A stretch of 61,049 nucleotides of DNA from Lachnospiraceae bacterium. Lineage in GTDB: Bacteria; Bacillota; Clostridia; Lachnospirales; Lachnospiraceae. A program made the position numbers and the translations under genes. Below the pieces are notes generated by a model. It made no database searches, was not told where the DNA came from, and was given only the letters and a program-made list of their open reading frames with translations. Positions 1 to 61,049 of this stretch are shown here, in pieces. The stretch covers positions 1 through 61,049 of the forward strand of contig JAILBP010000287.1 in NCBI GenBank assembly GCA_024680835.1. Reading direction: 5' to 3'. Numbering within the stretch: position 1 is the first letter of the stretch; every line of letters begins with the position of its first letter.

Positions 1-313
1 TGCTCATACTGCTGTCATATTCTATGATATCATCACCTGTAAGCGTGGCTAAGAGGCTTATCTCATCCTTTCCGAAACCGACCACAAGATATTTATCCAC
101 GCCGGCTCTTATAATGGCAATCGTCCTGTTATTGCCCAGACGGATGCTCTCCTTGATCTCCAGGTTCTGCCTGATCGTCCTGGTCTTTTCATATCCCGCG
201 ATCCATCTGGTGGTAAAATAACACAATACCAGCACAAATATAAAAATAACGGACACGGTTATGAATTCAAATATGCTGTTGTAGGCACTGCCTGTTAACA
301 AAATACTGTTCAT
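1..313 (-). CDS. fliO: Flagellar biosynthesis protein FliO/FliZ, N-terminal ~104 codons (gene runs off the left edge)
   Basis: Hand translation of the minus strand from ATG at 313-311 gives MNSILLTGSAYNSIFEFITVSVIFIFVLVLCYFTTRWIAGYEKTRTIRQNLEIKESIRLGNNRTIAIIRAGVDKYLVVGFGKDEISLLATL... It has one N-terminal TM helix followed by the FliO-type soluble segment. It lies 2 nt after the fliY stop. It is absent from the ORF track because no stop codon falls in the window. Confidence 0.6.
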   Translation of the reverse strand, partial: MNSILLTGSAYNSIFEFITVSVIFIFVLVLCYFTTRWIAGYEKTRTIRQNLEIKESIRLGNNRTIAIIRAGVDKYLVVGFGKDEISLLATLTGDDIIEYDSSMS

Positions 314-315
314 TA

Positions 316-1527
316 TCATTTTACGATCTCTGTGATACGTACACCGAAGCTTTCCTCAATGACCACAACCTCGCCCTTGGCGACATATTTACCGTTCACC
401 AGAATGTCGATAGGCTCACCGGCGATTTTATTAAGCTCCACAATGGTACCGGGTGTGAAATCCAGTATCTCCTGTATGGATTTGCTGGTCCTGCCCAATT
501 CCACGGTGACCTCCAGGGGAACATCCATGATGAGATCGATGTTTTCCTTTGCAAAGTTTGCGGCAAAATCACCGGTGAAGGGGGTAAACTGTGCCGGCTG
601 AACCTGTACGGGCTGACCGTACATTGAGGGATCCATCATCGTGGGAGCCGGATAAGGCTGTCCCTGATAAGGTCCTGCGGGATAAGGCCCTGCCTGATAC
701 ATCTGTCCCTGCTGAGGCGCTCCCATGGGATTACCCATGGGTGAAGCTGCCGGCGCGGGTTCCGGAGCAGGTGCCGGTGCACTGTCTCCGATACCTATCT
801 GTGCATCATTGGCATCTGCCTGCATATTCGAAGTCACGGCAGAACACATCTCTCTAACAAATGAATACGGATACAGCTGCATGATCTCTGAGTCCACAAG
901 ATCTCCTATCTCCATTCTGAATGAGATCTTAACGAACTTTCCTGATAAAAACTCGTCTATGGAACCCTCGTCGACTCCGTCCTGAAGGTCGATGAGATCC
1001 GCCACCGGCGGTGAAATATCGATGGTACGCGACAACATGCTGGAAAGAGATGTTGCGGAAGATCCCATCATCTGGTTCATAGCTTCCGAGATGGCCGAAA
1101 GATGAAGCTCTCCCAGCTCTCCGTCGGTATTTGTACCGTCACCGCCCATCATAAGATCCGTTATTATCTTAACATCATTCTCACGCAGCACCATGATGTT
1201 ACTACCGTTGAGTCCGACAGTATAAGCGATACGGATAAAAACGCAGGGTCTTTCGTACTGAGCTACGATATCATCCCATGTTGCATCGCTCACAACCGGC
1301 GTAGAGATGTTGACTTTTCTGTTGACAAGGGAAAAAAGCGTAGTCGCGGCAGTACCCATGGAGATATTCGAGATCTCTCCAATGGCATCTTTCTCATCGT
1401 CCCGCAATTTTTCATCCGGACCGGTCACGACAGACGAGGCAGATCCGGCAGCCGGAGAACCGCTGCTATTGCCGTTTCCCCCGCCATTCAGGAGTGCATT
1501 TATTTCTTCCTGAGATAAAACATCCAT
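316..1527 (-). CDS. fliY: Flagellar motor switch protein/phosphatase FliY (CheC-like domain + FliN C-terminal domain)
   Basis: 403 aa. The N-terminal LSQEEINALL is a CheY-P binding motif. A CheC-like middle region is followed by a P/Q/G/Y-rich linker and a FliN-type C-terminus (VELGRT...ILDF.PGTIVELNK..GEPIDILVNGK..AKGEVVV). It follows fliM. Confidence 0.9.
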   Translation of the reverse strand: MDVLSQEEINALLNGGGNGNSSGSPAAGSASSVVTGPDEKLRDDEKDAIGEISNISMGTAATTLFSLVNRKVNISTPVVSDATWDDIVAQYERPCVFIRIAYTVGLNGSNIMVLRENDVKIITDLMMGGDGTNTDGELGELHLSAISEAMNQMMGSSATSLSSMLSRTIDISPPVADLIDLQDGVDEGSIDEFLSGKFVKISFRMEIGDLVDSEIMQLYPYSFVREMCSAVTSNMQADANDAQIGIGDSAPAPAPEPAPAASPMGNPMGAPQQGQMYQAGPYPAGPYQGQPYPAPTMMDPSMYGQPVQVQPAQFTPFTGDFAANFAKENIDLIMDVPLEVTVELGRTSKSIQEILDFTPGTIVELNKIAGEPIDILVNGKYVAKGEVVVIEESFGVRITEIVK

Positions 1528-1531
1528 TTTT

Positions 1532-2512
1532 TCAATCCTCTTCTCTGATAATTGAAGTTATCCTGACGGCATAATCATCACCGACCGAACCGGGAAGTGC
1601 CGTGAATTTTCGAATGTCACTGACGTAGATATCAAGTTCCTCATCCACATGCTTGTCAAGCCTTATGATATCCCCCGGCGCAAGTCCCACAAAATCCGAA
1701 ACGGATATCTGAGTCTTTCCCAGCACGACCTTGATAGGCATCGGTGCTTTCTGGATGATACTCTCGATTACTTCGTTATATCTTTCTGAATCTTTTTCTT
1801 TTATGCTGGCGAACCAGTATCTGGTATTAAGCCTTTCGATGACCGACTCCAATGTCATAAAGGGAAGACATATGTTCATGAGTCCTTCCGATTCACCGAA
1901 TTTAATGTTCAAAGTCACGATAGCGATCATCTCGCCCGGTGATATGATCTGGGCAAACTGCGGATTTGTCTCGATCCTCTCGAGCCTCGGTGACAGCTCC
2001 GCAACATTCTCCCAGGGCTCCGGCAAAAGGTTAACGCAGATGTTTATTATCCTCTCCAGGATGATGAGCTCTATCTCCGAGAACTCCCTGGTCTTTTCAA
2101 GAGGAGTTCCGGCACCACCAAGCATTCTGTCCACAAACGCATATCCGATGGAAGTGGAAAGCTCCAGCAACACACTGCCGGGTATCGGATAAAAATCTAT
2201 GATCCCCAACAATACGGGATTGGCCAGAGAATTAGTAAATTCGAAATATGTAATTGCTTCAGAGTTCATGACCTCTATCTGAATGTTCTTCCTAAGGTAA
2301 ACAGGCAGGTTCGTAGACAACAGTCTCGCATAGTGTTCAAATATGATCTCTAAAGTCCTGAGATGCTCTTTGGAAAACTTGGAAGGTCTGGCAAAATCGT
2401 ATTCTTTTACCTGACGTTCCTTGGGTTCTATGAGATCGTCAGCGGTTACCTCACCGCTGGATAACTGTTGCAGAAGGCTGTCTATTTCACTTTGGGAAAG
2501 TACGTCACTCAT
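1532..2512 (-). CDS. fliM: Flagellar motor switch protein FliM
   Basis: 326 aa. The N-terminal LSQSEIDSLL motif, the FliM middle domain and the C-terminal SpoA/FliN-like segment are present. It sits between fliL and fliY. Confidence 0.92.
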   Translation of the reverse strand: MSDVLSQSEIDSLLQQLSSGEVTADDLIEPKERQVKEYDFARPSKFSKEHLRTLEIIFEHYARLLSTNLPVYLRKNIQIEVMNSEAITYFEFTNSLANPVLLGIIDFYPIPGSVLLELSTSIGYAFVDRMLGGAGTPLEKTREFSEIELIILERIINICVNLLPEPWENVAELSPRLERIETNPQFAQIISPGEMIAIVTLNIKFGESEGLMNICLPFMTLESVIERLNTRYWFASIKEKDSERYNEVIESIIQKAPMPIKVVLGKTQISVSDFVGLAPGDIIRLDKHVDEELDIYVSDIRKFTALPGSVGDDYAVRITSIIREED

Positions 2513-2560
2513 CTTGCGACCTCCCCCATCGGTTTATTAAGGCAATTCCACTTCGAAAAA

Positions 2561-3070
2561 TTACTGGAATGTTGCCCCAAGGTTAACAGCTATTATAAAG
2601 TTTGAATCAAAAAGTCCCTGTATCCGCTCCAATGCCAATGCTTCCGGCTCGGAAACATCATTTTTGATCTCCTCATAGGTATATTTTGTGATAATGGAAC
2701 GTACCGTCTCGCGAATGAGTGTGACACGTTCTGCTACTAACGGCTGTAATGTTTCATAATCCGGGTTTGTCTTATCATAGGACAATGAAATGGTCACAAC
2801 AGCGTAATGCTCCTCACCGTTGGGTGAATCCGTCAGGTTGACAGTCATGGAATCCTCAAGATCATACACCTCTATATTCTCGATGCTGACAGAGGAAAGA
2901 TTTGCCGTACGACCACTGGCGATCTCAAGATTCAGCGCGGTACAGACCTCAGTTATAAGCTTATTGGCCTGTTTGGTCTGCGGTACCAGCGTCACCATTA
3001 TAATGGCGGAGATCACAATGTTTACAACCAGCAGTGCCAGAATCAGCACCGACATCAGATTTTTTTTCAT
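2561..3070 (-). CDS. fliL: Flagellar basal-body-associated protein FliL
   Basis: 169 aa with a single N-terminal TM helix and a FliL-like periplasmic domain. Its position between motB and fliM is conserved. Confidence 0.8.
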   Translation of the reverse strand: MKKNLMSVLILALLVVNIVISAIIMVTLVPQTKQANKLITEVCTALNLEIASGRTANLSSVSIENIEVYDLEDSMTVNLTDSPNGEEHYAVVTISLSYDKTNPDYETLQPLVAERVTLIRETVRSIITKYTYEEIKNDVSEPEALALERIQGLFDSNFIIAVNLGATFQ

Positions 3071-3074
3071 CCTG

Positions 3075-4058
3075 TTATCCCTCCAGGTCTGAATTATAGG
3101 AATTGAATATCTTTATAACAACACGTCTGTTCAGGGCACGCCCTTCTGCAGAGTTATTATCCGCTATGGGAACGTAATCTCCCCTGCCGGAGGACTTGAT
3201 ATAAGCGTCATTGATGGTAGTGGTCTCCCTGAGATAATCGGCAACCGTAAGGGCTCTGTACATTGACAATACGTTATTGTCTTCGTACTGAGCCGAATGT
3301 ATCGGCACATTATCCGTGTGACCTTCAACCTCTATGATGTTAGCCTGGAAGTTCTCCAGTATGTAGGAAATGCGCTCCACTAAAGGCATTGCATCTTCCC
3401 TTATATCCCTCGCTCCCGAATCAAACAGGATCGCTCCGTTCAATGTCAGCAAAACATACTGGGCATTAAAATCGACTTCCACCTGATCCTGTATTCCGTA
3501 ATACGCAAGCTCTTTTGTGACTTTTTCCGCTATCTGTTCGGACTCAGACAATTCCTGAAGCTCAAAGGCTTCCGCAATGTCTTCCTCGCTCTGGGTATAT
3601 GAAGATTCCTCGCCGTCGGCTCCTCCGTTTCCGGCATTGCCGTCCTCACCTACGTCTCCCATATTGGTCGAATCCTCATCCGATGCGTTTGCATCTCCAG
3701 GAGTCTTCTCGGTGTTGTCCGTCTTTGCGTTATCTTTTGTGGTATCCTCGATGAAGCCTTCCGTGTCCGACTTACCTTTGCCCATGGAATTTGCATCAGG
3801 CATATACAGCGTATTATACTGTGCCAGCTGTGTAAGACCTGCGCCGATCTCGTCTCCGTCACCTATGGTGGAGGAACCGCCCTGCAAAACATTGAACTTT
3901 GAGTTCATGGATGCAATGATCAGCTCCATCTTGTACTCATCGATGGACGACATGGCGAACAGCAACACAAAGAAGCACAGCAGAAGATTCATAAGATCGG
4001 AGAAGGTGGATTGCCACGCCGGGGCTCCTTTCGGCGGATCATCCGGTTTCTTTGCCAT
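3075..4058 (-). CDS. motB: Flagellar stator protein MotB (OmpA-like C-terminal domain) with an acidic low-complexity linker
   Basis: 327 aa. It has the N-terminal TM/plug (FSDLMNLLLCFFVLLFAMS) and a C-terminal OmpA-type peptidoglycan-binding motif (VEGHTDN...GRALNRRVVI). Its start overlaps the motA stop by 1 nt. Confidence 0.9.
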   Translation of the reverse strand: MAKKPDDPPKGAPAWQSTFSDLMNLLLCFFVLLFAMSSIDEYKMELIIASMNSKFNVLQGGSSTIGDGDEIGAGLTQLAQYNTLYMPDANSMGKGKSDTEGFIEDTTKDNAKTDNTEKTPGDANASDEDSTNMGDVGEDGNAGNGGADGEESSYTQSEEDIAEAFELQELSESEQIAEKVTKELAYYGIQDQVEVDFNAQYVLLTLNGAILFDSGARDIREDAMPLVERISYILENFQANIIEVEGHTDNVPIHSAQYEDNNVLSMYRALTVADYLRETTTINDAYIKSSGRGDYVPIADNNSAEGRALNRRVVIKIFNSYNSDLEG

Positions 4059-4855
4059 TACTCTTCACCTCCTCCGCCACCGCTTCCGATGCCTTCGCGC
4101 TCTGCGGGAGACATGAAGTTCTTAAGCTTTTCTTCGATGGTGTGTGGGTTCTCGCCTGCCTGTATCGACAGGAGACCCTCCACTATGATCTGTCTCATCA
4201 TGTATTCATTTTCATGATTGATCTTAAGCTTACCTGCTGTAGGATTGCAAAGCCAGTTAGCTATAACGGAACCGTACAGGGTTGTCAGGAGGGCAACTGC
4301 CATGTTAGGTCCGATGGTGGAGAAATCCTCCAGGTTCTTCAACATGTTAACCAGACCGATCAGGGTACCGATCATACCCCAGGTAGGACCAAGCTCTGCC
4401 CATTTCTCCCAGAATGCGATGAATTTTTTATGTCTGGCTTCCATGCAATCCATATCAACTTCAAGGATCTGTCTTACCAGCTCGGGCTCCGTACCGTCCA
4501 CTACCAGCATGAGACCCTTTTTGAGGAAGGGATCCTCCATATTGGATGCCGTCTCCTCCAGAGCCAGCAATCCCTCTTTTCTGGCCACATTGGAAAGATT
4601 TATGATATTGCTGATAAGCTCTGCGGCATTAAATCCGGGTTCATTGAAGGATTTACCTATGGATTTGAAGCCAGCGATAACATCAGGCATTTTATTGGCA
4701 GCAATAAGACCTGCAAGGGAGCCGCCGATGGTAATGATAACAGAAGGCACATCAACGAAGTTCGGCAATAATGAGAATCCTCCGTTACCGGAGACGATGC
4801 CGAATACGATCATGACAACGCCTAAGACTGTACCAATGAGAGTTGCTATATCCAA
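4058..4855 (-). CDS. motA: Flagellar stator protein MotA (MotA/TolQ/ExbB channel family)
   Basis: The ORF track extends to 5023, but that N-terminal extension runs through a hairpin plus T-tract at 5009-5042. AAAGGAG lies 11 nt upstream of the TTG at 4855-4853, and translation from there gives LDIATLIGTVLGVVMIVFG..., a typical MotA N-terminus. The exact start is uncertain. Confidence 0.85.
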   Translation of the reverse strand: MDIATLIGTVLGVVMIVFGIVSGNGGFSLLPNFVDVPSVIITIGGSLAGLIAANKMPDVIAGFKSIGKSFNEPGFNAAELISNIINLSNVARKEGLLALEETASNMEDPFLKKGLMLVVDGTEPELVRQILEVDMDCMEARHKKFIAFWEKWAELGPTWGMIGTLIGLVNMLKNLEDFSTIGPNMAVALLTTLYGSVIANWLCNPTAGKLKINHENEYMMRQIIVEGLLSIQAGENPHTIEEKLKNFMSPAEREGIGSGGGGGEE

Positions 4856-5008
4856 AACGTTCCACACTCCTTTATGAAAACACTTTTGACTGAAAAACGG
4901 CTTCAGGAAGTAACCTTGCTTGCACGCAAAGCACACTGAGCCCAGTCTCAGATATGAATAGTTTACTAAACTTGCAATGTTTTGTCTACTTATTTTATTT
5001 AAAAAGTG

Positions 5009-5042
5009 AAAAAACAGCCACAATTTTTAGCAATGTGGCTGT
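5009..5042 (-). terminator. Hairpin + T-tract after flgE (intrinsic terminator or attenuator inside the fla operon)
   Basis: The minus strand reads ACAGCCACA-ttgctaaaaat-TGTGGCTGT followed by TTTTTT. This is a 9-bp perfect stem, 62 nt downstream of the flgE stop. Confidence 0.55.
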
Positions 5043-5103
5043 TATGATAACACAATATATGGTGTAATGTATCAGAAAATATACAATTAGGATCCCTTCA
5101 CTA

Positions 5104-7413
5104 TTATCTCTTAAGACTTATGAGCTCTTCAAGCATTGAATCCGATGTGGTGATAACCCTGGAGTTTGCCTGGAAACCACGCTGTGTGGTGATCATGGAG
5201 GTAAACTCGCTGGCCAGATCAACGTTTGACATCTCAAGTTCGCCGGTACTGATAGATGAACCGTCTGCCGATATCTCCACGCCGATACCATCGAAGTCGC
5301 CGGAGTTAAGAGTTGTCTTGTAGCAGTTGTCTCCTGTCGCCTCAAGACCTGCGGCATTGGCAAACTGTGCAACCGCGATCTGTCCCAGCAATATGGTATT
5401 ACCGTTATCATAAGATCCGTAGATCTTGCCCGCAGTATCAACGGAAAGTCCGGTCAACGCTCCGAGTTTCTTTCCTTTTCCGTCTCCGTCGGCGTCACCG
5501 CCCGAGATCGCTGCGGTAGAAGAACCGTTGTTATTGTAATTGAGCAGATTTGAGAAATCCACCTCAACATTATTGAAGGCATCATACCCTGCAGCTGTCA
5601 GAGAAGAAAGATCCAAAGAAGCGCTCTTATTACCGGCATTTCCGATATAAGACAAAGTACCGGTAGTAGTATCAAACTTAAGAGAGTATCCGTCAGATCT
5701 CGGAGTCTCTATTCTCCAGCTGGAATTGAACATGGAGTACTTTACCAGGGCATCGGCCGGAAGTTCCTCTGTGAACAGGGGATCGGCTTCAGTCTCGTCA
5801 GCCAGTGTTGATCCGTTTACCTGCGTATAAGAGTAATCTCCCAATATCTTTTCAATACCGTAGGTGTAATACGGCACACCCGAATCATCCGCATAATCGG
5901 CATCTGTCAGATCAACAGTGGTATTGCTGCCGCCGACAGGCAGATACGAAGACGGAGTTGTTATCACAATATTTTCATTGGATGTAAGGTTCAGCGTACC
6001 TGAGCTGGGGAAATCCGGGAAATAATAGTACTCATTGTCATCGGAATCAAATCCCTCGTCCGCATCGGTAAGTCCCAATTCCTCTTTCAGTTTTGTAAGA
6101 GCCGCACCGGTAAAGCAATATCCCGTGTAGGTGCTGGTACCGTTTGTAGCAGTCACTTTTGAACCAAGCGCCAGAAAATCATTGACTGTAACTGTCTTTG
6201 TGAGACTGTATTTGTCCGTCTGTGTATCTGCGGGAGTGAATGTTCCGTCTTTTACGGTTCCTTCGGTTATCTCCCATCCGTTGGTATCGGAATACTTGCC
6301 CTGAGCTACCACGGTATCGTTTCCCTTGATCACATAAAATGAACCATAACCGCTGGACTCATCTGTCAATGCAGCCATTGCCTGATTTATCTCATTGTAG
6401 GGAGACTGGAGCCTTATCCTGTAACCGGCGGGGAGAGCTCCGCTGCCGGTGAGATTGAGCTGTTCGTTAACATCCTCGGCATCGAGATAATAAGTATACA
6501 GACGACCTGTCGTAGTATCGCTTGCCGTATCCGCGTTGTCTTTTGCAACTTTATTTACTACATCCTGAATGTTTGATTTGCTCTTTCCGGTGTTGAAGTT
6601 GTAATTGTCGGTGATGTCAATACCGCTGCCCTGAACCTCTGAACCGCCTGTGCTGAAAAGATCAGACAGTGACACATCCGAATTCAGGATGGACTTTCCT
6701 TCCGCATCCAGTATGTCGGTAAGGTTTACAGTATACTCACCGTTTGAAATATCCTCCGCCTTTATGGCAAAACGCGCAGTGTACGGATATCCCAGGCTGT
6801 CGTAGATCGTGAGATTCATGGAATAACCCGAATCAGACGACATTGTAGCCGAGTTATTGTCTATAACTCCCGTACACATTGCCTTGGTGGTAGTCTCCGG
6901 AGATGATGTCTGATTTTCCGCAGACATGATCTTAAGCGGGGAAACAGTATCTTTTCTGATGTTTCCCTCACCGTCAACCTGCCATCCCATCACTGTGTAT
7001 CCTGTGGATGTCATACATAAGTTTCCGGTACCGTCCACATAGAAAGAACCTGCTTTTGTGAAAACATTCTCCGAACCGTTGTATACTACGAAAAAGCTTG
7101 ATGATGAATTGTCTGTGATCTTTAAGTCAAATGCGTTACCTGTGGTCTCCGCAGCGCCTGCCTTTGTAATGGACGCAGCCGTAGATGCCATTGAAACACC
7201 AAGACCTATCTGCTTGGCGTTAATACCGCCTGTACCCGTGGATGCATTTGCACCCGATGCATTTGAAAGAGTCTGGTACATTATCGTAGAAAATGTAACA
7301 GAGCTGGATTTAAAAGCAACAGTATTGACGTTTGCTATGTTATTACCGATAACGTCCATCTTTGTCTGATGTGTCTTAAGACCAGCCACAGCAGAGTAGA
7401 GTGATCTCATCAT
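5104..7413 (-). CDS. flgE: Flagellar hook protein FlgE, long form (~769 aa)
   Basis: It has the conserved N-terminus MMRSLYSAVAGLKTHQTKMDVIGNNIANVNTVAFK and C-terminus ELEMSNVDLASEFTSMITTQRGFQANSRVITTSDSMLEELISL. AGGAGG lies 9 nt upstream of the ATG at 7413. The ORF track's longer start at 7479 is unlikely. Confidence 0.9.
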   Translation of the reverse strand: MMRSLYSAVAGLKTHQTKMDVIGNNIANVNTVAFKSSSVTFSTIMYQTLSNASGANASTGTGGINAKQIGLGVSMASTAASITKAGAAETTGNAFDLKITDNSSSSFFVVYNGSENVFTKAGSFYVDGTGNLCMTSTGYTVMGWQVDGEGNIRKDTVSPLKIMSAENQTSSPETTTKAMCTGVIDNNSATMSSDSGYSMNLTIYDSLGYPYTARFAIKAEDISNGEYTVNLTDILDAEGKSILNSDVSLSDLFSTGGSEVQGSGIDITDNYNFNTGKSKSNIQDVVNKVAKDNADTASDTTTGRLYTYYLDAEDVNEQLNLTGSGALPAGYRIRLQSPYNEINQAMAALTDESSGYGSFYVIKGNDTVVAQGKYSDTNGWEITEGTVKDGTFTPADTQTDKYSLTKTVTVNDFLALGSKVTATNGTSTYTGYCFTGAALTKLKEELGLTDADEGFDSDDNEYYYFPDFPSSGTLNLTSNENIVITTPSSYLPVGGSNTTVDLTDADYADDSGVPYYTYGIEKILGDYSYTQVNGSTLADETEADPLFTEELPADALVKYSMFNSSWRIETPRSDGYSLKFDTTTGTLSYIGNAGNKSASLDLSSLTAAGYDAFNNVEVDFSNLLNYNNNGSSTAAISGGDADGDGKGKKLGALTGLSVDTAGKIYGSYDNGNTILLGQIAVAQFANAAGLEATGDNCYKTTLNSGDFDGIGVEISADGSSISTGELEMSNVDLASEFTSMITTQRGFQANSRVITTSDSMLEELISLKR

Positions 7414-7489
7414 AATGTTTGTCCTCCTGTCAATCTTGGCGCGCCGCTTCGTCTGTCGTTCAGAAGCGTAAGCCCCCATCCAGGTCCGG

Positions 7490-7882
7490 CTATACTATAA
7501 CCGCGCCATCAATATTTGTAAAAACCGAAGTATCTTTTCTGTCCATGGCAGTTATCACCGTCTGATTGTCAGTGTTAACTATAAATGCCAAAGAATCCAT
7601 TAGAACCAGTGATTCCTGTATTCCCTTTTCCTTTGCGTTCCTGACACCCTCGTTGAGCCTTTGAGTCTGCTCCTCAGACAGATCGATCCCCCTGTCCGAT
7701 AACCTCAATGCCGCATGTTTGGAAAATCTGACTCCCTCTGCTTTATCCCGGATCCTCTCTCCCAAAAAATCGGAAAAGCTTTTCTCCGGTTGCAGAACCT
7801 CAGTCCTCTTATTTTTCCCGGTGTCAGGAAAACGGTTCATCACCTGCTCTATGGAAGTAAAACCGGATCTTATCTCGCTCAT
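7490..7882 (-). CDS. Small conserved flagellar-operon protein (the family found between flgD and flgE in Firmicutes; I recall it as TIGR02530)
   Basis: 130 aa. It contains RFSKHAALRLSDRGI...L..A....KG...SLVL.D..AFIV, matching my memory of this family. The flgD-X-flgE position is conserved. Confidence 0.65.
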   Translation of the reverse strand: MSEIRSGFTSIEQVMNRFPDTGKNKRTEVLQPEKSFSDFLGERIRDKAEGVRFSKHAALRLSDRGIDLSEEQTQRLNEGVRNAKEKGIQESLVLMDSLAFIVNTDNQTVITAMDRKDTSVFTNIDGAVIV

Positions 7883-7918
7883 ATTGTTTACCTCCGATCA
7901 GATCATGCCCAAAAGATA

Positions 7919-8659
7919 TCAGATCTCCTGTGCCACTGCATCTGCGATAACCTCTTCAACCGGTTCGTAAGGCTCTTCCTCCTCCTCAGCCGGCTTCGAT
8001 GATGAAGCCACCATATCAGCCAGAGCCTGCAGTGCTTTGATCCTTGCTTCAAGCTCGGAAAGTTTTTCAAGCTGTTCGTCATCTATATACTGCTTGTCAT
8101 AGTCGCTCAGACCGTCGTAGAACTCTCTCACCTGCGAAACCGCGGTAGCATAAGACATATCTATGCTCTTTGCATTAGGCAGCATATCCAGCATCTTGCC
8201 GAAGTCCGAAGCATTGTTGTATGCCGACATATAATCGCTGTCCATGACCGAATAAAGATCGTCTAAATCGTACAGCGCACCGTTGATGGAGAGATAAACA
8301 TTTGATCCCTCTCTCTGAACATAGTCTACAGGTCCCGAGATGAAGTTTGTGTCTCCCGTTGTGGAACTGGTCACCTGCATTATGACTTCCTTGCCCACCA
8401 AAGCGTTGGCCTCGCTGCCCTCCATGGAGTGTACCATGTTCTCCGAAGCTTCAACCTGTGAAAATGTTGCCAGCTGGGCTACGTAGTCGGTGTTTGTGGA
8501 TGGTTCGAGCGGATCCTGATACTGCATTTCCGCTACCAGCAGGTTCAGGAAATCTTCTTTGTCAAGCTGATTTCCGGACTTTTCTTTCGTGGCTGATGTG
8601 GCATTCTGATTTTCTACCCACTTTCCATCCACGATAGACTGGATTAATGACATAGGCAT
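7919..8659 (-). CDS. flgD: Flagellar hook assembly/capping protein FlgD
   Basis: 246 aa with the FlgD signature L.KEDFLNLLVAEMQYQDPLEP. It lies between fliK and flgE. Confidence 0.9.
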   Translation of the reverse strand: MPMSLIQSIVDGKWVENQNATSATKEKSGNQLDKEDFLNLLVAEMQYQDPLEPSTNTDYVAQLATFSQVEASENMVHSMEGSEANALVGKEVIMQVTSSTTGDTNFISGPVDYVQREGSNVYLSINGALYDLDDLYSVMDSDYMSAYNNASDFGKMLDMLPNAKSIDMSYATAVSQVREFYDGLSDYDKQYIDDEQLEKLSELEARIKALQALADMVASSSKPAEEEEEPYEPVEEVIADAVAQEI

Positions 8660-8721
8660 TCTCCTTTCTGAAAAAGATTAATAAATTCCAAAGATTCAGG
8701 GGCATAGGACCGTGGATGCGG

Positions 8722-10326
8722 TTACGCCCTGAAATCTACCGAGTTACCGTTGTCTCTCATCACAGAAGCGTTTACGATCTCTGCCTCAGTAAGATTATCG
8801 GCTATTTCCTCCGGATTGTTTAGATTTATATTTCTGATACCGGTGATACGTTCCATTGCCTCCTCGGCGCCCTCACCCTGTCTGTCTCCCTGCCTCTGAT
8901 CGCCGCCTGCGGCGCTTCCCGTCTGGTTTTCATAAGCGCTTTCAAACTCGTGGGTTTCAACCGTGACTTCCACGGCAGTTACTTTGACTCCCGCATTTTC
9001 AAGGTTCGCCCTGAGTTCGGCGATCTGGGTGTTTAAAGCATCCCTGACCTGCTCATTTTCAACTCTGACTTCAGCAGTGAGATTCCCCTGTTTTTCAGTC
9101 ACATGGAGAGTGAGCTGTCCTAAGTTTTCCGGATTTAATCTCATAGACAGCGTGGTCTGCTCATTTTCCATATTTCTGGTAAGTGTCGCAAACTGTTCAA
9201 TGAGATTGTCCACATCTATGTAACCTGCGACATCATCTGTTGAGGAAACCGCCTGTGCGTGCACATCCGAATTCAAATGTACCCCTGTATCCGCTGCGTT
9301 GTGAACCGCTTCTCTTCCGGCACTGTCCCCAAGGTTTTCAGTATCAGTCTTTTTCCGGAAACTTCCGGTCTGTCCGCCGAGAGCCTCACCCTCATCATCC
9401 TGACTAAAGCTGTTATTGTCAGCCCCGTCTCCGGCCGGGACCCCATTATCATCTTCTGCCGCCGTATCGGAAACCTTATCCGAAGAACGCAAAGCAGGGT
9501 CCTCTGCTGTTTCCTTTTCAGAAACTTCCCGGGTTGTCACCACCTGATCCGATATCCTGACATTTTGATTCTCACCGTCGGACACCTGAGTCACATCCCC
9601 TGCAGCTTCCTGAGAAACCGTCATGTCTGCCCCGGCATCAGCCGCGAAACCGCCGGCTGCAAGATCTGTTTCCTCAACGCCCGCATCCTGTGAAACAATG
9701 AAAACTTCGGCATCAACCGGCTCTTCCATAAGCTTCAGCACACCTGTAAGCTCATCCGGTGCCACGGAAAACTCCGAAGCCAGTTCGTTTCTGATCTGAG
9801 CAACATTGTCCAACAGCCCGCTCATACCCGGCATTGACAGAAGATCCACGGCGCTCTCAGCCCCGGAAAGTTCCGTCACCAGTTGAACCAGCATATTCTG
9901 GTCAAAAAGATCCGCGTCGGTCAAGCCCAGCAGATTCATAACCTTTTCGATATCCTCATCGGATACCTTGAATTCGTCTTTTATTGCTTCTTTTATCTTT
10001 TCCGCTTTGTCCGAGGCAATCTTTTTGTTCTCGGGTGATGCAGTATCAACTTTGTCCTTTGCACTGTCCTTTTGTCTGATATTGGAATGTGTCTCGGACT
10101 GCAGTTTATTGTATGACTCTTCCGGCGATGAACTTTTCGTCTGTGACGACGTCTCCTTTTTTTCTGCATTTATATCAGGCGCCTGCATAGAGGCGCTTCT
10201 GTCCATAAATTCGGAAAAAACATCAACACCGGTGAGATCAACATCTTCTTTTCCTTCAGCCTTTGACGCCTGAACGTCGCTCTTCACCATAGGCTGTGAA
10301 AAGACCGAAATATTACCTGTCGTCAT
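8722..10326 (-). CDS. fliK: Flagellar hook-length control protein FliK
   Basis: 534 aa. A long acidic disordered N-terminal region is followed by a C-terminal Flg_hook-type domain (LSMRLNPENLGQLTLHVTEKQGNLTAEVRVENEQVRDAL). It sits upstream of flgD. Confidence 0.85.
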   Translation of the reverse strand: MTTGNISVFSQPMVKSDVQASKAEGKEDVDLTGVDVFSEFMDRSASMQAPDINAEKKETSSQTKSSSPEESYNKLQSETHSNIRQKDSAKDKVDTASPENKKIASDKAEKIKEAIKDEFKVSDEDIEKVMNLLGLTDADLFDQNMLVQLVTELSGAESAVDLLSMPGMSGLLDNVAQIRNELASEFSVAPDELTGVLKLMEEPVDAEVFIVSQDAGVEETDLAAGGFAADAGADMTVSQEAAGDVTQVSDGENQNVRISDQVVTTREVSEKETAEDPALRSSDKVSDTAAEDDNGVPAGDGADNNSFSQDDEGEALGGQTGSFRKKTDTENLGDSAGREAVHNAADTGVHLNSDVHAQAVSSTDDVAGYIDVDNLIEQFATLTRNMENEQTTLSMRLNPENLGQLTLHVTEKQGNLTAEVRVENEQVRDALNTQIAELRANLENAGVKVTAVEVTVETHEFESAYENQTGSAAGGDQRQGDRQGEGAEEAMERITGIRNINLNNPEEIADNLTEAEIVNASVMRDNGNSVDFRA

Positions 10327-10349
10327 AGAATCCCTCCGATCTTATTTTC

Positions 10350-11180
10350 TTATTTTTTATTTTTATCGGGGTATAGGATCTCCGTCACCCTGGCGGCAAT
10401 CTCAGCATCCATGTTGCCCAATATCTCTCCTCTCGACTCCGCATCCATTTTCTCGAGGATCTCTGCAACAAGCGTGAGATTATCCGTCATGGTATCAAAG
10501 ATCTTTGCCGCATTTTTCGCCTTCATGTTGGAATATGTTTTTACGTAATTGTCCAGCTCGGAGTTATACTGCTGCTGTTCCAGCACCTGTTTGTATATTC
10601 TCTCGGCATTCTCCGGCGAGATCTGCGCATAATACTCCTGATAATATGATATATCGGGCGCTTCATCCGAAAAAACAACCTCTTCGTCAAATTTTTTCTT
10701 AAGATCATCAAATTCTTTTATCTTTGTTTCGTAACTCTTGAGTTTTTCTATCTTTGACTTCAGCTCTTCGATGCGCTTATTTTTGCTGGCGACCTTCTCC
10801 TGTTCTCCGGCCAGCTCACGCTCCAGCATCTTTATGTACTCCACCGCATCATCGATGGTGGCAAAGCTGTGGTCGGGATCCTCGTCGGTTTCCTTCACCT
10901 CCGGCAGTATCATGTTCAGATATGGTACATTCTTGAACACGGGATACATGACCGTGGAGCCGAAACCACCCACATCCCATTTGACTATCAGCACAAAGAT
11001 GCCGAGCCAGAGCGCTATTATGACGAGGGATGCCAAAAATACCGCGATCTTGGTGCCTATTCCTCCCTCGTCCTCATCCGATGCGGCTTCCGCCCCCTGG
11101 GCCTCGGCCTTCTTTTTCTTTTTTTCCTCTTTTGCGGCTGCCTTTGCTTCTTTTTCAGCCTGCTTATCATCACCCGGCAT
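10350..11180 (-). CDS. YlxF/FlbB-like flagellar operon protein (TM + coiled coil + MgtE_N-like C-terminal domain)
   Basis: 276 aa. It has a K/E-rich N-terminus, one TM helix (IAVFLASLVIIALWLGIFVLIV), a coiled coil and a C-terminus AKIFDTMTDNLTLVAEILEKMDAESRGEILGNMD typical of MgtE intracellular N-domain repeats. It occupies the same slot as B. subtilis ylxF, between fliJ and fliK. Confidence 0.65.
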   Translation of the reverse strand: MPGDDKQAEKEAKAAAKEEKKKKKAEAQGAEAASDEDEGGIGTKIAVFLASLVIIALWLGIFVLIVKWDVGGFGSTVMYPVFKNVPYLNMILPEVKETDEDPDHSFATIDDAVEYIKMLERELAGEQEKVASKNKRIEELKSKIEKLKSYETKIKEFDDLKKKFDEEVVFSDEAPDISYYQEYYAQISPENAERIYKQVLEQQQYNSELDNYVKTYSNMKAKNAAKIFDTMTDNLTLVAEILEKMDAESRGEILGNMDAEIAARVTEILYPDKNKK

Positions 11181-11220
11181 TTCTGTCTCCTCTTAATCAA
11201 TGTAACGGCACGGTTACGTA

Positions 11221-11661
11221 TTACTTTTTCCCGTAAGTATAGCTCACAAGTCCGTCGATCTCTTTTGCTTCCTCAGCCGCAAGCTCCTGCTTGAATACTT
11301 CAAACGCTTTTTCCTTAAGCTTTTCATGGGATTTTCTGCTCACCATCTCATCATTCAGTTTCTTTCTGGCGATATCCACATTTTTTCTGGCCACCTGAAC
11401 CCGCACCATCTGATCTTTTATGATGGTCTTCATGGCATCGATAGCCTGTTTATTGGCATTGAGTTCAACCGGATTGAGCTTTCCGCTCATAAGCTCCTTG
11501 GCGCGTCTCTCATATCTGGTTCTGCGCACGGTGAGCTCGGCGAGCTTTTTTTCCTCCTCCGCAAGAGCTGCGTTCGCAGCGGCGAACTCATTCTTTGCCT
11601 GCTCTTCGAGTTTGTATTTTATGTTTAATATGCCCTGCATCCGGTAGTTGAATTTAGCCAT
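11221..11661 (-). CDS. fliJ: Flagellar export chaperone/stalk protein FliJ
   Basis: 146 aa, an all-coiled-coil protein. It starts MAKFNYRMQGILNIKYKLEEQAKNEF, as FliJ does, and lies downstream of fliI. Confidence 0.85.
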   Translation of the reverse strand: MAKFNYRMQGILNIKYKLEEQAKNEFAAANAALAEEEKKLAELTVRRTRYERRAKELMSGKLNPVELNANKQAIDAMKTIIKDQMVRVQVARKNVDIARKKLNDEMVSRKSHEKLKEKAFEVFKQELAAEEAKEIDGLVSYTYGKK

Positions 11662-11686
11662 ATCAAATCACCCTTTGTCCCCCTCA

Positions 11687-11721
11687 GTCAGCTACGCTGA
11701 CAGCTCCCCCGAAGGGGGAGC
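11687..11721. repeat. Two adjacent GC-rich hairpins (REP-like) in the 146-nt fliI-fliJ spacer
   Basis: The plus strand reads GTCAGC-tac-GCTGAC at 11687-11701, immediately followed by GCTCCCCC-gaa-GGGGGAGC at 11703-11721. A partial second copy of AGTCAGCTCCC lies at 11774-11784. Confidence 0.7.
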
Positions 11722-11807
11722 CTTTAAAAAACACCCGGTTTTACTGACAATTTCACCTGAGACCGATCCCTTTAGTCAGCTCCCTCAAGTGGAAGGTCTT
11801 AGTCGAT

Positions 11808-13124
11808 TCAGTCCCTGAATATGTCGTACATCATGTTTATCTCGTCCTCAAAGTTAAATTTCTCATCGGTACGTTGAAGGAGGAAATCATTGACCGCGCC
11901 TATCTTTTTGATGGCGTAGTCGATCTCTCTGTTGGAACCGTTTTTGTAGGCTCCTATGTTGATCAGATCCTCGGCCTCCGCGTAGGTCGCCATAACATTC
12001 TTGAGTTTTCCGGAGACATCCTTGTGCTCCCGGGTGGCTATGGCGGACATTACTCTGGAGATGGATGCCAGCACATCGATGGCCGGATAGTGATTGCGCT
12101 GGGCAAGACGCCTGTTCAGCACTATATGTCCGTCCAGTATACCTCTCGCGGTATCGGTGATGGGTTCGTTGAAATCATCACCGTCCACCAGAACGGTATA
12201 GAGCCCCGTGATGGATCCCGCATCATTGGTGCCCGCTCTCTCCAAAAGCTTGGGAAGTTCCGCATAAACCGACGGTGGATATCCTCTTGTAACAGGAGGC
12301 TCACCCGAAGCAAGCCCTATCTCTCTCTGAGCCATGGAAAAACGGGTGAGGGAGTCCATCATCAACAAGACATCACATCCCTCGTCCCTGAAATATTCGG
12401 CTATAGCCGTGGCTGTCATCGCCGCCTTTTTTCGAATCAGCGCAGGTTTATCCGAGGTGGCCACCACCACCACGGATCTGGCCATACCTTCGGGGCCCAG
12501 ATCCCTCTCTATGAATTCCCTTACCTCACGGCCTCGCTCTCCGATCAAAGCGATGACATTGATATCGGCCTTCGTGTTTCTGGCAAACATACCCATCAGG
12601 GTACTCTTGCCCACGCCGGAACCGGCAAATATACCTATACGCTGACCCTTGCCCACGGTTATAAGCCCGTCCACAGCTTTTACACCCAGGGGCAGTACAT
12701 CGGATATTATGCGTCTTTTCATGGGATCCGGCGGCATACATTCCACGGGATAGTCCTTGCCGCCAAGGATCCTGATATCGTCTGTATCCGTAGGCCTTCC
12801 GAGACCGTCCAGGGTATGTCCCAAAAGCGCCCTGCCTACATTTACTGACAGGGGGTGCCCCGTGTTTTCCACAATACATCCCCCGCCTATACCTTCAACG
12901 CTCTCAACAGGCATCAGCAGCAATATATTATCCCTGAAGCCTATGACCTCGGCCATGATAAATATATTTTTTTCCCTATCTACTATAATGCGGCACAGAT
13001 CCGCAAGTTTGGCATCGGGACCTATAGATTCCACCGTCAGCCCCACCACCTTGACAACCTTTCCGAAAGCATTGTATTTTGGCGTATCCAAAACATTATA
13101 GTATTTGTTAAGATCAAATTCCAA
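11808..13124 (-). CDS. fliI: Flagellum-specific type III export ATPase FliI
   Basis: 438 aa with Walker A GSGVGKST and F1/T3SS ATPase-like sequence throughout. It follows fliH. Confidence 0.95.
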   Translation of the reverse strand: MEFDLNKYYNVLDTPKYNAFGKVVKVVGLTVESIGPDAKLADLCRIIVDREKNIFIMAEVIGFRDNILLLMPVESVEGIGGGCIVENTGHPLSVNVGRALLGHTLDGLGRPTDTDDIRILGGKDYPVECMPPDPMKRRIISDVLPLGVKAVDGLITVGKGQRIGIFAGSGVGKSTLMGMFARNTKADINVIALIGERGREVREFIERDLGPEGMARSVVVVATSDKPALIRKKAAMTATAIAEYFRDEGCDVLLMMDSLTRFSMAQREIGLASGEPPVTRGYPPSVYAELPKLLERAGTNDAGSITGLYTVLVDGDDFNEPITDTARGILDGHIVLNRRLAQRNHYPAIDVLASISRVMSAIATREHKDVSGKLKNVMATYAEAEDLINIGAYKNGSNREIDYAIKKIGAVNDFLLQRTDEKFNFEDEINMMYDIFRD

Positions 13125-13127
13125 GAT

Positions 13128-13994
13128 TCAGCCCTGCCTTGTACTGAGAGCCTTAAGCTCCTTCTTGAGATTTTCCAGTTCCACCTTAAAACTGCAATCA
13201 TAAACTCCCGAATCTGCATCCACGATGCAATCTCCGGCCGAGAGAGAGACATCCATAACTATGTCCAGATTTGCGTCATTACCGATTATCTTCACAAATT
13301 CGTCCCTTGATCCTCTCACAAAATCAATGTCAGCCTCGGAGACCTTAACCTTATAATTTTTGGTCTCCCTGATGTTACGCATGGCGTTTTTGATCAGAAA
13401 AAGCAACAGTTCCCTGCTGTCCGAAAACTTTACAAAAAATACTTTTTCGAATATGTCCAGCATGGTATCTAAAAGGTCCGATTCCAGGGATGCCATGTTA
13501 TTTTCGTAATCTGTATTCAGCCTTTGTTCCAGCTCGTCAAGTTCCCTGGCGCGACCCTCATACTCCTCGGAAGCAGCTTTTTTTCCTTCTTCATAACCCT
13601 TTGATCTGGCTTCCTCAAAAGCCTGCTGTTTTATGGATTCTGCCTCTGCTCTGGCCTCCTGAATCGTTCTCTCGGCCTCTTCCCTCGCAGTGCTTATTAT
13701 GTCATCGGCCTCATTTCTGGCGATCTCACCATAATCGATATTTTCTTCTTCACTGCTATTTAAAATACCCGGATCTAGATCATCCGGGCCAATTTCTTCG
13801 GAAAACTCTTCACCTGTCTCACGGCTGAATCTCTCCAGTCGCTCGCTGCGGTTTTTTGCCTCCTGTTCTGACTGAAGCTTTGCCAGTTTTTGCATGATCA
13901 TATCGTTGGAATTGATGATGCGCTTCTCCACTTTGTCAGCTTTATATATCCTGTTTTTTTCACTTATAATCTCAGACATGCTAAAATCAGCCAA
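13128..13994 (-). CDS. fliH: Flagellar assembly protein FliH
   Basis: 288 aa with an E/A/R-rich coiled-coil centre and a FliH-type C-terminal domain. It lies between fliG and fliI and overlaps fliG by 8 nt. Confidence 0.8.
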   Translation of the reverse strand: MADFSMSEIISEKNRIYKADKVEKRIINSNDMIMQKLAKLQSEQEAKNRSERLERFSRETGEEFSEEIGPDDLDPGILNSSEEENIDYGEIARNEADDIISTAREEAERTIQEARAEAESIKQQAFEEARSKGYEEGKKAASEEYEGRARELDELEQRLNTDYENNMASLESDLLDTMLDIFEKVFFVKFSDSRELLLFLIKNAMRNIRETKNYKVKVSEADIDFVRGSRDEFVKIIGNDANLDIVMDVSLSAGDCIVDADSGVYDCSFKVELENLKKELKALSTRQG

Positions 13995-14994
13995 TCAGCT
14001 CGTCACCTCCGCCTCGCGAAATAATGATCTCTCCCGAATCTTCGAGACGTCTAATAACTGCAACTATCTTCTGCTGTGCTTCCTCCACATCCTTCATACG
14101 CACAGGTCCCATGAATTCGATATCTTCCTGGATCATGGCGGCAAGACGCTTTGAAAGGTTCTTTAAGATGATAGCCTTAACCTCCTCATTGGAACCCTTG
14201 AGAGCAACCTCGAGGTCGGAGTTTTCCACGTCACGCAGCACTCTCTGTATAGCACGGTCGTCCAGCAGCAAAATGTCTTCGAATACAAACATCTTCTTTC
14301 TGATCTCGTCCGCCAGCTCCGGATCTTCGATCTCCAATACTTCCATGATATGTTTTTCCGTACCGCGGTCTACGGTATTCAGGATGTTCACGACTGAATC
14401 CACGCCGCCAACAATGGTGTAATCCTGGTTGACCAGTGAAGCAAGTTTTCTCTCCAGCACGCTCTCCACCTCTTTGATCACATCCGGCGATGTACGATCC
14501 ATGGTGGCAATTCTCCTGGTGACATCCGCCTGCATATCCGGAGGCAATGCTCCCACTATGGTAGCTGCCTGATTTGAAGAAATGTATGACAATATCATGG
14601 CGATGGTCTGCGGATGCTCGTCCTGTATGAAGTTCAGGATCTGTGAAGGCTCTGTCTTTCTCACGAACTCGAAAGGACGTACCTGAAGAGAAGCTGTGAG
14701 CTTTGTGATAACCTCTCTTGCCTTCTCCTCTCCCAACGCCTTGTCCAGAAGCTCTTTCGCGTAGCCGATACCACCCTCTGCGATATACTGCTGTGCGAGG
14801 CAGACCTGATAAAATTCATTTATGACATCTTCTTTTGTCTGGGGTGAGACCGATCTTGTATTAGCTATCTCAAGAGTCAGTTCCTCTATCTCATCCTCTT
14901 TTAAATATTTAAATATCGAAGCTGACTTTTCGGGTCCCAAGGCTATCAGCAAAACTGCCGCCTTTTGAACTCCGCTGAGCTGTTCGTCCGCCAT
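13987..14994 (-). CDS. fliG: Flagellar motor switch protein FliG
   Basis: 335 aa. FliG armadillo-like repeats are present, including MFVFEDILLLDDRAIQRVLRDV and the C-terminal torque-helix region. Confidence 0.95.
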   Translation of the reverse strand: MADEQLSGVQKAAVLLIALGPEKSASIFKYLKEDEIEELTLEIANTRSVSPQTKEDVINEFYQVCLAQQYIAEGGIGYAKELLDKALGEEKAREVITKLTASLQVRPFEFVRKTEPSQILNFIQDEHPQTIAMILSYISSNQAATIVGALPPDMQADVTRRIATMDRTSPDVIKEVESVLERKLASLVNQDYTIVGGVDSVVNILNTVDRGTEKHIMEVLEIEDPELADEIRKKMFVFEDILLLDDRAIQRVLRDVENSDLEVALKGSNEEVKAIILKNLSKRLAAMIQEDIEFMGPVRMKDVEEAQQKIVAVIRRLEDSGEIIISRGGGDELIG

Positions 14995-15009
14995 TTGTAC
15001 CGTCTCCTG

Positions 15010-16614
15010 TTAATCCCAATCCTCATTGAGCCAGTTTCTGAGCAGTGAAGCCACAGCCTCCGGCTTTTCATCAACAAACTTCTCTATCAGAAGTCTTGCG
15101 TCGGATTTCTCCTGGAATTCGATCTCATCAAGTTCTGCTTCATCCAGTTCACGCGTTGATTCCAAAAGTGATTCCACGGAAAGTTCCGGCTCCAGTTCCT
15201 CCACTTTGTCCACTCTGGTAGCCCGCCATACAACATATCCCAACAACGCGAATATCAATACTGCCAACAGTATCTGCAAAATATCGGCAGCCTTTACCGC
15301 AGGCGAGGTCTTGTATGTAAACATAGGCACTTCATATGCCACTATGGAAATATTGGCTGTATCAAAGCCTGTAGCCGCAGCGACCATGGAATAGAAGCTT
15401 GGATCCACCTCCAGCAGCTTCTTCTCGGAATTCTGTGCTATGAATTCCTCAAAGGTCATACTGTCCAGAGTTCCGTCATCTTTCAATGCCTGCTCGGAAT
15501 AATTGTGATAGGTCGTGGCAACCACCGTTATGGATGAATTGTCGTAGTTGATCTTTCCGCTTCCTCCGCTGGTCTTTGTGAGACGCTGGTTGGGAAGGTA
15601 ATCCTTGGTGTAATCCGTCACAGAGCTTTCGGTATAATCATTATCTTCCAGCATGTAGGTGGTCTCATCGTTGGCATCGGTTCCGGGAACCGCCGCTGCG
15701 CCGCCTACCGCATAACTCTCATAATAGCTCTCGGAATCAAGATATCCCTGAGTCATCTCGTCAGCCACGTAATACTGGAGATCCGTGATCTCGGAATTAC
15801 TGAAATCCATATCGAGATTCAGACCTACCGTAACAGTATCATAAACCTCCGTACCTTTTATGACATTGGAGACTTCATTGCGTATCTGTTCTTCATATTT
15901 CTGTCTTATGGACAAAACCGAAGAAGCAAGACCTGCCGTCGTGGAACTCTCACCTCCGGTGAAGAGCGCATTGGAATCCTGGTCTATGATGGAAACGCAA
16001 TCCGTGGTATCATTGCCCACCTGAGTCGCCAAAAACTTTGCAAGGCTGGCAGCCTGTGCCTCATCCATGCGCTCCGTCAATGTCAGTTTTACTGCCACAT
16101 ACGTATCCTGCGCCTTGGATATCAGCGTACCGTCATCGTCAGGTATATTCAGTGTCACTTCCGCCTCGGAAACATTGGAGAGTGTCTCCAGTATATCCGC
16201 AAATTTCTTTTCGAGATAAAGCTTATATGTCTTTTGTTTGTCCGACTCCGTAGTGGTAAAGCTGCCACTCAGAGCATCCGCTATGGTATATCCGTCGGTT
16301 GCGATATCATTGGAACCCAGCAGGATGCTGGCTTCTCCGTACTGTTTTTCGCTTACCTCATAGCTCAAGCCGTCCATGGACCGCTTGTATACGATGTTAT
16401 TTTCATCCAAAAGGGTCTGTACTGCCGCAGACTGGGTCGCATCCTGGCAATGGATCAGCGAAACATATTTGGTGCGTGTCACTGCCAGTATCAATATGAC
16501 CAGGGTGATCAAAACCACAGCGGCGGCACTTATGATAAACGCCTTCTGTTTGGTGGAAAAGCTTCTCCACCACGCTATAATCTTATCCAGGATCTTTCGA
16601 ATCTGCTCCGGCAT
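15010..16614 (-). CDS. fliF: Flagellar MS-ring protein FliF
   Basis: 534 aa with N- and C-terminal TM helices flanking ring-building motifs. It lies directly upstream of fliG. Confidence 0.93.
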   Translation of the reverse strand: MPEQIRKILDKIIAWWRSFSTKQKAFIISAAAVVLITLVILILAVTRTKYVSLIHCQDATQSAAVQTLLDENNIVYKRSMDGLSYEVSEKQYGEASILLGSNDIATDGYTIADALSGSFTTTESDKQKTYKLYLEKKFADILETLSNVSEAEVTLNIPDDDGTLISKAQDTYVAVKLTLTERMDEAQAASLAKFLATQVGNDTTDCVSIIDQDSNALFTGGESSTTAGLASSVLSIRQKYEEQIRNEVSNVIKGTEVYDTVTVGLNLDMDFSNSEITDLQYYVADEMTQGYLDSESYYESYAVGGAAAVPGTDANDETTYMLEDNDYTESSVTDYTKDYLPNQRLTKTSGGSGKINYDNSSITVVATTYHNYSEQALKDDGTLDSMTFEEFIAQNSEKKLLEVDPSFYSMVAAATGFDTANISIVAYEVPMFTYKTSPAVKAADILQILLAVLIFALLGYVVWRATRVDKVEELEPELSVESLLESTRELDEAELDEIEFQEKSDARLLIEKFVDEKPEAVASLLRNWLNEDWD

Positions 16615-16660
16615 CTTAAACCTCTTTCCGTTGGTTATGTTATCCTAAAAAAAATATTGA

Positions 16661-16892
16661 TACCTCTTGACCGAAGAGGCATCATCTTGGATGCTTTGCA
16701 TCCAAGATGCGCTTCGGCATCATACTTCTTGACCGAAGAGGCATCCTACCTCTTTGTCGAAGAGGCATCATCTTGGATGCTTTGCATCCAAGATGCGCTT
16801 CGGCGTTCGCCGAAGCTTCGTCGTGACAAACATAAGCCACCCGGTCTGCGAGCAGCCCGGTGTCTTATGTTTGTCACGACATGCCTCTTCTC
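16661..16892. repeat. Composite palindromic repeat element (MITE/REP-like) filling the fliE-fliF spacer
   Basis: There is a perfect 47-nt direct repeat at 16672-16718 and 16758-16804. Each copy contains the 12-bp-stem palindrome CATCTTGGATGC-ttt-GCATCCAAGATG. There are three copies of the short hairpin C(C/T)TCTT-n5-AAGAG(G). A 9-bp-stem hairpin GCTTCGGCG/CGCCGAAGC lies at about 16797-16817. A 17-bp perfect inverted repeat GTCGTGACAAACATAAG (16820-16836) pairs with CTTATGTTTGTCACGAC (16864-16880). The ends carry inverted GAAGAGGCAT/ATGCCTCTTC. Confidence 0.85.
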
Positions 16893-16893
16893 A

Positions 16894-17211
16894 CTATACT
16901 TGCATATTCATGAGAGTATTATATCCCTCTAAAATCTTATCTCGCACGGCAACCGTGTATGAAAGTGCAATGTTTGCCTTCTGTTCGGCGATCATCAGAT
17001 CATGGGTGTTTTCCGCGTCACCGAGAGCAAACTGTATCTCTTTTTCTTCCGCACGGTTTTGGAGATAATTAGTCTCACTGATCATATTGAAAGCCGCTTC
17101 AAATATGGAAGAAAAGCCGGCCGCCGACTCGGTGACCGACGGTCTGTTTCCTGCAGCTATGGGAATCACGTTATTATTTATGCCCGAAATCGAATAAAGA
17201 TCTATAGCCAT
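16894..17211 (-). CDS. fliE: Flagellar hook-basal body complex protein FliE
   Basis: 105 aa with a conserved C-terminus (LMIAEQKANIALSYTVAVRDKILEGYNTLMNMQV). It follows flgC. Confidence 0.9.
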   Translation of the reverse strand: MAIDLYSISGINNNVIPIAAGNRPSVTESAAGFSSIFEAAFNMISETNYLQNRAEEKEIQFALGDAENTHDLMIAEQKANIALSYTVAVRDKILEGYNTLMNMQV

Positions 17212-17270
17212 ATCACAAACTCCAAATCACAAAGGATCTCAAAAACAGGACCAAAAACCGCGGTTATCCG

Positions 17271-17711
17271 TCAACCTCCTATGGAAAGACCTTTCTGTGC
17301 CATGTCCTTGCTGGCCTGGAATGCCGTAACATTGGCCTCGTAGGCACGGCTTGCATCTATAAGATTAGTCATCTCCGTCACAATATTGACGTTAGGATAG
17401 GTAACATAGCCGTTTTCATCCGCATCCGGGTGGCTGGGATCGTACTCCATGATGTAATCGGTGGTATGATCTTCCCTGACTCTCGTAACCTTAACTCCGT
17501 CACCCCTGAATTTATTGCGGTGGGCTTCCAGAACATCCGAAAAAGGAGTGATGGTCTTTGTGGCGAAAGTCACAACTTTTCGTGTGTACACATCTCCGTT
17601 TTCATCTCTGGTAGTATTTATATTTGCTATATTTTCCGCGATGATGTCGGCTCTGAACTGCTGTGCGGTCATGCCGGATGCGCTGATATCAAATGATTGA
17701 AAAAGTCCCAT
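17271..17711 (-). CDS. flgC: Flagellar basal-body rod protein FlgC
   Basis: 146 aa with the N-terminus FDISASGMTAQQFRADIIAENIANINTTR and a rod-protein C-terminal heptad region. Confidence 0.93.
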   Translation of the reverse strand: MGLFQSFDISASGMTAQQFRADIIAENIANINTTRDENGDVYTRKVVTFATKTITPFSDVLEAHRNKFRGDGVKVTRVREDHTTDYIMEYDPSHPDADENGYVTYPNVNIVTEMTNLIDASRAYEANVTAFQASKDMAQKGLSIGG

Positions 17712-17722
17712 ATAATCTCACC

Positions 17723-18124
17723 TCAGCTTCCTATTGCAGTCTTCATACGGTTGAACTCATTGGTAATGGAGGATGTGAGTCCCTGATACCTGAGCTGCTC
17801 ACTGGCAAGCTCAACGTTCTCCGTCTGCGGATCCACATTATTGCCGTCAAGGCGATAATCATAGGGGTAAGCAGCGGCATCAAGCTGCGCATTCGCCGTT
17901 ATCTTCCCGTAATCAACATTATTGATCTTTTTATCGAGGGACAGATATCTGTCCGATTTTGCCAACTGCTGTTTGAGCAGGCTCTCAAAGTCTACTTCCC
18001 TTCTCTTATAACCCGGGGTGCTGACATTTGCCAGATTGTTGGCGATCACTGTCTCCCTCAGCCAGCTGGCGTCAGAAGCCTTATCCAGTACGTTTATGTA
18101 ATTAAATGCACTGCTTTGGATCAT
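17723..18124 (-). CDS. flgB: Flagellar basal-body rod protein FlgB
   Basis: The start is taken at ATG 18124, preceded by AAAGGTGG. This gives MIQSSAFNYINVLDKASDASWLRETVIANNLANVSTPGYKR. The longer ORF-track start at 18262 adds a non-FlgB-like, Cys/Phe-rich extension. Confidence 0.9.
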   Translation of the reverse strand: MIQSSAFNYINVLDKASDASWLRETVIANNLANVSTPGYKRREVDFESLLKQQLAKSDRYLSLDKKINNVDYGKITANAQLDAAAYPYDYRLDGNNVDPQTENVELASEQLRYQGLTSSITNEFNRMKTAIGS

Positions 18125-18191
18125 AAAACCACCTTTCCATGAGCGCCTACATTTTGTGCGCATTAAAACATAGTACACCCATATATAGACC

Positions 18192-18219
18192 ATTATACAC
18201 ATCAAAGAAAAAATATCAA
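18192..18219 (-). promoter_or_regulatory. Putative sigma-A-type promoter of the fla operon
   Basis: The minus strand reads TTGATA-16 nt-TATAAT, about 68 nt upstream of the flgB start. It lies downstream of the codY terminator. Confidence 0.5.
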
Positions 18220-18297
18220 GAAAAAAACACAAAATATTGTGTAAATATGATCGCACAGACACAAGGGGAATATCATCATAAAAAACCGCTTAAAGAC

Positions 18298-18330
18298 AAA
18301 AAGGACCCGGGGATCACCCTAAGTCCTTTT
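18298..18330 (-). terminator. Rho-independent terminator after codY
   Basis: The minus strand reads AAAAGGAC-ttagggtgatccccg-GGTCCTTTTT, with an inner GGG/CCC pairing, followed by a T-rich tail. Confidence 0.6.
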
Positions 18331-18471
18331 ACATATTCCGAATCCGTTCAGTTTTATGTTACTATTCACAAGTGACTGATTCCAATCAATATCATATAGC
18401 ATACAGTCTGCCAAGCAAGCTGGCAGCCTGTATACTACATGATATTGGCTGTGAATAGTAACAGTTTTATA

Positions 18472-19251
18472 TCATATTCTTTTTTCCCTTGCGATCTTCT
18501 CCAGCTCATCCACCAGAAATTCGTTCTCTATCCTGATGACCGTACCCTTCATACCGGCGGAACGGGACTCTATGACACCTCCGCTCTCAAGTTTTCTGAG
18601 TCCGTTGACGATAACGGAACGGGTCACGCCGTATTTTTCCGCCACACGGCTTGTGATCAGTATGCCCTCCATCCCGTTCAATTCACGGAAAACATAGACA
18701 ACCGAAGCAAGCTCCGCTTGTGACAGTGTATCGATGGCCGCGTCAAGAGAACGCCTCCTGCGTTTCTCTTCCTCATCCTCCTCGTCTACCGATCGGTTTA
18801 TCTCAAGCCCCACCACAGTGGTACCGTACTCAGCCAGGATAATATCATCGAGCTCATACTCTGCGCCTTTTCTGAACACAAACAACGTACCCAGTCTGTT
18901 GCCGGCAATATTAATGGGTGCAATGATGACAGAATAGTCCCTGGACACATTTTCAAATCCAAGGGTCATCAGATTAACATTCTCTTTGGTAGACAGGATT
19001 GTCAGCAGCCTTTCATTGAGCTGTGGATCAATCTTCTCACCCTTTTTTTCGGCTAAAAGAGGCGATAACTTTATAGCTGAATTGTTTTTTGATGCGCCTA
19101 ATATTTTCCCGCTCCTGCTGATGACCAGGATCTCCGAGTCCAGAACATCACCCAAAACGCAGCTTATATCGCTGAAATTAAGCTTGTTTGAATCATAATT
19201 GTGTATAAGCTTATTTACTTTTCTTGTCTTATCCAGTAACCTTATTCCCAT
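18472..19251 (-). CDS. codY: GTP/BCAA-sensing global transcriptional repressor CodY
   Basis: 259 aa. It has a GAF-like N-terminal domain and a C-terminal wHTH (ASRVAEKYGVTRSVIVNGLRKLESGGVIESRS), as in CodY. It lies immediately upstream of flgB, as in B. subtilis. Confidence 0.92.
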   Translation of the reverse strand: MGIRLLDKTRKVNKLIHNYDSNKLNFSDISCVLGDVLDSEILVISRSGKILGASKNNSAIKLSPLLAEKKGEKIDPQLNERLLTILSTKENVNLMTLGFENVSRDYSVIIAPINIAGNRLGTLFVFRKGAEYELDDIILAEYGTTVVGLEINRSVDEEDEEEKRRRRSLDAAIDTLSQAELASVVYVFRELNGMEGILITSRVAEKYGVTRSVIVNGLRKLESGGVIESRSAGMKGTVIRIENEFLVDELEKIAREKRI

Positions 19252-19331
19252 TTTTTAAAACCAAACCCTTAACATTATATTTACTGTCAAAACAATCTAT
19301 TACTATCACTGCCGGCTCCGTCTTTTGTCTG

Positions 19332-21329
19332 TTATTTCCTGTCCTTGCCCGCGCCCGGCAGATTCCATGAAATGTATTCGCACTCCGGCGCACCCTCACA
19401 GCCGTAGAACCTTCTGCCCTTTTTGGTACGTCTGACCACAAGTTCTTTTCCGCACTCAGGACAGGCAACACCGGTCTTTTCAAGATACGGCTTTGTGTTC
19501 CTGCACTCCGGAAATCCGGGACAGGCGAGGAATTTTCCGTATGCGCCGTACTTTATCACCATGTTGCGCCCACAGAGCTCACAGACCACATCCGTAACTT
19601 CATCGGCGAGTTCCACCTTTTCCAGCTTTTTCTCCGCCTCCACAACAGCTTTGTCCAGATCCGGGTAAAAATTCTCCAATACGGTCTTCCACTCCACGCT
19701 GCCGTCCTCGATCCTGTCCAGAAGTCCCTCCATATTTGCGGTGAAAGTCTCATCCACTATGGTGGGGAAACAATCCGACATGATGTTGTTAACGGCTTCT
19801 CCCACATCCGTGAGGAAAAGATTTTTATTCTCTTTCAAAACATAACGTCTGTTCAACAGAACTCCTATGGTGGGAGCGTAGGTTGAAGGTCTTCCTATGC
19901 CGTGTTCCTCCATGGTCTTTACCAGTGCCGCCTCTGTAAAGTGCGGCTTTGACTTGGTAAAATGCTGCTCACTGTCATAGGCGGAAGCCTTTAGCTCCAT
20001 GCCTTTCTCAAGATTTCCCGGCAGTTCGTTGCTCTTCTCGTTTTTATCATCCGCCTCGGTATATACCGCCATAAAGCCCGCAAAAGACAGCTTGAAACTG
20101 CCTGTTGAAAGCTTGTGTTCGCCGTTTTTGATCTTGACTGTGGCAGTGTCGTATTTTGCCGCTGTCATGCAGGAAGCCAGAAATCTGTTGTATATGAGCT
20201 GATACAGCCTGAAAAGATCCCTCGGCAGCGATTCTTTTACCATGACGGGAGTTCTGGTGATGTCCGTGGGTCTTATGGCCTCGTGGGCATCCTGTACACG
20301 TGCCGCCTTTTTACCTGTGGGCTGGGCTCCGACGTACTCCGCGCCGTAATGCTCTTCAATATAAGTCTTTGTAGCGGCATAAGCATCATCGGAAACACGG
20401 GTGGAATCCGTACGCAGATATGTGATCAACGCTACGGTTCCGCTGCCCTTCACATCAACTCCCTCGTATAACTGCTGGGCGAGACGCATAGTCTTCTGTG
20501 TCGGGAAATTCAGCACCTTTGCCGCTTCCTGCTGCATCGTACTGGTGGTAAACGGAAGAGGTCTGTTTTTTTCGCGTTTGCCGAATTTAATATCATCTAC
20601 GATATATTTGCCTTTTTTAAGTTCCTTCTCAAGCTTCTCCGTATCTTCACCCACAGAGAGCTGTTTCGGTCCCTCATACTTGACATTCAGAGGTTTTTTC
20701 TCACCTTTTACAGTCAGATCCACATTCATGGTCCAGTATTCCTCGGGCACAAATTCCGCTATCTCGGCCTCTCTGTCCGCTATCATCTTGAGGGTTGCGG
20801 ACTGAACACGCCCGGCGGAGAGTTTGCTCTTTACCTTGCTCCACAACAGCGGTGAAATACGGTATCCCACCATTCTGTCCAGGATCCTCCTGGCCTGCTG
20901 GGCATCCACCAGATCCATATCGATCTCCCTGGGATGTTTTATCGACTCCTTTACCGCATTTTTTGTGATCTCATTGAAAGTAATGCGGTAAACCTTTTTA
21001 TCCTTAAATTCCTTAAGCTTTAATGCGAAGCAAAGATGCCAGCTAATGGCCTCTCCCTCACGGTCAGGGTCCGTTGCGAGATAGATAACATCTGCTTTTT
21101 TCACTTCCTTGCGAAGTGCTGCCAGTACATCCCCCTTTCCCCTGATAGTGATATATTTCGGTTCATAATCATGTTCCGGATCAAACCCCAGCTGACTCTT
21201 GGGAAGATCCCTCACATGTCCGCCGGATGCAGTAACCTTATAGTTTTTCCCCAAAAATTTTGATATTGTTTTCACCTTGGCAGGTGATTCCACGATTACC
21301 AGATAATTCGACAAGTTCTTTTCCTCCAT
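19332..21329 (-). CDS. topA: DNA topoisomerase I (type IA)
   Basis: 665 aa. It has a TOPRIM N-terminus (LVIVESPAKVKTI), the active-site region YLRTDSTR and C-terminal Cys4 zinc ribbons (CELCG...CPGFPEC; CPECG...CEGAPEC). Confidence 0.95.
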   Translation of the reverse strand: MEEKNLSNYLVIVESPAKVKTISKFLGKNYKVTASGGHVRDLPKSQLGFDPEHDYEPKYITIRGKGDVLAALRKEVKKADVIYLATDPDREGEAISWHLCFALKLKEFKDKKVYRITFNEITKNAVKESIKHPREIDMDLVDAQQARRILDRMVGYRISPLLWSKVKSKLSAGRVQSATLKMIADREAEIAEFVPEEYWTMNVDLTVKGEKKPLNVKYEGPKQLSVGEDTEKLEKELKKGKYIVDDIKFGKREKNRPLPFTTSTMQQEAAKVLNFPTQKTMRLAQQLYEGVDVKGSGTVALITYLRTDSTRVSDDAYAATKTYIEEHYGAEYVGAQPTGKKAARVQDAHEAIRPTDITRTPVMVKESLPRDLFRLYQLIYNRFLASCMTAAKYDTATVKIKNGEHKLSTGSFKLSFAGFMAVYTEADDKNEKSNELPGNLEKGMELKASAYDSEQHFTKSKPHFTEAALVKTMEEHGIGRPSTYAPTIGVLLNRRYVLKENKNLFLTDVGEAVNNIMSDCFPTIVDETFTANMEGLLDRIEDGSVEWKTVLENFYPDLDKAVVEAEKKLEKVELADEVTDVVCELCGRNMVIKYGAYGKFLACPGFPECRNTKPYLEKTGVACPECGKELVVRRTKKGRRFYGCEGAPECEYISWNLPGAGKDRK

Positions 21330-21356
21330 TTCGGGACTTAAGATCCGGATAGCCTG

Positions 21357-22475
21357 TCACCCCGCATTGATCCTGTATTTACCGGGGTCGGTTTCTGTGA
21401 TATATCCCTTGTCCATCAGTCCCATTATTATCACGGCCAGCTCCGGAACAGACATCCCCGTGGATGAAGCTATCTCTTCCAGACCTTTAGACCGAAGGTC
21501 AAGGTTACTATACACAATAAATTCTTCTTTTTCAAGTTTTAATTCTAAGTTTCGTTTTCTGACCGCTCCGCCGTCGGACCTGAGGCCAAGATCGGCCGCC
21601 AGATCCTCTATGTCCAGTATTATGCCTGCCCCCTGCTTTATAAGGCGGTTCGTTCCCCTTGAATTGATGTCGTTGATCCTGCCGGGCAGGACGTAAACAT
21701 CCCTGTTCTGTTCAAGCGCGGCATCGGCGGTTATAAGGGTCCCGGACTTTTCTCTCGCCTCCACCACGATCAGCACATCGGAAAGCCCGGATATAATACG
21801 GTTTCTCGGCGGAAAAAGTTTTGGCCTCGGCGCAGTGGAGGGCTTGTATTCCGATATTATCCCGCCTCCGCCCTCCAGTATATCCTCGTACAGCTTCCAG
21901 TGCTCCTCCGGATAGACCACATCGACTCCGCAGCCCATCACTGCAAAGGTCTTGCCTCCGTGGGCTAACGCCCCCCTGTGGGAATGCCCGTCAATGCCGC
22001 GGGCCAGACCGCTCACCACGGAAACACCCAGATCCGCCATCTTCTCACCTATCTCGTAAGCCCATTTCGCACCATTGTCGGTGCACGCCCTGGCTCCCAC
22101 CACCGCTACGCTCATCTCTTCATCGGAGGGAAGCTCTCCTATATAATACAGCCAGTATGGCGCATCCTGTATTTCCTTAAGCCTCTCAGGATACTGAACG
22201 GAGTTTCTCGTAATAAAATGTATGGATTTCTCCGCCAGTTTTTCCCATTCCTTCTCAATATCGAAGGTTTTTCTGCTCTCAAATATGAGTGATGCTTCCG
22301 CCTCACCGATCCCCCTCACAGCCATCAGATCCGCCGGGGGAAGATGATAGATCTCGTACGCCCCGGAAGTATATTTCATGAGCTGTTTTATGGTCTTTGG
22401 TCCTATGCCGTCTATGCTCGACAGCCAGAACTCATATTTCATACGTTCGTTTGTTATATCCGTACTCAAGCCCAT
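21357..22475 (-). CDS. dprA: DNA-processing protein DprA (Smf)
   Basis: The start is taken at ATG 22475, which overlaps the comM stop (TGATG) and is preceded by GGGGAGG. It has a Rossmann-like DprA core (GLARGIDGHSHRGAL...IVVEA..KSGTLITA) and a C-terminal wHTH. Confidence 0.9.
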   Translation of the reverse strand: MGLSTDITNERMKYEFWLSSIDGIGPKTIKQLMKYTSGAYEIYHLPPADLMAVRGIGEAEASLIFESRKTFDIEKEWEKLAEKSIHFITRNSVQYPERLKEIQDAPYWLYYIGELPSDEEMSVAVVGARACTDNGAKWAYEIGEKMADLGVSVVSGLARGIDGHSHRGALAHGGKTFAVMGCGVDVVYPEEHWKLYEDILEGGGGIISEYKPSTAPRPKLFPPRNRIISGLSDVLIVVEAREKSGTLITADAALEQNRDVYVLPGRINDINSRGTNRLIKQGAGIILDIEDLAADLGLRSDGGAVRKRNLELKLEKEEFIVYSNLDLRSKGLEEIASSTGMSVPELAVIIMGLMDKGYITETDPGKYRINAG

Positions 22476-24034
22476 CACCTCCCCTGTTCTGTTTCCATGC
22501 GGAAACATAATGCCTCGCAGAGATGCTTTTTGAGTATTTTTTCGCTTTCATCCAGATCCGCAATGGTCCTGGCAACCTTCAGGATCTTGTGATAACCCCT
22601 GGCGGTAAGCTTGAACTTGTCATACATTTTCTCCATCAGTGCATTCTCCTGCTCTCCCAGAGCGCAGAATTTCTGCATCATGGCAGGATTCAACCTGCTG
22701 TTGAAGTTGATATCGCAATCTCTGTATCTCTCCTGCTGGATCCTGTGACATTTTTCCACCCTTTTTCTGATCTCGGCGGAGGACTCATTGGAACCGGAGC
22801 CGTTTAACTCATCAAAGCTTATGGCCGCCGCCTCCACCACCAGATCGATCCTGTCCATCAAAGGCTTTGATATCCTGCTTCTGTATTTGATCACGGACTG
22901 TCTTGTGCAGGTGCACCGGTTTGAGGGATAATAACCGCATTTGCAGGGATTCATACTGCTGCACAGCAATATGTCCGCAGGGTACTCCACCGTGTTCATG
23001 GCTCTGGTGATCTTTATCTTCCTGTCCTCCAAAGGTTCCCTCAGAGTTTCCAGAGCAGATGGTGCAAATTCCGGCAGTTCATCGAGATACAGCACCCCCT
23101 TGTGTGCCAGTGACACCTCCCCCGGCTTTATGACTGCCCCGCCTCCGCTTAAACCCGCGGCAGATACAGTATGGTGGGGCGAGCGTATCGGTCTGCTTGT
23201 CATAAGTCCACGCTTACCGTCCATGAGACCGCAGACACTGTAGATCTTTGACACTTCCAGCCTCTCTTCAGGTAATAGTGGCGGCAAAATAGTAGGAATA
23301 CGCTTTGCCACCATGGTCTTGCCGGCTCCCGGCGGTCCCGTCATGAGGAAATTATGCATACCCGCAACAGCTATCTCACAGGCTCTCCGCAAAACCTGCT
23401 GTCCGCGGATATCCGAAAAATCCAATTTTTCGGAGGATCCTTCCTCCTGTTCCTCAAGGATCGTTTGAGAAGAATCCGGCATACCTTCCGACACCGGGAT
23501 CCCGGACTCATCGTAGTAAACCTTTTTCCCCGACACCGCATCCAGCACATCCAGCAGGTGTTCGATACCTATGATCTCTATCCCTGACACAAGCCTGGCT
23601 TCACAGAGATTATCCATTGGCACGATACACTTATTAATGCCCTCCTCCTTTGCCTTAAGGACATAGGACAGCATACCGTTTATGCCGGAAACGGCACCGT
23701 CAAGGCGCAGTTCACCCACCATAAAAACATTATTCAGATCGTTTTGTGAGATTATACCCAAAGCAGTCATGATAGACACTGCTATGGGCAGGTCAAGACC
23801 TGACCCTGATTTTTTGACTGAAGCCGGCGCCAGATTGATGGTCACTCTCTTGGCCGGCAGTGAGATCCCGTTGTTCTTGAGGGCGGTGCGTATACGCTCC
23901 TTTGACTCTCTGACCTCACCTGACACAAATCCCACCATGTCAACGCATGGAAGCCCGTCGCTGACGTCGGCCTCCGCATCTACCATGATGGCATCTATGC
24001 CGCTTAAAACCGCTGTTTTAACATAACTGTACAT
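22475..24034 (-). CDS. comM: YifB/ComM family Mg-chelatase-like AAA+ ATPase
   Basis: 519 aa. It has an N-terminal Lon-protease-like domain, Walker A GPPGAGKT, Walker B LYLDELPEF and a C-terminal Mg-chelatase subunit ChlI-like domain. Confidence 0.9.
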   Translation of the reverse strand: MYSYVKTAVLSGIDAIMVDAEADVSDGLPCVDMVGFVSGEVRESKERIRTALKNNGISLPAKRVTINLAPASVKKSGSGLDLPIAVSIMTALGIISQNDLNNVFMVGELRLDGAVSGINGMLSYVLKAKEEGINKCIVPMDNLCEARLVSGIEIIGIEHLLDVLDAVSGKKVYYDESGIPVSEGMPDSSQTILEEQEEGSSEKLDFSDIRGQQVLRRACEIAVAGMHNFLMTGPPGAGKTMVAKRIPTILPPLLPEERLEVSKIYSVCGLMDGKRGLMTSRPIRSPHHTVSAAGLSGGGAVIKPGEVSLAHKGVLYLDELPEFAPSALETLREPLEDRKIKITRAMNTVEYPADILLCSSMNPCKCGYYPSNRCTCTRQSVIKYRSRISKPLMDRIDLVVEAAAISFDELNGSGSNESSAEIRKRVEKCHRIQQERYRDCDINFNSRLNPAMMQKFCALGEQENALMEKMYDKFKLTARGYHKILKVARTIADLDESEKILKKHLCEALCFRMETEQGR

Positions 24035-24212
24035 TTTTCGCCTTTCGGTGTCTCAGATGATTGGGGGATCAGACAGACTCCGAAAAACCGTATGTGAACT
24101 TTACACTAAAATATCTTTTTTGTCAAACCTGTTTCTCTGCAGATCCTTTCAGCTCATGAACCCGGGGGCAAACAGACTTAAGCCGCACGACCGACCTGCT
24201 GTCCAAAGATCA

Positions 24213-24890
24213 TTAAAACACAGCCGGAAATGCCATCTTAACAGCCCAGAGCACCATGAGATGCACCGGATAGAATACATAGAAAACATATTTGAGCTTC
24301 ATGCCTCTCTTACCGTTGTAGAAATGGATGAGAGGGAAAGCCGCAATGCACGTCATCTCCGTCTTACCATAAAAGGCAAAGAATATGACTGATGCCATGA
24401 TATATTTGGTGATCTCCTGTTTGAGATCTCCGTTTCTGTACTGGTAAAAAACAAATATGACTGCAACACCGCAGGCGACATAATCCACCCTCAAGGCCAG
24501 TGCCGCGAACATGAAAGCCATCACTATGAAAAACTTCAAAAACGGCTTCTTTGGATCCTCCGGTTTTTTCTCCAAAGTATCCAGACACCATATCATGATA
24601 AGTCCCAATGCCAGGGTAAAGAAAACATTCTGGTGGTCAAGCCACAGAATACTCCCTTTAAAAGCCAGATTAAAGGGAATCTCCGATACGGCAGCGAAAG
24701 CCAGCAGCCTCAATATGTATTTTTTTATGTCTTTAGTTCTTTGGAAACCCTCTACCAACAGGAAGATATATATCGGAAATGCGACGCGGCCTATAAGCCT
24801 TAATACAATCTGATCCGGAAATAAACACGCACCGATGTGATCTATCATCATGGTGATGAGAGCTATCAGCTTTAAGGTGGAATTACTCAT
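24213..24890 (-). CDS. TraX-family integral membrane (acyltransferase-like) protein
   Basis: 225 aa and polytopic. The N-terminus LKLIALITMMIDHIGACLF is characteristic of the TraX family. It overlaps the upstream GH13-like gene by 8 nt. Confidence 0.75.
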   Translation of the reverse strand: MSNSTLKLIALITMMIDHIGACLFPDQIVLRLIGRVAFPIYIFLLVEGFQRTKDIKKYILRLLAFAAVSEIPFNLAFKGSILWLDHQNVFFTLALGLIMIWCLDTLEKKPEDPKKPFLKFFIVMAFMFAALALRVDYVACGVAVIFVFYQYRNGDLKQEITKYIMASVIFFAFYGKTEMTCIAAFPLIHFYNGKRGMKLKYVFYVFYPVHLMVLWAVKMAFPAVF

Positions 24891-26745
24891 TTCCTTCTTC
24901 CTCGAAAAACCATACCGTATAAGGCGGGATCCTGACGCTTCCGCCCTCCGGCTCTATATTGCAGAACTCAGTTCCGAAAACATATTTCAAGGCAGTCTTT
25001 CCCGGAAGTCTCGGTATTGCGATGGTGCTCATGGCTGCCGAAAAATTCATGGCAACATAGAGGCATTTCTCTCCCTCCTCAGCTTTGGTCGGGCAATACA
25101 GGATACCCACGGTCTGTGTCATAGGACTTACAGTGGTGCACCAGGCATCACGGCCATGATAAGAGAGCGCCGGAAGTCCGTTTGCTGCGGTCTGCCCCAT
25201 ATCAACCGGATCGTTGCGATACAAAAGCTTATGATTCTTTCTGAATACAAACAGATCCTTTACGTACTGCACATAATCCTCGTACTTTTCAGCGGTCTTC
25301 CAGTTGAGCCAGCCGATCCTGTTGTCCTGGCAATAGGGATTGTTATTGCCCTCAGCGGAATTACCAAGCTCATCTCCCATGTATATGAGGGGACAACCCT
25401 GAGCTACAGCCAGCACCGATACCGCCATCTTCATCCTCTTCCTGCGCAGCTGTTTAATAAAGTTCTTGCGGGCAACACCCTCCACTCCGCAGTTCGTGCT
25501 GAAGTTATTATCGCAGCCGTCGGTATTCTGCTCGCCGTTGGCCTCATTGTGTTTGTATGCATATGCAAAAACATCTGCCAGAGTAAAACCGTTGTTATTG
25601 GCAAAGTAATTGACAAAACCCAGGCTGCGGTCCTGCTTTTTAAGCTGTGCCAGGGTCTGCTGCATGTCATTGTCGTTGTAATTGATCTGGCGTCTTAAAG
25701 TATACTGAAAATCGTCCCTGTACTGATACAAAAGCTTGCAATCATCCGATATTCCGGCATCATCACTGTATATATTGTCATAGAAGATCTTTGATGTCTT
25801 CAGCATCGGGATCACTGATAAGTGCTTTACCTCGATGTCTCCACCCAGGAGATGGAATCCATCCATATGATAATCCTTGACCCAGTGGCATAAAACATCG
25901 GAAATATAGGCAAGGCTCAGTTTCTCCGGGAAATTGATCTCCATAAAACACTGTATTCCGGCCGCATGCAGACTCTTTACCATATCGCGCACGGCACTCA
26001 CCGGATTACGTTTGCCGGCAAATGACCTCTTCGGAGCAAAGTATTCGCCCTTACCGTATCCCCAGTAATTGATGCGTACATTCCGTTCCGGTCTCTTGTC
26101 CGAGTCAGCCAAAAGGTCGTATCCTTTTCTGGCTTCGGGGCTCCATCCCGCAAAGCCCGTCACATTCTCATCCTCCGGCATCAGTTCCTCGAATTCATAT
26201 ATGGGCATGAACTCCACGGCATTGATCCCCAGAGACTTAAGGTACGGTATCATCTCCGTGACGCCCTCAAATGTTCCTCTCTTTGACGGCTCGATCTTAG
26301 CCTCTTTGGTAAAGCCTCTGACATTAAGCTTGTAGATGACAAATTCATTGTCCTGTATATCAGGCTTTTCGTCTCCCTGCCAGTCGTAATACTCCGTTTC
26401 GAAGACTCCTCTCAAGCTCTTCCGCTCGTCTGTAAGTCTTGAAACGTCGCCCCATTTCTCTCTGCCGGCTATGGATGTGGTATAGGAAAAAAGCCGCTCC
26501 TCACCGTCAGCGATCATGGTATACTCGTATTTACTGAAATCAATGCCCTTGATCATAAATGAGCAGACTTCACCTATGCAGTATTTATCCGGCATCTCGA
26601 TGATCTCGTACTCGTCCGTTCCCTTTTTGTATAATTTCAGGGAGTATTTTGAGTTTTTCTTATATTGAAATGTGAAAAACAGTGTATCTCCCACTACCCG
26701 GATACCTATTTTTTCATATATTCCCGATCTGATCTCTATCGCCAT
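24883..26745 (-). CDS. GH13 GlgX/isoamylase-like protein with apparently substituted catalytic residues (predicted non-catalytic)
   Basis: 620 aa. It closely resembles glycogen-debranching enzymes (NYWGYG, LCHWVKDYHMDGF, GFTLADV...YKHNEANGE.N.DG..NN.S.NCG.EG). At the conserved regions it reads MEINFPE (expected DVVxNH), DGFHLLG (expected DGFRFDL) and ANNNGFTL (expected AHDGFTL). Confidence 0.75.
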   Translation of the reverse strand: MAIEIRSGIYEKIGIRVVGDTLFFTFQYKKNSKYSLKLYKKGTDEYEIIEMPDKYCIGEVCSFMIKGIDFSKYEYTMIADGEERLFSYTTSIAGREKWGDVSRLTDERKSLRGVFETEYYDWQGDEKPDIQDNEFVIYKLNVRGFTKEAKIEPSKRGTFEGVTEMIPYLKSLGINAVEFMPIYEFEELMPEDENVTGFAGWSPEARKGYDLLADSDKRPERNVRINYWGYGKGEYFAPKRSFAGKRNPVSAVRDMVKSLHAAGIQCFMEINFPEKLSLAYISDVLCHWVKDYHMDGFHLLGGDIEVKHLSVIPMLKTSKIFYDNIYSDDAGISDDCKLLYQYRDDFQYTLRRQINYNDNDMQQTLAQLKKQDRSLGFVNYFANNNGFTLADVFAYAYKHNEANGEQNTDGCDNNFSTNCGVEGVARKNFIKQLRRKRMKMAVSVLAVAQGCPLIYMGDELGNSAEGNNNPYCQDNRIGWLNWKTAEKYEDYVQYVKDLFVFRKNHKLLYRNDPVDMGQTAANGLPALSYHGRDAWCTTVSPMTQTVGILYCPTKAEEGEKCLYVAMNFSAAMSTIAIPRLPGKTALKYVFGTEFCNIEPEGGSVRIPPYTVWFFEEEGNE

Positions 26746-26904
26746 ATTCTCTCCCGGACGCCCCGTCCATGTCTGAAAATGCGCCCATACAGTCTTTTTC
26801 TGTGTTTAACCAAAAAATCAAAGTCATTATATCACATTGACGGATCAGATAAAAGCGGAAAATAAAAAATTAACCTTCCCGTAGTCCAAAGAATACTCCT
26901 TTGG

Positions 26905-29643
26905 TTACAGTTTTGTAAAAAACAGCAATCCGAAGGTTCCCGGTCCACAGTTGGCAGCTATGGCAGGCGAAGCCTTCTGAACATAAACATTATCGAATTC
27001 TGCGTACTGTGCGGCTTTCTGCTGCACCCACTCAAGTTCCTTATTCGTCATGCCCACATAGGTTATGAACAGAATCTCTTTGTCTATCTCACCGGGGACA
27101 TCAAAAACCGATGCTATATACCGCTCCCATGCATGCTCCCTGGAACCGAAGAAAACTCTCGAAACATCCATCTTCCCTTTTTTCAGGCTTATGATGGGAT
27201 GTATCATAAAGGCTTTTCCCAGTCTTCCGGTAACCTCCGAGATCTGCTTTTGTCTAACGAGGAAATCCAGTGTATCCACTATAAAGCTTGTGTGGATATG
27301 ACTCTTCATCTTTTCGAGTCGTGGCAGAATATCCTCGATCTTCATGCCTCCCGCCGCAAGTTTTGCCGCTTCTATAGCCATAAGTCCCTGACCGCCGGAC
27401 AGATGTCCCGAATCCACAACAGTCACATTTCCGAAGTTCTGTGCCGCCTCCATAGCCATGTGACAACCGCTGTGTTCCACCCTGCGGGAGATGGAAATAT
27501 GCAGAATATTGTTGGCATCATCAAGCTGATTGCTGAAAAAAGTCTCGTGATCTTCTTCGGAAGGCGCCTCCGTCTGTACTGTGACATTGGGATTTCTCAT
27601 GTATGCCAGAAGACCGTCAGTCTCGATCTCCAATTCGTCCTTGAAAAGACCGTCATCAGTCCTCACCATATGAGGTATTACCGTAATATTGTATTTTTTT
27701 CGTAAGGAAGCAGGAACATCAGCCACACTCTCGGTGGTTACTTTTACCATCACCTTCTTTTGATGATCCCTGATCCATGCTTTACTCTCTTCCGCAAGCT
27801 CTCTTCCGCCACCGAATACAGTGATCAGATTCCTCGGAAGCATACGGTATACCATATCCTCAAGTTCTTCTCCGGTCACCGGCTTTGTCAGATATCCGTC
27901 AAAACCTTCCTTTTCGTACATGGCAGCCACATCCGCACCGGTGTTAGCCGTCAGAGCCACGATCCTCGAATCACGGCAGAACCCGCCTGTCTGTTCCTTA
28001 ATGGCATGCATGCATTCTATGCCGTCCATACCGGGCATCTTATGATCCATGAGTATAAGATCATAGTGCTGCTCCACTGTCTTTTTCAGGGCTTCTGCAC
28101 CGGATATCACGGTACAGACCTGTACCTTGGTACACTTTAACAGCTTCGTGACAACCATTAGATTGGCAGAAGTATCATCCACCACCAGAATCTTTGCCTC
28201 AGGTGCTTCAAAAGATTCCACATGGGTGTAGGCTTTACCGCTTCGGTGCCTGTCTTCCATATCAAGCTCACCCAAAGGCACATCCGATGCCACAACCTGC
28301 GGTATTTCTATCACAAATGTGGAACCCTTGGTGTAGACACTGTTGACGGTGATCTTTCCGCCCATAAGATCCACAAACTGCTTGACTATGGACAGCCCCA
28401 GCCCGGTACCCTCTATATATTTGTTTTTCTCGGTGTCCACCCTCTTAAAAGCAGTGAAAAGATGAGGAATACTCTCTTTTCTGATACCCATTCCGGTGTC
28501 GGATACGGTATATGATACACGAGCCGTACCGTCCTCCCCTTTCTCGCACTGGATGGTCAGTCTGACATAACCCTCGGATGTGTACTTTATGGCATTATTC
28601 ACTACATTGATGAGGATCTGCTTGATACGCATCTCATCGCCTATGAGCTCCGACGGAAGCTCCGGTGAGACATCCACATGAAATGCCAGATTTTTCTCTT
28701 TTGCACGGATCCACAGCATACCCACAATATCGGACAGCATGTCTCCCGTGCGGTATTTGGTCACATTCAGCTCCATCTGCCCCGACTCAAACTTTGACAT
28801 ATCCAGTATGTCATTGATAAGATGCAGCAGCATATGGCTTGCAGCCTGGATGTTCTGAGCGTCCTCATTGATCTCCTCCGAGGCGTCCTCCCTTAGGATC
28901 ATCTCGTTTAAGCCTATTATGGTGTTGATGGGAGTCCGGATCTCATGGCTCATGTTGGAGAAGAATCTGTTCTGGGAATCGTTAAGCCTGCTGATCTCTT
29001 CCTTCTGTTCCTCCTGGATCACAAACCTCTCCATCACGTTGTATTTGTAATAATATACTACGATCCCGAGGAAAAGCTGTATTCCCGCAAAAACAAAAAA
29101 ATCAGTCAGATTGGCATTTTTGAAAGCATTTTTTGCTCCGTCCTCCAGGAACATAGACACAACCAGCAGGTCCGATATGATGGAAAAGATTATGTAAACT
29201 CTTACATCGATGAACTGGCAGAAAGGTATGCAGATCAGTACCACCATGTATATCGTCGCATCCATATGACCCAATGACAGATAATCCATATAGCTCATGC
29301 GCATGCCCCACCACAAAAGCAGCAGGACGATAAAAGCGTTTATCGTAGGTAAAATACGGTATCGTTTGTCAAACTGCCTGCCTACATATAAGATAACCGC
29401 CTCATCGATCATCATACCCACAAGCATTACGATATAATATATCCTGAATGTGGACATCAGGCCCTCTCCCTTGTAGGTCTCCGGCAATATATATGATGCC
29501 ACCATAAACAGGACTATAATGAAAGCTATCAGAGGACAGGCGACCAGTGAAATCCTGTAGGCATCAAAAATACAGCCCTTCCTGATCTTCTCATAATTGG
29601 GATTTCTCTTTTGAAAAAAGATAAAATCGATCAGCTTTCTCAC
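26905..29643 (-). CDS. Hybrid sensor histidine kinase: ~6 TM - HisKA - HATPase_c - REC - C-terminal DegV-like domain
   Basis: 912 aa. It has the H-box FFSNMSHEIRTPINTIIG, G-boxes DTGMGI / GTGLGLSIV, and a receiver KILVVDD...DLILMDHKMPGMDG...LTA...KP. The last 283 aa are DegV-like (see the next feature). Its start overlaps the upstream HK gene by 4 nt. Confidence 0.9.
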   Translation of the reverse strand: MRKLIDFIFFQKRNPNYEKIRKGCIFDAYRISLVACPLIAFIIVLFMVASYILPETYKGEGLMSTFRIYYIVMLVGMMIDEAVILYVGRQFDKRYRILPTINAFIVLLLLWWGMRMSYMDYLSLGHMDATIYMVVLICIPFCQFIDVRVYIIFSIISDLLVVSMFLEDGAKNAFKNANLTDFFVFAGIQLFLGIVVYYYKYNVMERFVIQEEQKEEISRLNDSQNRFFSNMSHEIRTPINTIIGLNEMILREDASEEINEDAQNIQAASHMLLHLINDILDMSKFESGQMELNVTKYRTGDMLSDIVGMLWIRAKEKNLAFHVDVSPELPSELIGDEMRIKQILINVVNNAIKYTSEGYVRLTIQCEKGEDGTARVSYTVSDTGMGIRKESIPHLFTAFKRVDTEKNKYIEGTGLGLSIVKQFVDLMGGKITVNSVYTKGSTFVIEIPQVVASDVPLGELDMEDRHRSGKAYTHVESFEAPEAKILVVDDTSANLMVVTKLLKCTKVQVCTVISGAEALKKTVEQHYDLILMDHKMPGMDGIECMHAIKEQTGGFCRDSRIVALTANTGADVAAMYEKEGFDGYLTKPVTGEELEDMVYRMLPRNLITVFGGGRELAEESKAWIRDHQKKVMVKVTTESVADVPASLRKKYNITVIPHMVRTDDGLFKDELEIETDGLLAYMRNPNVTVQTEAPSEEDHETFFSNQLDDANNILHISISRRVEHSGCHMAMEAAQNFGNVTVVDSGHLSGGQGLMAIEAAKLAAGGMKIEDILPRLEKMKSHIHTSFIVDTLDFLVRQKQISEVTGRLGKAFMIHPIISLKKGKMDVSRVFFGSREHAWERYIASVFDVPGEIDKEILFITYVGMTNKELEWVQQKAAQYAEFDNVYVQKASPAIAANCGPGTFGLLFFTKL
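26908..27756 (-). other. DegV-like (FakB-type fatty-acid-binding) domain fused to the C-terminus of the hybrid kinase
   Basis: Residues 630-912 read VKVTTESVADVP..L.KKYNITVIP..V......FKD...I....L...M......QTEAPS...H.ISIS...SG....A.EAA....NVTVVDSGHLSGGQGLMAIEAAKLAAGGMKIEDILPRLEKMKSHIHTSFIVDTLDFLVRQKQIS...G....I.PIISL..GKM....K..G...A........I....VG......E.........V.....SPAIAANCGPGTFGL. This matches the canonical DegV pattern (I.TDS.ADLP, TSQPS, LSSGLSGTYQSA, V.DS...S.GQG.LV..AA.L...G.S.EEI, F.VDTLEYL.KGGRIS, H.GPG..G) along its full length. Confidence 0.8.
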
Positions 29644-32252
29644 TGCGCACCTCCCTCGGGCTCGAATTCCATAACCGCATCAAATTCCATCACACCGGAA
29701 TCGGAAACATTACCGTTTTCCTCATCATCCGCTTCATCTGATACCGTATCAAATTCCATTATCTCACCGGATGCCTCTTCAGGATCACTGTCATCTTCGG
29801 TATTCAGGCACTTCAGTATACCTTCGGCAATCTGCTTAAAACGATCCATGGTATCCCCGTGGTTTGCATTTATAGTCGCAACATTGCCTGCCTCTGCTGC
29901 TTTTTCAAGCTTCAGGGCAGCCTCTGAAAGCTCTGTTGCACCTATCATCTTCGAAGAACTCTTAATGGAGTGCACTAAGATCTCATAATTCTTGTAATCC
30001 TTTTCCTGAAGGTACTTTTCAGCGTTTTGTATCTTTCCGGGAGCGTCACCTGCATACTGCAACAGAAGCTGCTCGTAAAACTCCCTGTCATTCTGGGTAT
30101 ATCTGAGCCCCGTCCTTTCGTCTATACCGTAGTCTGCCAGTACAGCTGAACCCGTTTGCAACTTTTCAACGCTCTGTTCAGAAGTGTCCGCATCCTCCTC
30201 TTCCTCTGTAAGACTTGACTTCGGCAGAACCTTTCTCAGAATCCTCTCAAGCTCGAATACCTCGATGGGCTTCGCCAGAAATGCATCGAACCCTTCTCTG
30301 ATAAACATCTCCTTCGCAGTGCTCACCGCATTTGCCGTAAGAGCCACTATGGGCACAATCTTTCCACTGCGTGAAAGTATCGAACGGATGCGTCTCATCG
30401 CCTCTACGCCATCCATCCCCGGCATCATGTGATCCATAAATATGATATCCACATCATGCTCCTCAACAAAGCTTATGGCTTCAGCTCCGGAACCCGCACT
30501 GAACACCTCCATGCCGTAACCGGCAAATATCTCTTTGGCAACAATGTGATTTAACGGCTCATCATCAACCACAAGAGCCCTCACACCGCAGGTCTTTAAT
30601 CTTCCCTCCTGATGACTGCTGTTCTCCACGTCTGAGTTTAAGAAAGCGATCACAGGAAAACAGTAGAAGGGTTTACGCATAATGCGGACATTTGAATTTT
30701 GGGGCTTTCTGAAAGAATTACCACATACGACTGCTACCAGTGTCTCCATGCTGATGGAGTCGAAAAACTCAGGAGATTCCTCATACTCGTCCTGCCCCAC
30801 AAAGACATGGGTAAAATGCGTGATCTTACAGAGCTGTTCAAATGTCTCTATATTATCCGCGCGCTGCATTTCCACCTTGAGACCTATGACGAGATCTTTT
30901 ACCATGGCATTGTAGAAATCCCTGACATGGGGATTTTCAAACTTCTCAAAATGAAGATATGCTCCTATGCGAAGCCGTTCGCGGTCTATAAGACTCATAC
31001 ATGCGGAGCTGTCCACAACCTTTTGAGGAATGCTGACCCTGACTGAAGTACCTGCTCCGGGAGTGCTTTCTATGGCGAAGAATCCCTTGAGACTGCTCGT
31101 AAAACCGTTCACAATGGAAAGACCCAGACCAAGTCCGCTGGTGGATCTTGTACGTCCCGAATCCGCCTGATAGAACCTGTCGGTCACCTTTTCCAGCTCT
31201 TCCTTGTCCATACCGATACCGGTATCTTTTACAAACAGCTGAAGATTAATGCCGTACTCTCTCTGCTCCGCCGTCACACGGACATAGATACCCCCTTCCC
31301 GGGTATATTTCAAACCGTTTTCAACAAGGTGCTTTATTATCTTTTTAAGCTTCACCACATCTGTGATCATAACAGACGGAACCGCCGGATCCACGTCTAT
31401 GACAAGCTCCACGTCATCAGTCTTTTTGGGTCTTACCTCGGACACTATATCATTGAGGAGAGAAGAGATCATATAGTTTTCTTCGTTAACCGCCATGGAA
31501 TCCATCTCGATCTCAGAGTAGTCCTGAATGTCGCTGATCTGCTCTCCCACACGTCTTCCTGCCTCTGATACCGCCTTTAAGTTTTCACGGATATCATCGT
31601 CTTTTTCTCTCTCAAGACATACCCCTGACAGACCGATAACGGCATTTATGGGCGTACGGATCTCGTGGGAGATATTTGCCAGAAAGTCATTTAGCTTTTC
31701 GGTAGCCTCGGAGAGCTCCCTCATCTCATCCTCGGATTTATCCATTATGTAATTCCACTTCCTGATAATGATACGGGAAACATAAGCCAGGATCGTTATA
31801 ACAACATAATGTAAGAGGGTTCTGGTGATCACAAGGCTGTCAAAAACCTCTCCGGCTGAGTACATCTGAAAAACATCATATGTCATGGTGATATAATATG
31901 TTACCTGGCACTGGGTCACCAGACCCTCGATACCGGTCGAGATCAGTATCATCATGAAAAGCGACAAAACCAGCCCCAGATCATAGGTACTGGTAATATG
32001 AATGCCATAAAAAAAGGCCATCACCATTATGAAGGTTGAATATATCCAGATCCTGGCATTTGCAGTCAAAAGCTGTCTGACATGTATTATCCATGACACG
32101 ATCACCGCGCCGGCTATGGGGATTAGAGCCCAGCTCTCCCATGACAGCAATAAAGACTCTCCTGCGAGTATTGCGGCAAAAATGGTAAAACACGATAACA
32201 CGGTCAGATGCGATGACTCAAAATAGTCTGTTTTCTTTGACTTTAGTCTCAA
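29640..32252 (-). CDS. Hybrid sensor histidine kinase: ~5-6 TM - HisKA - HATPase_c - ~140-aa unassigned domain - REC - HPt - acidic tail
   Basis: 870 aa. It has the H-box FLANISHEIRTPINAVIG, G-boxes DTGIGM / GLGLGLSIV, a receiver RALVVDDEP...DIIFMDHMMPGMDG...LTA...KP and an HPt motif (ILVHSIKSSSKMIGA). The C-terminus has three MEFD/MEFE repeats. Confidence 0.9.
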   Translation of the reverse strand: MRLKSKKTDYFESSHLTVLSCFTIFAAILAGESLLLSWESWALIPIAGAVIVSWIIHVRQLLTANARIWIYSTFIMVMAFFYGIHITSTYDLGLVLSLFMMILISTGIEGLVTQCQVTYYITMTYDVFQMYSAGEVFDSLVITRTLLHYVVITILAYVSRIIIRKWNYIMDKSEDEMRELSEATEKLNDFLANISHEIRTPINAVIGLSGVCLEREKDDDIRENLKAVSEAGRRVGEQISDIQDYSEIEMDSMAVNEENYMISSLLNDIVSEVRPKKTDDVELVIDVDPAVPSVMITDVVKLKKIIKHLVENGLKYTREGGIYVRVTAEQREYGINLQLFVKDTGIGMDKEELEKVTDRFYQADSGRTRSTSGLGLGLSIVNGFTSSLKGFFAIESTPGAGTSVRVSIPQKVVDSSACMSLIDRERLRIGAYLHFEKFENPHVRDFYNAMVKDLVIGLKVEMQRADNIETFEQLCKITHFTHVFVGQDEYEESPEFFDSISMETLVAVVCGNSFRKPQNSNVRIMRKPFYCFPVIAFLNSDVENSSHQEGRLKTCGVRALVVDDEPLNHIVAKEIFAGYGMEVFSAGSGAEAISFVEEHDVDIIFMDHMMPGMDGVEAMRRIRSILSRSGKIVPIVALTANAVSTAKEMFIREGFDAFLAKPIEVFELERILRKVLPKSSLTEEEEDADTSEQSVEKLQTGSAVLADYGIDERTGLRYTQNDREFYEQLLLQYAGDAPGKIQNAEKYLQEKDYKNYEILVHSIKSSSKMIGATELSEAALKLEKAAEAGNVATINANHGDTMDRFKQIAEGILKCLNTEDDSDPEEASGEIMEFDTVSDEADDEENGNVSDSGVMEFDAVMEFEPEGGAQ

Positions 32253-32253
32253 C

Positions 32254-33264
32254 TCACACCTCCCTCAGTTCGAAATCCTTATCCTCTTCGATTATGGCCA
32301 GCATAACATCAGCGATATCAGGATCGAACTGCGTCCCCTTACCGTTTATAAGCTCCTGTTTTACCGCGCTCTGGGGCAACGGCTGTCTGTAACTTCTGTG
32401 ACTTGTCATAGCGTCATAGGAATCCGCAACCGCGATGATACGGGCTTCTCTGGGAATATCCGTTCCTTCAAGTCCGTCCGGGTAACCCTTCCCGTCAAAA
32501 CGCTCATGATGCCATCTTGCACCCACGGCAAGCGACGGCATTTCCTTGATATTGCCCAAAATTCTGGCGCCCATCACAGGATGATTTTTAATGGTCTGAA
32601 ACTCTTCCTCGGAAAGCTTCGCAGGCTTATTGATCACCGCATCCGGAACACCGATCTTACCCACGTCATGCAAAAGCCCCATCATATAGATTTCATCCAG
32701 CTTCTTGTCGGAGTATCCCATCCGTTTCGCGATTTCCTTTGAATACCCGGCCACACGTCCGGAATGACCGTTGGTATATGTATCCTTGGCATCGATGGCA
32801 TCCGCCAGGGAGCTTACGACATGCATGAACAAACGCTCATTCTCATCGGTTTTTTTGCGAACCTCCTGCTCAAGATTTCTCTGAAGATGACTGAGATCTA
32901 TGATGTGCTGAACCCGTAACGTCAAAACCTTCGGTACAAAGGGCTTTTTTATAAAATCCACAGCGCCCTCCTCAAGTCCTCTCGTCTCCGTCTCATCTTT
33001 CTCATCGGCAGTCAGAAAGATGACCGGGATCTCACCCGCCGGGTCTATCGTACTTCTCATCATTCTCAAAACCTCGAAACCATCCATTTCCGGCATTTTT
33101 ATGTCCAACAGGATAAGATCCGGTTTTCCTTTTTCATTCATATAATCAAGGAGCAGCTTTCCGCTCTGAAGCGCCGTCACTTTATAACCGGCGTGACTTA
33201 AGATATGACCCGCGATTTTCAGATTTGCCGAATCGTCGTCAACAACTATAACCCAATCTGCCAT
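32254..33264 (-). CDS. Response regulator with HD-GYP output domain (predicted c-di-GMP phosphodiesterase)
   Basis: The start is taken at ATG 33264 (MADWVIVVDDD), preceded by GGAGGGGAG. It has a receiver (DLILLDIKMPEMDG) and HD-GYP motifs (GLLHDVGKIGVPD, HHERFDGKGYPDGL). The stop lies 1 nt before the next gene's start. Confidence 0.9.
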   Translation of the reverse strand: MADWVIVVDDDSANLKIAGHILSHAGYKVTALQSGKLLLDYMNEKGKPDLILLDIKMPEMDGFEVLRMMRSTIDPAGEIPVIFLTADEKDETETRGLEEGAVDFIKKPFVPKVLTLRVQHIIDLSHLQRNLEQEVRKKTDENERLFMHVVSSLADAIDAKDTYTNGHSGRVAGYSKEIAKRMGYSDKKLDEIYMMGLLHDVGKIGVPDAVINKPAKLSEEEFQTIKNHPVMGARILGNIKEMPSLAVGARWHHERFDGKGYPDGLEGTDIPREARIIAVADSYDAMTSHRSYRQPLPQSAVKQELINGKGTQFDPDIADVMLAIIEEDKDFELREV

Positions 33265-33437
33265 AACTCCCCTCCAAATTATATGCCCCTGCATCATAAC
33301 GTAAAAAAATCCTCTTTATTTTATCATACCCCATAAATAAAAAAAAGCCCGTATTATAATTGACAGCAACTATTTTTTAGGTTAGTATGGATGAGCGTGT
33401 GGTCGTATTGACCGGGACAATATCAGGGAGGTTTAAG

Positions 33438-33788
33438 ATGGCAGAGAATAAAGATTATAAGGTATTGGTTGATGGATTTAATAATGAAGAAGAAGAGGAC
33501 GACATGGAAGATCTCAGAGTCACTCTGGATATCGGTGACGGCAAAGAGATCGAGTGCGGAATCCTGACGATCTTTGATCTCGGAGACGGCAGCGACCAGG
33601 ATTACATCGTTCTGGTACCTGTCGACGAGGACGGCGATTACCTTGAGGAGACAGACATATACATCTACAAATACTTTGAAGATGAAAACGGAGAACCCTC
33701 CATCGAAATGCTGGATGATGACGAGGAGTTCGACAAGGTCAATGCCCGCTTCGAGCAGCTCATGGACGAAGCGGATGACGAGGATTGA
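33438..33788 (+). CDS. DUF1292-family small acidic protein
   Basis: The start is taken at ATG 33438, with GGGAGG 7 nt upstream. The protein is 116 aa and very acidic. The motif ECGILTIFDLG..DYIVLVPVDEDG.......IYIYKY.EDENGEP.IE...DDEEFD.V matches my memory of DUF1292. It is the only convincing plus-strand gene in the window. Confidence 0.7.
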   Translation: MAENKDYKVLVDGFNNEEEEDDMEDLRVTLDIGDGKEIECGILTIFDLGDGSDQDYIVLVPVDEDGDYLEETDIYIYKYFEDENGEPSIEMLDDDEEFDKVNARFEQLMDEADDED

Positions 33789-33797
33789 TAAAAGTCC

Positions 33798-35600
33798 TCA
33801 CTTATTCAAAAATCTTTCCAGAAACGGGGACGGATGGCTGTCAGAATACATGAACAGATCATCCTTTGCCCTTGTCATGGCAACATAGAAAAGCCGTCTT
33901 TCCTCTTCGATCTCGGCGGGGAGAACGGCTTTTTTGTATGGAATCACGCCCTCCACGCACTCCGGCAGGAACACCGCGGAATACTCCAGCCCCTTGGCAC
34001 CGTGATAGGTAGATAAGAACACACCGTCATCAGTGCTCCTGTTATGCGTATCTCTTCTCATGGCATTCTTTAATTCTTCGATTCCTCTCAAAAAAGACGA
34101 AATGTCCGTATATTCCTTTGCCACTTCGGATAACCGGTCAAGATTCTTTATCCTGTCGGCGGGATCCGTTCCCGATTTCCTGCACTCATCGGAAATATAA
34201 CCTTCGTATCCTATTCCTTTTCTGATAAAGTTGATGGCGGCAAAGGGCGATAGGCGTTTCAGCATGTCAAGATCATCAAATAACTGACATACGGAATCCT
34301 TAAGCCTTTCCCTTGTACATTTCTTCAACAGCATATCCCTTGTCACCACAGCTTCTGTCAGCATATCCCTCGAGATATAGCGCACAGGTCTGTTCATGAT
34401 GCAGAGGAAATCCCCACGCTTCTTATCTCCCTGCGAGAGCACAAGGTATGTCAAAACATCCTTTATCTCCCTGTTATCAAATATATCGAATATCCTCTCC
34501 CTGGAACAGAAAGGGATCTGCGCACGCATGAGCATGCCTGCCAACAGCGCGCTCTGTCTGTTGGTCCTGTACAAAACACAGATATTCCTGTATTCCGTGC
34601 CAGCCTCCTTCAGTTCCCTGATCCTTTTTATGATATCGATATTCTGCCTGTAGATCCCGTCATAAACGGCGATCTCGACTTTGCCTCCGGCGCCGCGCAC
34701 TGCTTTTGCATTCTTTTCAAAACGCTCCCTGTTGTCACTTATCACAATGGACGCAGCCTTTACGATCTCCTCCCTGCTCCTGAAGTTTTCTCCCAGCCTG
34801 TAGATCTTTACTCCGGCAATCTCCTTTGTAAATCTGTTGAGTATTCCCGGCTTAGCGCCTCTGAAACCGTAAATGCTCTGATCGTCATCCCCCACCATGA
34901 AAAGATTTCCGCTCTCCCCTGCCAACATCATGATGATGCGGTATTGGAGCTCATTCATGTCCTGTGACTCATCTACCAGAATATACCTGAATTTATCCTG
35001 CCATGCTTTGAGCGCTTTGGGGTTCGATCTGAAAAGTCTGAAGGTCTCCAGCAGCATATCGTCAAAATCGTACAGCCTGTTGTCCTTCAGCCTTTTGTCA
35101 TATTCAGTGAAAATCTTTACAAACCTGTCTCTGTCCATACATTTGGACGTGTAGGAAAAAATATCGGTATCGCTGTTTTTTACAACACTGATCTCATTCA
35201 GTATATCTCCGAAAAACTCATTTTCCGTACCGGAAGTTATGACCTCGTTTCCCACGGCATCCCTTATGAAATTGTACTTATCCTCCACAGTCAGTATGTT
35301 ATCCCTGCCCAGATCAAAGGCGTGCTGTAATATGGTAAAAAACACACTGTGAAAGGTCCCGAAAGAGACCAGACTGTCCCTGCCGGCAGACATAGCTTTA
35401 TAACGGAGCCTCATCTCCGTCGCGGCCGCTTTTGTAAAGGTTACCACCAGTATGTTGTCTTCTCTTATACCCTGTGAATTGACGAGTGAATGGATCCTCG
35501 CCGTGATGACTGCAGTCTTACCGCTGCCGGGTCCCGCCAGTACAAGTGCGGGACCGCCTGCATGCGATATGGCCTGTCTCTGTGAATCAGAAAAAATCAT
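33798..35600 (-). CDS. SF1 UvrD/PcrA/Rep-family DNA helicase (short, 600 aa)
   Basis: All helicase motifs are readable: Q-motif SDSQRQAI, I AGPGSGKT, Ia VVTFTKAAATEM, II ILVDESQDMN, III VGDDDQSIYGFRGA, IV ENFRS, V TYHGAKGLEY, VI LFYVAMTRAKDDL. A GGAGAA RBS lies inside the end of the upstream gene. Confidence 0.9.
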   Translation of the reverse strand: MIFSDSQRQAISHAGGPALVLAGPGSGKTAVITARIHSLVNSQGIREDNILVVTFTKAAATEMRLRYKAMSAGRDSLVSFGTFHSVFFTILQHAFDLGRDNILTVEDKYNFIRDAVGNEVITSGTENEFFGDILNEISVVKNSDTDIFSYTSKCMDRDRFVKIFTEYDKRLKDNRLYDFDDMLLETFRLFRSNPKALKAWQDKFRYILVDESQDMNELQYRIIMMLAGESGNLFMVGDDDQSIYGFRGAKPGILNRFTKEIAGVKIYRLGENFRSREEIVKAASIVISDNRERFEKNAKAVRGAGGKVEIAVYDGIYRQNIDIIKRIRELKEAGTEYRNICVLYRTNRQSALLAGMLMRAQIPFCSRERIFDIFDNREIKDVLTYLVLSQGDKKRGDFLCIMNRPVRYISRDMLTEAVVTRDMLLKKCTRERLKDSVCQLFDDLDMLKRLSPFAAINFIRKGIGYEGYISDECRKSGTDPADRIKNLDRLSEVAKEYTDISSFLRGIEELKNAMRRDTHNRSTDDGVFLSTYHGAKGLEYSAVFLPECVEGVIPYKKAVLPAEIEEERRLFYVAMTRAKDDLFMYSDSHPSPFLERFLNK

Positions 35601-35606
35601 TAAGAA

Positions 35607-36761
35607 TCATTCTCCGGTGATCCGGTCTGTCATATACAAAATATCTTTGATCTCTTTTGTATACTCCGGATTCGTGTTTAAAGCCTGTTTCAGTTTATAT
35701 CGTTTTTTTGCCATCTCGGCATCGATATTCGAGATGTCTTCCCTGAGTTTCTGCCTCTTTAAGTAAAGCTGATGCTTTCTTTCGACCATATCCCCGGGGT
35801 TGACCAATATGTATGGGATCTCGAGCCATGCTCTTGAATCATACAGTTTGTATTTTGAAAGCTGCTTTACGAGCTTTTCGTTGTAAAAATCCAATTCCTG
35901 ATTGGTTTCGAGATATTTTGTGCGCTCCCTGCAAGCCTCCTGATAATCCTCAAGCTGTGCGCTGAAATCCCTGTAATCTTTTACATTGTAGGCTCTGCGC
36001 TCATAATCAACGGCGTTGGTGATATTGACGTATTTGATCTTGACTTTGTTCAGCAGTTCTATGGCGCGCTTTGCGTTTTTGGTTGCTATCCTGATCTCGG
36101 CGTCGTCATTCTGATAACGGACCAGTATCACAAAACCCGCTATTATAGCCAATATGGCGGTGATAAGCCAGCCGTAGGTGATGTCCGCTTCAAAACCGAG
36201 ATACATCACTATGAGCACTATCATGATAAAAGAAAAAATACCGAACACGATCATTGCTGCGTTTTTCAGTATCCGCTTCTCATCCTGCATGTTATCACGG
36301 TGCATGATCCACTGCAGTTTTTCTCCCTCGAGATAAGACATATCCCGCTTTACCGTATCCTGGTATTTTTCGTTTTCTTCCAGTTTTTTGAGTGCGGGCA
36401 AAAGCTCGTCCTCATATTTGTCAAATAATATCATCTGGGAATCGGATATCTTTTTGGTGCGGTTTATATATCTGTCTCTTACAGACATATGATTCACCAG
36501 TCTCTCAGCCGTCTCCCTGATGTATGCAAACTCGTTGTCGGGCAGATTTGTCAAGGTCTCACAGTCAGTGATATACGCCGTCACATCGGAGTATTCCCGC
36601 TTGAGATCAGAGTATTGCTCAGCCAGCTCTGTGAGTTCTTCACAGGCACCCAAGATTCCTCTGTCGCGTACGACCGGTACATTCGCCTCTATGCGCTCTA
36701 TATGTTCTTCGAAATCCTTTTCCTTTTTTTTTCTCTTTTTTCCGAAAAACCAAAATGCCAT
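35607..36761 (-). CDS. Hypothetical membrane protein: coiled coil - TM hairpin - coiled coil
   Basis: 384 aa. Two adjacent TM helices lie mid-protein (AAMIVFGIFSFIMIVLIVMYLGF; GWLITAILAIIAGFVILV), flanked by K/E/R-rich heptad-like segments. The GAGGA RBS is embedded in the last codons of the upstream gene, with a 3-nt gap. Confidence 0.75.
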   Translation of the reverse strand: MAFWFFGKKRKKKEKDFEEHIERIEANVPVVRDRGILGACEELTELAEQYSDLKREYSDVTAYITDCETLTNLPDNEFAYIRETAERLVNHMSVRDRYINRTKKISDSQMILFDKYEDELLPALKKLEENEKYQDTVKRDMSYLEGEKLQWIMHRDNMQDEKRILKNAAMIVFGIFSFIMIVLIVMYLGFEADITYGWLITAILAIIAGFVILVRYQNDDAEIRIATKNAKRAIELLNKVKIKYVNITNAVDYERRAYNVKDYRDFSAQLEDYQEACRERTKYLETNQELDFYNEKLVKQLSKYKLYDSRAWLEIPYILVNPGDMVERKHQLYLKRQKLREDISNIDAEMAKKRYKLKQALNTNPEYTKEIKDILYMTDRITGE

Positions 36762-36764
36762 ACT

Positions 36765-37544
36765 TTAGTCCTCGCAGGCGACAAGATATTTCTCATTTAT
36801 GTCATCAAAAGGCTGATCTGCATTTTTCCGGGCTTCCATCAATGATGCTGTGTGTATCGAACTGGCTCTTTTGACTTCTTTTTCGATGTGTTCGTAACTG
36901 GTCTTGAACAATGTGTTAAGCTCTTTTAACAATGAGTTATCCTCGGCAAGTACAGCGCAATCCACCGCTTCGTTGAGAGATTCAACCCTGTGATTTGACC
37001 TGTATGCCGCCACAAAACAGTTATACGCCTCATGAAAATCAAAAAATCTTGCGTAAGCCACGCCCTGATTATGCATGATATCTCCCACTACGGAAGCAGA
37101 TGATGTGCGGGTATCCCCCACATCCGACAAAAGTTTTTTGTATGTTAAAATGGCTTTTTTGAGCATTCCCTTGCTTAAGAAATCATCTGCCAGCCTCTTT
37201 CCCAGTTCCAGCGGTGACATATGATCGAATTTATTGAGGCTCAAATTCAGTTTGCCCGCCTGAACCTCCGAAAGATAACCGCTGGCCTCCTCGATAGGTT
37301 TGAAGAAATCTACCAGAGGCGCCTTTGACTTAAGCTTTTTATCCAACTCATCGGCCAACTCCGCATTCTCGAGATTTTTTCTGATCCAGCCGGTAAAATC
37401 AGCGTTCATGAAATCGTCCCTGTCGATGAAAACCGCACCGGCAGCATAAAACAAAAGCTCTTCCAGAGAATAAATATTCAGTTTTCCGCTTCTGATGTAG
37501 AATGGCTGTTCAGCCGATCTGCACTTACACAATACAAGGCTCAC
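36765..37544 (-). CDS. Hypothetical soluble, mostly helical protein (possible TPR-like C-terminal half)
   Basis: The ORF track starts at GTG 37553, but GGAGAG abuts that codon. The GTG at 37544 has 8-nt spacing and is preferred, giving ~259 aa. I recognise no catalytic motif. GVAYARFFDFHEAYNCFVAAY resembles a TPR-type helix pair. Confidence 0.7.
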   Translation of the reverse strand: MSLVLCKCRSAEQPFYIRSGKLNIYSLEELLFYAAGAVFIDRDDFMNADFTGWIRKNLENAELADELDKKLKSKAPLVDFFKPIEEASGYLSEVQAGKLNLSLNKFDHMSPLELGKRLADDFLSKGMLKKAILTYKKLLSDVGDTRTSSASVVGDIMHNQGVAYARFFDFHEAYNCFVAAYRSNHRVESLNEAVDCAVLAEDNSLLKELNTLFKTSYEHIEKEVKRASSIHTASLMEARKNADQPFDDINEKYLVACED

Positions 37545-37572
37545 GCTAATCACTCTCCAAAAATACTACGGA

Positions 37573-38811
37573 TCATACCGAAACCAGAGCTTCCCAGACT
37601 TTTCCGCTGGAAGGTGCGATCTCTCCGAATCCAAGGTCTTTGATTATCAATCTCACTTCGTGATCACTGACAGGCTTTGCCATAATGTCGATCCTGGTGG
37701 TTTTGTTTTCCCTCTCCGGCAACCCGCGCAGCAGAAAGTTCTCTATCTTGGCATCGCGCCTGTCCGGCAGATGGATCCAAAAATCGACAGCATTCTCTCC
37801 GTCCAGTATCACCTGACAGTTTCCGGAAGACTCAAACCATCTCCCTCCCGCCGATACCAAAGTCAGAAAGCTTGTATTTCCGCCGTCATTAACTTTGATA
37901 CTGACATTGAATTTCATGGTGTGGAGACCCATATAGACATATCCCCACTTAACTGCACCGCCCGAAATCCTGGCGGCATAGCTGGCACCTTTTGAGTACA
38001 GATTCTGTCCCTGAAATGCCCTTCGTCCTCTGCACAGAAGCTTTAAGGATTCCTTCATCCACCCCTCGGAAAAACCGTCTCCAACAAGGTATGCGGCAGA
38101 ATATATATCCTTGCCGAACATCTGCGTTATAGCATCCGAAAAGCAGTCATCCGGTGCATAAGCAATATTACCGAAATCCCTCTCCTCAATATCCACAAGC
38201 TGGGGATATGACTTCTGAAGCCGTTTTAATGTCATCCCCTTTAATATCTCATTTTCGTACTCAAACAGTGCTATATTATTCTGTGAAAGCTCCACCGGCT
38301 GACTCAGGGCATAGTAATAAAAACACTCCCTGTGATCCATTATATGCACCCTGAGATCCGGTATCTCCAGCAATTCTATGACCTTATCGAAGGTCTCTAT
38401 CACATTTAAGGTCAGAGTCTCCACCGTAAGCACCAGCTGACCTGCGGTGTGATCCGGCATCATGGTCTCGCACATGCGCACAAGACGTTTTATGAATCTT
38501 GCCAGAAGCCTTGTGTATTCATAGGCCTCTCCGTCTACAAAAGCCTTCTGCCCCTTGCATGCACGGCTCAGTATCTTGTCATAGAGCTCACCGAGACCGG
38601 CTCTCGAAAACCTTAAGGCCTCATCACCGTAAGAAAAACGTTTTTCCTCTTTCTGATAGCACATATATAAGGGGATGGAAAACTCCTCCCTCCCCGGTGT
38701 TATGCTGAGCGTCGAGGGATTGTCCAGAGAATCCGTTGTAAAACTGATCATGGCATTATCTCCGGAGAAATCGAGACCTATATAAAGTTTTTTCTTGTCT
38801 TTATTAAACAT
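37573..38811 (-). CDS. Hypothetical protein with degenerate Hsp70/actin (ASKHA)-fold motifs and a beta-rich C-terminal domain
   Basis: 412 aa. The ordered motifs are: KKLYIGLDFSGDNAMISF (cf. Hsp70 IGIDLGTTNS), QLVLTVE (cf. AVITVPA), VHIMDHRECFYYYAL (cf. IINEPTAAALAYGL), IALFEYENEILKG (cf. VFDLGGGTFDVS), AYLVGDGFSEGWMKE (cf. LLVGGSTRIP) and NLYSKGASYAA (cf. NPDEAVA.GAA). A GAGGG RBS is present. Confidence 0.75.
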   Translation of the reverse strand: MFNKDKKKLYIGLDFSGDNAMISFTTDSLDNPSTLSITPGREEFSIPLYMCYQKEEKRFSYGDEALRFSRAGLGELYDKILSRACKGQKAFVDGEAYEYTRLLARFIKRLVRMCETMMPDHTAGQLVLTVETLTLNVIETFDKVIELLEIPDLRVHIMDHRECFYYYALSQPVELSQNNIALFEYENEILKGMTLKRLQKSYPQLVDIEERDFGNIAYAPDDCFSDAITQMFGKDIYSAAYLVGDGFSEGWMKESLKLLCRGRRAFQGQNLYSKGASYAARISGGAVKWGYVYMGLHTMKFNVSIKVNDGGNTSFLTLVSAGGRWFESSGNCQVILDGENAVDFWIHLPDRRDAKIENFLLRGLPERENKTTRIDIMAKPVSDHEVRLIIKDLGFGEIAPSSGKVWEALVSV

Positions 38812-38849
38812 CTTTTCCCTCGGTCATACAGTTAAAAATCGTTACTACT

Positions 38850-38920
38850 CACAGCTGTCTTAAGGTGTATTCCGGCACGATCACATACATATACACTGCT
38901 GTCTTAAGATGTATTCCGGC
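38850..38920. repeat. Two 27-bp imperfect direct repeats (24/27 identical, 44-bp period) in the 112-nt spacer between the 1145-aa and 412-aa genes
   Basis: CACAGCTGTCTTAAGGTGTATTCCGGC lies at 38850-38876 and CACTGCTGTCTTAAGATGTATTCCGGC at 38894-38920 (plus strand). Confidence 0.85.
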
Positions 38921-38923
38921 CTG

Positions 38924-41900
38924 TCATAACATGTTAAATAATTTACCTGTGGTCTCGCTCATGGCCCTGGTCTTGATAAGGTTTTCACCTGTCTGTATAC
39001 CGTAGAACAGATTGTTCGGAACGCTCTTAAGTGAAGAGGCATATTCATTTCTGCCATATCTCACGTTTCGTCCCTCATTATCCCTGAAATAATACATCAA
39101 TTCCCCGGTACCGGCCGATAAGAGCACTGCCGTATGATATCCGTACAGAGTACGTTGTACTACGAGTTTTTTTACACCACTGTCATCAAACCTGTACATG
39201 AGTTCCACGGCTTCGCTGTCTGAAATGCAGGTAACGATATACCTGTCGTACAGATGATATCTGACCTGAAACTCTTCGGGCAGATCCTTGTAAAAATCAA
39301 AATAGATCTTCCTGTCGGTAAAATAATACAGCAATTCATCCAATATATGTTTTGCGGTATTTCCGCTCACACCGGTCTCGCTGTAATATCTGATCAGCGC
39401 AAGCTTTGCATAGTCAGGCAACTCTTCCCCGTCCATGAAGAATTTTTCGAGCTCCATAAAAACATCCGCATCCACACTCATCCTTTTTACAATAAACCTG
39501 TAAGCGAAATAGAATGTGTATGCCTTCTCTATTATGATGTTATGTTTGCCCTTGAGATACCTGCTGAAGAGCTTTCCGGCAAAATGTTTCATCTCCCCGG
39601 TAAAGATCATCATATACAGAATCTTCTCTGTCATGATGGTAACGTCTATGCCGTTTTTGTCGGCTTCACGCCAGACAGCGTACAGCTGGTCAACCGTACC
39701 TTCCATGTAAACACAGAGGTATTTGAATATGGCATAACGCTTGCTGCCGTTGGAAACAGCATATATCATAAGCCTTGCCAGCTTCTCGTCATATTCCCTT
39801 ACACCGTTGACCTTGTAGAGTATGATCTCTTCGAGTTCCTCGAGCTTTATGGATCCGGGTCCGAAGTATTCAACAAATTCATACGCCCTGTCATAGAAGC
39901 GGTTGTATACCAGATTTGAGGCGTACCTGCTCCTCACCGACTCATCCAGCTTTTTCATGTCCATCATGGACAGAAGCTCATCGTCACTGTAACCGCCCGC
40001 TGTATTTTTTATGACTGCGGGGGTCAGTTTCTCTTTGTACTCGGAATTGATGTGGGGAGATTCCAGCAACAGCTTCAATATCTCATTTTCCTGATCGTTG
40101 AGTCCCTGAAAGCTTGATTTTCCGAGCATGTGATGAAGCGCGTAAGGCAGCTTCACAGAGCCGGAATTAAGAGCGCTTCTGACATATCTTGCAGGATTAA
40201 ACAGTCTCTCAAGTTCACAGGCGTCATTATCCACAAAAACCCTGCCATCACGATCACCAAGCACGGTTACATACTCTCCCGGATAGACCGGTATGAAAGC
40301 TATACCGTTATCGATCTGATATGTAAATATCTCAGACAGACTGTCGCTTATGACATGGACAACCTTCGCCGCCGGATTCGTACATACCAGCCGGTTCATA
40401 TACAGAGTTCTGGACAGGGCATCAAAAAACTCCTTATCCATCTCGAAATCTTCGAGAGTTGCATTGTAAAGAACCGAAAGATTGTCGTCGATCAGCCCTT
40501 CCTTCATCTCTCTCAATACAAAATCATGGATCTGATCGCGGTAGTTATCATATGTCTCATGATCAGAATCTTTCGCAGCCAGGATATTCACATACAGAGC
40601 TGCTTTCTGTCTCGCAGTCAGTGAGTTATTGTAGCGGAAATAAATGGCAACCTGCCTCGGTATCTCCTCCCTGTGTGTCTTTGACAGAGAAGCAACAAAG
40701 TACTCATAAAGACCGCCAAGTTTAATATCCTGTTCGATGGCTCTCCTGTAAAGCTCATGATCCGCTTCACGTCTGAGATCGCCTTTTATCCTGTACTGGC
40801 ATACAGCTCCCAAGGTATCTTTCGACGGAAACATCTCATAGCATCCCGTGATGATGCGGTCCACCAGTTTACTGTATCCTGCGGACACCCCGTACACGGA
40901 CACCAGCTGGTCGCAAAGAGCCTTTCCTATGACTTTCTTTTTTACACCCCAATTTAATATCTTCAGCATCTCCGGCTTGAGATCAGTGAGATAGAACGGG
41001 TATTTGTTTAATATCTTGCAGGCATTCGCATAAAAAAACGGGCTGTTCTCTCCGTCCTTTATCCACCTGATTATCATGGAGAGCCTTATCTTTTCATCCA
41101 ATCCCGGGGCATCCGGCAACAGCATGCAGTATCTGATAAAAGAATCATCCATGTTATTGGCATAAATATCCGAGATCTGGGCAAATATAGTCTCCCGCTT
41201 TTTCTCGTCAGTTTCCACAAGGTAAAGCAGACAGCCAAACAGCATGCTGTCCCTCATGTCAAACTTGTCCGTACGGGTCTTCAGGGCATCCACAACAGTC
41301 CTGAAATCCTGCATCTGCTTATTGATCATCATGACATAGGCCTTGTAGAGTTCATGCCTTACCGAACCGCTGTTATAGGACTTTATCAGTTCGATAGTCT
41401 TTGTGACCCAGGCGCCGGTTACCATGATCCCCGCCAGGTATTCCTCATACATGACAGACAGTCTCAGGTTAAACTTTTTATCTCCCGTCGGGTCTTCTCT
41501 TGTCAACGTCACCTCGGATACAACGGAGACATTGACCGTTATAACTTCCCTCTGGAAGTTGTTTTCCAATACGATGCGCCCGGTATTTTCTCCTTTATAC
41601 AAACGCTCTCTGTCTATAGTGAAAGACAGCCTGTACTCTCCTGCTACAAAATCGTCTTCTCTGATATATTCTTTGTCGAGATGTACAAAATCAGAGTCCG
41701 TAGATGCCTTTATGCCGATCTTTCCGAACTCTTTTTTTCGCAGCAGTATACTCTCCGTATACTCATCGCCCAAAAGCTCAGAGAACCTTATAACATTGCG
41801 ATCCACAGTGAACATAGCCCGCTTTTTGTAGCTGGCGGCAATGAGGAATTCCTCAACGCTCCGTATCTTTCTGTAATAAAGCCTGTTCTTGGTATTAGTA

Positions 41901-42361
41901 AGCAGCATGGAGAAGGCATCGCTCTTATATATTGCCTCGGCCTCTTTGGGATTGATCTCATAAAGCCGGGTAAAATCCGACAGCGAAGCTATCTCGCCGG
42001 TAGACGCAATGATCTTTTCTCCTATGACCCTCGCACTGAAATTGATCTGAAACTCACCGCCGTTAGTAACGATAAAAAAGCTTCCCGTATCCGTATCACC
42101 CACCTTAAGACTCTGGGCACGGTACACGAAGCTTATCTTTACATTGCCGTTTGCAACAGAGTTTCGCAATTCGGTCACGTTATGATTAAAACATAAAATA
42201 TCCGCTTCCAGAACGGAATCACCCTGAGTGCTGATAACGAAATCACCCTCGTACGATCCGCCAAAAGGTACATCAAATACAAGGCTTTCCGCAGAAAGTT
42301 CTACGGAAGGCCTTTCCATCTCGATATTACCCTTTGCCATTTCCTCAATCTGTCTGATCAT
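38924..42361 (-). CDS. Very large hypothetical protein (1145 aa): two N-terminal beta-sandwich-like modules followed by a long alpha-helical-repeat-like body
   Basis: It is a long uninterrupted ORF with normal local codon usage and a GGGGAG RBS. There is no signal peptide, TM helix, P-loop or other catalytic motif visible by eye. Residues ~19-113 and ~181-280 share a repeated alternating-hydrophobic beta pattern, each ending in an N..F...I.(F/V).(A/V).V-type strand. Confidence 0.8.
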   Translation of the reverse strand: MIRQIEEMAKGNIEMERPSVELSAESLVFDVPFGGSYEGDFVISTQGDSVLEADILCFNHNVTELRNSVANGNVKISFVYRAQSLKVGDTDTGSFFIVTNGGEFQINFSARVIGEKIIASTGEIASLSDFTRLYEINPKEAEAIYKSDAFSMLLTNTKNRLYYRKIRSVEEFLIAASYKKRAMFTVDRNVIRFSELLGDEYTESILLRKKEFGKIGIKASTDSDFVHLDKEYIREDDFVAGEYRLSFTIDRERLYKGENTGRIVLENNFQREVITVNVSVVSEVTLTREDPTGDKKFNLRLSVMYEEYLAGIMVTGAWVTKTIELIKSYNSGSVRHELYKAYVMMINKQMQDFRTVVDALKTRTDKFDMRDSMLFGCLLYLVETDEKKRETIFAQISDIYANNMDDSFIRYCMLLPDAPGLDEKIRLSMIIRWIKDGENSPFFYANACKILNKYPFYLTDLKPEMLKILNWGVKKKVIGKALCDQLVSVYGVSAGYSKLVDRIITGCYEMFPSKDTLGAVCQYRIKGDLRREADHELYRRAIEQDIKLGGLYEYFVASLSKTHREEIPRQVAIYFRYNNSLTARQKAALYVNILAAKDSDHETYDNYRDQIHDFVLREMKEGLIDDNLSVLYNATLEDFEMDKEFFDALSRTLYMNRLVCTNPAAKVVHVISDSLSEIFTYQIDNGIAFIPVYPGEYVTVLGDRDGRVFVDNDACELERLFNPARYVRSALNSGSVKLPYALHHMLGKSSFQGLNDQENEILKLLLESPHINSEYKEKLTPAVIKNTAGGYSDDELLSMMDMKKLDESVRSRYASNLVYNRFYDRAYEFVEYFGPGSIKLEELEEIILYKVNGVREYDEKLARLMIYAVSNGSKRYAIFKYLCVYMEGTVDQLYAVWREADKNGIDVTIMTEKILYMMIFTGEMKHFAGKLFSRYLKGKHNIIIEKAYTFYFAYRFIVKRMSVDADVFMELEKFFMDGEELPDYAKLALIRYYSETGVSGNTAKHILDELLYYFTDRKIYFDFYKDLPEEFQVRYHLYDRYIVTCISDSEAVELMYRFDDSGVKKLVVQRTLYGYHTAVLLSAGTGELMYYFRDNEGRNVRYGRNEYASSLKSVPNNLFYGIQTGENLIKTRAMSETTGKLFNML

Positions 42362-42376
42362 TTCAGCTCCCCGATG

Positions 42377-42395
42377 TAACGGATATTAACGGATA
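42377..42395. repeat. Tandem TAACGGATA 9-mers (10-bp period) just upstream of the 1145-aa gene's RBS
   Basis: The plus strand reads TAACGGATA-t-TAACGGATA. On the minus strand this is TATCCGTTA-a-TATCCGTTA, ending 15 nt before the ATG. Confidence 0.7.
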
Positions 42396-42415
42396 ACACA
42401 TTGTAATGATACACA

Positions 42416-43807
42416 TCAGGCATCTTTCTCTTCAAAGAATTTTATAATGCCCTTTGCGGCATTTTTTCCTGCTCCCATGGCCAGGATAACCGTTGCGGCG
42501 CCTGTCACCGCATCTCCGCCGGCAAACACGCCCTCTTTGGATGTGGCGCCTGTCTCCTCGGAAGCGATGATGCACTTTCTCTTATTGACATCCAAACCTA
42601 TGGTTGTGGAAGAAATAAGCGGATTCGGTGAGGTACCCAGTGACATTACGACTGTATCTGCCTCAATCTCATACTCCGAACCGGGAATCTCCACCGGTGA
42701 ACGTCTTCCGCTCTCATCCGGCTCGCCAAGCTCCATCTTGATGATACGGATTCCTTTTACATAACCGTTCTCATCCACCAGGATCTCTGTAGGATTCTGA
42801 AGGAGATCAAATATGATGCCCTCTTCCTTGGCGTGATGAACTTCTTCCACTCTGGCGGGAAGCTCGGCCTCACCGCGTCGGTAGACAACATGAACCTCAG
42901 CGCCGAGTCTCTTTGCCGTACGTGCTGCATCCATGGCAACGTTTCCGCCACCTACAACAACCACCTTTTTGCCCCTTGAAATAGGTGTATCATACTCATC
43001 AAGGTAAGCCTTCATAAGGTTATTTCTGGTCAGGAACTCATTTGCGGAGAACACGCCAAGAGCCTGCTCACCCGGAATTCCCATGAATCTGGGAAGTCCT
43101 GCACCCGAACCGATGAATACGGCTTCGAACCCCTCTTTATCCATAAGTTCATCAATAGTGGTAGACTTTCCGATAACGACGTTTGTCTCGATCTTCACAC
43201 CAAGACTCTCAACATTGGCAACCTCGCTTGCCACAACCTTATCCTTTGGGAGACGGAACTCAGGAATTCCGTAAGACAAAACTCCTCCGGCCTTATGAAG
43301 CGCTTCAAAAATAGTAACGTCAAATCCGGCCTTTGCCAGATCTCCCGCACATGTGAGTCCTGCGGGACCCGAACCGATAACAGCCACCTTATGACCGTTC
43401 TTCTGCTCCGGTGCCTTGGGCTTAATGCCATTCTCTCTGGCGTAATCAGCCACAAAGCGCTCAAGTTTTCCGATGGACAGGGGATCACCCTTAAATCCTC
43501 TGATACACTTGCCCTCACACTGGGTCTCTTGCGGACAAACACGACCGCAGACTGCCGGCAACGCGCTGGACTCGGATATTATCTCGTAAGCCTTCTCAAT
43601 ATTGCCGTCTTTTACCTGCTCTATAAATCCCGGGATGTTAATGGACACCGGGCATCCCTTTACACACTGTGCATTTTTGCAATTGAGGCAGCGTCCTGCT
43701 TCCTCTCTCGCCTCATCCATATTATAGCCAAGACAAACCTCTTCAAAGTTTGCCGCACGCTCAGTAGGATCCTGCTCCCTGACAGGAACTCTCTTTAATA
43801 CATCCAT
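42416..43807 (-). CDS. nfnB: GltD-like NADPH-dependent oxidoreductase large subunit (NfnB / SudA type)
   Basis: 463 aa. It has N-terminal 2x[4Fe-4S]-type Cys clusters (CLNCKNAQCVKGCP; CGRVCPQETQCEGKC) and two Rossmann GxGxxG motifs (VAVIGSGPAGL; VVVVGGGNVAMD). It is paired with the small FAD/[2Fe-2S] subunit upstream. A glutamate-synthase small-chain annotation cannot be excluded. Confidence 0.75.
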   Translation of the reverse strand: MDVLKRVPVREQDPTERAANFEEVCLGYNMDEAREEAGRCLNCKNAQCVKGCPVSINIPGFIEQVKDGNIEKAYEIISESSALPAVCGRVCPQETQCEGKCIRGFKGDPLSIGKLERFVADYARENGIKPKAPEQKNGHKVAVIGSGPAGLTCAGDLAKAGFDVTIFEALHKAGGVLSYGIPEFRLPKDKVVASEVANVESLGVKIETNVVIGKSTTIDELMDKEGFEAVFIGSGAGLPRFMGIPGEQALGVFSANEFLTRNNLMKAYLDEYDTPISRGKKVVVVGGGNVAMDAARTAKRLGAEVHVVYRRGEAELPARVEEVHHAKEEGIIFDLLQNPTEILVDENGYVKGIRIIKMELGEPDESGRRSPVEIPGSEYEIEADTVVMSLGTSPNPLISSTTIGLDVNKRKCIIASEETGATSKEGVFAGGDAVTGAATVILAMGAGKNAAKGIIKFFEEKDA

Positions 43808-43831
43808 TGCTTTCCTCCACCAAACTCTATA

Positions 43832-44710
43832 TTAACATACACCACAGCCTCCGTGATGTGTTGAACCTTCCTCGTAAGCGAGCTTTGCTCTGCCTTCCTC
43901 TGTCTTATACTGTGCCATACGTTTCATGGCAAGATCGAAATCCACCAGATGTCCGTCAAACTCAGGTCCGTCAACACAGGCGAACTTAACTTTACCGTCC
44001 ACTATCAGTCTGCAGGCACCGCACATTCCCGTACCGTCCACCATCAGCGGATTCATGGAAACTATGGTATGAAGTCCCAGTTCCTTTGTGAGTTTGCAAA
44101 CAAATTTCATCATGATCATGGGACCGATGGCAACACAATGATCATATGTCTTTCCCTCGGCATATATAGCCTTCAGCTGGTCTGTGCCCATACCGTGGAA
44201 ACCGAAGGAACCGTCATCTGTGGTGACATATACGTTCTCTGCCACTGCCTTCATCTCATCAATGTAAAAGAGCAGATCCTTATTGCGCGACCCCATGATG
44301 ACATCACATTTAACGCCATGCTCATGAAGCCATTTAACCTGCGGATAAACAGGCGCTGTTCCAAGACCGCCTGCTATGAATACTATTTTTTTTGCCTTTG
44401 TCTCTTCGAGATTTGCCTCAATACAAAGATCAGACGGCTGTCCCAAAGGTCCGGCAAAATCCATCATGTACTCACCCACTTCAAGCTCGCACATACGCAT
44501 GGTAGATGCTCCTATAGTCTGGATCACGATGGTGACAGTACCTGCCTGTCTGTCATAATCGCAGATCGTAAGAGGTATCCTCTCTCCCGTCTCATCTGTC
44601 TTTGCCACAATAAACTGACCCGGAAGACAGTTCTGTGCCACGCGAGGCGCTTCAACATCAAATAATATGATATTGTCTGCCAGGCGCTCCTTTCTGGTGA
44701 TCTTGTACAT
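43832..44710 (-). CDS. nfnA: Ferredoxin-NADP+ reductase-like FAD/[2Fe-2S] small subunit (NfnA / SudB / PyrK type)
   Basis: 292 aa. It has an FNR-like fold (RIPLTICD, IAGGLGTAP) and a C-terminal Cys cluster (MCGACR...FACVDGPEF). Confidence 0.75.
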   Translation of the reverse strand: MYKITRKERLADNIILFDVEAPRVAQNCLPGQFIVAKTDETGERIPLTICDYDRQAGTVTIVIQTIGASTMRMCELEVGEYMMDFAGPLGQPSDLCIEANLEETKAKKIVFIAGGLGTAPVYPQVKWLHEHGVKCDVIMGSRNKDLLFYIDEMKAVAENVYVTTDDGSFGFHGMGTDQLKAIYAEGKTYDHCVAIGPMIMMKFVCKLTKELGLHTIVSMNPLMVDGTGMCGACRLIVDGKVKFACVDGPEFDGHLVDFDLAMKRMAQYKTEEGRAKLAYEEGSTHHGGCGVC

Positions 44711-44782
44711 ACTACTCCTCCTTGATAATAAAAATCAGCGCTGATAAAGCAAACAGGTCGCTCAGCTGTAACTCTTGGATCA

Positions 44783-45733
44783 TTAACTGAAATAAACCAG
44801 CTCATCTTCGGGCTTTTTGGCCGGTGTCACCGAGATAGCATGCAATACCGGACCTTTTCCCTTGTATTCAAACGAAAACTCATACCTGATCTCAGCGGTG
44901 ATATTGATCCAGCTGCGATGCTTTAAGGTATATGCCTGATCGTAAACGCATTTCATGCCTATAAACTGTATATCCTCAACACAGCATGTCATGGCAAAAC
45001 GCCCCGGCACAAAGATATTATTTTTGAATTTGCCATCCGGTCTGTAGACCAGAGCCAGAAAACTCACTTTTTTACCGATGTAATTTTTGGGGTTGTCCAT
45101 ACAATCCAAAAACCAGATACCGTAATCGGCATCCGTGATCTCCAGCTCATCCTGCGACATATCATAGGGGAGCTCTTGATCTTCACCGTCATCCATAGTT
45201 CCGTCTTTTCTCTCGTAAGCCAGCTGTGTCTTACGGTTTTTGGCTTTTACTATACGCCTGAATTTAGACTTCGGAGTGTCATCATCACATCTGTTAAAGA
45301 TGACTACATCTGACATGAAAAACTGTTCCAGCATCATGGATTTCATGTTGTTCAGATACATCTCGAAGGTGGTGGCATCCACTGTTGTCAGAGTCTGTAC
45401 CACAATCCAGCCCTCAGGTACTTCCAGATCCAGTATAAGGCCCATCTCCCACGTTCCGTTATACTCTATGAAAACCTGCTCGGGAAGGTATCTCAGGTTT
45501 AATTCCCTGATCTTTTCGTTATTAAGCTCTTCCTTGTCCTGAAGGTATACCACCTGCGTATTCACTTCCGCAAGCGCATCTTCATCGTATTCCTCGTCAC
45601 CATCCTCGCAGACGATCAAAAGCGTTTTTCTGCCTTCATCATTGAAATCTCCACCGAGAAGCGTCTGCTTTATGAGTGTCGTCTTTCCGGAATCCATAAA
45701 TCCGGTAAAAAGATATACCGGTATCTCTTCCAT
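44783..45733 (-). CDS. Fusion protein: G3E/CobW-like P-loop domain lacking the CxCC motif + C-terminal domain with a conserved CC motif (DUF1980/TIGR03943-like)
   Basis: The start is taken at ATG 45733, with AAAGGA 10 nt upstream. It has Walker A GFMDSGKTT followed by LLIVCEDGDEEYDE where CobW proteins carry CxCC. The C-terminal ~120 aa contain PGRFAMTCCVEDIQFIG, which resembles the CC..D motif of the YcgQ/TIGR03943 family as I recall it. Confidence 0.7.
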   Translation of the reverse strand: MEEIPVYLFTGFMDSGKTTLIKQTLLGGDFNDEGRKTLLIVCEDGDEEYDEDALAEVNTQVVYLQDKEELNNEKIRELNLRYLPEQVFIEYNGTWEMGLILDLEVPEGWIVVQTLTTVDATTFEMYLNNMKSMMLEQFFMSDVVIFNRCDDDTPKSKFRRIVKAKNRKTQLAYERKDGTMDDGEDQELPYDMSQDELEITDADYGIWFLDCMDNPKNYIGKKVSFLALVYRPDGKFKNNIFVPGRFAMTCCVEDIQFIGMKCVYDQAYTLKHRSWINITAEIRYEFSFEYKGKGPVLHAISVTPAKKPEDELVYFS

Positions 45734-45876
45734 AACTGTCAAATCCTTTCTGATAGGCAGGGGCTGAAACCCGTTTGCCGTTAAATAACTGTCTTAAGCT
45801 TATATGAAAAGCTGTGAACCGCTCACTTTCCGGCCTGGGAACCACATGATCCGAGGGTCAAAAGGTGATTCACGGA

Positions 45877-47052
45877 TTATTTCAAAAGAAACAGTGCCAG
45901 AAGATCATCCTCTTTGATATCACAGCCTATAACACAAAGACGCCCGGTGTAATCCGGCTCTCCGGATCTGATCTCGTAATCGCCGTCCACAAGGTCAAAG
46001 TAGATCCATGTTCCGTCGGTATTCTCCACCATACCTTTAGCTCTCAATATAGTACCGAATTTCTCACCCTCAGAGAGTTCCTTTAAGATGCTCTCGATCT
46101 CTTCCTTTGTATATTTGTGGGCTGTCTCCTTACCCCAGCTGGTGAACACATCATCCGCATGATGGTGATGATGATGCTCGTGTTCATGATCATGATGATG
46201 TTCATGCTCCTCATGGTCGTGATGATGTTCGTGCTCCTCATGGTCATGATGATGCTCGTGCTCCTCATGATCGTGATGGTGCTCATGTTCCTCGTGGTCA
46301 TGATCGTGATGATGTTCATGGTCATGATCCTCGTGGTCATGATCGTGATGATGCTCATGATCATGATCCTCATGGTCATGATGATGATGTTCAGCCTCAT
46401 GGGCAGCAACCGCTGCCTTTGCTGCTTCCTCTGCCATGAGCTTCATCTCGAGAGAATCCTCTCTCTCTATTACTTTGAGAATGGCTTCTCCGCTGATCTT
46501 CGACCAGTCGGTGGTGATAAGTGAAGCCTTGGGGTTCAATCCCTGAAGTGCGGCCACACATGCGTCCAATACAGCAGGCTCCATCTCCTGTGTACGGCTC
46601 AGCACAACAGTTGTAGCATATTCAATCTGATTGTTAAAGAATTCTCCGAAGGCTCTCATCTGTTTTAATGCCTTCTTGCCATTCACTACAGTAACAAGTC
46701 CGTTGAGCTTGATATTGTGTGTCTCCTCAACATCCAGAACAGACTTCATAACATCCGAAAGTTTTCCCACACCCGAGGGCTCGATCAATATTCTGTCGGG
46801 AGTGTATTTTTCTATGACTTCCTTCAGGTTTTTGCCGAAATCACCTACCAGTGTACAGCAGATGCATCCGGAGTTCATCTCCGTGATCTGTATGCCGGCG
46901 TCCTTTAAGAATCCGCCGTCTATACCAACCTCTCCAAATTCATTTTCGATGAGAACTACTTTCTCGCCCTTGTAAGCCTCCTCGATAAGCTTTCTGATGA
47001 GTGTAGTCTTTCCCGCACCCAAAAATCCGGATATGATATCTACTTTTGTCAT
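45877..47052 (-). CDS. CobW/G3E-family metallochaperone GTPase with an inserted His/Asp/Glu tract
   Basis: 391 aa. It has Walker A GFLGAGKTT, the metal-binding GCICC motif, a switch/ExxG region (LIEPSGVG), a CobW_C-like C-terminus, and an 81-residue H/D/E linker. Confidence 0.88.
   Translation of the reverse strand: MTKVDIISGFLGAGKTTLIRKLIEEAYKGEKVVLIENEFGEVGIDGGFLKDAGIQITEMNSGCICCTLVGDFGKNLKEVIEKYTPDRILIEPSGVGKLSDVMKSVLDVEETHNIKLNGLVTVVNGKKALKQMRAFGEFFNNQIEYATTVVLSRTQEMEPAVLDACVAALQGLNPKASLITTDWSKISGEAILKVIEREDSLEMKLMAEEAAKAAVAAHEAEHHHHDHEDHDHEHHHDHDHEDHDHEHHHDHDHEEHEHHHDHEEHEHHHDHEEHEHHHDHEEHEHHHDHEHEHHHHHHADDVFTSWGKETAHKYTKEEIESILKELSEGEKFGTILRAKGMVENTDGTWIYFDLVDGDYEIRSGEPDYTGRLCVIGCDIKEDDLLALFLLK
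46159..46401 (-). repeat. In-frame tandem repeats encoding the His-rich tract (4 x HEEHEHHHD, 27-nt period; 2 x HEDHDHEHHHDHD, 39-nt period)
   Basis: Residues 218-298 of the CobW-like protein read HEAEHHHHDHEDHDHEHHHDHDHEDHDHEHHHDHDHEEHEHHHDHEEHEHHHDHEEHEHHHDHEEHEHHHDHEHEHHHHHH. Confidence 0.9.
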
Positions 47053-47077
47053 TTTATGTCTGCCTTCTTTCTATGTG

Positions 47078-48847
47078 TTACATCCTCTCCGGGGCTTCAA
47101 ATCCCAGAACATCTATACATTTTTCCAATACACCCAGTGTCAGATTAATGAGGGAAATATAGGATTTCTTTCTGTCCTCATCCTCTTCGCTGAGGATCTT
47201 AGTCTCATGATAAAACTTGTTAAACGCATTTGCAAGCTCATAAACATAGGCACATACCTTGTGGGGTGCCAGCTCATCAAAGGCATTCTCGATCACTCCG
47301 TTGAATCCCGCCAGTGACAGCATCAATCCTTTTTCACTGGCCGAACCGGGGAACTGAATTATGACATCCGCCTTGTCTCCGCCTGCCTCAGCATATTTTG
47401 CCAGGATCGACTTTATCCTCACCATGGTATAGAGGATGTAGGGTCCCGTATTACCTTCAAATGATGTGAACTTCTCAGGATCAAATATATAATCCTTGGA
47501 TGCCTGATTGGAAAGATCTCCGTATTTCACTGCAGCAACAGATATCTTTGCAGCGATATCGCGGGCCTCATCCTCAGGGATGCTCTCATTCTGCGAAACC
47601 TTGGAATACATCTTGTCCTCAATGTCATCCAGCAGGTTTTCAAGTCTCATGATGCCGCCGTCCCTTGTCTTGAAGGGTTTTCCGTCCGGACCGTTCATGG
47701 TGCCGAAGCCCAGAAAATGAAGTGCCGTGTCATCCGGTACTATGCCTGTCTTCCTGGCACATCTGAACACCTGTGTAAAGTGCATCTCCTGACGTTTATC
47801 CACGACATATATAATGTCATCCGGATGATATGAATTTTCTCTCTGAACCAGTGTCGCAAGATCCGTTGTCTGGTACAGCGCGGCACCGTCACTCTTTAAT
47901 ATGATACAGGGCGGGATCTCCTTTGTGTCATCATCTCTCTTGACATCCACCACCAGTGCGCCTTCGCTCTCATGGGCGAAGCCCTGATCCTTCATGCGTC
48001 TTACCATCTCGGGGATGTAGGGATCCGCATCGGATTCACCCTTCCAAACCTCAAATGACACGTTCAGTCTCTTGTAGTTTTTCTTGAGATCGTTTACCGA
48101 AACATCTATAATATGCTGCCAGAGAGCCATGTACCCGGGACGACCCTGCTGCAGATCCTTTACAGCCTGCATGGCCTTGGCCTTGTATTTCTCGTCTTCC
48201 TTGGATTTTGCAGAGGCCGTCGGATAGATCTCCTCAAGCTCGGAAATAGTAAACGGCGGCTCTTTCGGATAATCATCCGTAATAGCCTGATTGAAATACG
48301 GAAGATCCGGTCTTCTGATCGAAAGTTCGTGGATAATCAGTCCCATCTGAAGACCCCAGTCACCGAGATGGACATCTCCTATGAGGGTATTACCCATGAA
48401 GATACCCATTCGCTTTATGGATTCGCCTATGACTGCCGAACGAAGATGTCCCACATGCAGCGGCTTCGCCACATTGGGTCCGCCGTAATCTATGAGGATC
48501 GTACGCGTTTTAGTGCTCCTGTCGCAGCCAAAGCGGTATTCATCCCTGGTCATCTCACGAATATAATCCGAAATAAACCTGTCGCTCAAGTCCATGTTTA
48601 AGAATCCCGGAGCTACAGCCGTGACATTCTTGAAGATTTCATTTCCGCTGAGCTTTTCCGCGATCTCTCCCGCTATCTCTATAGGCGGTCTCTTTAAGCT
48701 CTTGGCCAGAGCCATGGCACCGTTGCACTGGAATTCGCAAAGATCCGGTCTGTTGGAGAAACTGACCCTTGCAAACTTATTATCATATCCCAGTTCATCA
48801 AATATCTTTATCAACTCTTCCGTAAGGTTGTCCAATAACTTTTTCAT
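47078..48847 (-). CDS. argS: Arginine--tRNA ligase
   Basis: 589 aa. It has the Arg-tRNA synthetase N-terminal domain, the HIGH-type motif PNVAKPLHVGHLRS, and the C-terminal DALR anticodon-binding domain ending ...GFEAPERM. Confidence 0.93.
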   Translation of the reverse strand: MKKLLDNLTEELIKIFDELGYDNKFARVSFSNRPDLCEFQCNGAMALAKSLKRPPIEIAGEIAEKLSGNEIFKNVTAVAPGFLNMDLSDRFISDYIREMTRDEYRFGCDRSTKTRTILIDYGGPNVAKPLHVGHLRSAVIGESIKRMGIFMGNTLIGDVHLGDWGLQMGLIIHELSIRRPDLPYFNQAITDDYPKEPPFTISELEEIYPTASAKSKEDEKYKAKAMQAVKDLQQGRPGYMALWQHIIDVSVNDLKKNYKRLNVSFEVWKGESDADPYIPEMVRRMKDQGFAHESEGALVVDVKRDDDTKEIPPCIILKSDGAALYQTTDLATLVQRENSYHPDDIIYVVDKRQEMHFTQVFRCARKTGIVPDDTALHFLGFGTMNGPDGKPFKTRDGGIMRLENLLDDIEDKMYSKVSQNESIPEDEARDIAAKISVAAVKYGDLSNQASKDYIFDPEKFTSFEGNTGPYILYTMVRIKSILAKYAEAGGDKADVIIQFPGSASEKGLMLSLAGFNGVIENAFDELAPHKVCAYVYELANAFNKFYHETKILSEEDEDRKKSYISLINLTLGVLEKCIDVLGFEAPERM

Positions 48848-48869
48848 ATGTTGATCCTTTTATTTAGTA

Positions 48870-49286
48870 TTAATTTATCCCGTCTTCAGCCGACTGTATG
48901 GTTTCCATCAAAGCATTTTCTCTCTCTGACATGATGTTTCCGACCATCTCCCGCTCAGAATCATTCATTTCCTGATTCTTGCCGTATCCACCGGAATATG
49001 CACCTGTTGTCGCATTATAACCGGCCTTGGCCGCAGCTATCTCAGCCTGTTTGGCCGCTTCATCCTCGGCCGCCTCAGCTTTAAGTCTTGCAATGATCTC
49101 TTCTGCAGCGCGGAGCCTTTCCTTTTCCTCGTCACTCATCTCAGGCTCCTTATTAACAGAAGCTGTTTCAGGTGACAATTCCGGTTCATCATCTACAGAC
49201 TTGTATCTTACATTCCATCGTTTCACGACCGTTTTTGCAAGTTTCTTCTTGCGGTCGCGCTCATCAATCCGATCTAACATATACAC
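48870..49286 (-). CDS. Hypothetical small acidic protein with an Ala/Glu-rich helix
   Basis: 138 aa with no recognisable domain. It is co-directional with argS (22 nt upstream of it) and lies downstream of ftsZ. That it is coding is inferred only from ORF length and context. Confidence 0.5.
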   Translation of the reverse strand: MYMLDRIDERDRKKKLAKTVVKRWNVRYKSVDDEPELSPETASVNKEPEMSDEEKERLRAAEEIIARLKAEAAEDEAAKQAEIAAAKAGYNATTGAYSGGYGKNQEMNDSEREMVGNIMSERENALMETIQSAEDGIN

Positions 49287-49331
49287 TCCTGCAGTTGCTG
49301 TCTGCGGTTACTATTTAAACACGGAAGTATC

Positions 49332-49361
49332 AAAAATGTAGTGCCAGGAATATCCCGGCAC
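49332..49361 (-). terminator. Possible terminator after ftsZ
   Basis: The minus strand reads GTGCCGGG-atatt-CCTGGCAC (one mismatch) followed by TACATTTTT. Confidence 0.4.
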
Positions 49362-49383
49362 CACATATCATTTGTAATCAAGA

Positions 49384-50676
49384 TTAATTTTTACGGAAAC
49401 CACTCAGGAAGCTTGGTGTCTGTATATCTTTTTCCTTAACCCTGGGTGAGAGCGCTTCTGGTTTTCTGAGTCCTGGCGTAGGCGCCTGTGACAGACCGGA
49501 TGTTCCGAATGAAGCATTCGCATCAAACTGTCTGCGCGGCTGCGCCGGCTGTGTCAGAGGAGCCTGGGGCTGAACCTGTGGCTGAACCACTGTGTTGCCT
49601 GCTGTTCTCGCGCCCGCAAACCCTGTCTGCTGCGGCTGCGGTGTGTTGTAATTGAGGCTGTCAAAGAAATTTCTCTGAAGATTTGCCTTGGGATCCTCGG
49701 CAGGCTTGATCACCTTTCCGGTATTCTCAAGACCTGTGGCGATAACCGTGATCTTCACAGTATCAGCCATGTTCTTATCCTCTCTCGCACCCATTATGAT
49801 ATTGGTATCATCTCCGGTAAGATCCTGTACGTATGAAGCGGCATCAGATGCATCAAACAATGTGATGTCACCGGTAATATTGATGATGACATCGGAAGCA
49901 CCTACAATGCTGGTCTCCAAAAGCGGGCTCTCCACAGCAAGTCTCACTGCCTCTATAGCCTTGTCATCTCCGGTAGCGGAGCCTATACCCACATGTGCAA
50001 GTCCCTTATCTCTCATAACTGTCTGAACATCGGCAAAGTCAAGATTTATAAGAGCAGGAAGATTAATAAGATCCGTGATACCCTGAACTGCCTGCTGAAG
50101 CACCTCATCTGCGATCTTCAATGCATCGTCAAAGCCTGTACGGCGGTCAACCATTGAAAACAGCTTTTCATTGGGGATAACGATCAGAGTGTCCACAACT
50201 TCCTGAAGTTTTTCTATACCGGTCTGCGCGTTTCTGGAACGCACACCACCCTCAAATTTGAAAGGCTTTGTGACAACACCCACGGTAAGGATTCCCATCT
50301 CCTTGGAAACCCTTGCCACAACCGGAGCTGCACCTGTTCCGGTACCGCCTCCCATACCGCATGTTACAAATACCATGTTGGCCCCTCTGATAGCATCCGT
50401 AATAGCGTCGATGCTCTCTTCTGCGGCCTTCTCACCTTTTTCCGGATTGCCGCCTGCACCGAGACCTCCGGTGAGCTTCTCTCCTATGGGAATGAGGGTC
50501 GGAGCTTTACAAAGTTCCAATGCCTGTTGATCTGAGTTTATGCCTATAAACTCCACTCCTAAAATATTCTCCGTGATCATGCGGTTAACAGCGTTATTTC
50601 CGCCGCCTCCGACTCCTACGACCACTATCCTCGCATTGCTGGCTGTCTCAAGGTTTGTAATCTCAAGCATCGGCAT
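49384..50676 (-). CDS. ftsZ: Cell division GTPase FtsZ
   Basis: 430 aa. It has the tubulin signature [11 protein letters not shown] and a Q/P-rich C-terminal linker, and it ends with the conserved C-terminal peptide (DIQTPSFL). Confidence 0.97.
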
Positions 50677-50737
50677 AATAAATCTCTCCTCTCACATATT
50701 TTATACTTCTGAATAGATAAAACCCTCAATCTGTTTT

Positions 50738-50766
50738 ATTTTACTGTTTATTAGCACAAATCGCAA
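50738..50766 (-). promoter_or_regulatory. Putative sigma-A-type promoter upstream of ftsZ
   Basis: The minus strand reads TTGCGA-17 nt-TAAAAT, about 60 nt upstream of the ftsZ ATG. Confidence 0.4.
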
Positions 50767-50787
50767 CAGGTTTTTAAAAATTTTTTA

Positions 50788-51522
50788 CTAATCCGGATCA
50801 AAAATAATATCTGTTGTCTCAGTAGTCCAGTTTTCCACGTGCAGAACACCCTTTTTCCCTTTGAGTTCATCACTGTCCAGTATATAACTGAGGCGCATTA
50901 TCTTTTCCGTAAGATAATCGGCCGATCCTATGTTTATGGTAATCTTTCCGCTCAACGCGGACATTTTGCCCGCAGAATCAAATTCAACCTGAGTAGCATG
51001 GATACCGTATTTTTTCAGGAGGCTGGTCAAAAGCAGAAGATCGTTGAGCTCATCCGCATTTTCCATCTCCAGCATCTCGTACAACACCACGGAAGAGACA
51101 TTTAATCCGCCGACCTTCGGTACATCGTCTATAGATGACGAAGTTATCTCCACCACAAAGCCGTCCTTGTCAAAGTAAGCATTCTGTCCTACAGCGTCTA
51201 TATAGATATATCCCAATATTCCTTTCTCATGAACCGTGATATCAAGACCGTGCGGTCCGTTCATTTCCACTTCCACCGAATCGATGAACGGCGTTTTGCT
51301 GCCAAATCCGAATTTGTACCTGAAATATACATACAAAGTGCTGAACGAATAATCATCATTCAATACGCTGTTTTTTATCTGTTCCTCAGAATACAGTTCA
51401 TTTCCCGTAACATTTACATCCCTGACGGTAAAAACTTTCATCAGCAGTATATAAACCGTCGCCGCTAATATCACGATCCCCAGAAGGAACCAAAGTCCTT
51501 TGTGTGATCTTCTGCTATTCAT
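50788..51522 (-). CDS. ftsQ: Cell division protein FtsQ/DivIB
   Basis: 244 aa. It has an N-terminal TM helix and a POTRA domain (FTVRDVNVTGNELYSEEQI). It lies in the dcw cluster and overlaps ftsW by 8 nt. Confidence 0.85.
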   Translation of the reverse strand: MNSRRSHKGLWFLLGIVILAATVYILLMKVFTVRDVNVTGNELYSEEQIKNSVLNDDYSFSTLYVYFRYKFGFGSKTPFIDSVEVEMNGPHGLDITVHEKGILGYIYIDAVGQNAYFDKDGFVVEITSSSIDDVPKVGGLNVSSVVLYEMLEMENADELNDLLLLTSLLKKYGIHATQVEFDSAGKMSALSGKITINIGSADYLTEKIMRLSYILDSDELKGKKGVLHVENWTTETTDIIFDPD

Positions 51523-52675
51523 CCGGTTCCTCCGGTTCTTCTATGTTAACATTAATGGTCCGCGATACCGCCAGCACCATCCCCACCTCTCCCAGCATGA
51601 TCACGGCGCTGGTTCCGCCGTAACTGAAGAATGGCAAAGTGACACCGGTGTTGGGTATTGTGTTGGTCACCACCGCTATATGCAGCAAAGCCTGGATAGC
51701 GATATGTGCCATCACGCCGGTTGCAAGGTACATTCCGAAAAGTTCCTTTGCGTTTACCGCTATTATGATGAACTTCCATATCATCAGAATATACAGTACT
51801 GCAAGACACGCTGCGCCGAAAACGCCAAGTTCCTCACAGATTGCGGAAAAGATCATATCGTTCTGAACTTCGGGCAGGGCTCCGAGTTTGGTCATGGAAT
51901 TGCCAAGTCCTTTTCCGAAGAGTCCACCGCTGCCTATGGCGTACAATCCCTGAACTGTCTGATATGCATCATCTGCGCTCTCGGGATGAAGCCAGGTCTC
52001 TATCCTGTCTTTTCTGTATGTTGCGCCGTACAGCAGATATGCCGCTAGGGCAGCCGCCGCTAGTCCTCCCGTCACCAGGAAAGGAAGCGTTTTCCTGTTT
52101 GCCACAAAGACAATGGCTGCCGCTATCGCCAATACTATGATAGCCGTGCTGGCGTTTGTTACGGCAATGGCCACAAACGGTATCGCCACTATCTCCACCA
52201 TGATGATGATGACATTTTTGTATTCCTGCATAACCGTAGGCCGTCTGCTGATCATATATGCCAACATCAGTATGATGCCTACCTTCATGATCTCCGAGGG
52301 CTGGAACTCTATACCCAGATTCAGCCATCTTCTGGAGTTGTTGTAAGAGACTCCCAGGGGAGTGAATATCAGAAGACAGAACAGCAAACTTACCCAATAT
52401 ACCGGAACCGCAAAAAACTTATAAACCTTCATGGGCATCAGAGATGCTATTATCATGACTGCGATACCGGCTATATCATACCTCAGCTGTTTTTTCAGGA
52501 AATAAGCCGCATTTCCGTAATTGATGGACGCATCGTAGGAACTGACCGAATACAGCATGACAAGACCGAAACACACCATAAAAACAGTCAGAAAGAAAAG
52601 GGTGTAATCATAAAAGATCACCTTTTTCTTCCTGCGTTTTTTTCTGTTGCCGTCTTTTCTGCCAAATCCAAACAT
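51515..52675 (-). CDS. ftsW: SEDS-family peptidoglycan glycosyltransferase FtsW
   Basis: 386 aa and polytopic, with SEDS motifs (QPSE..K, LPE..NDMIF, GGTS). It lies between murD and ftsQ. Confidence 0.88.
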   Translation of the reverse strand: MFGFGRKDGNRKKRRKKKVIFYDYTLFFLTVFMVCFGLVMLYSVSSYDASINYGNAAYFLKKQLRYDIAGIAVMIIASLMPMKVYKFFAVPVYWVSLLFCLLIFTPLGVSYNNSRRWLNLGIEFQPSEIMKVGIILMLAYMISRRPTVMQEYKNVIIIMVEIVAIPFVAIAVTNASTAIIVLAIAAAIVFVANRKTLPFLVTGGLAAAALAAYLLYGATYRKDRIETWLHPESADDAYQTVQGLYAIGSGGLFGKGLGNSMTKLGALPEVQNDMIFSAICEELGVFGAACLAVLYILMIWKFIIIAVNAKELFGMYLATGVMAHIAIQALLHIAVVTNTIPNTGVTLPFFSYGGTSAVIMLGEVGMVLAVSRTINVNIEEPEEPDE

Positions 52676-54039
52676 TAAAGTCTCTCTCTTACCATTTCCT
52701 TAAACATGTCTCCCCTCTGTTCGTAGGACTTGAACATATCCCACGAAGCACAGGCGGGGGACAGCAAAACATTCTCTCCCGGTTTTGCCTCCTCAAAGGC
52801 ACGGTCCACAGCTTCCTTAAGATCCTTCACGAAAACATAATCCTTAAAACCGCATTCATCACAGTCGGAAGCTATCTTCTCCTTTGTAGCACCCAACAGA
52901 TAGAGCTTCTTCACCATGCCGCCAAAGGATCTTATCCAATCCACGTAATCGGAGCCCTTGTCGTAACCGCCGCCTATCAGATATGTGGGGCTCTTCATGG
53001 CTCTCACGGCCTGTATTGCCGCATCCGGATTGGTACCCTTGGAGTCATCGTAGAATTTAACTCCTCCGATCTCCTCCACAAACTCAATCCTGTGGGAAAC
53101 CGCCTTGAAGTTCTTCAGGGCTTTTATGATGTTCTCCCGGCTGACCCCTGAGTAATCTGCCATAGCTATGGCCGCCATGACATTCTCGTAATTGTGCCGT
53201 CCTATGATATTGAGTTCATCCACATGGATGATATCCTCTTTTTTGCCGCCTATGCACCTGCATATCACGTCACCGTCCAAAAAATATCCTTCCGCAAGCT
53301 TTGTACGGCTCGAAAAAAAGATGATGTTTTTATCCGTATCGCTCAGCAGATCGTCACCGAAATCCGCAAGACAATCGTCTTCGTAATTCAACACAACGGT
53401 TTCGGCGTTTTTGGCTATCTTCTTTTTGGCCTTGATGTACTCTTCCATGGTGTGATGCCTGTTGAGGTGATCCGGAGTTATATTCAGTATAGCGCACGCC
53501 TTCGGTGCAAAAGTATCTGCCGTCTCAAGCTGGAAAGAAGAAATTTCAGCCACAACCCTTGTATCATCTGTCATATCATCCAGCATATCCGTATAGGGAA
53601 TACCGATATTTCCCACCACTCTGGTGTCCGGATAAGTAGTCTTAAGCAGTTCTCCGGTCAGGGCCGTCGTGGTGGTCTTGCCGTTAGTGCCTGTAATGGC
53701 ACAAACCTTTCCCTTGCTGAAAAGATACGCCAGCTCGATCTCTCCTATAACCTTAACCCCTGCATCAAACAGACTCTTTGCATCATCCGAATCAAGGGGA
53801 ACACCGGGCGAGAGAACTCCGGTCTTGAAGTTCCCGGCATACTCTCTGTCAAGTCCGCCTATTTTGATCTCAATGCCTTCAGGCGCCCCTGAATCTTTCA
53901 ATTTCTTTTTAATATCCTCGGCATCAGCCTTTTTATTGCCGTCGTACAGCACCACGTCAAATCCTTTTGTTTTTAGAAGCTTTGACGCAGCGATTCCGCT
54001 GATACCCGTTCCTATTACTATAACTCTTCCTAAATCCAT
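52675..54039 (-). CDS. murD: UDP-N-acetylmuramoylalanine--D-glutamate ligase MurD
   Basis: 454 aa with a Rossmann N-terminus (VIGTGISG), a Mur ligase P-loop (GTNGKTTT) and a Mur ligase C-terminal domain. Confidence 0.93.
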   Translation of the reverse strand: MDLGRVIVIGTGISGIAASKLLKTKGFDVVLYDGNKKADAEDIKKKLKDSGAPEGIEIKIGGLDREYAGNFKTGVLSPGVPLDSDDAKSLFDAGVKVIGEIELAYLFSKGKVCAITGTNGKTTTTALTGELLKTTYPDTRVVGNIGIPYTDMLDDMTDDTRVVAEISSFQLETADTFAPKACAILNITPDHLNRHHTMEEYIKAKKKIAKNAETVVLNYEDDCLADFGDDLLSDTDKNIIFFSSRTKLAEGYFLDGDVICRCIGGKKEDIIHVDELNIIGRHNYENVMAAIAMADYSGVSRENIIKALKNFKAVSHRIEFVEEIGGVKFYDDSKGTNPDAAIQAVRAMKSPTYLIGGGYDKGSDYVDWIRSFGGMVKKLYLLGATKEKIASDCDECGFKDYVFVKDLKEAVDRAFEEAKPGENVLLSPACASWDMFKSYEQRGDMFKEMVRERL

Positions 54040-54079
54040 CTGTCTTTACCTCAAATAAACATTGTCTCATTTAAGTTAC

Positions 54080-55087
54080 TCACAGGCCGCATATGCCTAT
54101 GGCGCATAACGCAGCAGTGATGGATGCGAATACGGTAACCACCTTTGTCTCGCTCCATCCCCCGAGCTCAAAATGATGATGTATCGGCGCCATGCGGAAT
54201 ATTCTCTTTCCTTTGGTGATCTTGAAATATGAGACCTGCAGCATCACAGATAAGATCTCTATCCAGTACACAAATCCCACCAAAAGCACGAATATCGGTG
54301 TTCCGGTCATGTAGGCAGAAGCCGCCACAAAACCGCCCAGCGCGAGAGATCCGGTATCACCCATGAAGATCTTCGCAGGATGCGCGTTGTGCATCAGAAA
54401 ACCGAAAAGCGCTCCCATGGTAGCTGCCGCTGTCATGGATGTACCGTAGATACCTGTCGTCTCTCCCGCCACAACATAGAAAGCACACACCGGAAGTGTC
54501 ACCGTGGACACAAGTCCATCCACTCCGTCAGTGAAATTAACGCCGTTAACCGTTCCTATGACAGCCAGAAAAAATATGGGATAACCTAAAATACCAAGGT
54601 TCAATGTGACATCCACAAAGGGAACATAAACATTGGTTATAAACTGGTCTCCGTCGTGTGTCAGGATGATGTAAGCCATGAAAACGCCCGTTACCAGTAT
54701 TTCCAATCCCATCTTCTCTATAGCGGCAAGTCCGTCGGATTTATGTTTGACACTCTTTAGGTAGTCATCCATAAATCCTATAAGACCGAAACACAGCATT
54801 ACCACCACTACCGGGGTAACGCCGCGAAGACCTTCTGTTGCGTGACCGTAGGCCTCCTCAAGACCAAATGCGCTTGTAATAGCCACCATCGTACCTATCA
54901 AAATCCCCACTCCTCCCATAGAGGGAGTTCCGTTCTTGGATTGATGGCTTGCCAGCTCTTCTCTCTCGGTATTACCGAACTTCAGTTTTTTGAAATACGG
55001 TATCAACGGTTTTAGTATAAGATAAGTCACTATAAAAGAAGTCAGCACCGTTGCGGTATAAATCCTGAAATTATCCTGTGATATCAT
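54080..55087 (-). CDS. mraY: Phospho-N-acetylmuramoyl-pentapeptide transferase MraY
   Basis: 335 aa and polytopic, with the motifs GTPSMGG, DD..K, NFTDG.DGL and MGD.GSLALGG. The start overlaps the PBP gene by 17 nt. Confidence 0.93.
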   Translation of the reverse strand: MISQDNFRIYTATVLTSFIVTYLILKPLIPYFKKLKFGNTEREELASHQSKNGTPSMGGVGILIGTMVAITSAFGLEEAYGHATEGLRGVTPVVVVMLCFGLIGFMDDYLKSVKHKSDGLAAIEKMGLEILVTGVFMAYIILTHDGDQFITNVYVPFVDVTLNLGILGYPIFFLAVIGTVNGVNFTDGVDGLVSTVTLPVCAFYVVAGETTGIYGTSMTAAATMGALFGFLMHNAHPAKIFMGDTGSLALGGFVAASAYMTGTPIFVLLVGFVYWIEILSVMLQVSYFKITKGKRIFRMAPIHHHFELGGWSETKVVTVFASITAALCAIGICGL

Positions 55088-57470
55088 GACTTTCCTCCTC
55101 CGGTGTCAATTCCAGTTCCATTTCCGGCAGACCATCCACAGCTTCCCCGTCGGACGCTTCTCCGGTTTCACCCGTTCCCGCCTCGCCGGTATTCTCACCG
55201 GCATCCTCACCTTCATCAGGTGAGACCGGATCAGGCAGCGTGATCTCGGAAGAATCCGTATTTTCAGTCGATTCTCCGGTATCTGTCGATGAACTTCCTG
55301 TATCTCCGACGGAAGATCCTGTATCTCCCGCAGAAGTTCCCGTATTAACGGAAGGAGTACTATCGGTTGCTGATGTTCCCGATGTATCAGAAGACGTTGT
55401 CCCGGAACCGGTGGAAGCAGGCGTATTCTCTGACGGCAGCTGTGTATTCTCCGTCGCCTGTCCGTCGTCACCGGCTTTTTCTTCCGAAGTATTGTCTTTT
55501 ATGACGATCCTGTTCTCTTCGCTGTAATGCTCGGTGGCATTCAGAGCATTGTCCGAATACCACGACAAACCTGTCAGGAAGTTGGTAACATCGCTGGTAA
55601 GCGACTTTTCATTCAAAGGTTCATCAGGGTAAATATTCAGGTACGGCAAAGCCTCCTCCAGTATCTCCCTGCAAAGATTCTGCGCGTATGTTGAATGTGC
55701 CTGATCCTGGGTATTCGGTCTGTCTACCACCACGTATATCATGACCTTGGGATCGTCCTGCGGAACATATCCGATAAAAGATACCAGATAGTTGATACCG
55801 TCACGGTGGGCAAGCTGTGCGGTTCCTGTCTTACCGCCCATGGAATAGCCTGCGACTTTGGCATATTTACCGGTACCACCCTGTTCGGATACAACACCGT
55901 AAAGATAATCCTTCAGCTTTTCGGAAGTATCCCTGGATATGGTCTGTTTGAGCAACGTAGGCTGATACTGCCTTATAAGCTGTCCTTCCTCGTCCAATAT
56001 CTTTGTAACCATATGCGGCTGGTAGTACATCCCCCCGTTTATCAGTGAACAGAAGGCGCTGCCAAGCTGGATCATGGTTGTATTGAAGTTCTGACCAAAG
56101 GAGTTGGTAGCAAGATCGATCTTGGTCATATTGTCCTCTGTGTACACGAGGCTGTCCGTCCTTGACTCACCCGGCAGATCAATGTTGGTCTTTCTGCCGA
56201 AGCCGAAAACAGACTGGTATTTTGTGAAATTTTTAACACCTATAACGTAGGACATCTGCATCAGAGCATCATTACACGAGTCCATCAATGCCTTCTTTAC
56301 CGTCTCCATACCATGTCCGTATTTATTGACACATTTGATACGGTATTCAGCGATATTCTCTCCACCGTCACAATAAAACTCTTCATCTCCGGTCAGCACA
56401 CCGGTATCAAGCCCGCACGCCACCGTGAAGGGCTTTGCCGTGGAACCGGGCTCATATGTATATCCGACGCAGAAATTCATCCAGATGCGGTTGAGGGCTT
56501 CATACATCTCATGGTTATCCATCTCCGCTATCTCTTCCTCGGAGTAATATGCGCTGAGATCCCTGGGATTCGAGAGATCAAAGCTCGGATAATCAGCCAT
56601 GGCCAGAACCTCGCCGGTCTGGGGCGACATCATCAAAACACCAATATTCTGCGCTGCCGGTCCTTCGTTGTAATTATCCTGAAATGTAGTCAGAAACTCT
56701 TTGATCTTATCTTCCACAATGGATTGAAGATTTGCGTCTATAGTGCTGACCACAGTGTAACCGTCTCTGGCAACCCTGGTATTTTTCTCGTAATCGCTGT
56801 CGGAATTAAGGAAACCGTATACCCTGCCGTTTATGCCTGTAAGATCCTTATCATAGAATTTCTCAAGTCCCTGAAGACCAACACCGTCATTCTGCACCAT
56901 GCCTATGATCTCGCTGGCAAGGCTTCCGTACGGATAGCTTCTGATGTAGCTTTTCTCAAACCAAAGTCCCTTGACCAGAGAATGCTCCCCGTCATTCATA
57001 AGATCTGACAGCTTTTTCATACGGTCATAGGGCATCTGTTTGATCAGTACTATATATGCGTTATTGGGGTTTTTACTGATGATATCCCTGATATTATCCT
57101 CATCAAGTTCATCGCCGTAACACTGCATGAGCGCCGCTATTGACGGCTCAAGATATTTATCTTTAGACAGCATTACCCTGCAATCGAGTATGAGAGAATA
57201 TACATCCGTGGATGTCGCCAGGATAGTGCCTTTAGAATCTGTGATATCGCCCCGGCGGTACGCCAGGCTGACGGAGTCATAGGATTTCTGGGACAGAACC
57301 TGCTTTTCGTACTGCTCTCCCGAAACCTCCTCGATATAAAAAACTTTTACCGTTAACGCAACAAAAGCTACCGCAATCACAAAGAAGATCACGGTAAGCT
57401 TTTTCTTGTTGTCTCTGGATACCTTAAACGTTTTTCTCTTTTTTCTGTTTTGAACGGATCCCATTATCAC
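55071..57470 (-). CDS. ftsI: Class B penicillin-binding protein (division transpeptidase) with a ~150-aa S/T/G/D/E-rich C-terminal tail
   Basis: 799 aa. It has an N-terminal TM anchor, a PBP dimerisation domain and the transpeptidase motifs STAKPF, SCND and KTGTA. It sits in the dcw cluster. Confidence 0.88.
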   Translation of the reverse strand: MIMGSVQNRKKRKTFKVSRDNKKKLTVIFFVIAVAFVALTVKVFYIEEVSGEQYEKQVLSQKSYDSVSLAYRRGDITDSKGTILATSTDVYSLILDCRVMLSKDKYLEPSIAALMQCYGDELDEDNIRDIISKNPNNAYIVLIKQMPYDRMKKLSDLMNDGEHSLVKGLWFEKSYIRSYPYGSLASEIIGMVQNDGVGLQGLEKFYDKDLTGINGRVYGFLNSDSDYEKNTRVARDGYTVVSTIDANLQSIVEDKIKEFLTTFQDNYNEGPAAQNIGVLMMSPQTGEVLAMADYPSFDLSNPRDLSAYYSEEEIAEMDNHEMYEALNRIWMNFCVGYTYEPGSTAKPFTVACGLDTGVLTGDEEFYCDGGENIAEYRIKCVNKYGHGMETVKKALMDSCNDALMQMSYVIGVKNFTKYQSVFGFGRKTNIDLPGESRTDSLVYTEDNMTKIDLATNSFGQNFNTTMIQLGSAFCSLINGGMYYQPHMVTKILDEEGQLIRQYQPTLLKQTISRDTSEKLKDYLYGVVSEQGGTGKYAKVAGYSMGGKTGTAQLAHRDGINYLVSFIGYVPQDDPKVMIYVVVDRPNTQDQAHSTYAQNLCREILEEALPYLNIYPDEPLNEKSLTSDVTNFLTGLSWYSDNALNATEHYSEENRIVIKDNTSEEKAGDDGQATENTQLPSENTPASTGSGTTSSDTSGTSATDSTPSVNTGTSAGDTGSSVGDTGSSSTDTGESTENTDSSEITLPDPVSPDEGEDAGENTGEAGTGETGEASDGEAVDGLPEMELELTPEEESHDITG

Positions 57471-58033
57471 TTAATCCCGCTGTACTGGGTCATATAATCT
57501 GAAGAATCGATGCTGTAATATACTATCTGATCTTCGCCGGCATAATTCATGCCCATCTTCAGCGCTTCCTTTTTTACCATCGTGATATCGCCTGCTGTCT
57601 CAAGCCTCTTGGCTACCGCGTCGTTATTGACCTTTACGGTATCCAGCGAGCTCTCAAGCGATGCAATGCTCCTGAGCCTTGTGGTGATATCCGATTGTAA
57701 TTTTATATAAAACATCACTGTAATGCAAGTGATAATCAGTGCCAACGACAAAAAAAATACATATTGCGGAGTGACCATCATCATCTGCTCCTGATGGCGT
57801 CTCGCAATGGCGTTTCTCCTGCGGCGCTCACGGTTTCTGCGGACTATCTCGGCGTTTTCCTCATAGCTCTCCTGCTCGCGCTCACGGTAGAACTCCTCCT
57901 CAGACGCATAATCATCCTCAGACTCTGCGTAGTCCAGGTCACGGGCAACGTTGTCATTGATATAAGCGCCGTATCCCGCACCCTTCATATCCCACTCGTA
58001 TTCATCTCTCTCAAAACCACCGATTTCCCTCAT
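57467..58033 (-). CDS. ftsL: FtsL-like division protein with an acidic N-terminal extension
   Basis: 188 aa. A single TM helix (YVFFLSLALIITCITVMFYI) is followed by a coiled coil. It lies between rsmH and the PBP gene. Confidence 0.7.
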   Translation of the reverse strand: MREIGGFERDEYEWDMKGAGYGAYINDNVARDLDYAESEDDYASEEEFYREREQESYEENAEIVRRNRERRRRNAIARRHQEQMMMVTPQYVFFLSLALIITCITVMFYIKLQSDITTRLRSIASLESSLDTVKVNNDAVAKRLETAGDITMVKKEALKMGMNYAGEDQIVYYSIDSSDYMTQYSGIK

Positions 58034-58053
58034 GTTCGAATTCCTTTTCTCTT

Positions 58054-58995
58054 CTATGTTTTTTCAAAAACCCTCAGTTTTGCACTCTTTGACCGCGGAT
58101 TCGTCTCCATTTCCAATTCCGTCGGCAGGATCGGATGTTTTGTGATAACCCGTCCTTTCGGAACCTTTCCGCAAACACATACAGGAAAGGATGGCGGACA
58201 AGTGCACGGATCTTCCAATGTCTTGAAGTGGTTCTTGACTATCCTGTCTTCTAACGAATGGAAGGTTATAATACAAAGTCTTCCACCCGGATTGAGGAAA
58301 TCCGCCATTTTATCTATGCTGTTTTCTAACACCTCGAGTTCACGGTTCACAGCGATCCTCAAAGCCTGAAAGGTTCTCTTGGAAGGATGTCCGCCTGTGG
58401 CTCTCATCTTAGCCGGGATTGAATCCCTTATTATCTCGTTGAGCCTTCCCGTTGTCTCTATAGGTGACTGTTGCCTGGCGAGCACTATATTTTTCGCTAT
58501 ATTTCTCGCGAACTTCTCTTCACCGTAATCCCTAAGGATTCGGGTCAGTTCCTCTACGGAATAGCCGTTTATGATGTTTTCGGCTGTAAGAGTGCCTGCC
58601 TTGTCCATTCTCATATCTAAAGGCGCTTCGTCTGTTCTGTAGGTAAAACCCCTGCTTTCTTCGTCTAATTGATAGGAGGATACACCAAGATCAAGGAGTA
58701 TACCGTCTGCGCCTGTGATACCTTTTTCAGTTAAAATGCTGACTGCGTTCTCGTAATTGGATCTTATGATCGTAACGCCGTTTTCAAAGACCGATAACCT
58801 TTCTGTCGCAAATCCCAAAGCATCTTCGTCCTGGTCAAAGCCGAAAAGCTGCCCGCCGGAAAGCTTTTTTCTGATCTCAAAGCTGTGACCGGCACCGCCC
58901 AACGTACCGTCGACATACGTCCCTTCCGGTCGTATATTCAGATTTTCCAGTACCTCGGTCAGCATAACCGGAATATGTTCGAATTCTTTACTCAT
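58054..58995 (-). CDS. rsmH: 16S rRNA (cytosine1402-N4)-methyltransferase RsmH (MraW)
   Basis: The start is taken at ATG 58995 ([12 protein letters not shown]), with AGGTG upstream. It has the SAM motifs [10 protein letters not shown] and DLGVSS. Confidence 0.93.
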
Positions 58996-59013
58996 AAAAA
59001 ACACCTGTCAACA

Positions 59014-59445
59014 TCAGAATACGAATCCCGATTCCGCCATCTTCTGGGCAACTTCACCGATATCTTCGGTTCCCGTTGCATTGTCCCATCTCTCTTTGCT
59101 CCAGATCTCCACTTTGGTAATAACGCCTGCCAAAACCACATCTTTATCCAGACCCGCAAACTCCCGCAATTTCTGGGGTATCAAAGCTCTGCCCTGTTTG
59201 TCTATCTCCACTTCGCATGCACCTGCGATGAAATGTCTGAGAAAATATCTCGTCTCTGCAGAATACTGCGGCGCTTTGCGGAATGTCTCCTCGACATTCG
59301 CCCACTCTTCTTTGGAGTACACAAACAAACAGTCTTCAAATCCCCTGGTAATCACTATCTCGTCACCGAGCAACTCGCGAAACTTTAACGGAATTATCAG
59401 CCTGCCCTTAGGATCTATGGAATGATCATACTCACCCATGAACAT
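59014..59445 (-). CDS. mraZ: Transcriptional regulator MraZ
   Basis: 143 aa with two SpoVT/AbrB-like repeats carrying DxxxR motifs (DPKGRLIIP; DKQGRALIP). Confidence 0.95.
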   Translation of the reverse strand: MFMGEYDHSIDPKGRLIIPLKFRELLGDEIVITRGFEDCLFVYSKEEWANVEETFRKAPQYSAETRYFLRHFIAGACEVEIDKQGRALIPQKLREFAGLDKDVVLAGVITKVEIWSKERWDNATGTEDIGEVAQKMAESGFVF

Positions 59446-59541
59446 AAGGCATGTTCCCCTCTTTTTCTCTGATCTATCCGCTCATTTCACAGAACAACTG
59501 GACAGATAACGTGGTCATAAGCTTATGGGATGGGATTTCGA

Positions 59542-59589
59542 CTCACTTTCTACCACCTTGTATCCACTAAGTCTCCACTTGCCATCCAC
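59542..59589 (-). promoter_or_regulatory. Array of five direct GTGG(A/T)/GTGAG repeats at 10-11-bp spacing (candidate MraZ operator)
   Basis: The minus strand reads GTGGA-tggcaa-GTGGA-gactta-GTGGA-tacaag-GTGGT-agaaa-GTGAG. It starts 12 nt downstream of the putative -10 and ends 97 nt upstream of the mraZ ATG. Confidence 0.65.
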
Positions 59590-59600
59590 CGACATTCAAA

Positions 59601-59629
59601 ATACTACTACTGAACAATTCAAAATGCAA
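59601..59629 (-). promoter_or_regulatory. Putative sigma-A-type promoter of the mraZ/dcw operon
   Basis: The minus strand reads TTGCAT-17 nt-TAGTAT, directly upstream of the repeat array. Confidence 0.5.
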
Positions 59630-59640
59630 GAGTTTTTTTT

Positions 59641-59685
59641 AAAAAAAATTGGTTATTTTTTATGTTTCCACAAAAAATAACCAAT
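59641..59685 (-). terminator. Rho-independent terminator after lgt
   Basis: The minus strand reads ATTGGTTATTTTTT-gtggaaacat-AAAAAATAACCAAT followed by T8-9. This is a 14-bp AT-rich perfect stem. Confidence 0.65.
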
Positions 59686-59768
59686 CGTTTTTGTACAATA
59701 CAACCAATACTTGTGCTAAATTTTCTAAAATCCGGGCTCAAACCCCAATATATGGTTTTTCAAAAATT

Positions 59769-60716
59769 TTACTCATCCTTAATATCTTTTTTATTTTTGT
59801 CTCCACCCGGCACCACTTTTGCTCCACCTTCCGGTTCGGATCCTCCATCCGCCGCCACATTAATTTTCGCTTTCACAATGCCAACGATATTCAGGATCAC
59901 CGACAGTACCACCAGAGTCATGGCCACCACCATGGACACCGCTATATCCGTTCCCGGGATCTTCAGCTGGTCGGTCCTCAAACTCTCTATAAAGAACCTT
60001 CCGAGACCGTATCCACCCAGATACACCAGCATTACCTGTCCCTTAAACACTTTCCTGTATCTCACAAAGAGGATCAGGAAAAGGAACAGCGCCAGATTCC
60101 ATAACGATTCATACAGGAAAGTCGGATGAACCTGTATATAATCTATGCCGTTTACATTGACCACGTTCTCCATCTGCTCTATCGTAACATCAGACGCCCT
60201 CACAGCGGTGACGGGAAGCTGCATTGCAAACAATGAATCCGTGTATCTCCCGAAAGCCTCCCTGTTAAAGAAATTTCCGTAACGGCCTATGAGCTGACCC
60301 AGAGGAAGCCCCACAACTCCTGTGTCACACAGCAGGAGAAAATCCAGTTTTTTGACCTTTGTGTATACAAGACATACAACCAGGCACATTATGACTGCCC
60401 CGTAGATTGCAAGACCGCCCTGTCTCAGATTGAATATCGACAAAAGATCGTCTTTGTATTTGTCCCAGGAAAAGATCACATAATACAGTCTCGCACCTAT
60501 TATACAGAATATGACCTCATAAATGGCGAAATCCATATACATCTCCACATCCTGCCCGGTACGCTTCGCCTCGGAGAGCGCCATCCAAACGCCTGCCAGG
60601 ATGCCTATGACCACCACTATGCCGTAGTAGGCAATGGTAAAACCGTTAATGTTGATGAGTTTCCCCACATGATCCATATAAATTCCCAAGTGGGGAAAAT
60701 TAATATTGTAATCCAT
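59769..60716 (-). CDS. lgt: Prolipoprotein diacylglyceryl transferase Lgt
   Basis: 315 aa and polytopic, with Lgt motifs (Y.....G...G; GR.GNF.N.E..G; HPTFLYESLWN). It has a basic/Gly-rich C-terminal tail. Confidence 0.9.
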   Translation of the reverse strand: MDYNINFPHLGIYMDHVGKLININGFTIAYYGIVVVIGILAGVWMALSEAKRTGQDVEMYMDFAIYEVIFCIIGARLYYVIFSWDKYKDDLLSIFNLRQGGLAIYGAVIMCLVVCLVYTKVKKLDFLLLCDTGVVGLPLGQLIGRYGNFFNREAFGRYTDSLFAMQLPVTAVRASDVTIEQMENVVNVNGIDYIQVHPTFLYESLWNLALFLFLILFVRYRKVFKGQVMLVYLGGYGLGRFFIESLRTDQLKIPGTDIAVSMVVAMTLVVLSVILNIVGIVKAKINVAADGGSEPEGGAKVVPGGDKNKKDIKDE

Positions 60717-60731
60717 TTATACACCTGTCCT

Positions 60732-60763
60732 AAAAAAAGGGCGGGGGCTTAACACCCCTGCCC
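60732..60763 (-). terminator. Rho-independent terminator after thrS
   Basis: The minus strand reads GGGCAGGGG-tgttaag-CCCCCGCCC (one mismatch) followed by TTTTTTT. Confidence 0.7.
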
Positions 60764-60794
60764 TGTCTGAATCTGATAAATCATCAATTAAAGA

Positions 60795-61049
60795 TCAGTT
60801 TTTCTCCTCTGTCTGAACCTGCTCCGTACGAATTGCCTTCGTACGAATCTCCTCGCATATCTGATCTATAAACTCCTGAACCGGTTTAACACCCTCATCA
60901 CCTTCAAAACGGCTTCTGACAGATACAGTGTTATCCTGCTCTTCATTGGCACCTACTATGAGCATGTACGGCAGTCTGTCAAGACGCGCCTCCCTGATCT
61001 TGAATCCGATCTTCTCCGAACGGGCGTCAACCGTCACATCAACATCATG
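60795..61049 (-). CDS. thrS: Threonine--tRNA ligase, C-terminal anticodon-binding domain (gene runs off the right edge)
   Basis: The frame is open to the window edge (HDVDVTVDARSEKIGFKIREARLDRLPYMLIVGANEEQDNTVSVRSR...), which matches the conserved ThrS C-terminus. The ORF-track start at 61037 is an internal GTG. Confidence 0.85.
   Translation of the reverse strand, partial: HDVDVTVDARSEKIGFKIREARLDRLPYMLIVGANEEQDNTVSVRSRFEGDEGVKPVQEFIDQICEEIRTKAIRTEQVQTEEKN

Follow-up and report, generated by a model that had tools for sequence, protein, structure and literature searches.

The locus analysed here raises the question of what a DegV domain does at the end of a signalling kinase. In a 61,049-nucleotide stretch of DNA from a rumen-type Lachnospiraceae bacterium (hereafter the window), an open reading frame on the minus strand (26905..29643, GTG start, 912 aa by ORF call and translation) encodes a hybrid histidine kinase, named here HK2, whose receiver is followed by a DegV part (26908..27756, residues 630-912). 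To our knowledge, DegV/FakB proteins are known solely as unattached carriers of fatty acids that serve fatty acid kinase, and the fatty-acid-responsive two-component kinases (RpfC and, indirectly, SaeS) work without a dedicated lipid-binding fold.

Organization of the locus

The region 33297..26905 on the minus strand contains three co-directional, abutting or overlapping genes, which constitute one signalling module in the order REC-HD-GYP, HK1, HK2:

32254..33297, minus strand, response regulator gene REC-HD-GYP (347 aa; HD_5, E 5.7e-36)
29640..32252, minus strand, gene of the partner hybrid kinase HK1 (870 aa as listed; TM block, HisKA, HATPase_c, insert of about 140 aa, REC, Hpt)
26905..29643, minus strand, gene of the hybrid kinase HK2 (TM block, HisKA, HATPase_c, REC, DegV)

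The stop codon of the regulator gene is separated from the start of HK1 by 1 nt, and the GTG start of HK2 overlaps the stop of HK1 by 4 nt (GTGA). Neither the Hpt-bearing partner kinase nor the c-di-GMP response regulator located upstream had been mentioned in the sequence-only reading of this DNA. In the scanned parts of the window, neither a Dak2/FakA gene nor a second DegV gene was found, and no RpfF-type synthase or enoyl-CoA hydratase-type gene was seen there. A comparison of the neighbouring genes of related loci likewise indicated no lipid-metabolism gene consistently linked to the HK2-type locus, a point against the lipid-binding role proposed below.

Domain architecture of HK2

Within HK2, the following parts were distinguished:

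29029..29643, minus strand, N-terminal membrane block (aa 1-205), about six TM helices with short loops (hydropathy and AlphaFold2 helices)
28780..28974, minus strand, HisKA (DHp) domain (aa 224-288; Pfam), phospho-accepting H233 at 28945..28947
28297..28641, minus strand, HATPase_c domain (aa 335-449; Pfam)
27850..28191, minus strand, receiver (aa 485-598; Pfam Response_reg), D533 at 28045..28047
27748..27849, minus strand, linker between receiver and DegV (aa 599-632; AlphaFold2 and conservation)
26914..27747, minus strand, DegV domain (aa 633-910; Pfam, NCBIfam and AlphaFold2 fold), predicted full FakB-type fold

The membrane block has no Pfam match, and hydropathy together with the modelled helices agrees with the earlier description of about six N-terminal TM helices with negligible loops. 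In the AlphaFold2 model, the last TM helix (residues 179-251) is continuous with the DHp helix, and neither a HAMP nor any other linker domain lies between them. The kinase and receiver domains were detected with Pfam E-values from 2.3e-18 to 4.2e-28. H233 is invariant across 120 homologues, and so, among homologues, are the N/G1/G2 box residues (N346, N350, D382, G384, G386, G412-G416) and the receiver residues D489, D490, D533, T565, and K587; judging from its sequence, HK2 is a catalytically intact hybrid kinase without an Hpt of its own. The linker between the receiver and DegV looks like a flexible tether, since residues 611-627 were modelled at pLDDT below 50; within it, E619, S620, and W623 are near-invariant among HK2 orthologues. 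The mean pairwise identity of 115 HK2 orthologues amounts to 58% in the DegV domain, 41-44% in the linkers, and 25% in the TM block, and about 100 DegV positions are conserved in at least 90% of the orthologues, which points to selection acting on DegV.

The C-terminal domain belongs to the DegV family. The assignment of residues 630-912 to DegV, made in the sequence-only reading, was borne out by the profile searches, in which Pfam DegV (PF02645) matched residues 633-910 over profile positions 2-279 of 280 (E 2.6e-45, 155.3 bits, cut-off 27) and NCBIfam TIGR00762 (DegV) gave 174.5 bits (cut-off 99.7); all six motif strings quoted there are present in the HK2 translation. The score with the FakB1 equivalog model (NF038249, fatty_FakB1) was 71.1 bits, far under its cut-off of 350. 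The predicted structure points the same way, as the AlphaFold2 model of the DegV domain alone (pLDDT 90.6, pTM 0.90) matched the fatty-acid-loaded structures 1pzx, 2dt8, 7w7h_E, 4x9x, and 5uto with TM scores of 0.79-0.87 over about 285-290 columns, compared with only about 0.5 for FakA_C (6w6b) and DhaK. The DegV structure matches of the full-length HK2 model were identical to those of the isolated domain. As modelled, the domain keeps the complete two-lobed FakB fold with the three tunnel-roof inserts, the tunnel itself being predicted from fold similarity only. These inserts are present in FakB, whereas FakA_C has neither the inserts nor the tunnel (PMC9136124). The nearest solved structure is 2dt8, with 26-27% identity in structural alignments.

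Distribution of DegV-kinase fusions

The fusion is not an artefact, as the same continuous four-domain ORF occurs in at least 120 clusters and in the genome loci L008-L087. These clusters (90% identity clustering) share 49-88% identity with HK2, and more than 115 full-length HK2 orthologues were recognized. HK-REC-DegV proteins make up 47 of the 150 closest 50%-identity representatives. A scan with two DegV-specific peptide patterns revealed relatives of the HK2 DegV domain in 447 species genomes; of these matches, the 80 best came nearly all from ruminant-gut Clostridia. The rarity of the architecture implied in the sequence-only reading is therefore contradicted, and its claim of novelty holds only in part: the architecture is common in databases, where the automatic annotation is 'DegV family EDD domain-containing protein', yet no paper describing or testing an HK-REC-DegV fusion was found in the full-text literature searched. 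The HK-REC-DegV fusion thus represents a large conserved family, common but uncharacterised.

Domains of the same DegV type were also found in other positions. There are HK-REC-DegV-Hpt proteins, adjoining a partner kinase without Hpt (L090), related hybrid kinases with DegV placed N-terminally to the TM block (DegV-5/6TM-HK-REC-Hpt), and DegV-Hpt proteins with neither kinase nor receiver. In one protein (P0190, HATPase_c-DegV-Hpt), there is no receiver between the kinase and Hpt, although this single metagenomic sequence may reflect a deletion or an assembly error. As read from these sequences, domain shuffling ties DegV to kinases and Hpt, and not to receivers as such. About half of the nearest relatives of the HK2 DegV subfamily are signalling fusions, and for these the blanket annotation as 'DegV family protein' or FakB is misleading. 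Among the representatives, no clearly complete stand-alone REC-DegV regulator was seen. Two of the 8 REC-DegV representatives were checked with Pfam: P0134 was rejected as a fragment whose sequence begins mid-receiver, and P0147 (454 aa), with a whole receiver behind a 26-aa head, may or may not be a complete protein.

The partner kinase HK1 and the probable output regulator

HK1 and HK2 are paralogues (27% identity over the TM block and kinase core, 39% over REC). HK1 has a conserved insert of about 140 aa between HATPase_c and REC, and it carries the following domain:

29880..30071, minus strand, Hpt of HK1 (aa 728-791; Pfam, E 2.9e-08), with H761 in the motif HSIKSSS

The pairing of the two kinases is conserved, the DegV-kinase gene always being coupled in translation to its upstream paralogue. 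In 66 of the 69 loci that could be evaluated, the DegV-kinase gene starts where a TM-HK-insert-REC-Hpt gene ends; in the other three, that gene is present but split or mis-called. The 4-nt overlap of the HK1/HK2 type is shared by the window and each of the six distinct called loci. The gene preceding the kinase pair encodes REC-HD-GYP or REC-GGDEF-REC-HD-GYP in 38 of the 59 loci with enough upstream sequence; the regulators in the remaining ones include REC-GGDEF and REC-SpoIIE. The parts of a multistep phosphorelay are present, namely the Hpt on HK1 and a terminal REC-HD_5 regulator before HK1, phosphotransfer itself being predicted. The REC-HD-GYP regulator is probably the output of this relay, of the c-di-GMP phosphodiesterase type.

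The putative ligand site of the DegV domain

The ligand-site positions were compared using the numbering of Staphylococcus aureus FakB1 (SaFakB1). Q800 (27244..27246) is located at the place of the catalytic R173, in a column composed of Q108/H7/L4/Y1 in 120 homologues; this Arg above the carboxylate (R173 of SaFakB1, R170 of SsFakB2) is indispensable for phosphorylation by FakA (PMC9136124, PMC10848957). At the place of H270, the carboxylate-binding His, HK2 has N898 (26950..26952), and Asn occurs in 114 of the 120 homologues, so that the loss of both residues is conserved. T691 corresponds to T62 (column T69/P39/A7 of 120 homologues). The Ser loop E723-H724-S725-G726 exceeds the canonical length by one residue, which makes the counterpart of FakB1 S95 ambiguous (E723, H724, or S725); S725-G726 is conserved and caps the helix 727-734. 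R205 of SaFakB1, the Arg wedge docking FakA_C and the membrane (PMC9136124), aligns with the invariant G833, and R835 (112/120 homologues) aligns with K207, two residues on. The divergence of ligand-contacting motifs proposed in the sequence-only reading was therefore confirmed, and now includes R173 to Q800, H270 to N898, and the longer Ser loop.

Because uncharged residues have taken over two of the four head-group positions, it is less certain for HK2 than for FakB that the ligand is a carboxylate. The domain keeps the GPGT and DS...S...G motifs, and the pocket-side motifs SxAD, S749, S725-G726, and NCGPGT are conserved. The NCGPGT signature did not arise as an adaptation to the fusion, as the nearest stand-alone relatives of about 280 aa have it too. 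T662, H715, and S892 are conserved polar residues specific to the subfamily and absent from the canonical reference structures; H658 is also absent from these structures and is invariant solely within the HK2 orthologue group.

A proposed regulatory role in a two-kinase relay, and its alternatives

We propose that the DegV domain of HK2 is a cytoplasmic, membrane-proximal lipid-binding regulatory module, which probably gates the two-kinase phosphorelay rather than carrying substrate for fatty acid kinase (probability of about 0.5). HK2 is probably a lipid-sensing switch rather than a lipid-metabolism protein, since its family always sits in a two-kinase relay, which usually feeds a c-di-GMP enzyme. 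In the proposed mechanism, DegV, tethered by about 20-30 flexible residues and adjoining the membrane, would most likely pick up a fatty acid, or an amphiphilic lipid related to one, from the inner leaflet. Whether it is loaded or empty would then bias the relay, in one direction or the other, via the kinase/phosphatase balance or the transfer from REC to Hpt. D533 of HK2 would most likely hand its phosphate to the Hpt of HK1, as suggested by gene pairing and domain complementarity only, and this Hpt would pass it to the response regulator, altering c-di-GMP levels. DegV would not serve fatty acid kinase in the manner of a FakB-type carrier, given the conserved Q800 and N898, the low score with the FakB1 equivalog model, and the lack of any Dak2/FakA or second DegV gene in the scanned parts of the window.

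The sequence-only reading had left the choice between a lipid-sensing input and a phosphorylation-controlled output. The evidence favours input or regulation, because DegV also occurs N-terminally to the TM block and beside Hpt in related kinases, because the operon has a separate output response regulator, and because the Arg needed for FakA phosphorylation is replaced. The counter-point is that output domains classically sit directly behind a receiver, as DegV does in HK2. As an output, DegV would be a tethered and regulated FakB: receiver phosphorylation would decide whether it keeps a fatty acid bound, lets it go, or offers it to FakA. Its place behind an intact receiver, its full FakB-type fold, and the conserved R835, two residues from the position of the FakB1 wedge Arg, would fit such a role, which we nevertheless regard as quite unlikely: Gln stands for the catalytic Arg in 108 of 120 homologues and Asn for the carboxylate His in 114, related kinases carry DegV far in sequence from any receiver, DegV is also fused to Hpt alone, a regulator of its own is already encoded in the operon, and one carrier per membrane kinase molecule would presumably make a metabolic route of very low capacity. 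A direct chemical role, in which a DegV-bound fatty acid takes phosphate from the receiver or Hpt, or a DegV-bound acyl-phosphate donates it to them, is very improbable. Small acyl phosphates are phosphodonors to receivers, acyl-phosphate and aspartyl-phosphate being compounds of one kind, DegV often adjoins Hpt, and P0190 joins HATPase_c, DegV, and Hpt without a receiver between, but this is the lone sequence of doubtful integrity mentioned above, the Arg that stabilizes the acyl-phosphate in FakB (PMC9136124) is missing in the HK2 orthologue group, and no further pointers in favour were found.

Two other explanations concern what the domain binds. DegV could be a scaffold that binds no lipid and docks HK2 to HK1 or positions Hpt beside the receiver. 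This is somewhat unlikely, although half of the canonical head-group residues are replaced, DegV is repeatedly placed beside Hpt (HK-REC-DegV-Hpt, DegV-Hpt, HK-DegV-Hpt), Hpt may reside on either member of the kinase pair, and FakA_C shows that a DegV-like fold can serve protein binding alone (PMC9136124). The comparison with FakA_C also argues against the scaffold, as this protein-binding domain lost the three FakB-specific tunnel-roof inserts, which HK2 keeps (TM 0.85 to FakB, 0.5 to FakA_C); moreover, the pocket-side motifs are conserved, and NCGPGT occurs in stand-alone relatives as well. The replacement of both ionisable head-group residues by conserved amides, together with the subfamily-specific polar residues T662, H715, and S892 (and H658 in the orthologue group only), would also suit a DegV of the NCGPGT type binding an uncharged or otherwise different molecule, such as a monoacylglycerol, a fatty alcohol or amide, or, as feedback, a nucleotide second messenger. 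No solved structure is nearer than 2dt8, and the EDD superfamily includes a binder of a polar ligand, DhaK with dihydroxyacetone (PMC10848957). We consider such a ligand unlikely, as all ligand-bound solved structures of DegV hold a fatty acid, according to the descriptions of the structure matches, and nothing positive speaks for another one.

If the regulatory reading of HK2 is extended to its family, a class of clostridial phosphorelays may use a FakB-like lipid-binding domain as a portable cytoplasmic input, through which rumen Lachnospiraceae and Oscillospiraceae would read the free fatty acid or lipid state of their inner leaflet into c-di-GMP; we hold this view tentatively, at slightly less than even odds. 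In the ruminant gut, unsaturated fatty acids in free form put bacteria under major stress and are also what biohydrogenation acts on. As the family is concentrated in ruminant-gut Clostridia, the DegV-kinase system is a concrete and testable candidate for lipid sensing. Were it true, this would be the first receptor of its kind for lipids in two-component signalling and a handle on the response of biohydrogenating rumen bacteria to unsaturated fatty acids that are toxic and come with the diet. As part of a c-di-GMP-driving phosphorelay, a FakB-type domain without the residues for Fak catalysis would define a new type of input domain.

Comparison with known systems

The DegV domain of HK2 shares with the known FakB/DegV proteins (S. 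aureus FakB1 and FakB2, S. suis FakB2, Thermus thermophilus 2dt8, and Geobacillus 1pzx) the full-length PF02645/TIGR00762 match, the two-lobed fold with tunnel-roof inserts (TM 0.79-0.87), and the Thr of the TSQPS motif, which in the window protein is T691, equivalent to T62. However, those are free proteins of about 280 aa, whereas the HK2 domain is covalently attached to a membrane hybrid kinase; the residues R173/R170 and H270/H264 of FakB are replaced by Gln and Asn, both conserved, the place of R205 is taken by an invariant Gly, and the Ser loop is one residue longer.

A precedent for the regulatory reading is offered by a system with the layout of HK1 and its regulator, namely RpfC (5 TM, no HAMP, DHp-CA-REC-HPt) and RpfG (REC-HD-GYP), which sense the fatty acid DSF in the quorum sensing of Xanthomonas, with c-di-GMP hydrolysis as the output (PMC5391125). 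The resemblance (several TM helices joined by short loops and, in the absence of a HAMP domain, DHp-CA, REC, and Hpt, plus REC-HD-GYP) is architectural only. RpfC detects DSF through a 22-aa periplasmic N-terminus and TM helices and has no DegV (PMC5391125). In the system described here, unlike RpfC/RpfG, a second, paralogous kinase bearing DegV (HK2) is coupled to the RpfC-like HK1, and the hosts are Gram-positive gut anaerobes and not Xanthomonas.

A further precedent comes from S. aureus, where SaeRS is controlled by the free fatty acid pool (PMC5539427), so that this pool and DegV-family proteins are linked to how active a two-component kinase is. There the link is indirect and involves separate proteins, with Fak lowering the pool, whereas HK2 has DegV and kinase on one polypeptide.

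With regard to structure, the best kinase match of the full-length HK2 model was 6qrj, a kinase of the ShkA type, which was also among the top sequence matches of HK1. Kinases of this type are regulated by a ligand-binding domain set among the receiver modules, and they resemble HK2 in being hybrid kinases whose C-terminal half includes an additional non-catalytic domain and whose Hpt resides on a separate carrier. In ShkA, c-di-GMP opens the kinase by binding to a pseudo-receiver; this pseudo-receiver is its additional domain, whereas that of HK2 is a DegV lipid-binding fold.

Domain Organization and Predicted Fold of HK2

The product of the HK2 gene is a hybrid kinase and at the same time a member of the DegV family, as its four Pfam domains show:

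26905..29643 (-), HK2 gene, GTG start, 912 aa
aa 224-288, HisKA (Pfam)
aa 335-449, HATPase_c (Pfam)
aa 485-598, Response_reg (Pfam)
aa 633-910, DegV (Pfam E 2.6e-45, 155 bits, profile positions 2-279 of 280)

Homologues of HK2 show no variation at the kinase His, in the ATP-binding boxes or at the five catalytic residues of the receiver. As a hybrid kinase HK2 is intact, and it has no Hpt domain. Its N-terminal 205 residues comprise roughly six hydrophobic helices joined by short loops; a search of this TM block for a known sensor domain gave no Pfam match at E up to 0.1. An assembly or frameshift artefact was ruled out by the identical ORF layout in more than 100 independent assemblies. The sequence-only reading had placed a DegV domain at 26908..27756 (residues 630-912), and the profile searches confirmed this assignment, as the Pfam match and that of TIGR00762 (DegV, NCBIfam; 174.5 bits versus a cut-off of 99.7) both exceeded their cut-offs, the fold agreed, and all of the motif strings quoted in that reading were found in the HK2 translation. 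The FakB1 equivalog model of NCBIfam reached only 71 bits (cut-off 350).

In the AlphaFold2 model of full-length HK2 (115-sequence alignment, mean pLDDT 81), the final TM helix (179-251) is directly continuous with that of the DHp. The pLDDT is 85-92 for the DegV block and below 50 for residues 611-627, a drop that points to a flexible tether joining the receiver and DegV. A Foldseek search with this model ranked DegV/FakB crystal structures first (2dt8, 1pzx, 4x9x, 7w7h_E and 5uto; target TM 0.82-0.87). The DegV-only model (pLDDT 90.6, pTM 0.90) reached TM 0.79-0.87 against DegV/FakB structures with bound fatty acid (approximately 285-290 columns), versus only about 0.5 with DhaK and with FakA_C (6w6b), a DegV-like domain without the three inserts that roof the lipid tunnel (PMC9136124). 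This difference argues that the HK2 DegV domain is a complete, tunnel-bearing fold of the FakB type, as predicted by modelling.

Constraint was expressed as identity per domain and not as dN/dS, because the orthologues are 50-65% identical and their synonymous sites are saturated.

Mean pairwise identity of HK2 regions among 115 orthologues
DHp: 75%
CA (catalytic domain): 74%
REC: 67%
DegV: 58%
REC-DegV linker: 44%
TM block: 25%

The DegV domain of HK2 is under purifying selection, and it is far better conserved than the membrane block, in which one would otherwise look for the sensor.

Distribution of Kinase-DegV Fusions

The fusion had been thought rare, which proved to be wrong. A search with the full protein recovered at least 120 clusters (90% identity) with exactly the four Pfam domains of HK2; most measure 890-918 aa, identities range over 49-88%, and the named ones, annotated as 'DegV family EDD domain-containing protein', come from Lachnospiraceae, Eubacterium, Clostridiales and the isolate Ruminococcaceae bacterium R-25. 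Moreover, when one genome was scanned for each species with two DegV-specific patterns, NCGPGTFG and F[KRM]D[GE][LKN]EI[ED]T, 447 relatives emerged. Almost all of the best 80 of these were rumen or ruminant-intestine MAGs (RUG, RUI, RGIG and Tb.RUG series), assigned to Lachnospiraceae, Butyrivibrio, Eubacterium, Ruminococcaceae/Oscillospiraceae and Saccharofermentans, together with the isolate YRB3002. The HK-REC-DegV fusion is thus abundant in Clostridia of the ruminant gut. A full-text literature search combining DegV with kinase and relay topics retrieved no paper describing a kinase-DegV fusion, and, as far as could be searched, the fusion is unstudied and the HK2 system would be a phosphorelay whose type of input domain is undescribed.

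The HK2 DegV domain was also compared by phmmer with 1.84 billion representatives (7285 matches at E up to 1e-3), and the architectures of the best 150 matches were tabulated, some of them with Pfam checks.

Architectures among the best 150 of 7285 phmmer matches
DegV alone (some are fragments): 55
HK-REC-DegV (the HK2 architecture): 47
HK-REC-DegV-Hpt: 9
REC-DegV (N-terminal heads of 0-19 aa): 8
DegV-HK-REC-Hpt: 7
HK-DegV without recognisable receiver (3 with a stretch like the insert of HK1, the partner kinase): 7
REC-DegV-Hpt: 6
DegV-Hpt: 6
Other single cases (HK-DegV-Hpt, P0190, among them): 5

Two REC-DegV proteins were checked with Pfam: P0134 begins mid-receiver, and in P0147 the receiver is whole. 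Among three REC-DegV-Hpt proteins checked, P0150 and P0175 begin mid-receiver, and P0164 has a whole receiver with a 49-aa head. Where DegV is N-terminal (aa 1-285), five or six TM helices (approximately aa 320-480) and then the kinase come after it, i.e., the parts of HK2 in permuted order. So many arrangements indicate that DegV is tied to kinases and Hpt domains rather than to the position after the receiver, and the compared sequences suggest a mobile module of hybrid kinases.

Some of the minor types deserve mention. P0190 (816 aa) is a HATPase_c-DegV-Hpt protein with no recognisable receiver, and P0188, P0246, P0253 and P0221 consist of HATPase_c, approximately 170 residues without a Pfam match, and DegV, with no HisKA match; such receiver-less proteins may be degenerate (pseudo-)kinases or parts of a receiver-free relay. 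The two-domain DegV-Hpt proteins P0180, P0159, P0196 and P0173 (about 450-515 aa; the Hpt of P0180 scores 29.6 bits, above the cut-off) are each a free phosphotransfer protein with a predicted lipid-binding domain.

Comparison of the DegV Domain with FakB

Residue equivalences were taken from a profile of seven fused DegV domains aligned to S. aureus FakB1 (SaFakB1), whose numbering was verified on the mutated residues A121, A158 and F263.

HK2 residues, their SaFakB1 equivalents and, where given, counts in 120 homologues
T691 = T62; T 69, P 39
R797 = K170
Q800 = R173; Q 108, H 7, L 4
G833 = R205
R835 = K207; R 112
N898 = H270; N 114, S 5, H 1

The divergence of DegV positions noticed earlier was borne out by R173 replaced by Q800, H270 by N898, and a longer Ser loop. 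R173 of FakB makes no ligand contact, yet it is needed for the FakA reaction (PMC9136124). The HK2 counterpart of the canonical LSGT loop has one additional residue (E723-H724-S725-G726), and the phmmer, MAFFT and profile alignments each place the canonical Ser differently; S725-G726 is conserved and, in the model, caps the helix of residues 727-734. A true FakB tethered to a kinase was rejected on account of the two substitutions and the equivalog score far under its cut-off; judged from its sequence, the HK2 DegV does not qualify as a functional FakB and is not expected to serve Fak as a substrate carrier.

The NCGPGT motif (Asn for His), together with T662, G665, F667, H715 and S892, is common to the closest stand-alone relatives of about 280 aa, which points to a distinct DegV subfamily and not to a decayed copy. 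The Arg is kept in about half of the wider NCGPGT group, and Gln is found in the HK2 orthologue group. The closest solved structure is 2dt8 (26-27% identity in structural alignments). The closest GTDB genome (locus L008) also has a stand-alone DegV gene, at 313..1230, which precedes the kinase pair by approximately 1 kb. The window has no counterpart of this gene, and it was rejected as the source of the fused domain, being 23% identical and of another DegV type.

Conservation of the Three-Gene Module

While the HK-REC-DegV architecture had been recognised from the sequence, two genes upstream of HK2 had been overlooked:

29640..32252 (-), HK1, 870 aa; TM block, HisKA, HATPase_c, ~140-aa insert, REC, Hpt
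32254..33297 (-), REC-HD-GYP response regulator (HD_5 E 5.7e-36), ending 1 nt upstream of HK1

HK1 is a paralogue of HK2, lies immediately upstream of it and overlaps it by 4 nt (GTGA). In all six distinct loci with called genes (contigs L001 and L002 represent one and the same locus), the Hpt kinase precedes the DegV kinase and the 4-nt overlap is kept. The Hpt partner kinase ends at the DegV-kinase start in 66 of 69 loci with sufficient upstream DNA, and in the other three it is still present, split or mis-called. The gene preceding the pair could be evaluated in 59 loci.

Gene upstream of the kinase pair (59 loci)
REC-GGDEF-REC-HD-GYP: 24
REC-HD-GYP: 14
REC with other output (e.g., REC-SpoIIE, REC-GGDEF): 9
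Other signalling domains: 4 (HK-REC-Hpt 2, HD-GYP alone 1, REC-REC 1)
Without detected signalling domain: 8

In locus L090 the Hpt is swapped: the upstream kinase lacks it and the downstream one is HK-REC-DegV-Hpt, with the 4-nt overlap and a REC-GGDEF gene ahead. As the Hpt may thus sit on either kinase, the two kinases, DegV and Hpt appear to form one evolutionary unit.

The HK1 insert (30588..31010 (-), aa 415-555), approximately 140 aa between HATPase_c and REC, is conserved without matching any Pfam family at E up to 0.1. At least 66 related loci have a partner kinase in which it can be recognised; it could be a pseudo-receiver like that of ShkA, i.e., a second regulatory site. Some genomes carry two copies of the HK-Hpt/HK-DegV pair, in tandem or on separate contigs (L054, L037, L024/L078 and L022/L053); those of L054 lie at 5162..7846 and 11278..13995, and the Hpt of the second is a separate small ORF.

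Possible Role of the DegV Domain

We propose, with a probability of about 50%, that DegV is a lipid-binding input on a relay from HK2 and HK1 to the c-di-GMP regulator. HK2 would phosphorylate its own D533; the Hpt of HK1 would receive this phosphate and deliver it to the REC-HD-GYP regulator. DegV would be held at the membrane surface, where free FakB proteins sit during lipid exchange (PMC8892158), and would bind a fatty acid or a comparable amphiphile of the inner leaflet; whether the domain is loaded could then bias kinase/phosphatase activity or REC-to-Hpt transfer. The RpfC/RpfG system, which senses the fatty acid DSF (PMC5391125), matches HK1 and the regulator in architecture, and SaeRS is a precedent for fatty-acid control (PMC5539427).

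Of the two roles offered by the sequence-only reading, lipid-sensing input and phosphorylation-controlled output, the former is the better supported, because the same domain also occurs at the N-terminus and next to Hpt, the operon has a separate output gene, and the Arg of Fak catalysis is lost. A receiver-controlled fatty-acid carrier is accordingly improbable, and direct acyl-phosphate chemistry at DegV is hardly to be expected. A sensor of a ligand other than a fatty acid, for which the uncharged head-group site of DegV speaks, seems rather improbable, if slightly less so than the carrier, and a scaffold role, in which DegV would dock the kinase pair or the Hpt independently of any ligand, is unlikely, though to be taken more seriously than these.

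Genomic Surroundings

Among the downstream genes of the compared loci, no conserved lipid-metabolism neighbours of the kinase operon were found; no two related loci share the neighbour downstream of the DegV kinase (genes for an esterase, PEPCK, an ABC transporter and GH13 were seen). In the window, the operon is followed by a gene for a 620-aa protein (24883..26745 (-)) with only a weak, partial alpha-amylase (GH13) match; the 159-nt spacer (26746..26904) contains an extended -10-like sequence, TGATATAAT, ahead of this gene, which is probably a separate transcription unit.

By its look, the window is an ordinary piece of chromosome of a motile member of the HK2-bearing group, with the dcw cluster, argS, uvrD, comM-dprA-topA-codY and a flagellar operon (fliH, fliI, fliK, flgD, flgE, motAB, fliM, fliN/Y). 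Every annotated gene (1..61049) is on the (-) strand and GC skew is negative in each 2-kb bin, which places the window within one replichore with co-oriented genes. Four consecutive genes without known function (35607..42361 (-)) adjoin the uvrD-like helicase:

384 aa and 262 aa proteins, no Pfam match
412 aa protein, DUF5716_C (E 1.9e-94)
1145 aa protein, DUF5717 (E 4.8e-177)

What the first reader, a model, noticed from the sequence alone, without database searches (positions are those of the whole stretch)
33798..42361. Five-gene cluster of unknown function ending in a UvrD-type helicase (best candidate for an undescribed system)
Seen in sequence:
- Five co-directional genes encode products of 1145, 412, ~259, 384 and 600 aa.
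- The intergenic gaps are 112, ~28, 3 and 6 nt.
- The ribosome-binding sites of the last two genes sit inside the final codons of the preceding genes (GAGGAC-TAA-agt-ATG; GGAGAA-TGA-ttctta-ATG). This argues for one translationally coupled operon.
- Only the last product has recognisable enzymology, a complete SF1 UvrD/PcrA motif set.
- The other four are a giant protein with two N-terminal beta-sandwich modules and a helical body, a protein with a degenerate Hsp70/actin-fold motif series, a helical (TPR-like) protein, and a coiled-coil/TM-hairpin/coiled-coil membrane protein.

Inference: an ATP-driven nucleic-acid motor wired to a large scaffold, a pseudo-ATPase and a membrane anchor is the architecture of many recently found defence or genome-maintenance systems. 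It does not match those I know. It lacks the OLD/TOPRIM partner of Gabija, and I see no HamA-like nuclease, methylase or PLD.

Caveats: there are no integrase, transposase or tRNA flanks, and no compositional break that I can see by eye. It could therefore equally be a conserved lineage-specific housekeeping module. I vaguely recall DUF5716/DUF5717 labels on proteins like the 412-aa and 1145-aa ones in Lachnospiraceae, but I cannot verify that here.
Basis: partly seen in the sequence, partly recalled or inferred. Interest (0 to 1): 0.8.

Follow-up and report, generated by a model that had tools for sequence, protein, structure and literature searches.

The report
Conserved Lachnospiraceae Hsp70-like scaffold operon
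Four of the five genes form an uncharacterised operon kept throughout the gut family Lachnospiraceae (giant scaffold, lidless Hsp70-like protein with degenerate ATP loops, TPR partner, membrane anchor), while the UvrD-type helicase is only a neighbour and nothing points to phage defence.

Summary
The five ORFs, their lengths, the gaps of 112, 28, 3 and 6 nt, and the RBS overlaps are all real. They lie on the minus strand.

- **Families:** Pfam confirms DUF5717 (1145 aa) and DUF5716 (412 aa).
- **Conserved unit:** in 80 reference genomes plus 14 other contigs, A-B-C is always present. The membrane protein D is present in 72 of 74 informative near relatives and in two deeper clades.
- **Helicase:** it lies within 10 kb in only 21 of 80 loci and abuts D in two. 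It is usually separated from D by gltX, inside a housekeeping synteny block (gltX, uvrD, DUF1292, GH13).
- **DUF5716:** the AlphaFold2 model (pLDDT 91) matches DnaK/Hsp70 (nucleotide-binding domain plus beta substrate-binding domain, Foldseek E 1e-19). It has no lid, and both phosphate loops are degenerate.
- **DUF5717:** Ig-Ig, TPR solenoid, beta-sandwich, solenoid, beta-sandwich. No enzyme domain was found.
- **Fusions:** B and C are fused into one protein in many lineages.
- **Mobility and defence:** no plasmid hit and no genuine phage hit. Only the generic UvrD helicase and one marginal D match hit defence models; A, B and C hit none. There is no compositional break, and the flanks are core-chromosome genes.

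Best reading: a vertically inherited, membrane-tethered scaffold built around an Hsp70-derived protein that probably does not hydrolyse ATP. Its cellular role is unknown and nothing has been published on it.

The parts
38924..42361 (-). Gene A: DUF5717 giant scaffold protein, 1145 aa. Layout: Ig-like 1 (20-113), helical insert (127-175), Ig-like 2 (183-280), TPR-like solenoid (292-649), beta-sandwich (655-719), solenoid (724-1034), beta-sandwich (1040-1102), C-terminal helices.
   Evidence: - Pfam PF18984 E 5e-177 and PF18983 E 2e-44.
- AF2 pLDDT 84, pTM 0.59.
- Foldseek gives only local matches, to tandem Ig/ASH proteins and to TPR scaffolds such as Ctr9, the SKI complex and IFT-A, with TMq <= 0.14 and no enzyme.
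- No PDB sequence hit, even with a profile.
- Invariant residues cluster at 102-257, including E170-E171-F172-L173.
- Present next to B in all 78 informative reference loci.
38812..38923 (-). A-B spacer of 112 nt with a 23-nt direct repeat, GCCGGAATACA(T/C)CTTAAGACAGC x2, and the RBS GAGGGA of B.
   Evidence: - Sequence read.
- No stable RNA fold (z = +1.1).
- The A-B gap has a median of 20 nt in 78 other loci, and the repeat is not found there. It is a peculiarity of this genome.
37573..38811 (-). Gene B: DUF5716, 412 aa. A lidless Hsp70-like protein: nucleotide-binding domain (NBD, ~1-290) plus beta-sandwich substrate-binding domain (SBD-beta, ~300-411), with degenerate phosphate-binding loops.
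   Evidence: - Pfam PF18980.
- AF2 pLDDT 91, pTM 0.86.
- The top 50 Foldseek PDB hits are all Hsp70-superfamily proteins (DnaK, BiP, Hsc70, Ssz1, Ssb, Hsp110), best E 9e-20 and TMq up to 0.57.
- A profile of the family weakly aligns residues 7-114 to DnaK 4-104 (E 0.17).
- The phosphate-1 loop reads GIDL[D/N/S][D/G][D/K] instead of GIDLGTT. The phosphate-2 hairpin reads LF[D/E]Y without GGG.
- No Pfam HSP70 hit in any of 32 members.
36765..37544 (-). Gene C: 259 aa from GTG 37544 (262 aa from GTG 37553). It has a conserved N-terminal domain (~1-100), a TPR core (~113-200) and a variable helical tail.
   Evidence: - Alignment of 33 orthologues.
- TPR_2 matches in 33 of 33 members.
- The family profile hits consensus TPR proteins, E 1e-40.
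- Fused to the C-terminus of B in many lineages.
35607..36761 (-). Gene D: 384 aa membrane anchor. Basic N-terminus, helical cytoplasmic region, poorly conserved two-TM hairpin (~163-218), and a strongly conserved C-terminal cytoplasmic region (LLNKVKIKYVNITNAVDY ... RRQKLR).
   Evidence: - Alignment of 29 orthologues.
- Hydropathy.
- No significant Pfam or PDB family.
- Present in 72 of 74 informative reference loci.
- Present in deep clades at HMM E 1e-74 to 1e-84.
- Absent in L006, L008, L083, L094 and the HtpG clade.
33798..35600 (-). Gene E: UvrD/PcrA/Rep-like SF1 helicase core, 600 aa, without the PcrA C-terminal domain. In this genome it abuts D and is probably co-transcribed, but it is NOT part of the conserved module.
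   Evidence: - Pfam UvrD-helicase + UvrD_C.
- NCBIfam PcrA scores 370 bits against a cut-off of 911, and Rep and UvrD are also below cut-off.
- Best PDB relatives are UvrD, PcrA and Rep, E 5e-74.
- Synteny analysis.

Best explanation
**Shown**
- Genes A-B-C, usually with D, are one conserved, vertically inherited operon. All named records that carry it are Lachnospiraceae or mislabelled bins with Lachnospiraceae synteny. It sits among core-chromosome genes.
- The helicase E is only a syntenic neighbour. In this genome it has come to abut D.
- B has the Hsp70 architecture (nucleotide-binding domain plus beta substrate-binding domain). It lacks the helical lid and the glycine/threonine phosphate loops.
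- A is a 1145-aa all-scaffold protein made of Ig, TPR solenoid and beta-sandwich modules.
- C is a TPR protein that is fused to B in many lineages.
- D is a two-TM hairpin protein whose conserved parts are the soluble regions on either side of the hairpin.

**Inferred**
- The products form one stable complex on the inner face of the membrane. D is the tether, with both termini cytoplasmic. That topology rests on the even TM count and the basic N-terminus and was not tested.
- C is bound directly to B.
- B acts as a nucleotide-independent or very slow peptide clamp rather than a cycling chaperone, as Ssz1 does in the eukaryotic ribosome-associated complex. It would hold a linear segment of a partner or client in its beta-sandwich cleft.
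- A offers large repeat surfaces for recruiting other proteins.

The most likely role is a housekeeping assembly or quality-control platform for some membrane-proximal process, not nucleic-acid defence. Which process is unknown.
For: **Conservation and order**
- B is accompanied by A in 78 of 78, C in 80 of 80 and D in 72 of 74 informative loci from 80 different reference genomes, always in the order A-B-C-D.
- Gaps are short: median A-B gap 20 nt. C-D gaps are 1-35 nt in the loci I checked. Overlapping reading frames occur in L081 and L082.
- The same set recurs in deeper clades: L088/L090 and L091-L093.
- Identities of A, B, C and D fall together across loci, as expected for joint vertical descent.

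**B-C link**
- At least 6 of the best 150 family representatives are B-C fusions.
- 54 of the 120 best relatives of one fusion protein are 692-790 aa.

**Folds**.

**Degenerate ATP loops**.

**Housekeeping character**
- Flanks in different clades are nfnAB-like genes, a class I/II aminotransferase, gltX, valS, mgsA, htpG and purB/purA.
- A strongly conserved sigma-A-type promoter lies upstream of A in 27 of 70 loci.
- No GC break.
- No plasmid copies.
- No PHROG hits for A-D, and no PADLOC hits for A, B or C.

**Family size**: 1748 clusters at 50% identity with E <= 1e-3. About 453 reference species carry a relative.
Against: - No physical interaction was tested, because no multimer prediction was available.
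- Loss of ATPase activity is inferred from loop sequences only. The adenosine-side motif (YLVGDGF) and the Asp of GIDL are conserved, so nucleotide binding may persist.
- The AF2 model of A has pTM 0.59, so its inter-domain geometry is uncertain. Foldseek matches to A are local only.
- 'Assembly or quality-control platform' is an argument from architecture. No client, phenotype or expression datum supports it.
- D is dispensable in several lineages, so membrane tethering cannot be essential to the core function.
- In this genome the 6-nt D-E junction, with an RBS inside D, does suggest co-translation with the helicase.
Confidence: 0.5

Rival explanations
1. Active specialised chaperone system. 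B is a working, if divergent, Hsp70 ATPase. C is its TPR co-chaperone and links it to HtpG or DnaK, in the manner of Hop/Sti1. A is a dedicated giant client or client adaptor, and D localises the machine.
For: - Hsp70 fold with an intact SBD-beta.
- TPR partner, fused in many lineages.
- htpG lies immediately upstream and co-directional in a deep clade whose B proteins have diverged to 31-36% identity.
- The GIDL Asp and the adenosine motif are conserved.
Against: - Phosphate loop 1 is variable and acidic. Phosphate loop 2 lacks every glycine.
- There is no lid.
- No J-domain or GrpE-like gene was seen in any locus examined.
- In L082 a clean intrinsic terminator and a TATAAT box separate htpG from A, so that adjacency may be plain synteny.
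- htpG is not nearby in the other 80 loci or in the window.
Confidence: 0.2
2. This is a five-gene system in which the UvrD-type motor is wired to the scaffold, the pseudo-ATPase and the membrane anchor, for defence or genome maintenance.
For: - Tight D-E junction in the window, with no terminator-like site called there.
- The same abutment in L001 and L027.
- A helicase is somewhere within 10 kb downstream in 21 of 80 loci, spread over several sub-clades.
- E scores well on GajB models, E 3e-84.
Against: - In 12 loci the housekeeping gene gltX is identified between D and the helicase. The helicase keeps its own conserved partners downstream: a convergent DUF1292 gene (15 of the 80 loci) and then a GH13 enzyme.
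- The helicase is absent from the neighbourhood in most loci and in all deeper clades examined.
- GajB-model hits are generic for UvrD-family proteins, and PcrA and Rep models score higher.
- No GajA/OLD, nuclease, methylase or other effector is present.
Confidence: 0.08
3. A helicase-independent conflict system. An Hsp70-like sensor joined to helical repeats, as in CnuD of type III CoCoNuT systems, triggers D, a two-TM membrane-disrupting effector of the SLATT or holin type.
For: - CoCoNuT CnuD proteins are Hsp70-like NBD/SBD units with degenerate ATPase motifs, fused or adjacent to HEAT-like repeats (PMC11090510, read). That resembles B plus C.
- D gives a marginal hit to a PADLOC SLATT model, E 1.3e-3.
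- Some D orthologues give weak holin or DUF2207_C hits over the TM hairpin.
Against: - No McrB GTPase, McrC/DUF2357, nuclease or other effector is present.
- The TM hairpin of D is its least conserved part, while its soluble regions are highly conserved. That is the reverse of what a pore-forming effector should show.
- The position in the core genome is conserved across genera, with a conserved sigma-A promoter.
- No plasmid hit and no genuine phage hit.
- One locus per genome among the 80 reference genomes fetched.
Confidence: 0.07

Closest known systems
Ssz1 in the eukaryotic ribosome-associated complex (RAC, Ssz1-Zuotin)
   Same: - It is an Hsp70-family protein with NBD plus SBD-beta and a truncated or absent lid.
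- From established knowledge of RAC, it does not work as a cycling ATPase. It serves as a structural subunit whose SBD holds a partner segment.
- RAC entries (6sr6, 5mb9, 7x3k) are among the Foldseek hits to B, E 4e-17 to 3e-14.
   Different: - The RAC partner is a J-domain protein on the ribosome. Here there is no J domain. The partners are a TPR protein, a 1145-aa Ig/TPR scaffold and a membrane anchor.
- B is bacterial, is smaller (NBD of about 290 aa) and shows no sequence-level relation to Hsp70. Pfam HSP70 gives no hit.
Canonical DnaK/Hsp70 with TPR co-chaperones (Hop/Sti1, SGTA, Tah1)
   Same: - Hsp70 fold for B.
- TPR partner. Sti1, Tah1 and SGTA appear among weak profile hits to C.
- htpG is adjacent in one clade.
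   Different: - No lid, no GTT or GGG phosphate loops, and no J-protein or GrpE.
- The TPR matches are generic. An EEVD-type ligand could not be tested.
- A and D have no counterpart in the canonical system.
CnuD of type III CoCoNuT (McrBC-related) systems, PMC11090510
   Same: An Hsp70-like NBD/SBD with degenerate ATPase motifs combined with alpha-helical repeats, sometimes as a fusion.
   Different: - CoCoNuTs are defined by an McrB-like GTPase and an McrC/DUF2357 protein with coiled coils and nucleases. None of these is present.
- The genomic behaviour here is core and vertical, not that of an island gene.
Gabija (GajA-GajB)
   Same: E matches GajB profile HMMs, E 3e-84.
   Different: - There is no GajA (OLD-family ATPase/TOPRIM nuclease).
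- E matches PcrA and Rep models better.
- E belongs to a gltX-uvrD-DUF1292 synteny block.

Membership tests
Pfam DUF5717 / DUF5716 | Match to PF18984 + PF18983 (A) and PF18980 (B) above the gathering score | tested here: met
   591, 152 and 316 bits against cut-offs of 25, 25 and 34.7.
Hsp70 (for B) | Two-lobed actin-like NBD followed by a beta-sandwich SBD | tested here: met
   AF2 pLDDT 91. All top 50 Foldseek PDB hits are Hsp70-superfamily chains aligned over about 500 columns, E down to 9e-20.
Hsp70 (for B) | Phosphate-1 (DLGTT) and phosphate-2 (DLGGGT) ATP-binding loops | tested here: not met
   Across 32 family members the loops read GIDL[D/N/S][D/G][D/K] and LF[D/E]Y, with no conserved Gly or Thr.
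Hsp70 (for B) | Alpha-helical lid (SBD-alpha) after the beta-sandwich | tested here: not met
   The protein ends at residue 412, right after the last strand (405-411).
Hsp70 (for B) | Sequence-level membership (Pfam HSP70 PF00012) | tested here: not met
   No HSP70 hit at E <= 1 in any of 32 members. There is only a sub-threshold profile match to the DnaK N-terminus, E 0.17.
Hsp70 system | Cognate J-domain protein or GrpE-type exchange factor | tested here: not met
   No DnaJ or GrpE Pfam hit in A, C or D, nor among the recurrent neighbour families I annotated. Genome-wide partners could not be examined.
TPR co-chaperone (Hop/Sti1 type, for C) | TPR repeats | tested here: met
   TPR_2 in 33 of 33 orthologues. 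Family profile against consensus TPR proteins, E 1e-40.
TPR co-chaperone (Hop/Sti1 type, for C) | Carboxylate clamp that binds an EEVD-type C-terminus of Hsp70 or Hsp90 | not testable with these tools
   - The conserved TPR residues are those of the general TPR consensus.
- B ends in W-E-Y-like residues, not EEVD.
- The adjacent HtpG proteins end in -GEE, -QDE or -KEE.
PcrA / UvrD / Rep equivalogs (for E) | NCBIfam equivalog score above cut-off, and the C-terminal domain present | tested here: not met
   PcrA 371 against 911, Rep 349 against 951, UvrD 314 against 1144. The match ends at profile position 608 of 725. E is a UvrD-family core helicase, not one of the named orthologues.
Gabija | GajA OLD/TOPRIM ATPase-nuclease next to the GajB helicase | tested here: not met
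   No PADLOC or Pfam hit of that kind in A-D or in the flanks.
CoCoNuT / McrBC-type systems | McrB-like GTPase and McrC (DUF2357) partner | tested here: not met
   Neither Pfam nor PADLOC finds either in the five proteins or the flanks.
SLATT two-TM effectors (for D) | Significant match to SLATT models, with a conserved TM core | tested here: not met
   There is one marginal PADLOC hit, E 1.3e-3. No SLATT family appears among the 25 Pfam families listed for the 29 orthologues. The TM hairpin is the least conserved segment of D.
Mobile or defence-island element | Integrase, transposase or tRNA flanks, a compositional break, or presence on plasmids or phages | tested here: not met
   - No tRNA and a flat GC profile.
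- Housekeeping flanks.
- No plasmid hit.
- The three 'phage' hits I examined are bacterial scaffolds.

The most novel reading that the evidence does not exclude
A-B-C(-D) is a previously unrecognised core cell-biological machine of Lachnospiraceae. It would be a membrane-associated scaffold in which an Hsp70 has been converted into a non-enzymatic structural clamp. This clamp is permanently coupled to a TPR adaptor and to a giant protein with the 'solenoid plus beta-sandwich appendage' layout otherwise typical of eukaryotic scaffold and coat proteins. The machine would organise a membrane-proximal process such as envelope, division or flagellar assembly. On this reading it is neither a chaperone in the usual sense nor a defence system.
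Probability: 0.25. Interest if true: 0.8.

Novelty: new variant of a known kind. Interest (0 to 1): 0.55.

Why it matters
- **Who carries it.** The operon is present in named Roseburia, Agathobacter, Blautia, Butyrivibrio, Pseudobutyrivibrio and Acetatifactor records. From general knowledge, several of these are among the most abundant butyrate producers of the human and animal gut.
- **How large the family is.** It comprises about 1750 clusters at 50% identity in metagenomes, yet I found no published function for it.
- **What is new here.**
  - DUF5716 is an Hsp70 derivative without a lid and without phosphate loops.
  - It is recurrently fused to its TPR neighbour.
  - It always travels with a 1100-1300-aa Ig/TPR scaffold.

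  Together these turn two 'DUF' labels into a testable hypothesis about a non-canonical use of the Hsp70 fold in bacteria.
- **What it prevents.** The helicase adjacency that drew attention is an accident of local synteny. Knowing this stops the locus being filed as a Gabija-like or other defence candidate.

Tried and rejected
- **Defence and phage libraries.** PADLOC and PHROGs on all five proteins gave only generic helicase hits for E and one marginal SLATT hit for D.
- **Named families.** NCBIfam found nothing for A-D.
- **PDB by sequence.** Single proteins and family profiles of A, B, C and D gave nothing for A. B gave only a sub-threshold DnaK N-terminal match. C gave generic TPR matches, and D gave nothing.
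- **Viral structures.** Foldseek of A against BFVD gave only local Ig/BACON and TPR/Sel1 matches, TMq <= 0.13.
- **Plasmids and phages.** tblastn of B found no plasmid hit. The three phage-collection hits I followed up are bacterial.
- **Literature.** Searches for the DUF names, Pfam and guessed InterPro accessions, and Hsp70-like/TPR/Lachnospiraceae terms found no paper on the cluster. The one paper containing 'DUF5716' (PMC8115291) has an unrelated title and I did not open it. The CoCoNuT paper supplied a partial analogue only.
- **htpG as a fifth member.** I demoted this after finding a terminator between htpG and A in L082 and no htpG in the other 80 loci or the window.
- **A structured RNA or conserved repeat in the A-B spacer.** Rejected, because the fold is no better than shuffles and the repeat is absent elsewhere.
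- **A flagellar or sporulation-type promoter.** By eye, 21 upstream regions showed no such motif. A conserved sigma-A-type promoter appeared instead. No systematic scan for alternative sigma consensus sequences was run.
- **Rfam and tRNA scans of the window.** Both were empty.

Full report
**1. Observation**

The window carries five co-directional ORFs on the minus strand:

| Gene | Coordinates | Length |
|---|---|---|
| A | 38924-42361 | 1145 aa |
| B | 37573-38811 | 412 aa |
| C | 36765-37553 | 262 aa as listed |
| D | 35607-36761 | 384 aa |
| E | 33798-35600 | 600 aa |

- For C, the second in-frame GTG (37544) has a GGAGA box 9 nt upstream.
- GC content is flat across the region (0.44-0.47). 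There are no tRNA genes and no Rfam matches in the window.

**2. Context**

The window is core chromosome.
- *Upstream of A:* PBP, MurD, FtsW, FtsQ and FtsZ, then ArgRS, two CobW-family GTPases and an NfnAB-like pair (DHODB-type Fe-S protein plus GltD-like oxidoreductase).
- *Downstream of E:* a convergent DUF1292 gene, an HD-GYP response regulator, two hybrid histidine kinases, a GH13 enzyme, TraX, ComM, DprA, TopA, CodY and the start of the flagellar operon.

No integrase, transposase or phage gene was seen among the ORFs I annotated.

**3. Family assignments**

- E has UvrD-helicase and UvrD_C domains.
- NCBIfam has no model for A-D. E scores well below the equivalog cut-offs for PcrA, Rep and UvrD, and its match stops at position 608 of the 725-position PcrA model. 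It is therefore a UvrD-family core without the C-terminal domain. Its best solved relatives are UvrD, PcrA and Rep.
- PADLOC and PHROGs have nothing for A, B or C. D gives one marginal SLATT hit, and E gives generic helicase hits.
- I found no paper on DUF5716 or DUF5717.

**4. What is conserved**

*Reference genomes.* A scan of one genome per GTDB species with a DUF5716 alignment found relatives in 453 stretches. I fetched the 80 best loci, each from a different assembly. In these loci:

| Gene | Present in |
|---|---|
| A upstream of B | 78 of 78 loci whose contig reaches that far |
| C | 80 of 80 |
| D | 72 of the 74 with enough downstream sequence |

- The order is always A-B-C-D. L006 and L008 truly lack D.
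- Gaps are short. The median A-B gap is 20 nt, and C-D gaps are a few nucleotides to 35 nt in the loci I checked.
- Identities of the four proteins to the window fall in parallel from locus to locus. This fits joint vertical descent.

*Deeper branches.* These carry the same set:
- A-B-C-D between mgsA and valS, in L088 and L090.
- A, a B::C fusion, and D, in L091-L093. D is confirmed there at HMM E 1e-74 to 1e-84, with the same TM position.
- A-B-C without D, in L083, in L094 and in a clade with the order htpG-A-B-C-purB-purA.

The invariable core is therefore A-B-C. D is ancestral and frequent but can be lost.

*Size of the family.* The DUF5716 family has 1748 clusters at 50% identity with E <= 1e-3 and 663 with E <= 1e-30.

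**5. The helicase**

A UvrD homologue lies within 10 kb downstream of D in 21 of the 80 loci. It abuts D only in L001 and L027, as it does in the window. Elsewhere:
- In two loci a small CsoR-like gene intervenes.
- In 12 loci gltX is identified between D and the helicase. In L060 and L063 a gap of the same size (about 1.5 kb) has no ORF assigned.
- In three loci the helicase is more than 6 kb away.

In most helicase-bearing loci the helicase is followed by a convergent DUF1292 gene and then a GH13 enzyme and a further conserved gene. The same genes lie downstream in the window.

In other sub-clades D is followed by different genes:
- CsoR plus an Mrp/hydrogenase-like cluster.
- CsoR plus a chemotaxis receptor.
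- A manganese-catalase-like gene.

In the deeper clades it is followed by valS, purB or transporters.

The helicase therefore belongs to a neighbouring housekeeping synteny block. It is not part of the module. In this genome it is probably co-transcribed with it, since no terminator-like site is called at the junction.

**6. Structures**

*B (DUF5716).*
- AlphaFold2 with a 32-sequence alignment gave pLDDT 91 and pTM 0.86.
- All top 50 Foldseek matches in the PDB are Hsp70-superfamily chains (DnaK, BiP, Hsc70, mortalin, Ssb, Ssz1 and Hsp110). They align over both the nucleotide-binding domain and the beta-sandwich substrate-binding domain. The best E is 9e-20 and TMq reaches 0.57.
- A profile of the family weakly and colinearly matches the DnaK N-terminus (E 0.17). 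Pfam HSP70 does not match any of 32 members.
- The protein ends right after the beta-sandwich, so it has no lid.
- In the family alignment the phosphate-1 loop is GIDL followed by variable, mostly acidic residues instead of GTT. The phosphate-2 hairpin is LF[D/E]Y with no glycine.
- The adenosine-side motif (YLVGDGF) and the end of the NBD (NLYSKGACYAA) are highly conserved.
- I infer weak or no ATP hydrolysis. This is not shown.

*A (DUF5717).*
- AlphaFold2 with 39 sequences gave pLDDT 84 and pTM 0.59.
- The domain order is: two Ig-like sandwiches separated by a helical insert, a TPR-like solenoid, a third sandwich, a second solenoid, a fourth sandwich, and terminal helices.
- Foldseek gives only local matches, to tandem Ig/ASH proteins and to TPR scaffolds (Ctr9, the SKI complex, IFT-A, APC/C). 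No enzyme appears.
- The invariant residues of the family lie in the N-terminal Ig-helix-Ig part and include E170-E171-F172-L173.

*C.*
- It has a well conserved N-terminal domain of about 100 residues with no detectable relatives.
- This is followed by a TPR core found in all 33 orthologues scanned.

*D.*
- It has a basic N-terminus and long helical soluble regions.
- It has a single hydrophobic hairpin, which is its least conserved part.
- No family matches significantly.

A, B and C have no hydrophobic segment.

**7. B-C fusions**

- Six of the best 150 family representatives are 684-745 aa long. Their extra C-terminal part is a full C protein. P0193 residues 422-619 align to window C residues 3-202 (E 2e-27). 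P0276 residues 446-713 match the C-family profile (hhalign probability 100%, E 1e-39).
- Among the 120 best relatives of P0276, 54 are 692-790 aa.
- In the fusions, C begins about 15-30 residues after the last strand of the SBD. That is where the lid follows in a canonical Hsp70.
- This is strong comparative evidence that B and C act together physically.

**8. Not mobile, not defence**

- B has no tblastn hit in 72,556 plasmids.
- The five hits in the phage collection are 'UNVERIFIED: Bacteriophage sp.' scaffolds from one faecal virome study. The three I examined carry A-B-C-D with MgsA and ValS, or with gltX, uvrD and DUF1292, and are bacterial chromosome.
- In 27 of 70 loci from several genera, A is preceded at -62 to -134 nt by the same sigma-A-type promoter, TTGCnn-N17-AAATAGTTTATAAT. 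The background rate is 0.014 matches per 460 nt. The window lacks this promoter. There, A follows the gltD-like gene by 54 nt.

**9. Mechanism**

*Shown:* a conserved operon of four non-enzymatic proteins; the Hsp70 fold of B with degenerate loops and no lid; the TPR partner fused in many lineages; the giant repeat scaffold; the two-TM protein with conserved soluble parts.

*Inferred:* one complex tethered to the inner face of the membrane by D. In it B works as a static peptide clamp, C is its fixed adaptor, and A is a recruitment platform. The closest functional analogue is Ssz1 in the ribosome-associated complex.

The biological process served is unknown. I put 0.5 on this overall reading. 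Within it:
- about 0.85 that A-B-C(-D) is the real unit and the helicase is not part of it;
- about 0.35-0.4 on the clamp-and-scaffold mechanism itself.

*Rivals:*
- An active specialised Hsp70 system, perhaps linked to HtpG (0.2). The htpG adjacency is weakened by a terminator in L082 and by the absence of htpG elsewhere.
- A helicase-independent conflict system resembling CoCoNuT CnuD plus a two-TM effector (0.07).

**10. Novelty and score**

The families exist as DUF entries, but I found no description of the operon, the Hsp70 nature of DUF5716, the B-C fusions or the architecture of DUF5717. It uses known folds (Hsp70, TPR, Ig) in a combination that matches no described system. I therefore rate it a new variant of a known kind and give it interest 0.55. 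It is widespread in important gut bacteria and now testable, but it has no functional evidence, and the feature that made it look like a defence system has dissolved.

Noticed in passing
window 38812-38923 (minus strand): The A-B spacer holds a 23-nt direct repeat, GCCGGAATACA(T/C)CTTAAGACAGC x2, about 40 nt apart. It has no stable fold (z = +1.1). The repeat is unique to this genome, and the A-B gap elsewhere has a median of 20 nt.
   Followed up: yes
L003-L076, 62-134 nt upstream of gene A (for example L024, L046, L051): A sigma-A-type promoter with an unusually conserved extended -10 region, TTGCnn-N17-AAATAGTTTATAAT. It is often followed by CTATTATA, which is palindromic with TATAAT. It occurs in 27 of 70 loci of several genera and may include an operator. 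It is absent from the window.
   Followed up: partly
L081, L082, L084-L087: In a deep clade that lacks D, htpG (Hsp90) lies immediately upstream of A and is co-directional, and purB and purA follow C. In L082 a clean intrinsic terminator and a TATAAT box lie between htpG and A.
   Followed up: partly
L088 (MT835486.1), L089 (MT835719.1), L090 (MT835988.1): These GenBank 'UNVERIFIED: Bacteriophage sp.' scaffolds from a human faecal virome study carry A-B-C-D together with MgsA and ValS, or with gltX, uvrD and DUF1292. They are bacterial (Lachnospiraceae-like) chromosome fragments, not phages.
   Followed up: yes
L006, L008, L046, L064; P0073, P0342: Records labelled Moraxellaceae, Oscillospiraceae, Thermoguttaceae, Bacteroidaceae, Muribaculaceae or Muribaculum carry this operon with typical Lachnospiraceae synteny. 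They are probably mis-binned or mislabelled assemblies.
   Followed up: no
window 33387-33788 (+): A very acidic DUF1292 protein (133 aa) converges on the helicase, with their stop codons 9 nt apart. A DUF1292 homologue lies in 15 of the 80 loci, in nearly all cases just downstream of the helicase. The helicase-DUF1292 pair may be a unit of its own.
   Followed up: partly
L001-L080 upstream of A; L083; L091: A divergently transcribed class I/II aminotransferase (~366 aa, HisC/CobD-like) sits directly upstream of A in 46 reference loci and in two deeper clades. The window has the NfnAB-like pair there instead.
   Followed up: no
window 26905-29643 (minus strand): A hybrid histidine kinase (HisKA, HATPase, REC) is fused to a C-terminal DegV fatty-acid-binding domain (912 aa). 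It lies next to a second hybrid kinase with an Hpt domain and an HD-GYP response regulator. This is an unusual sensor architecture.
   Followed up: no
L006, L008 (also L083, L094): D is genuinely missing although more than 9 kb of sequence follow C in L006 and L008. In L008 the helicase follows C after about 570 nt.
   Followed up: partly
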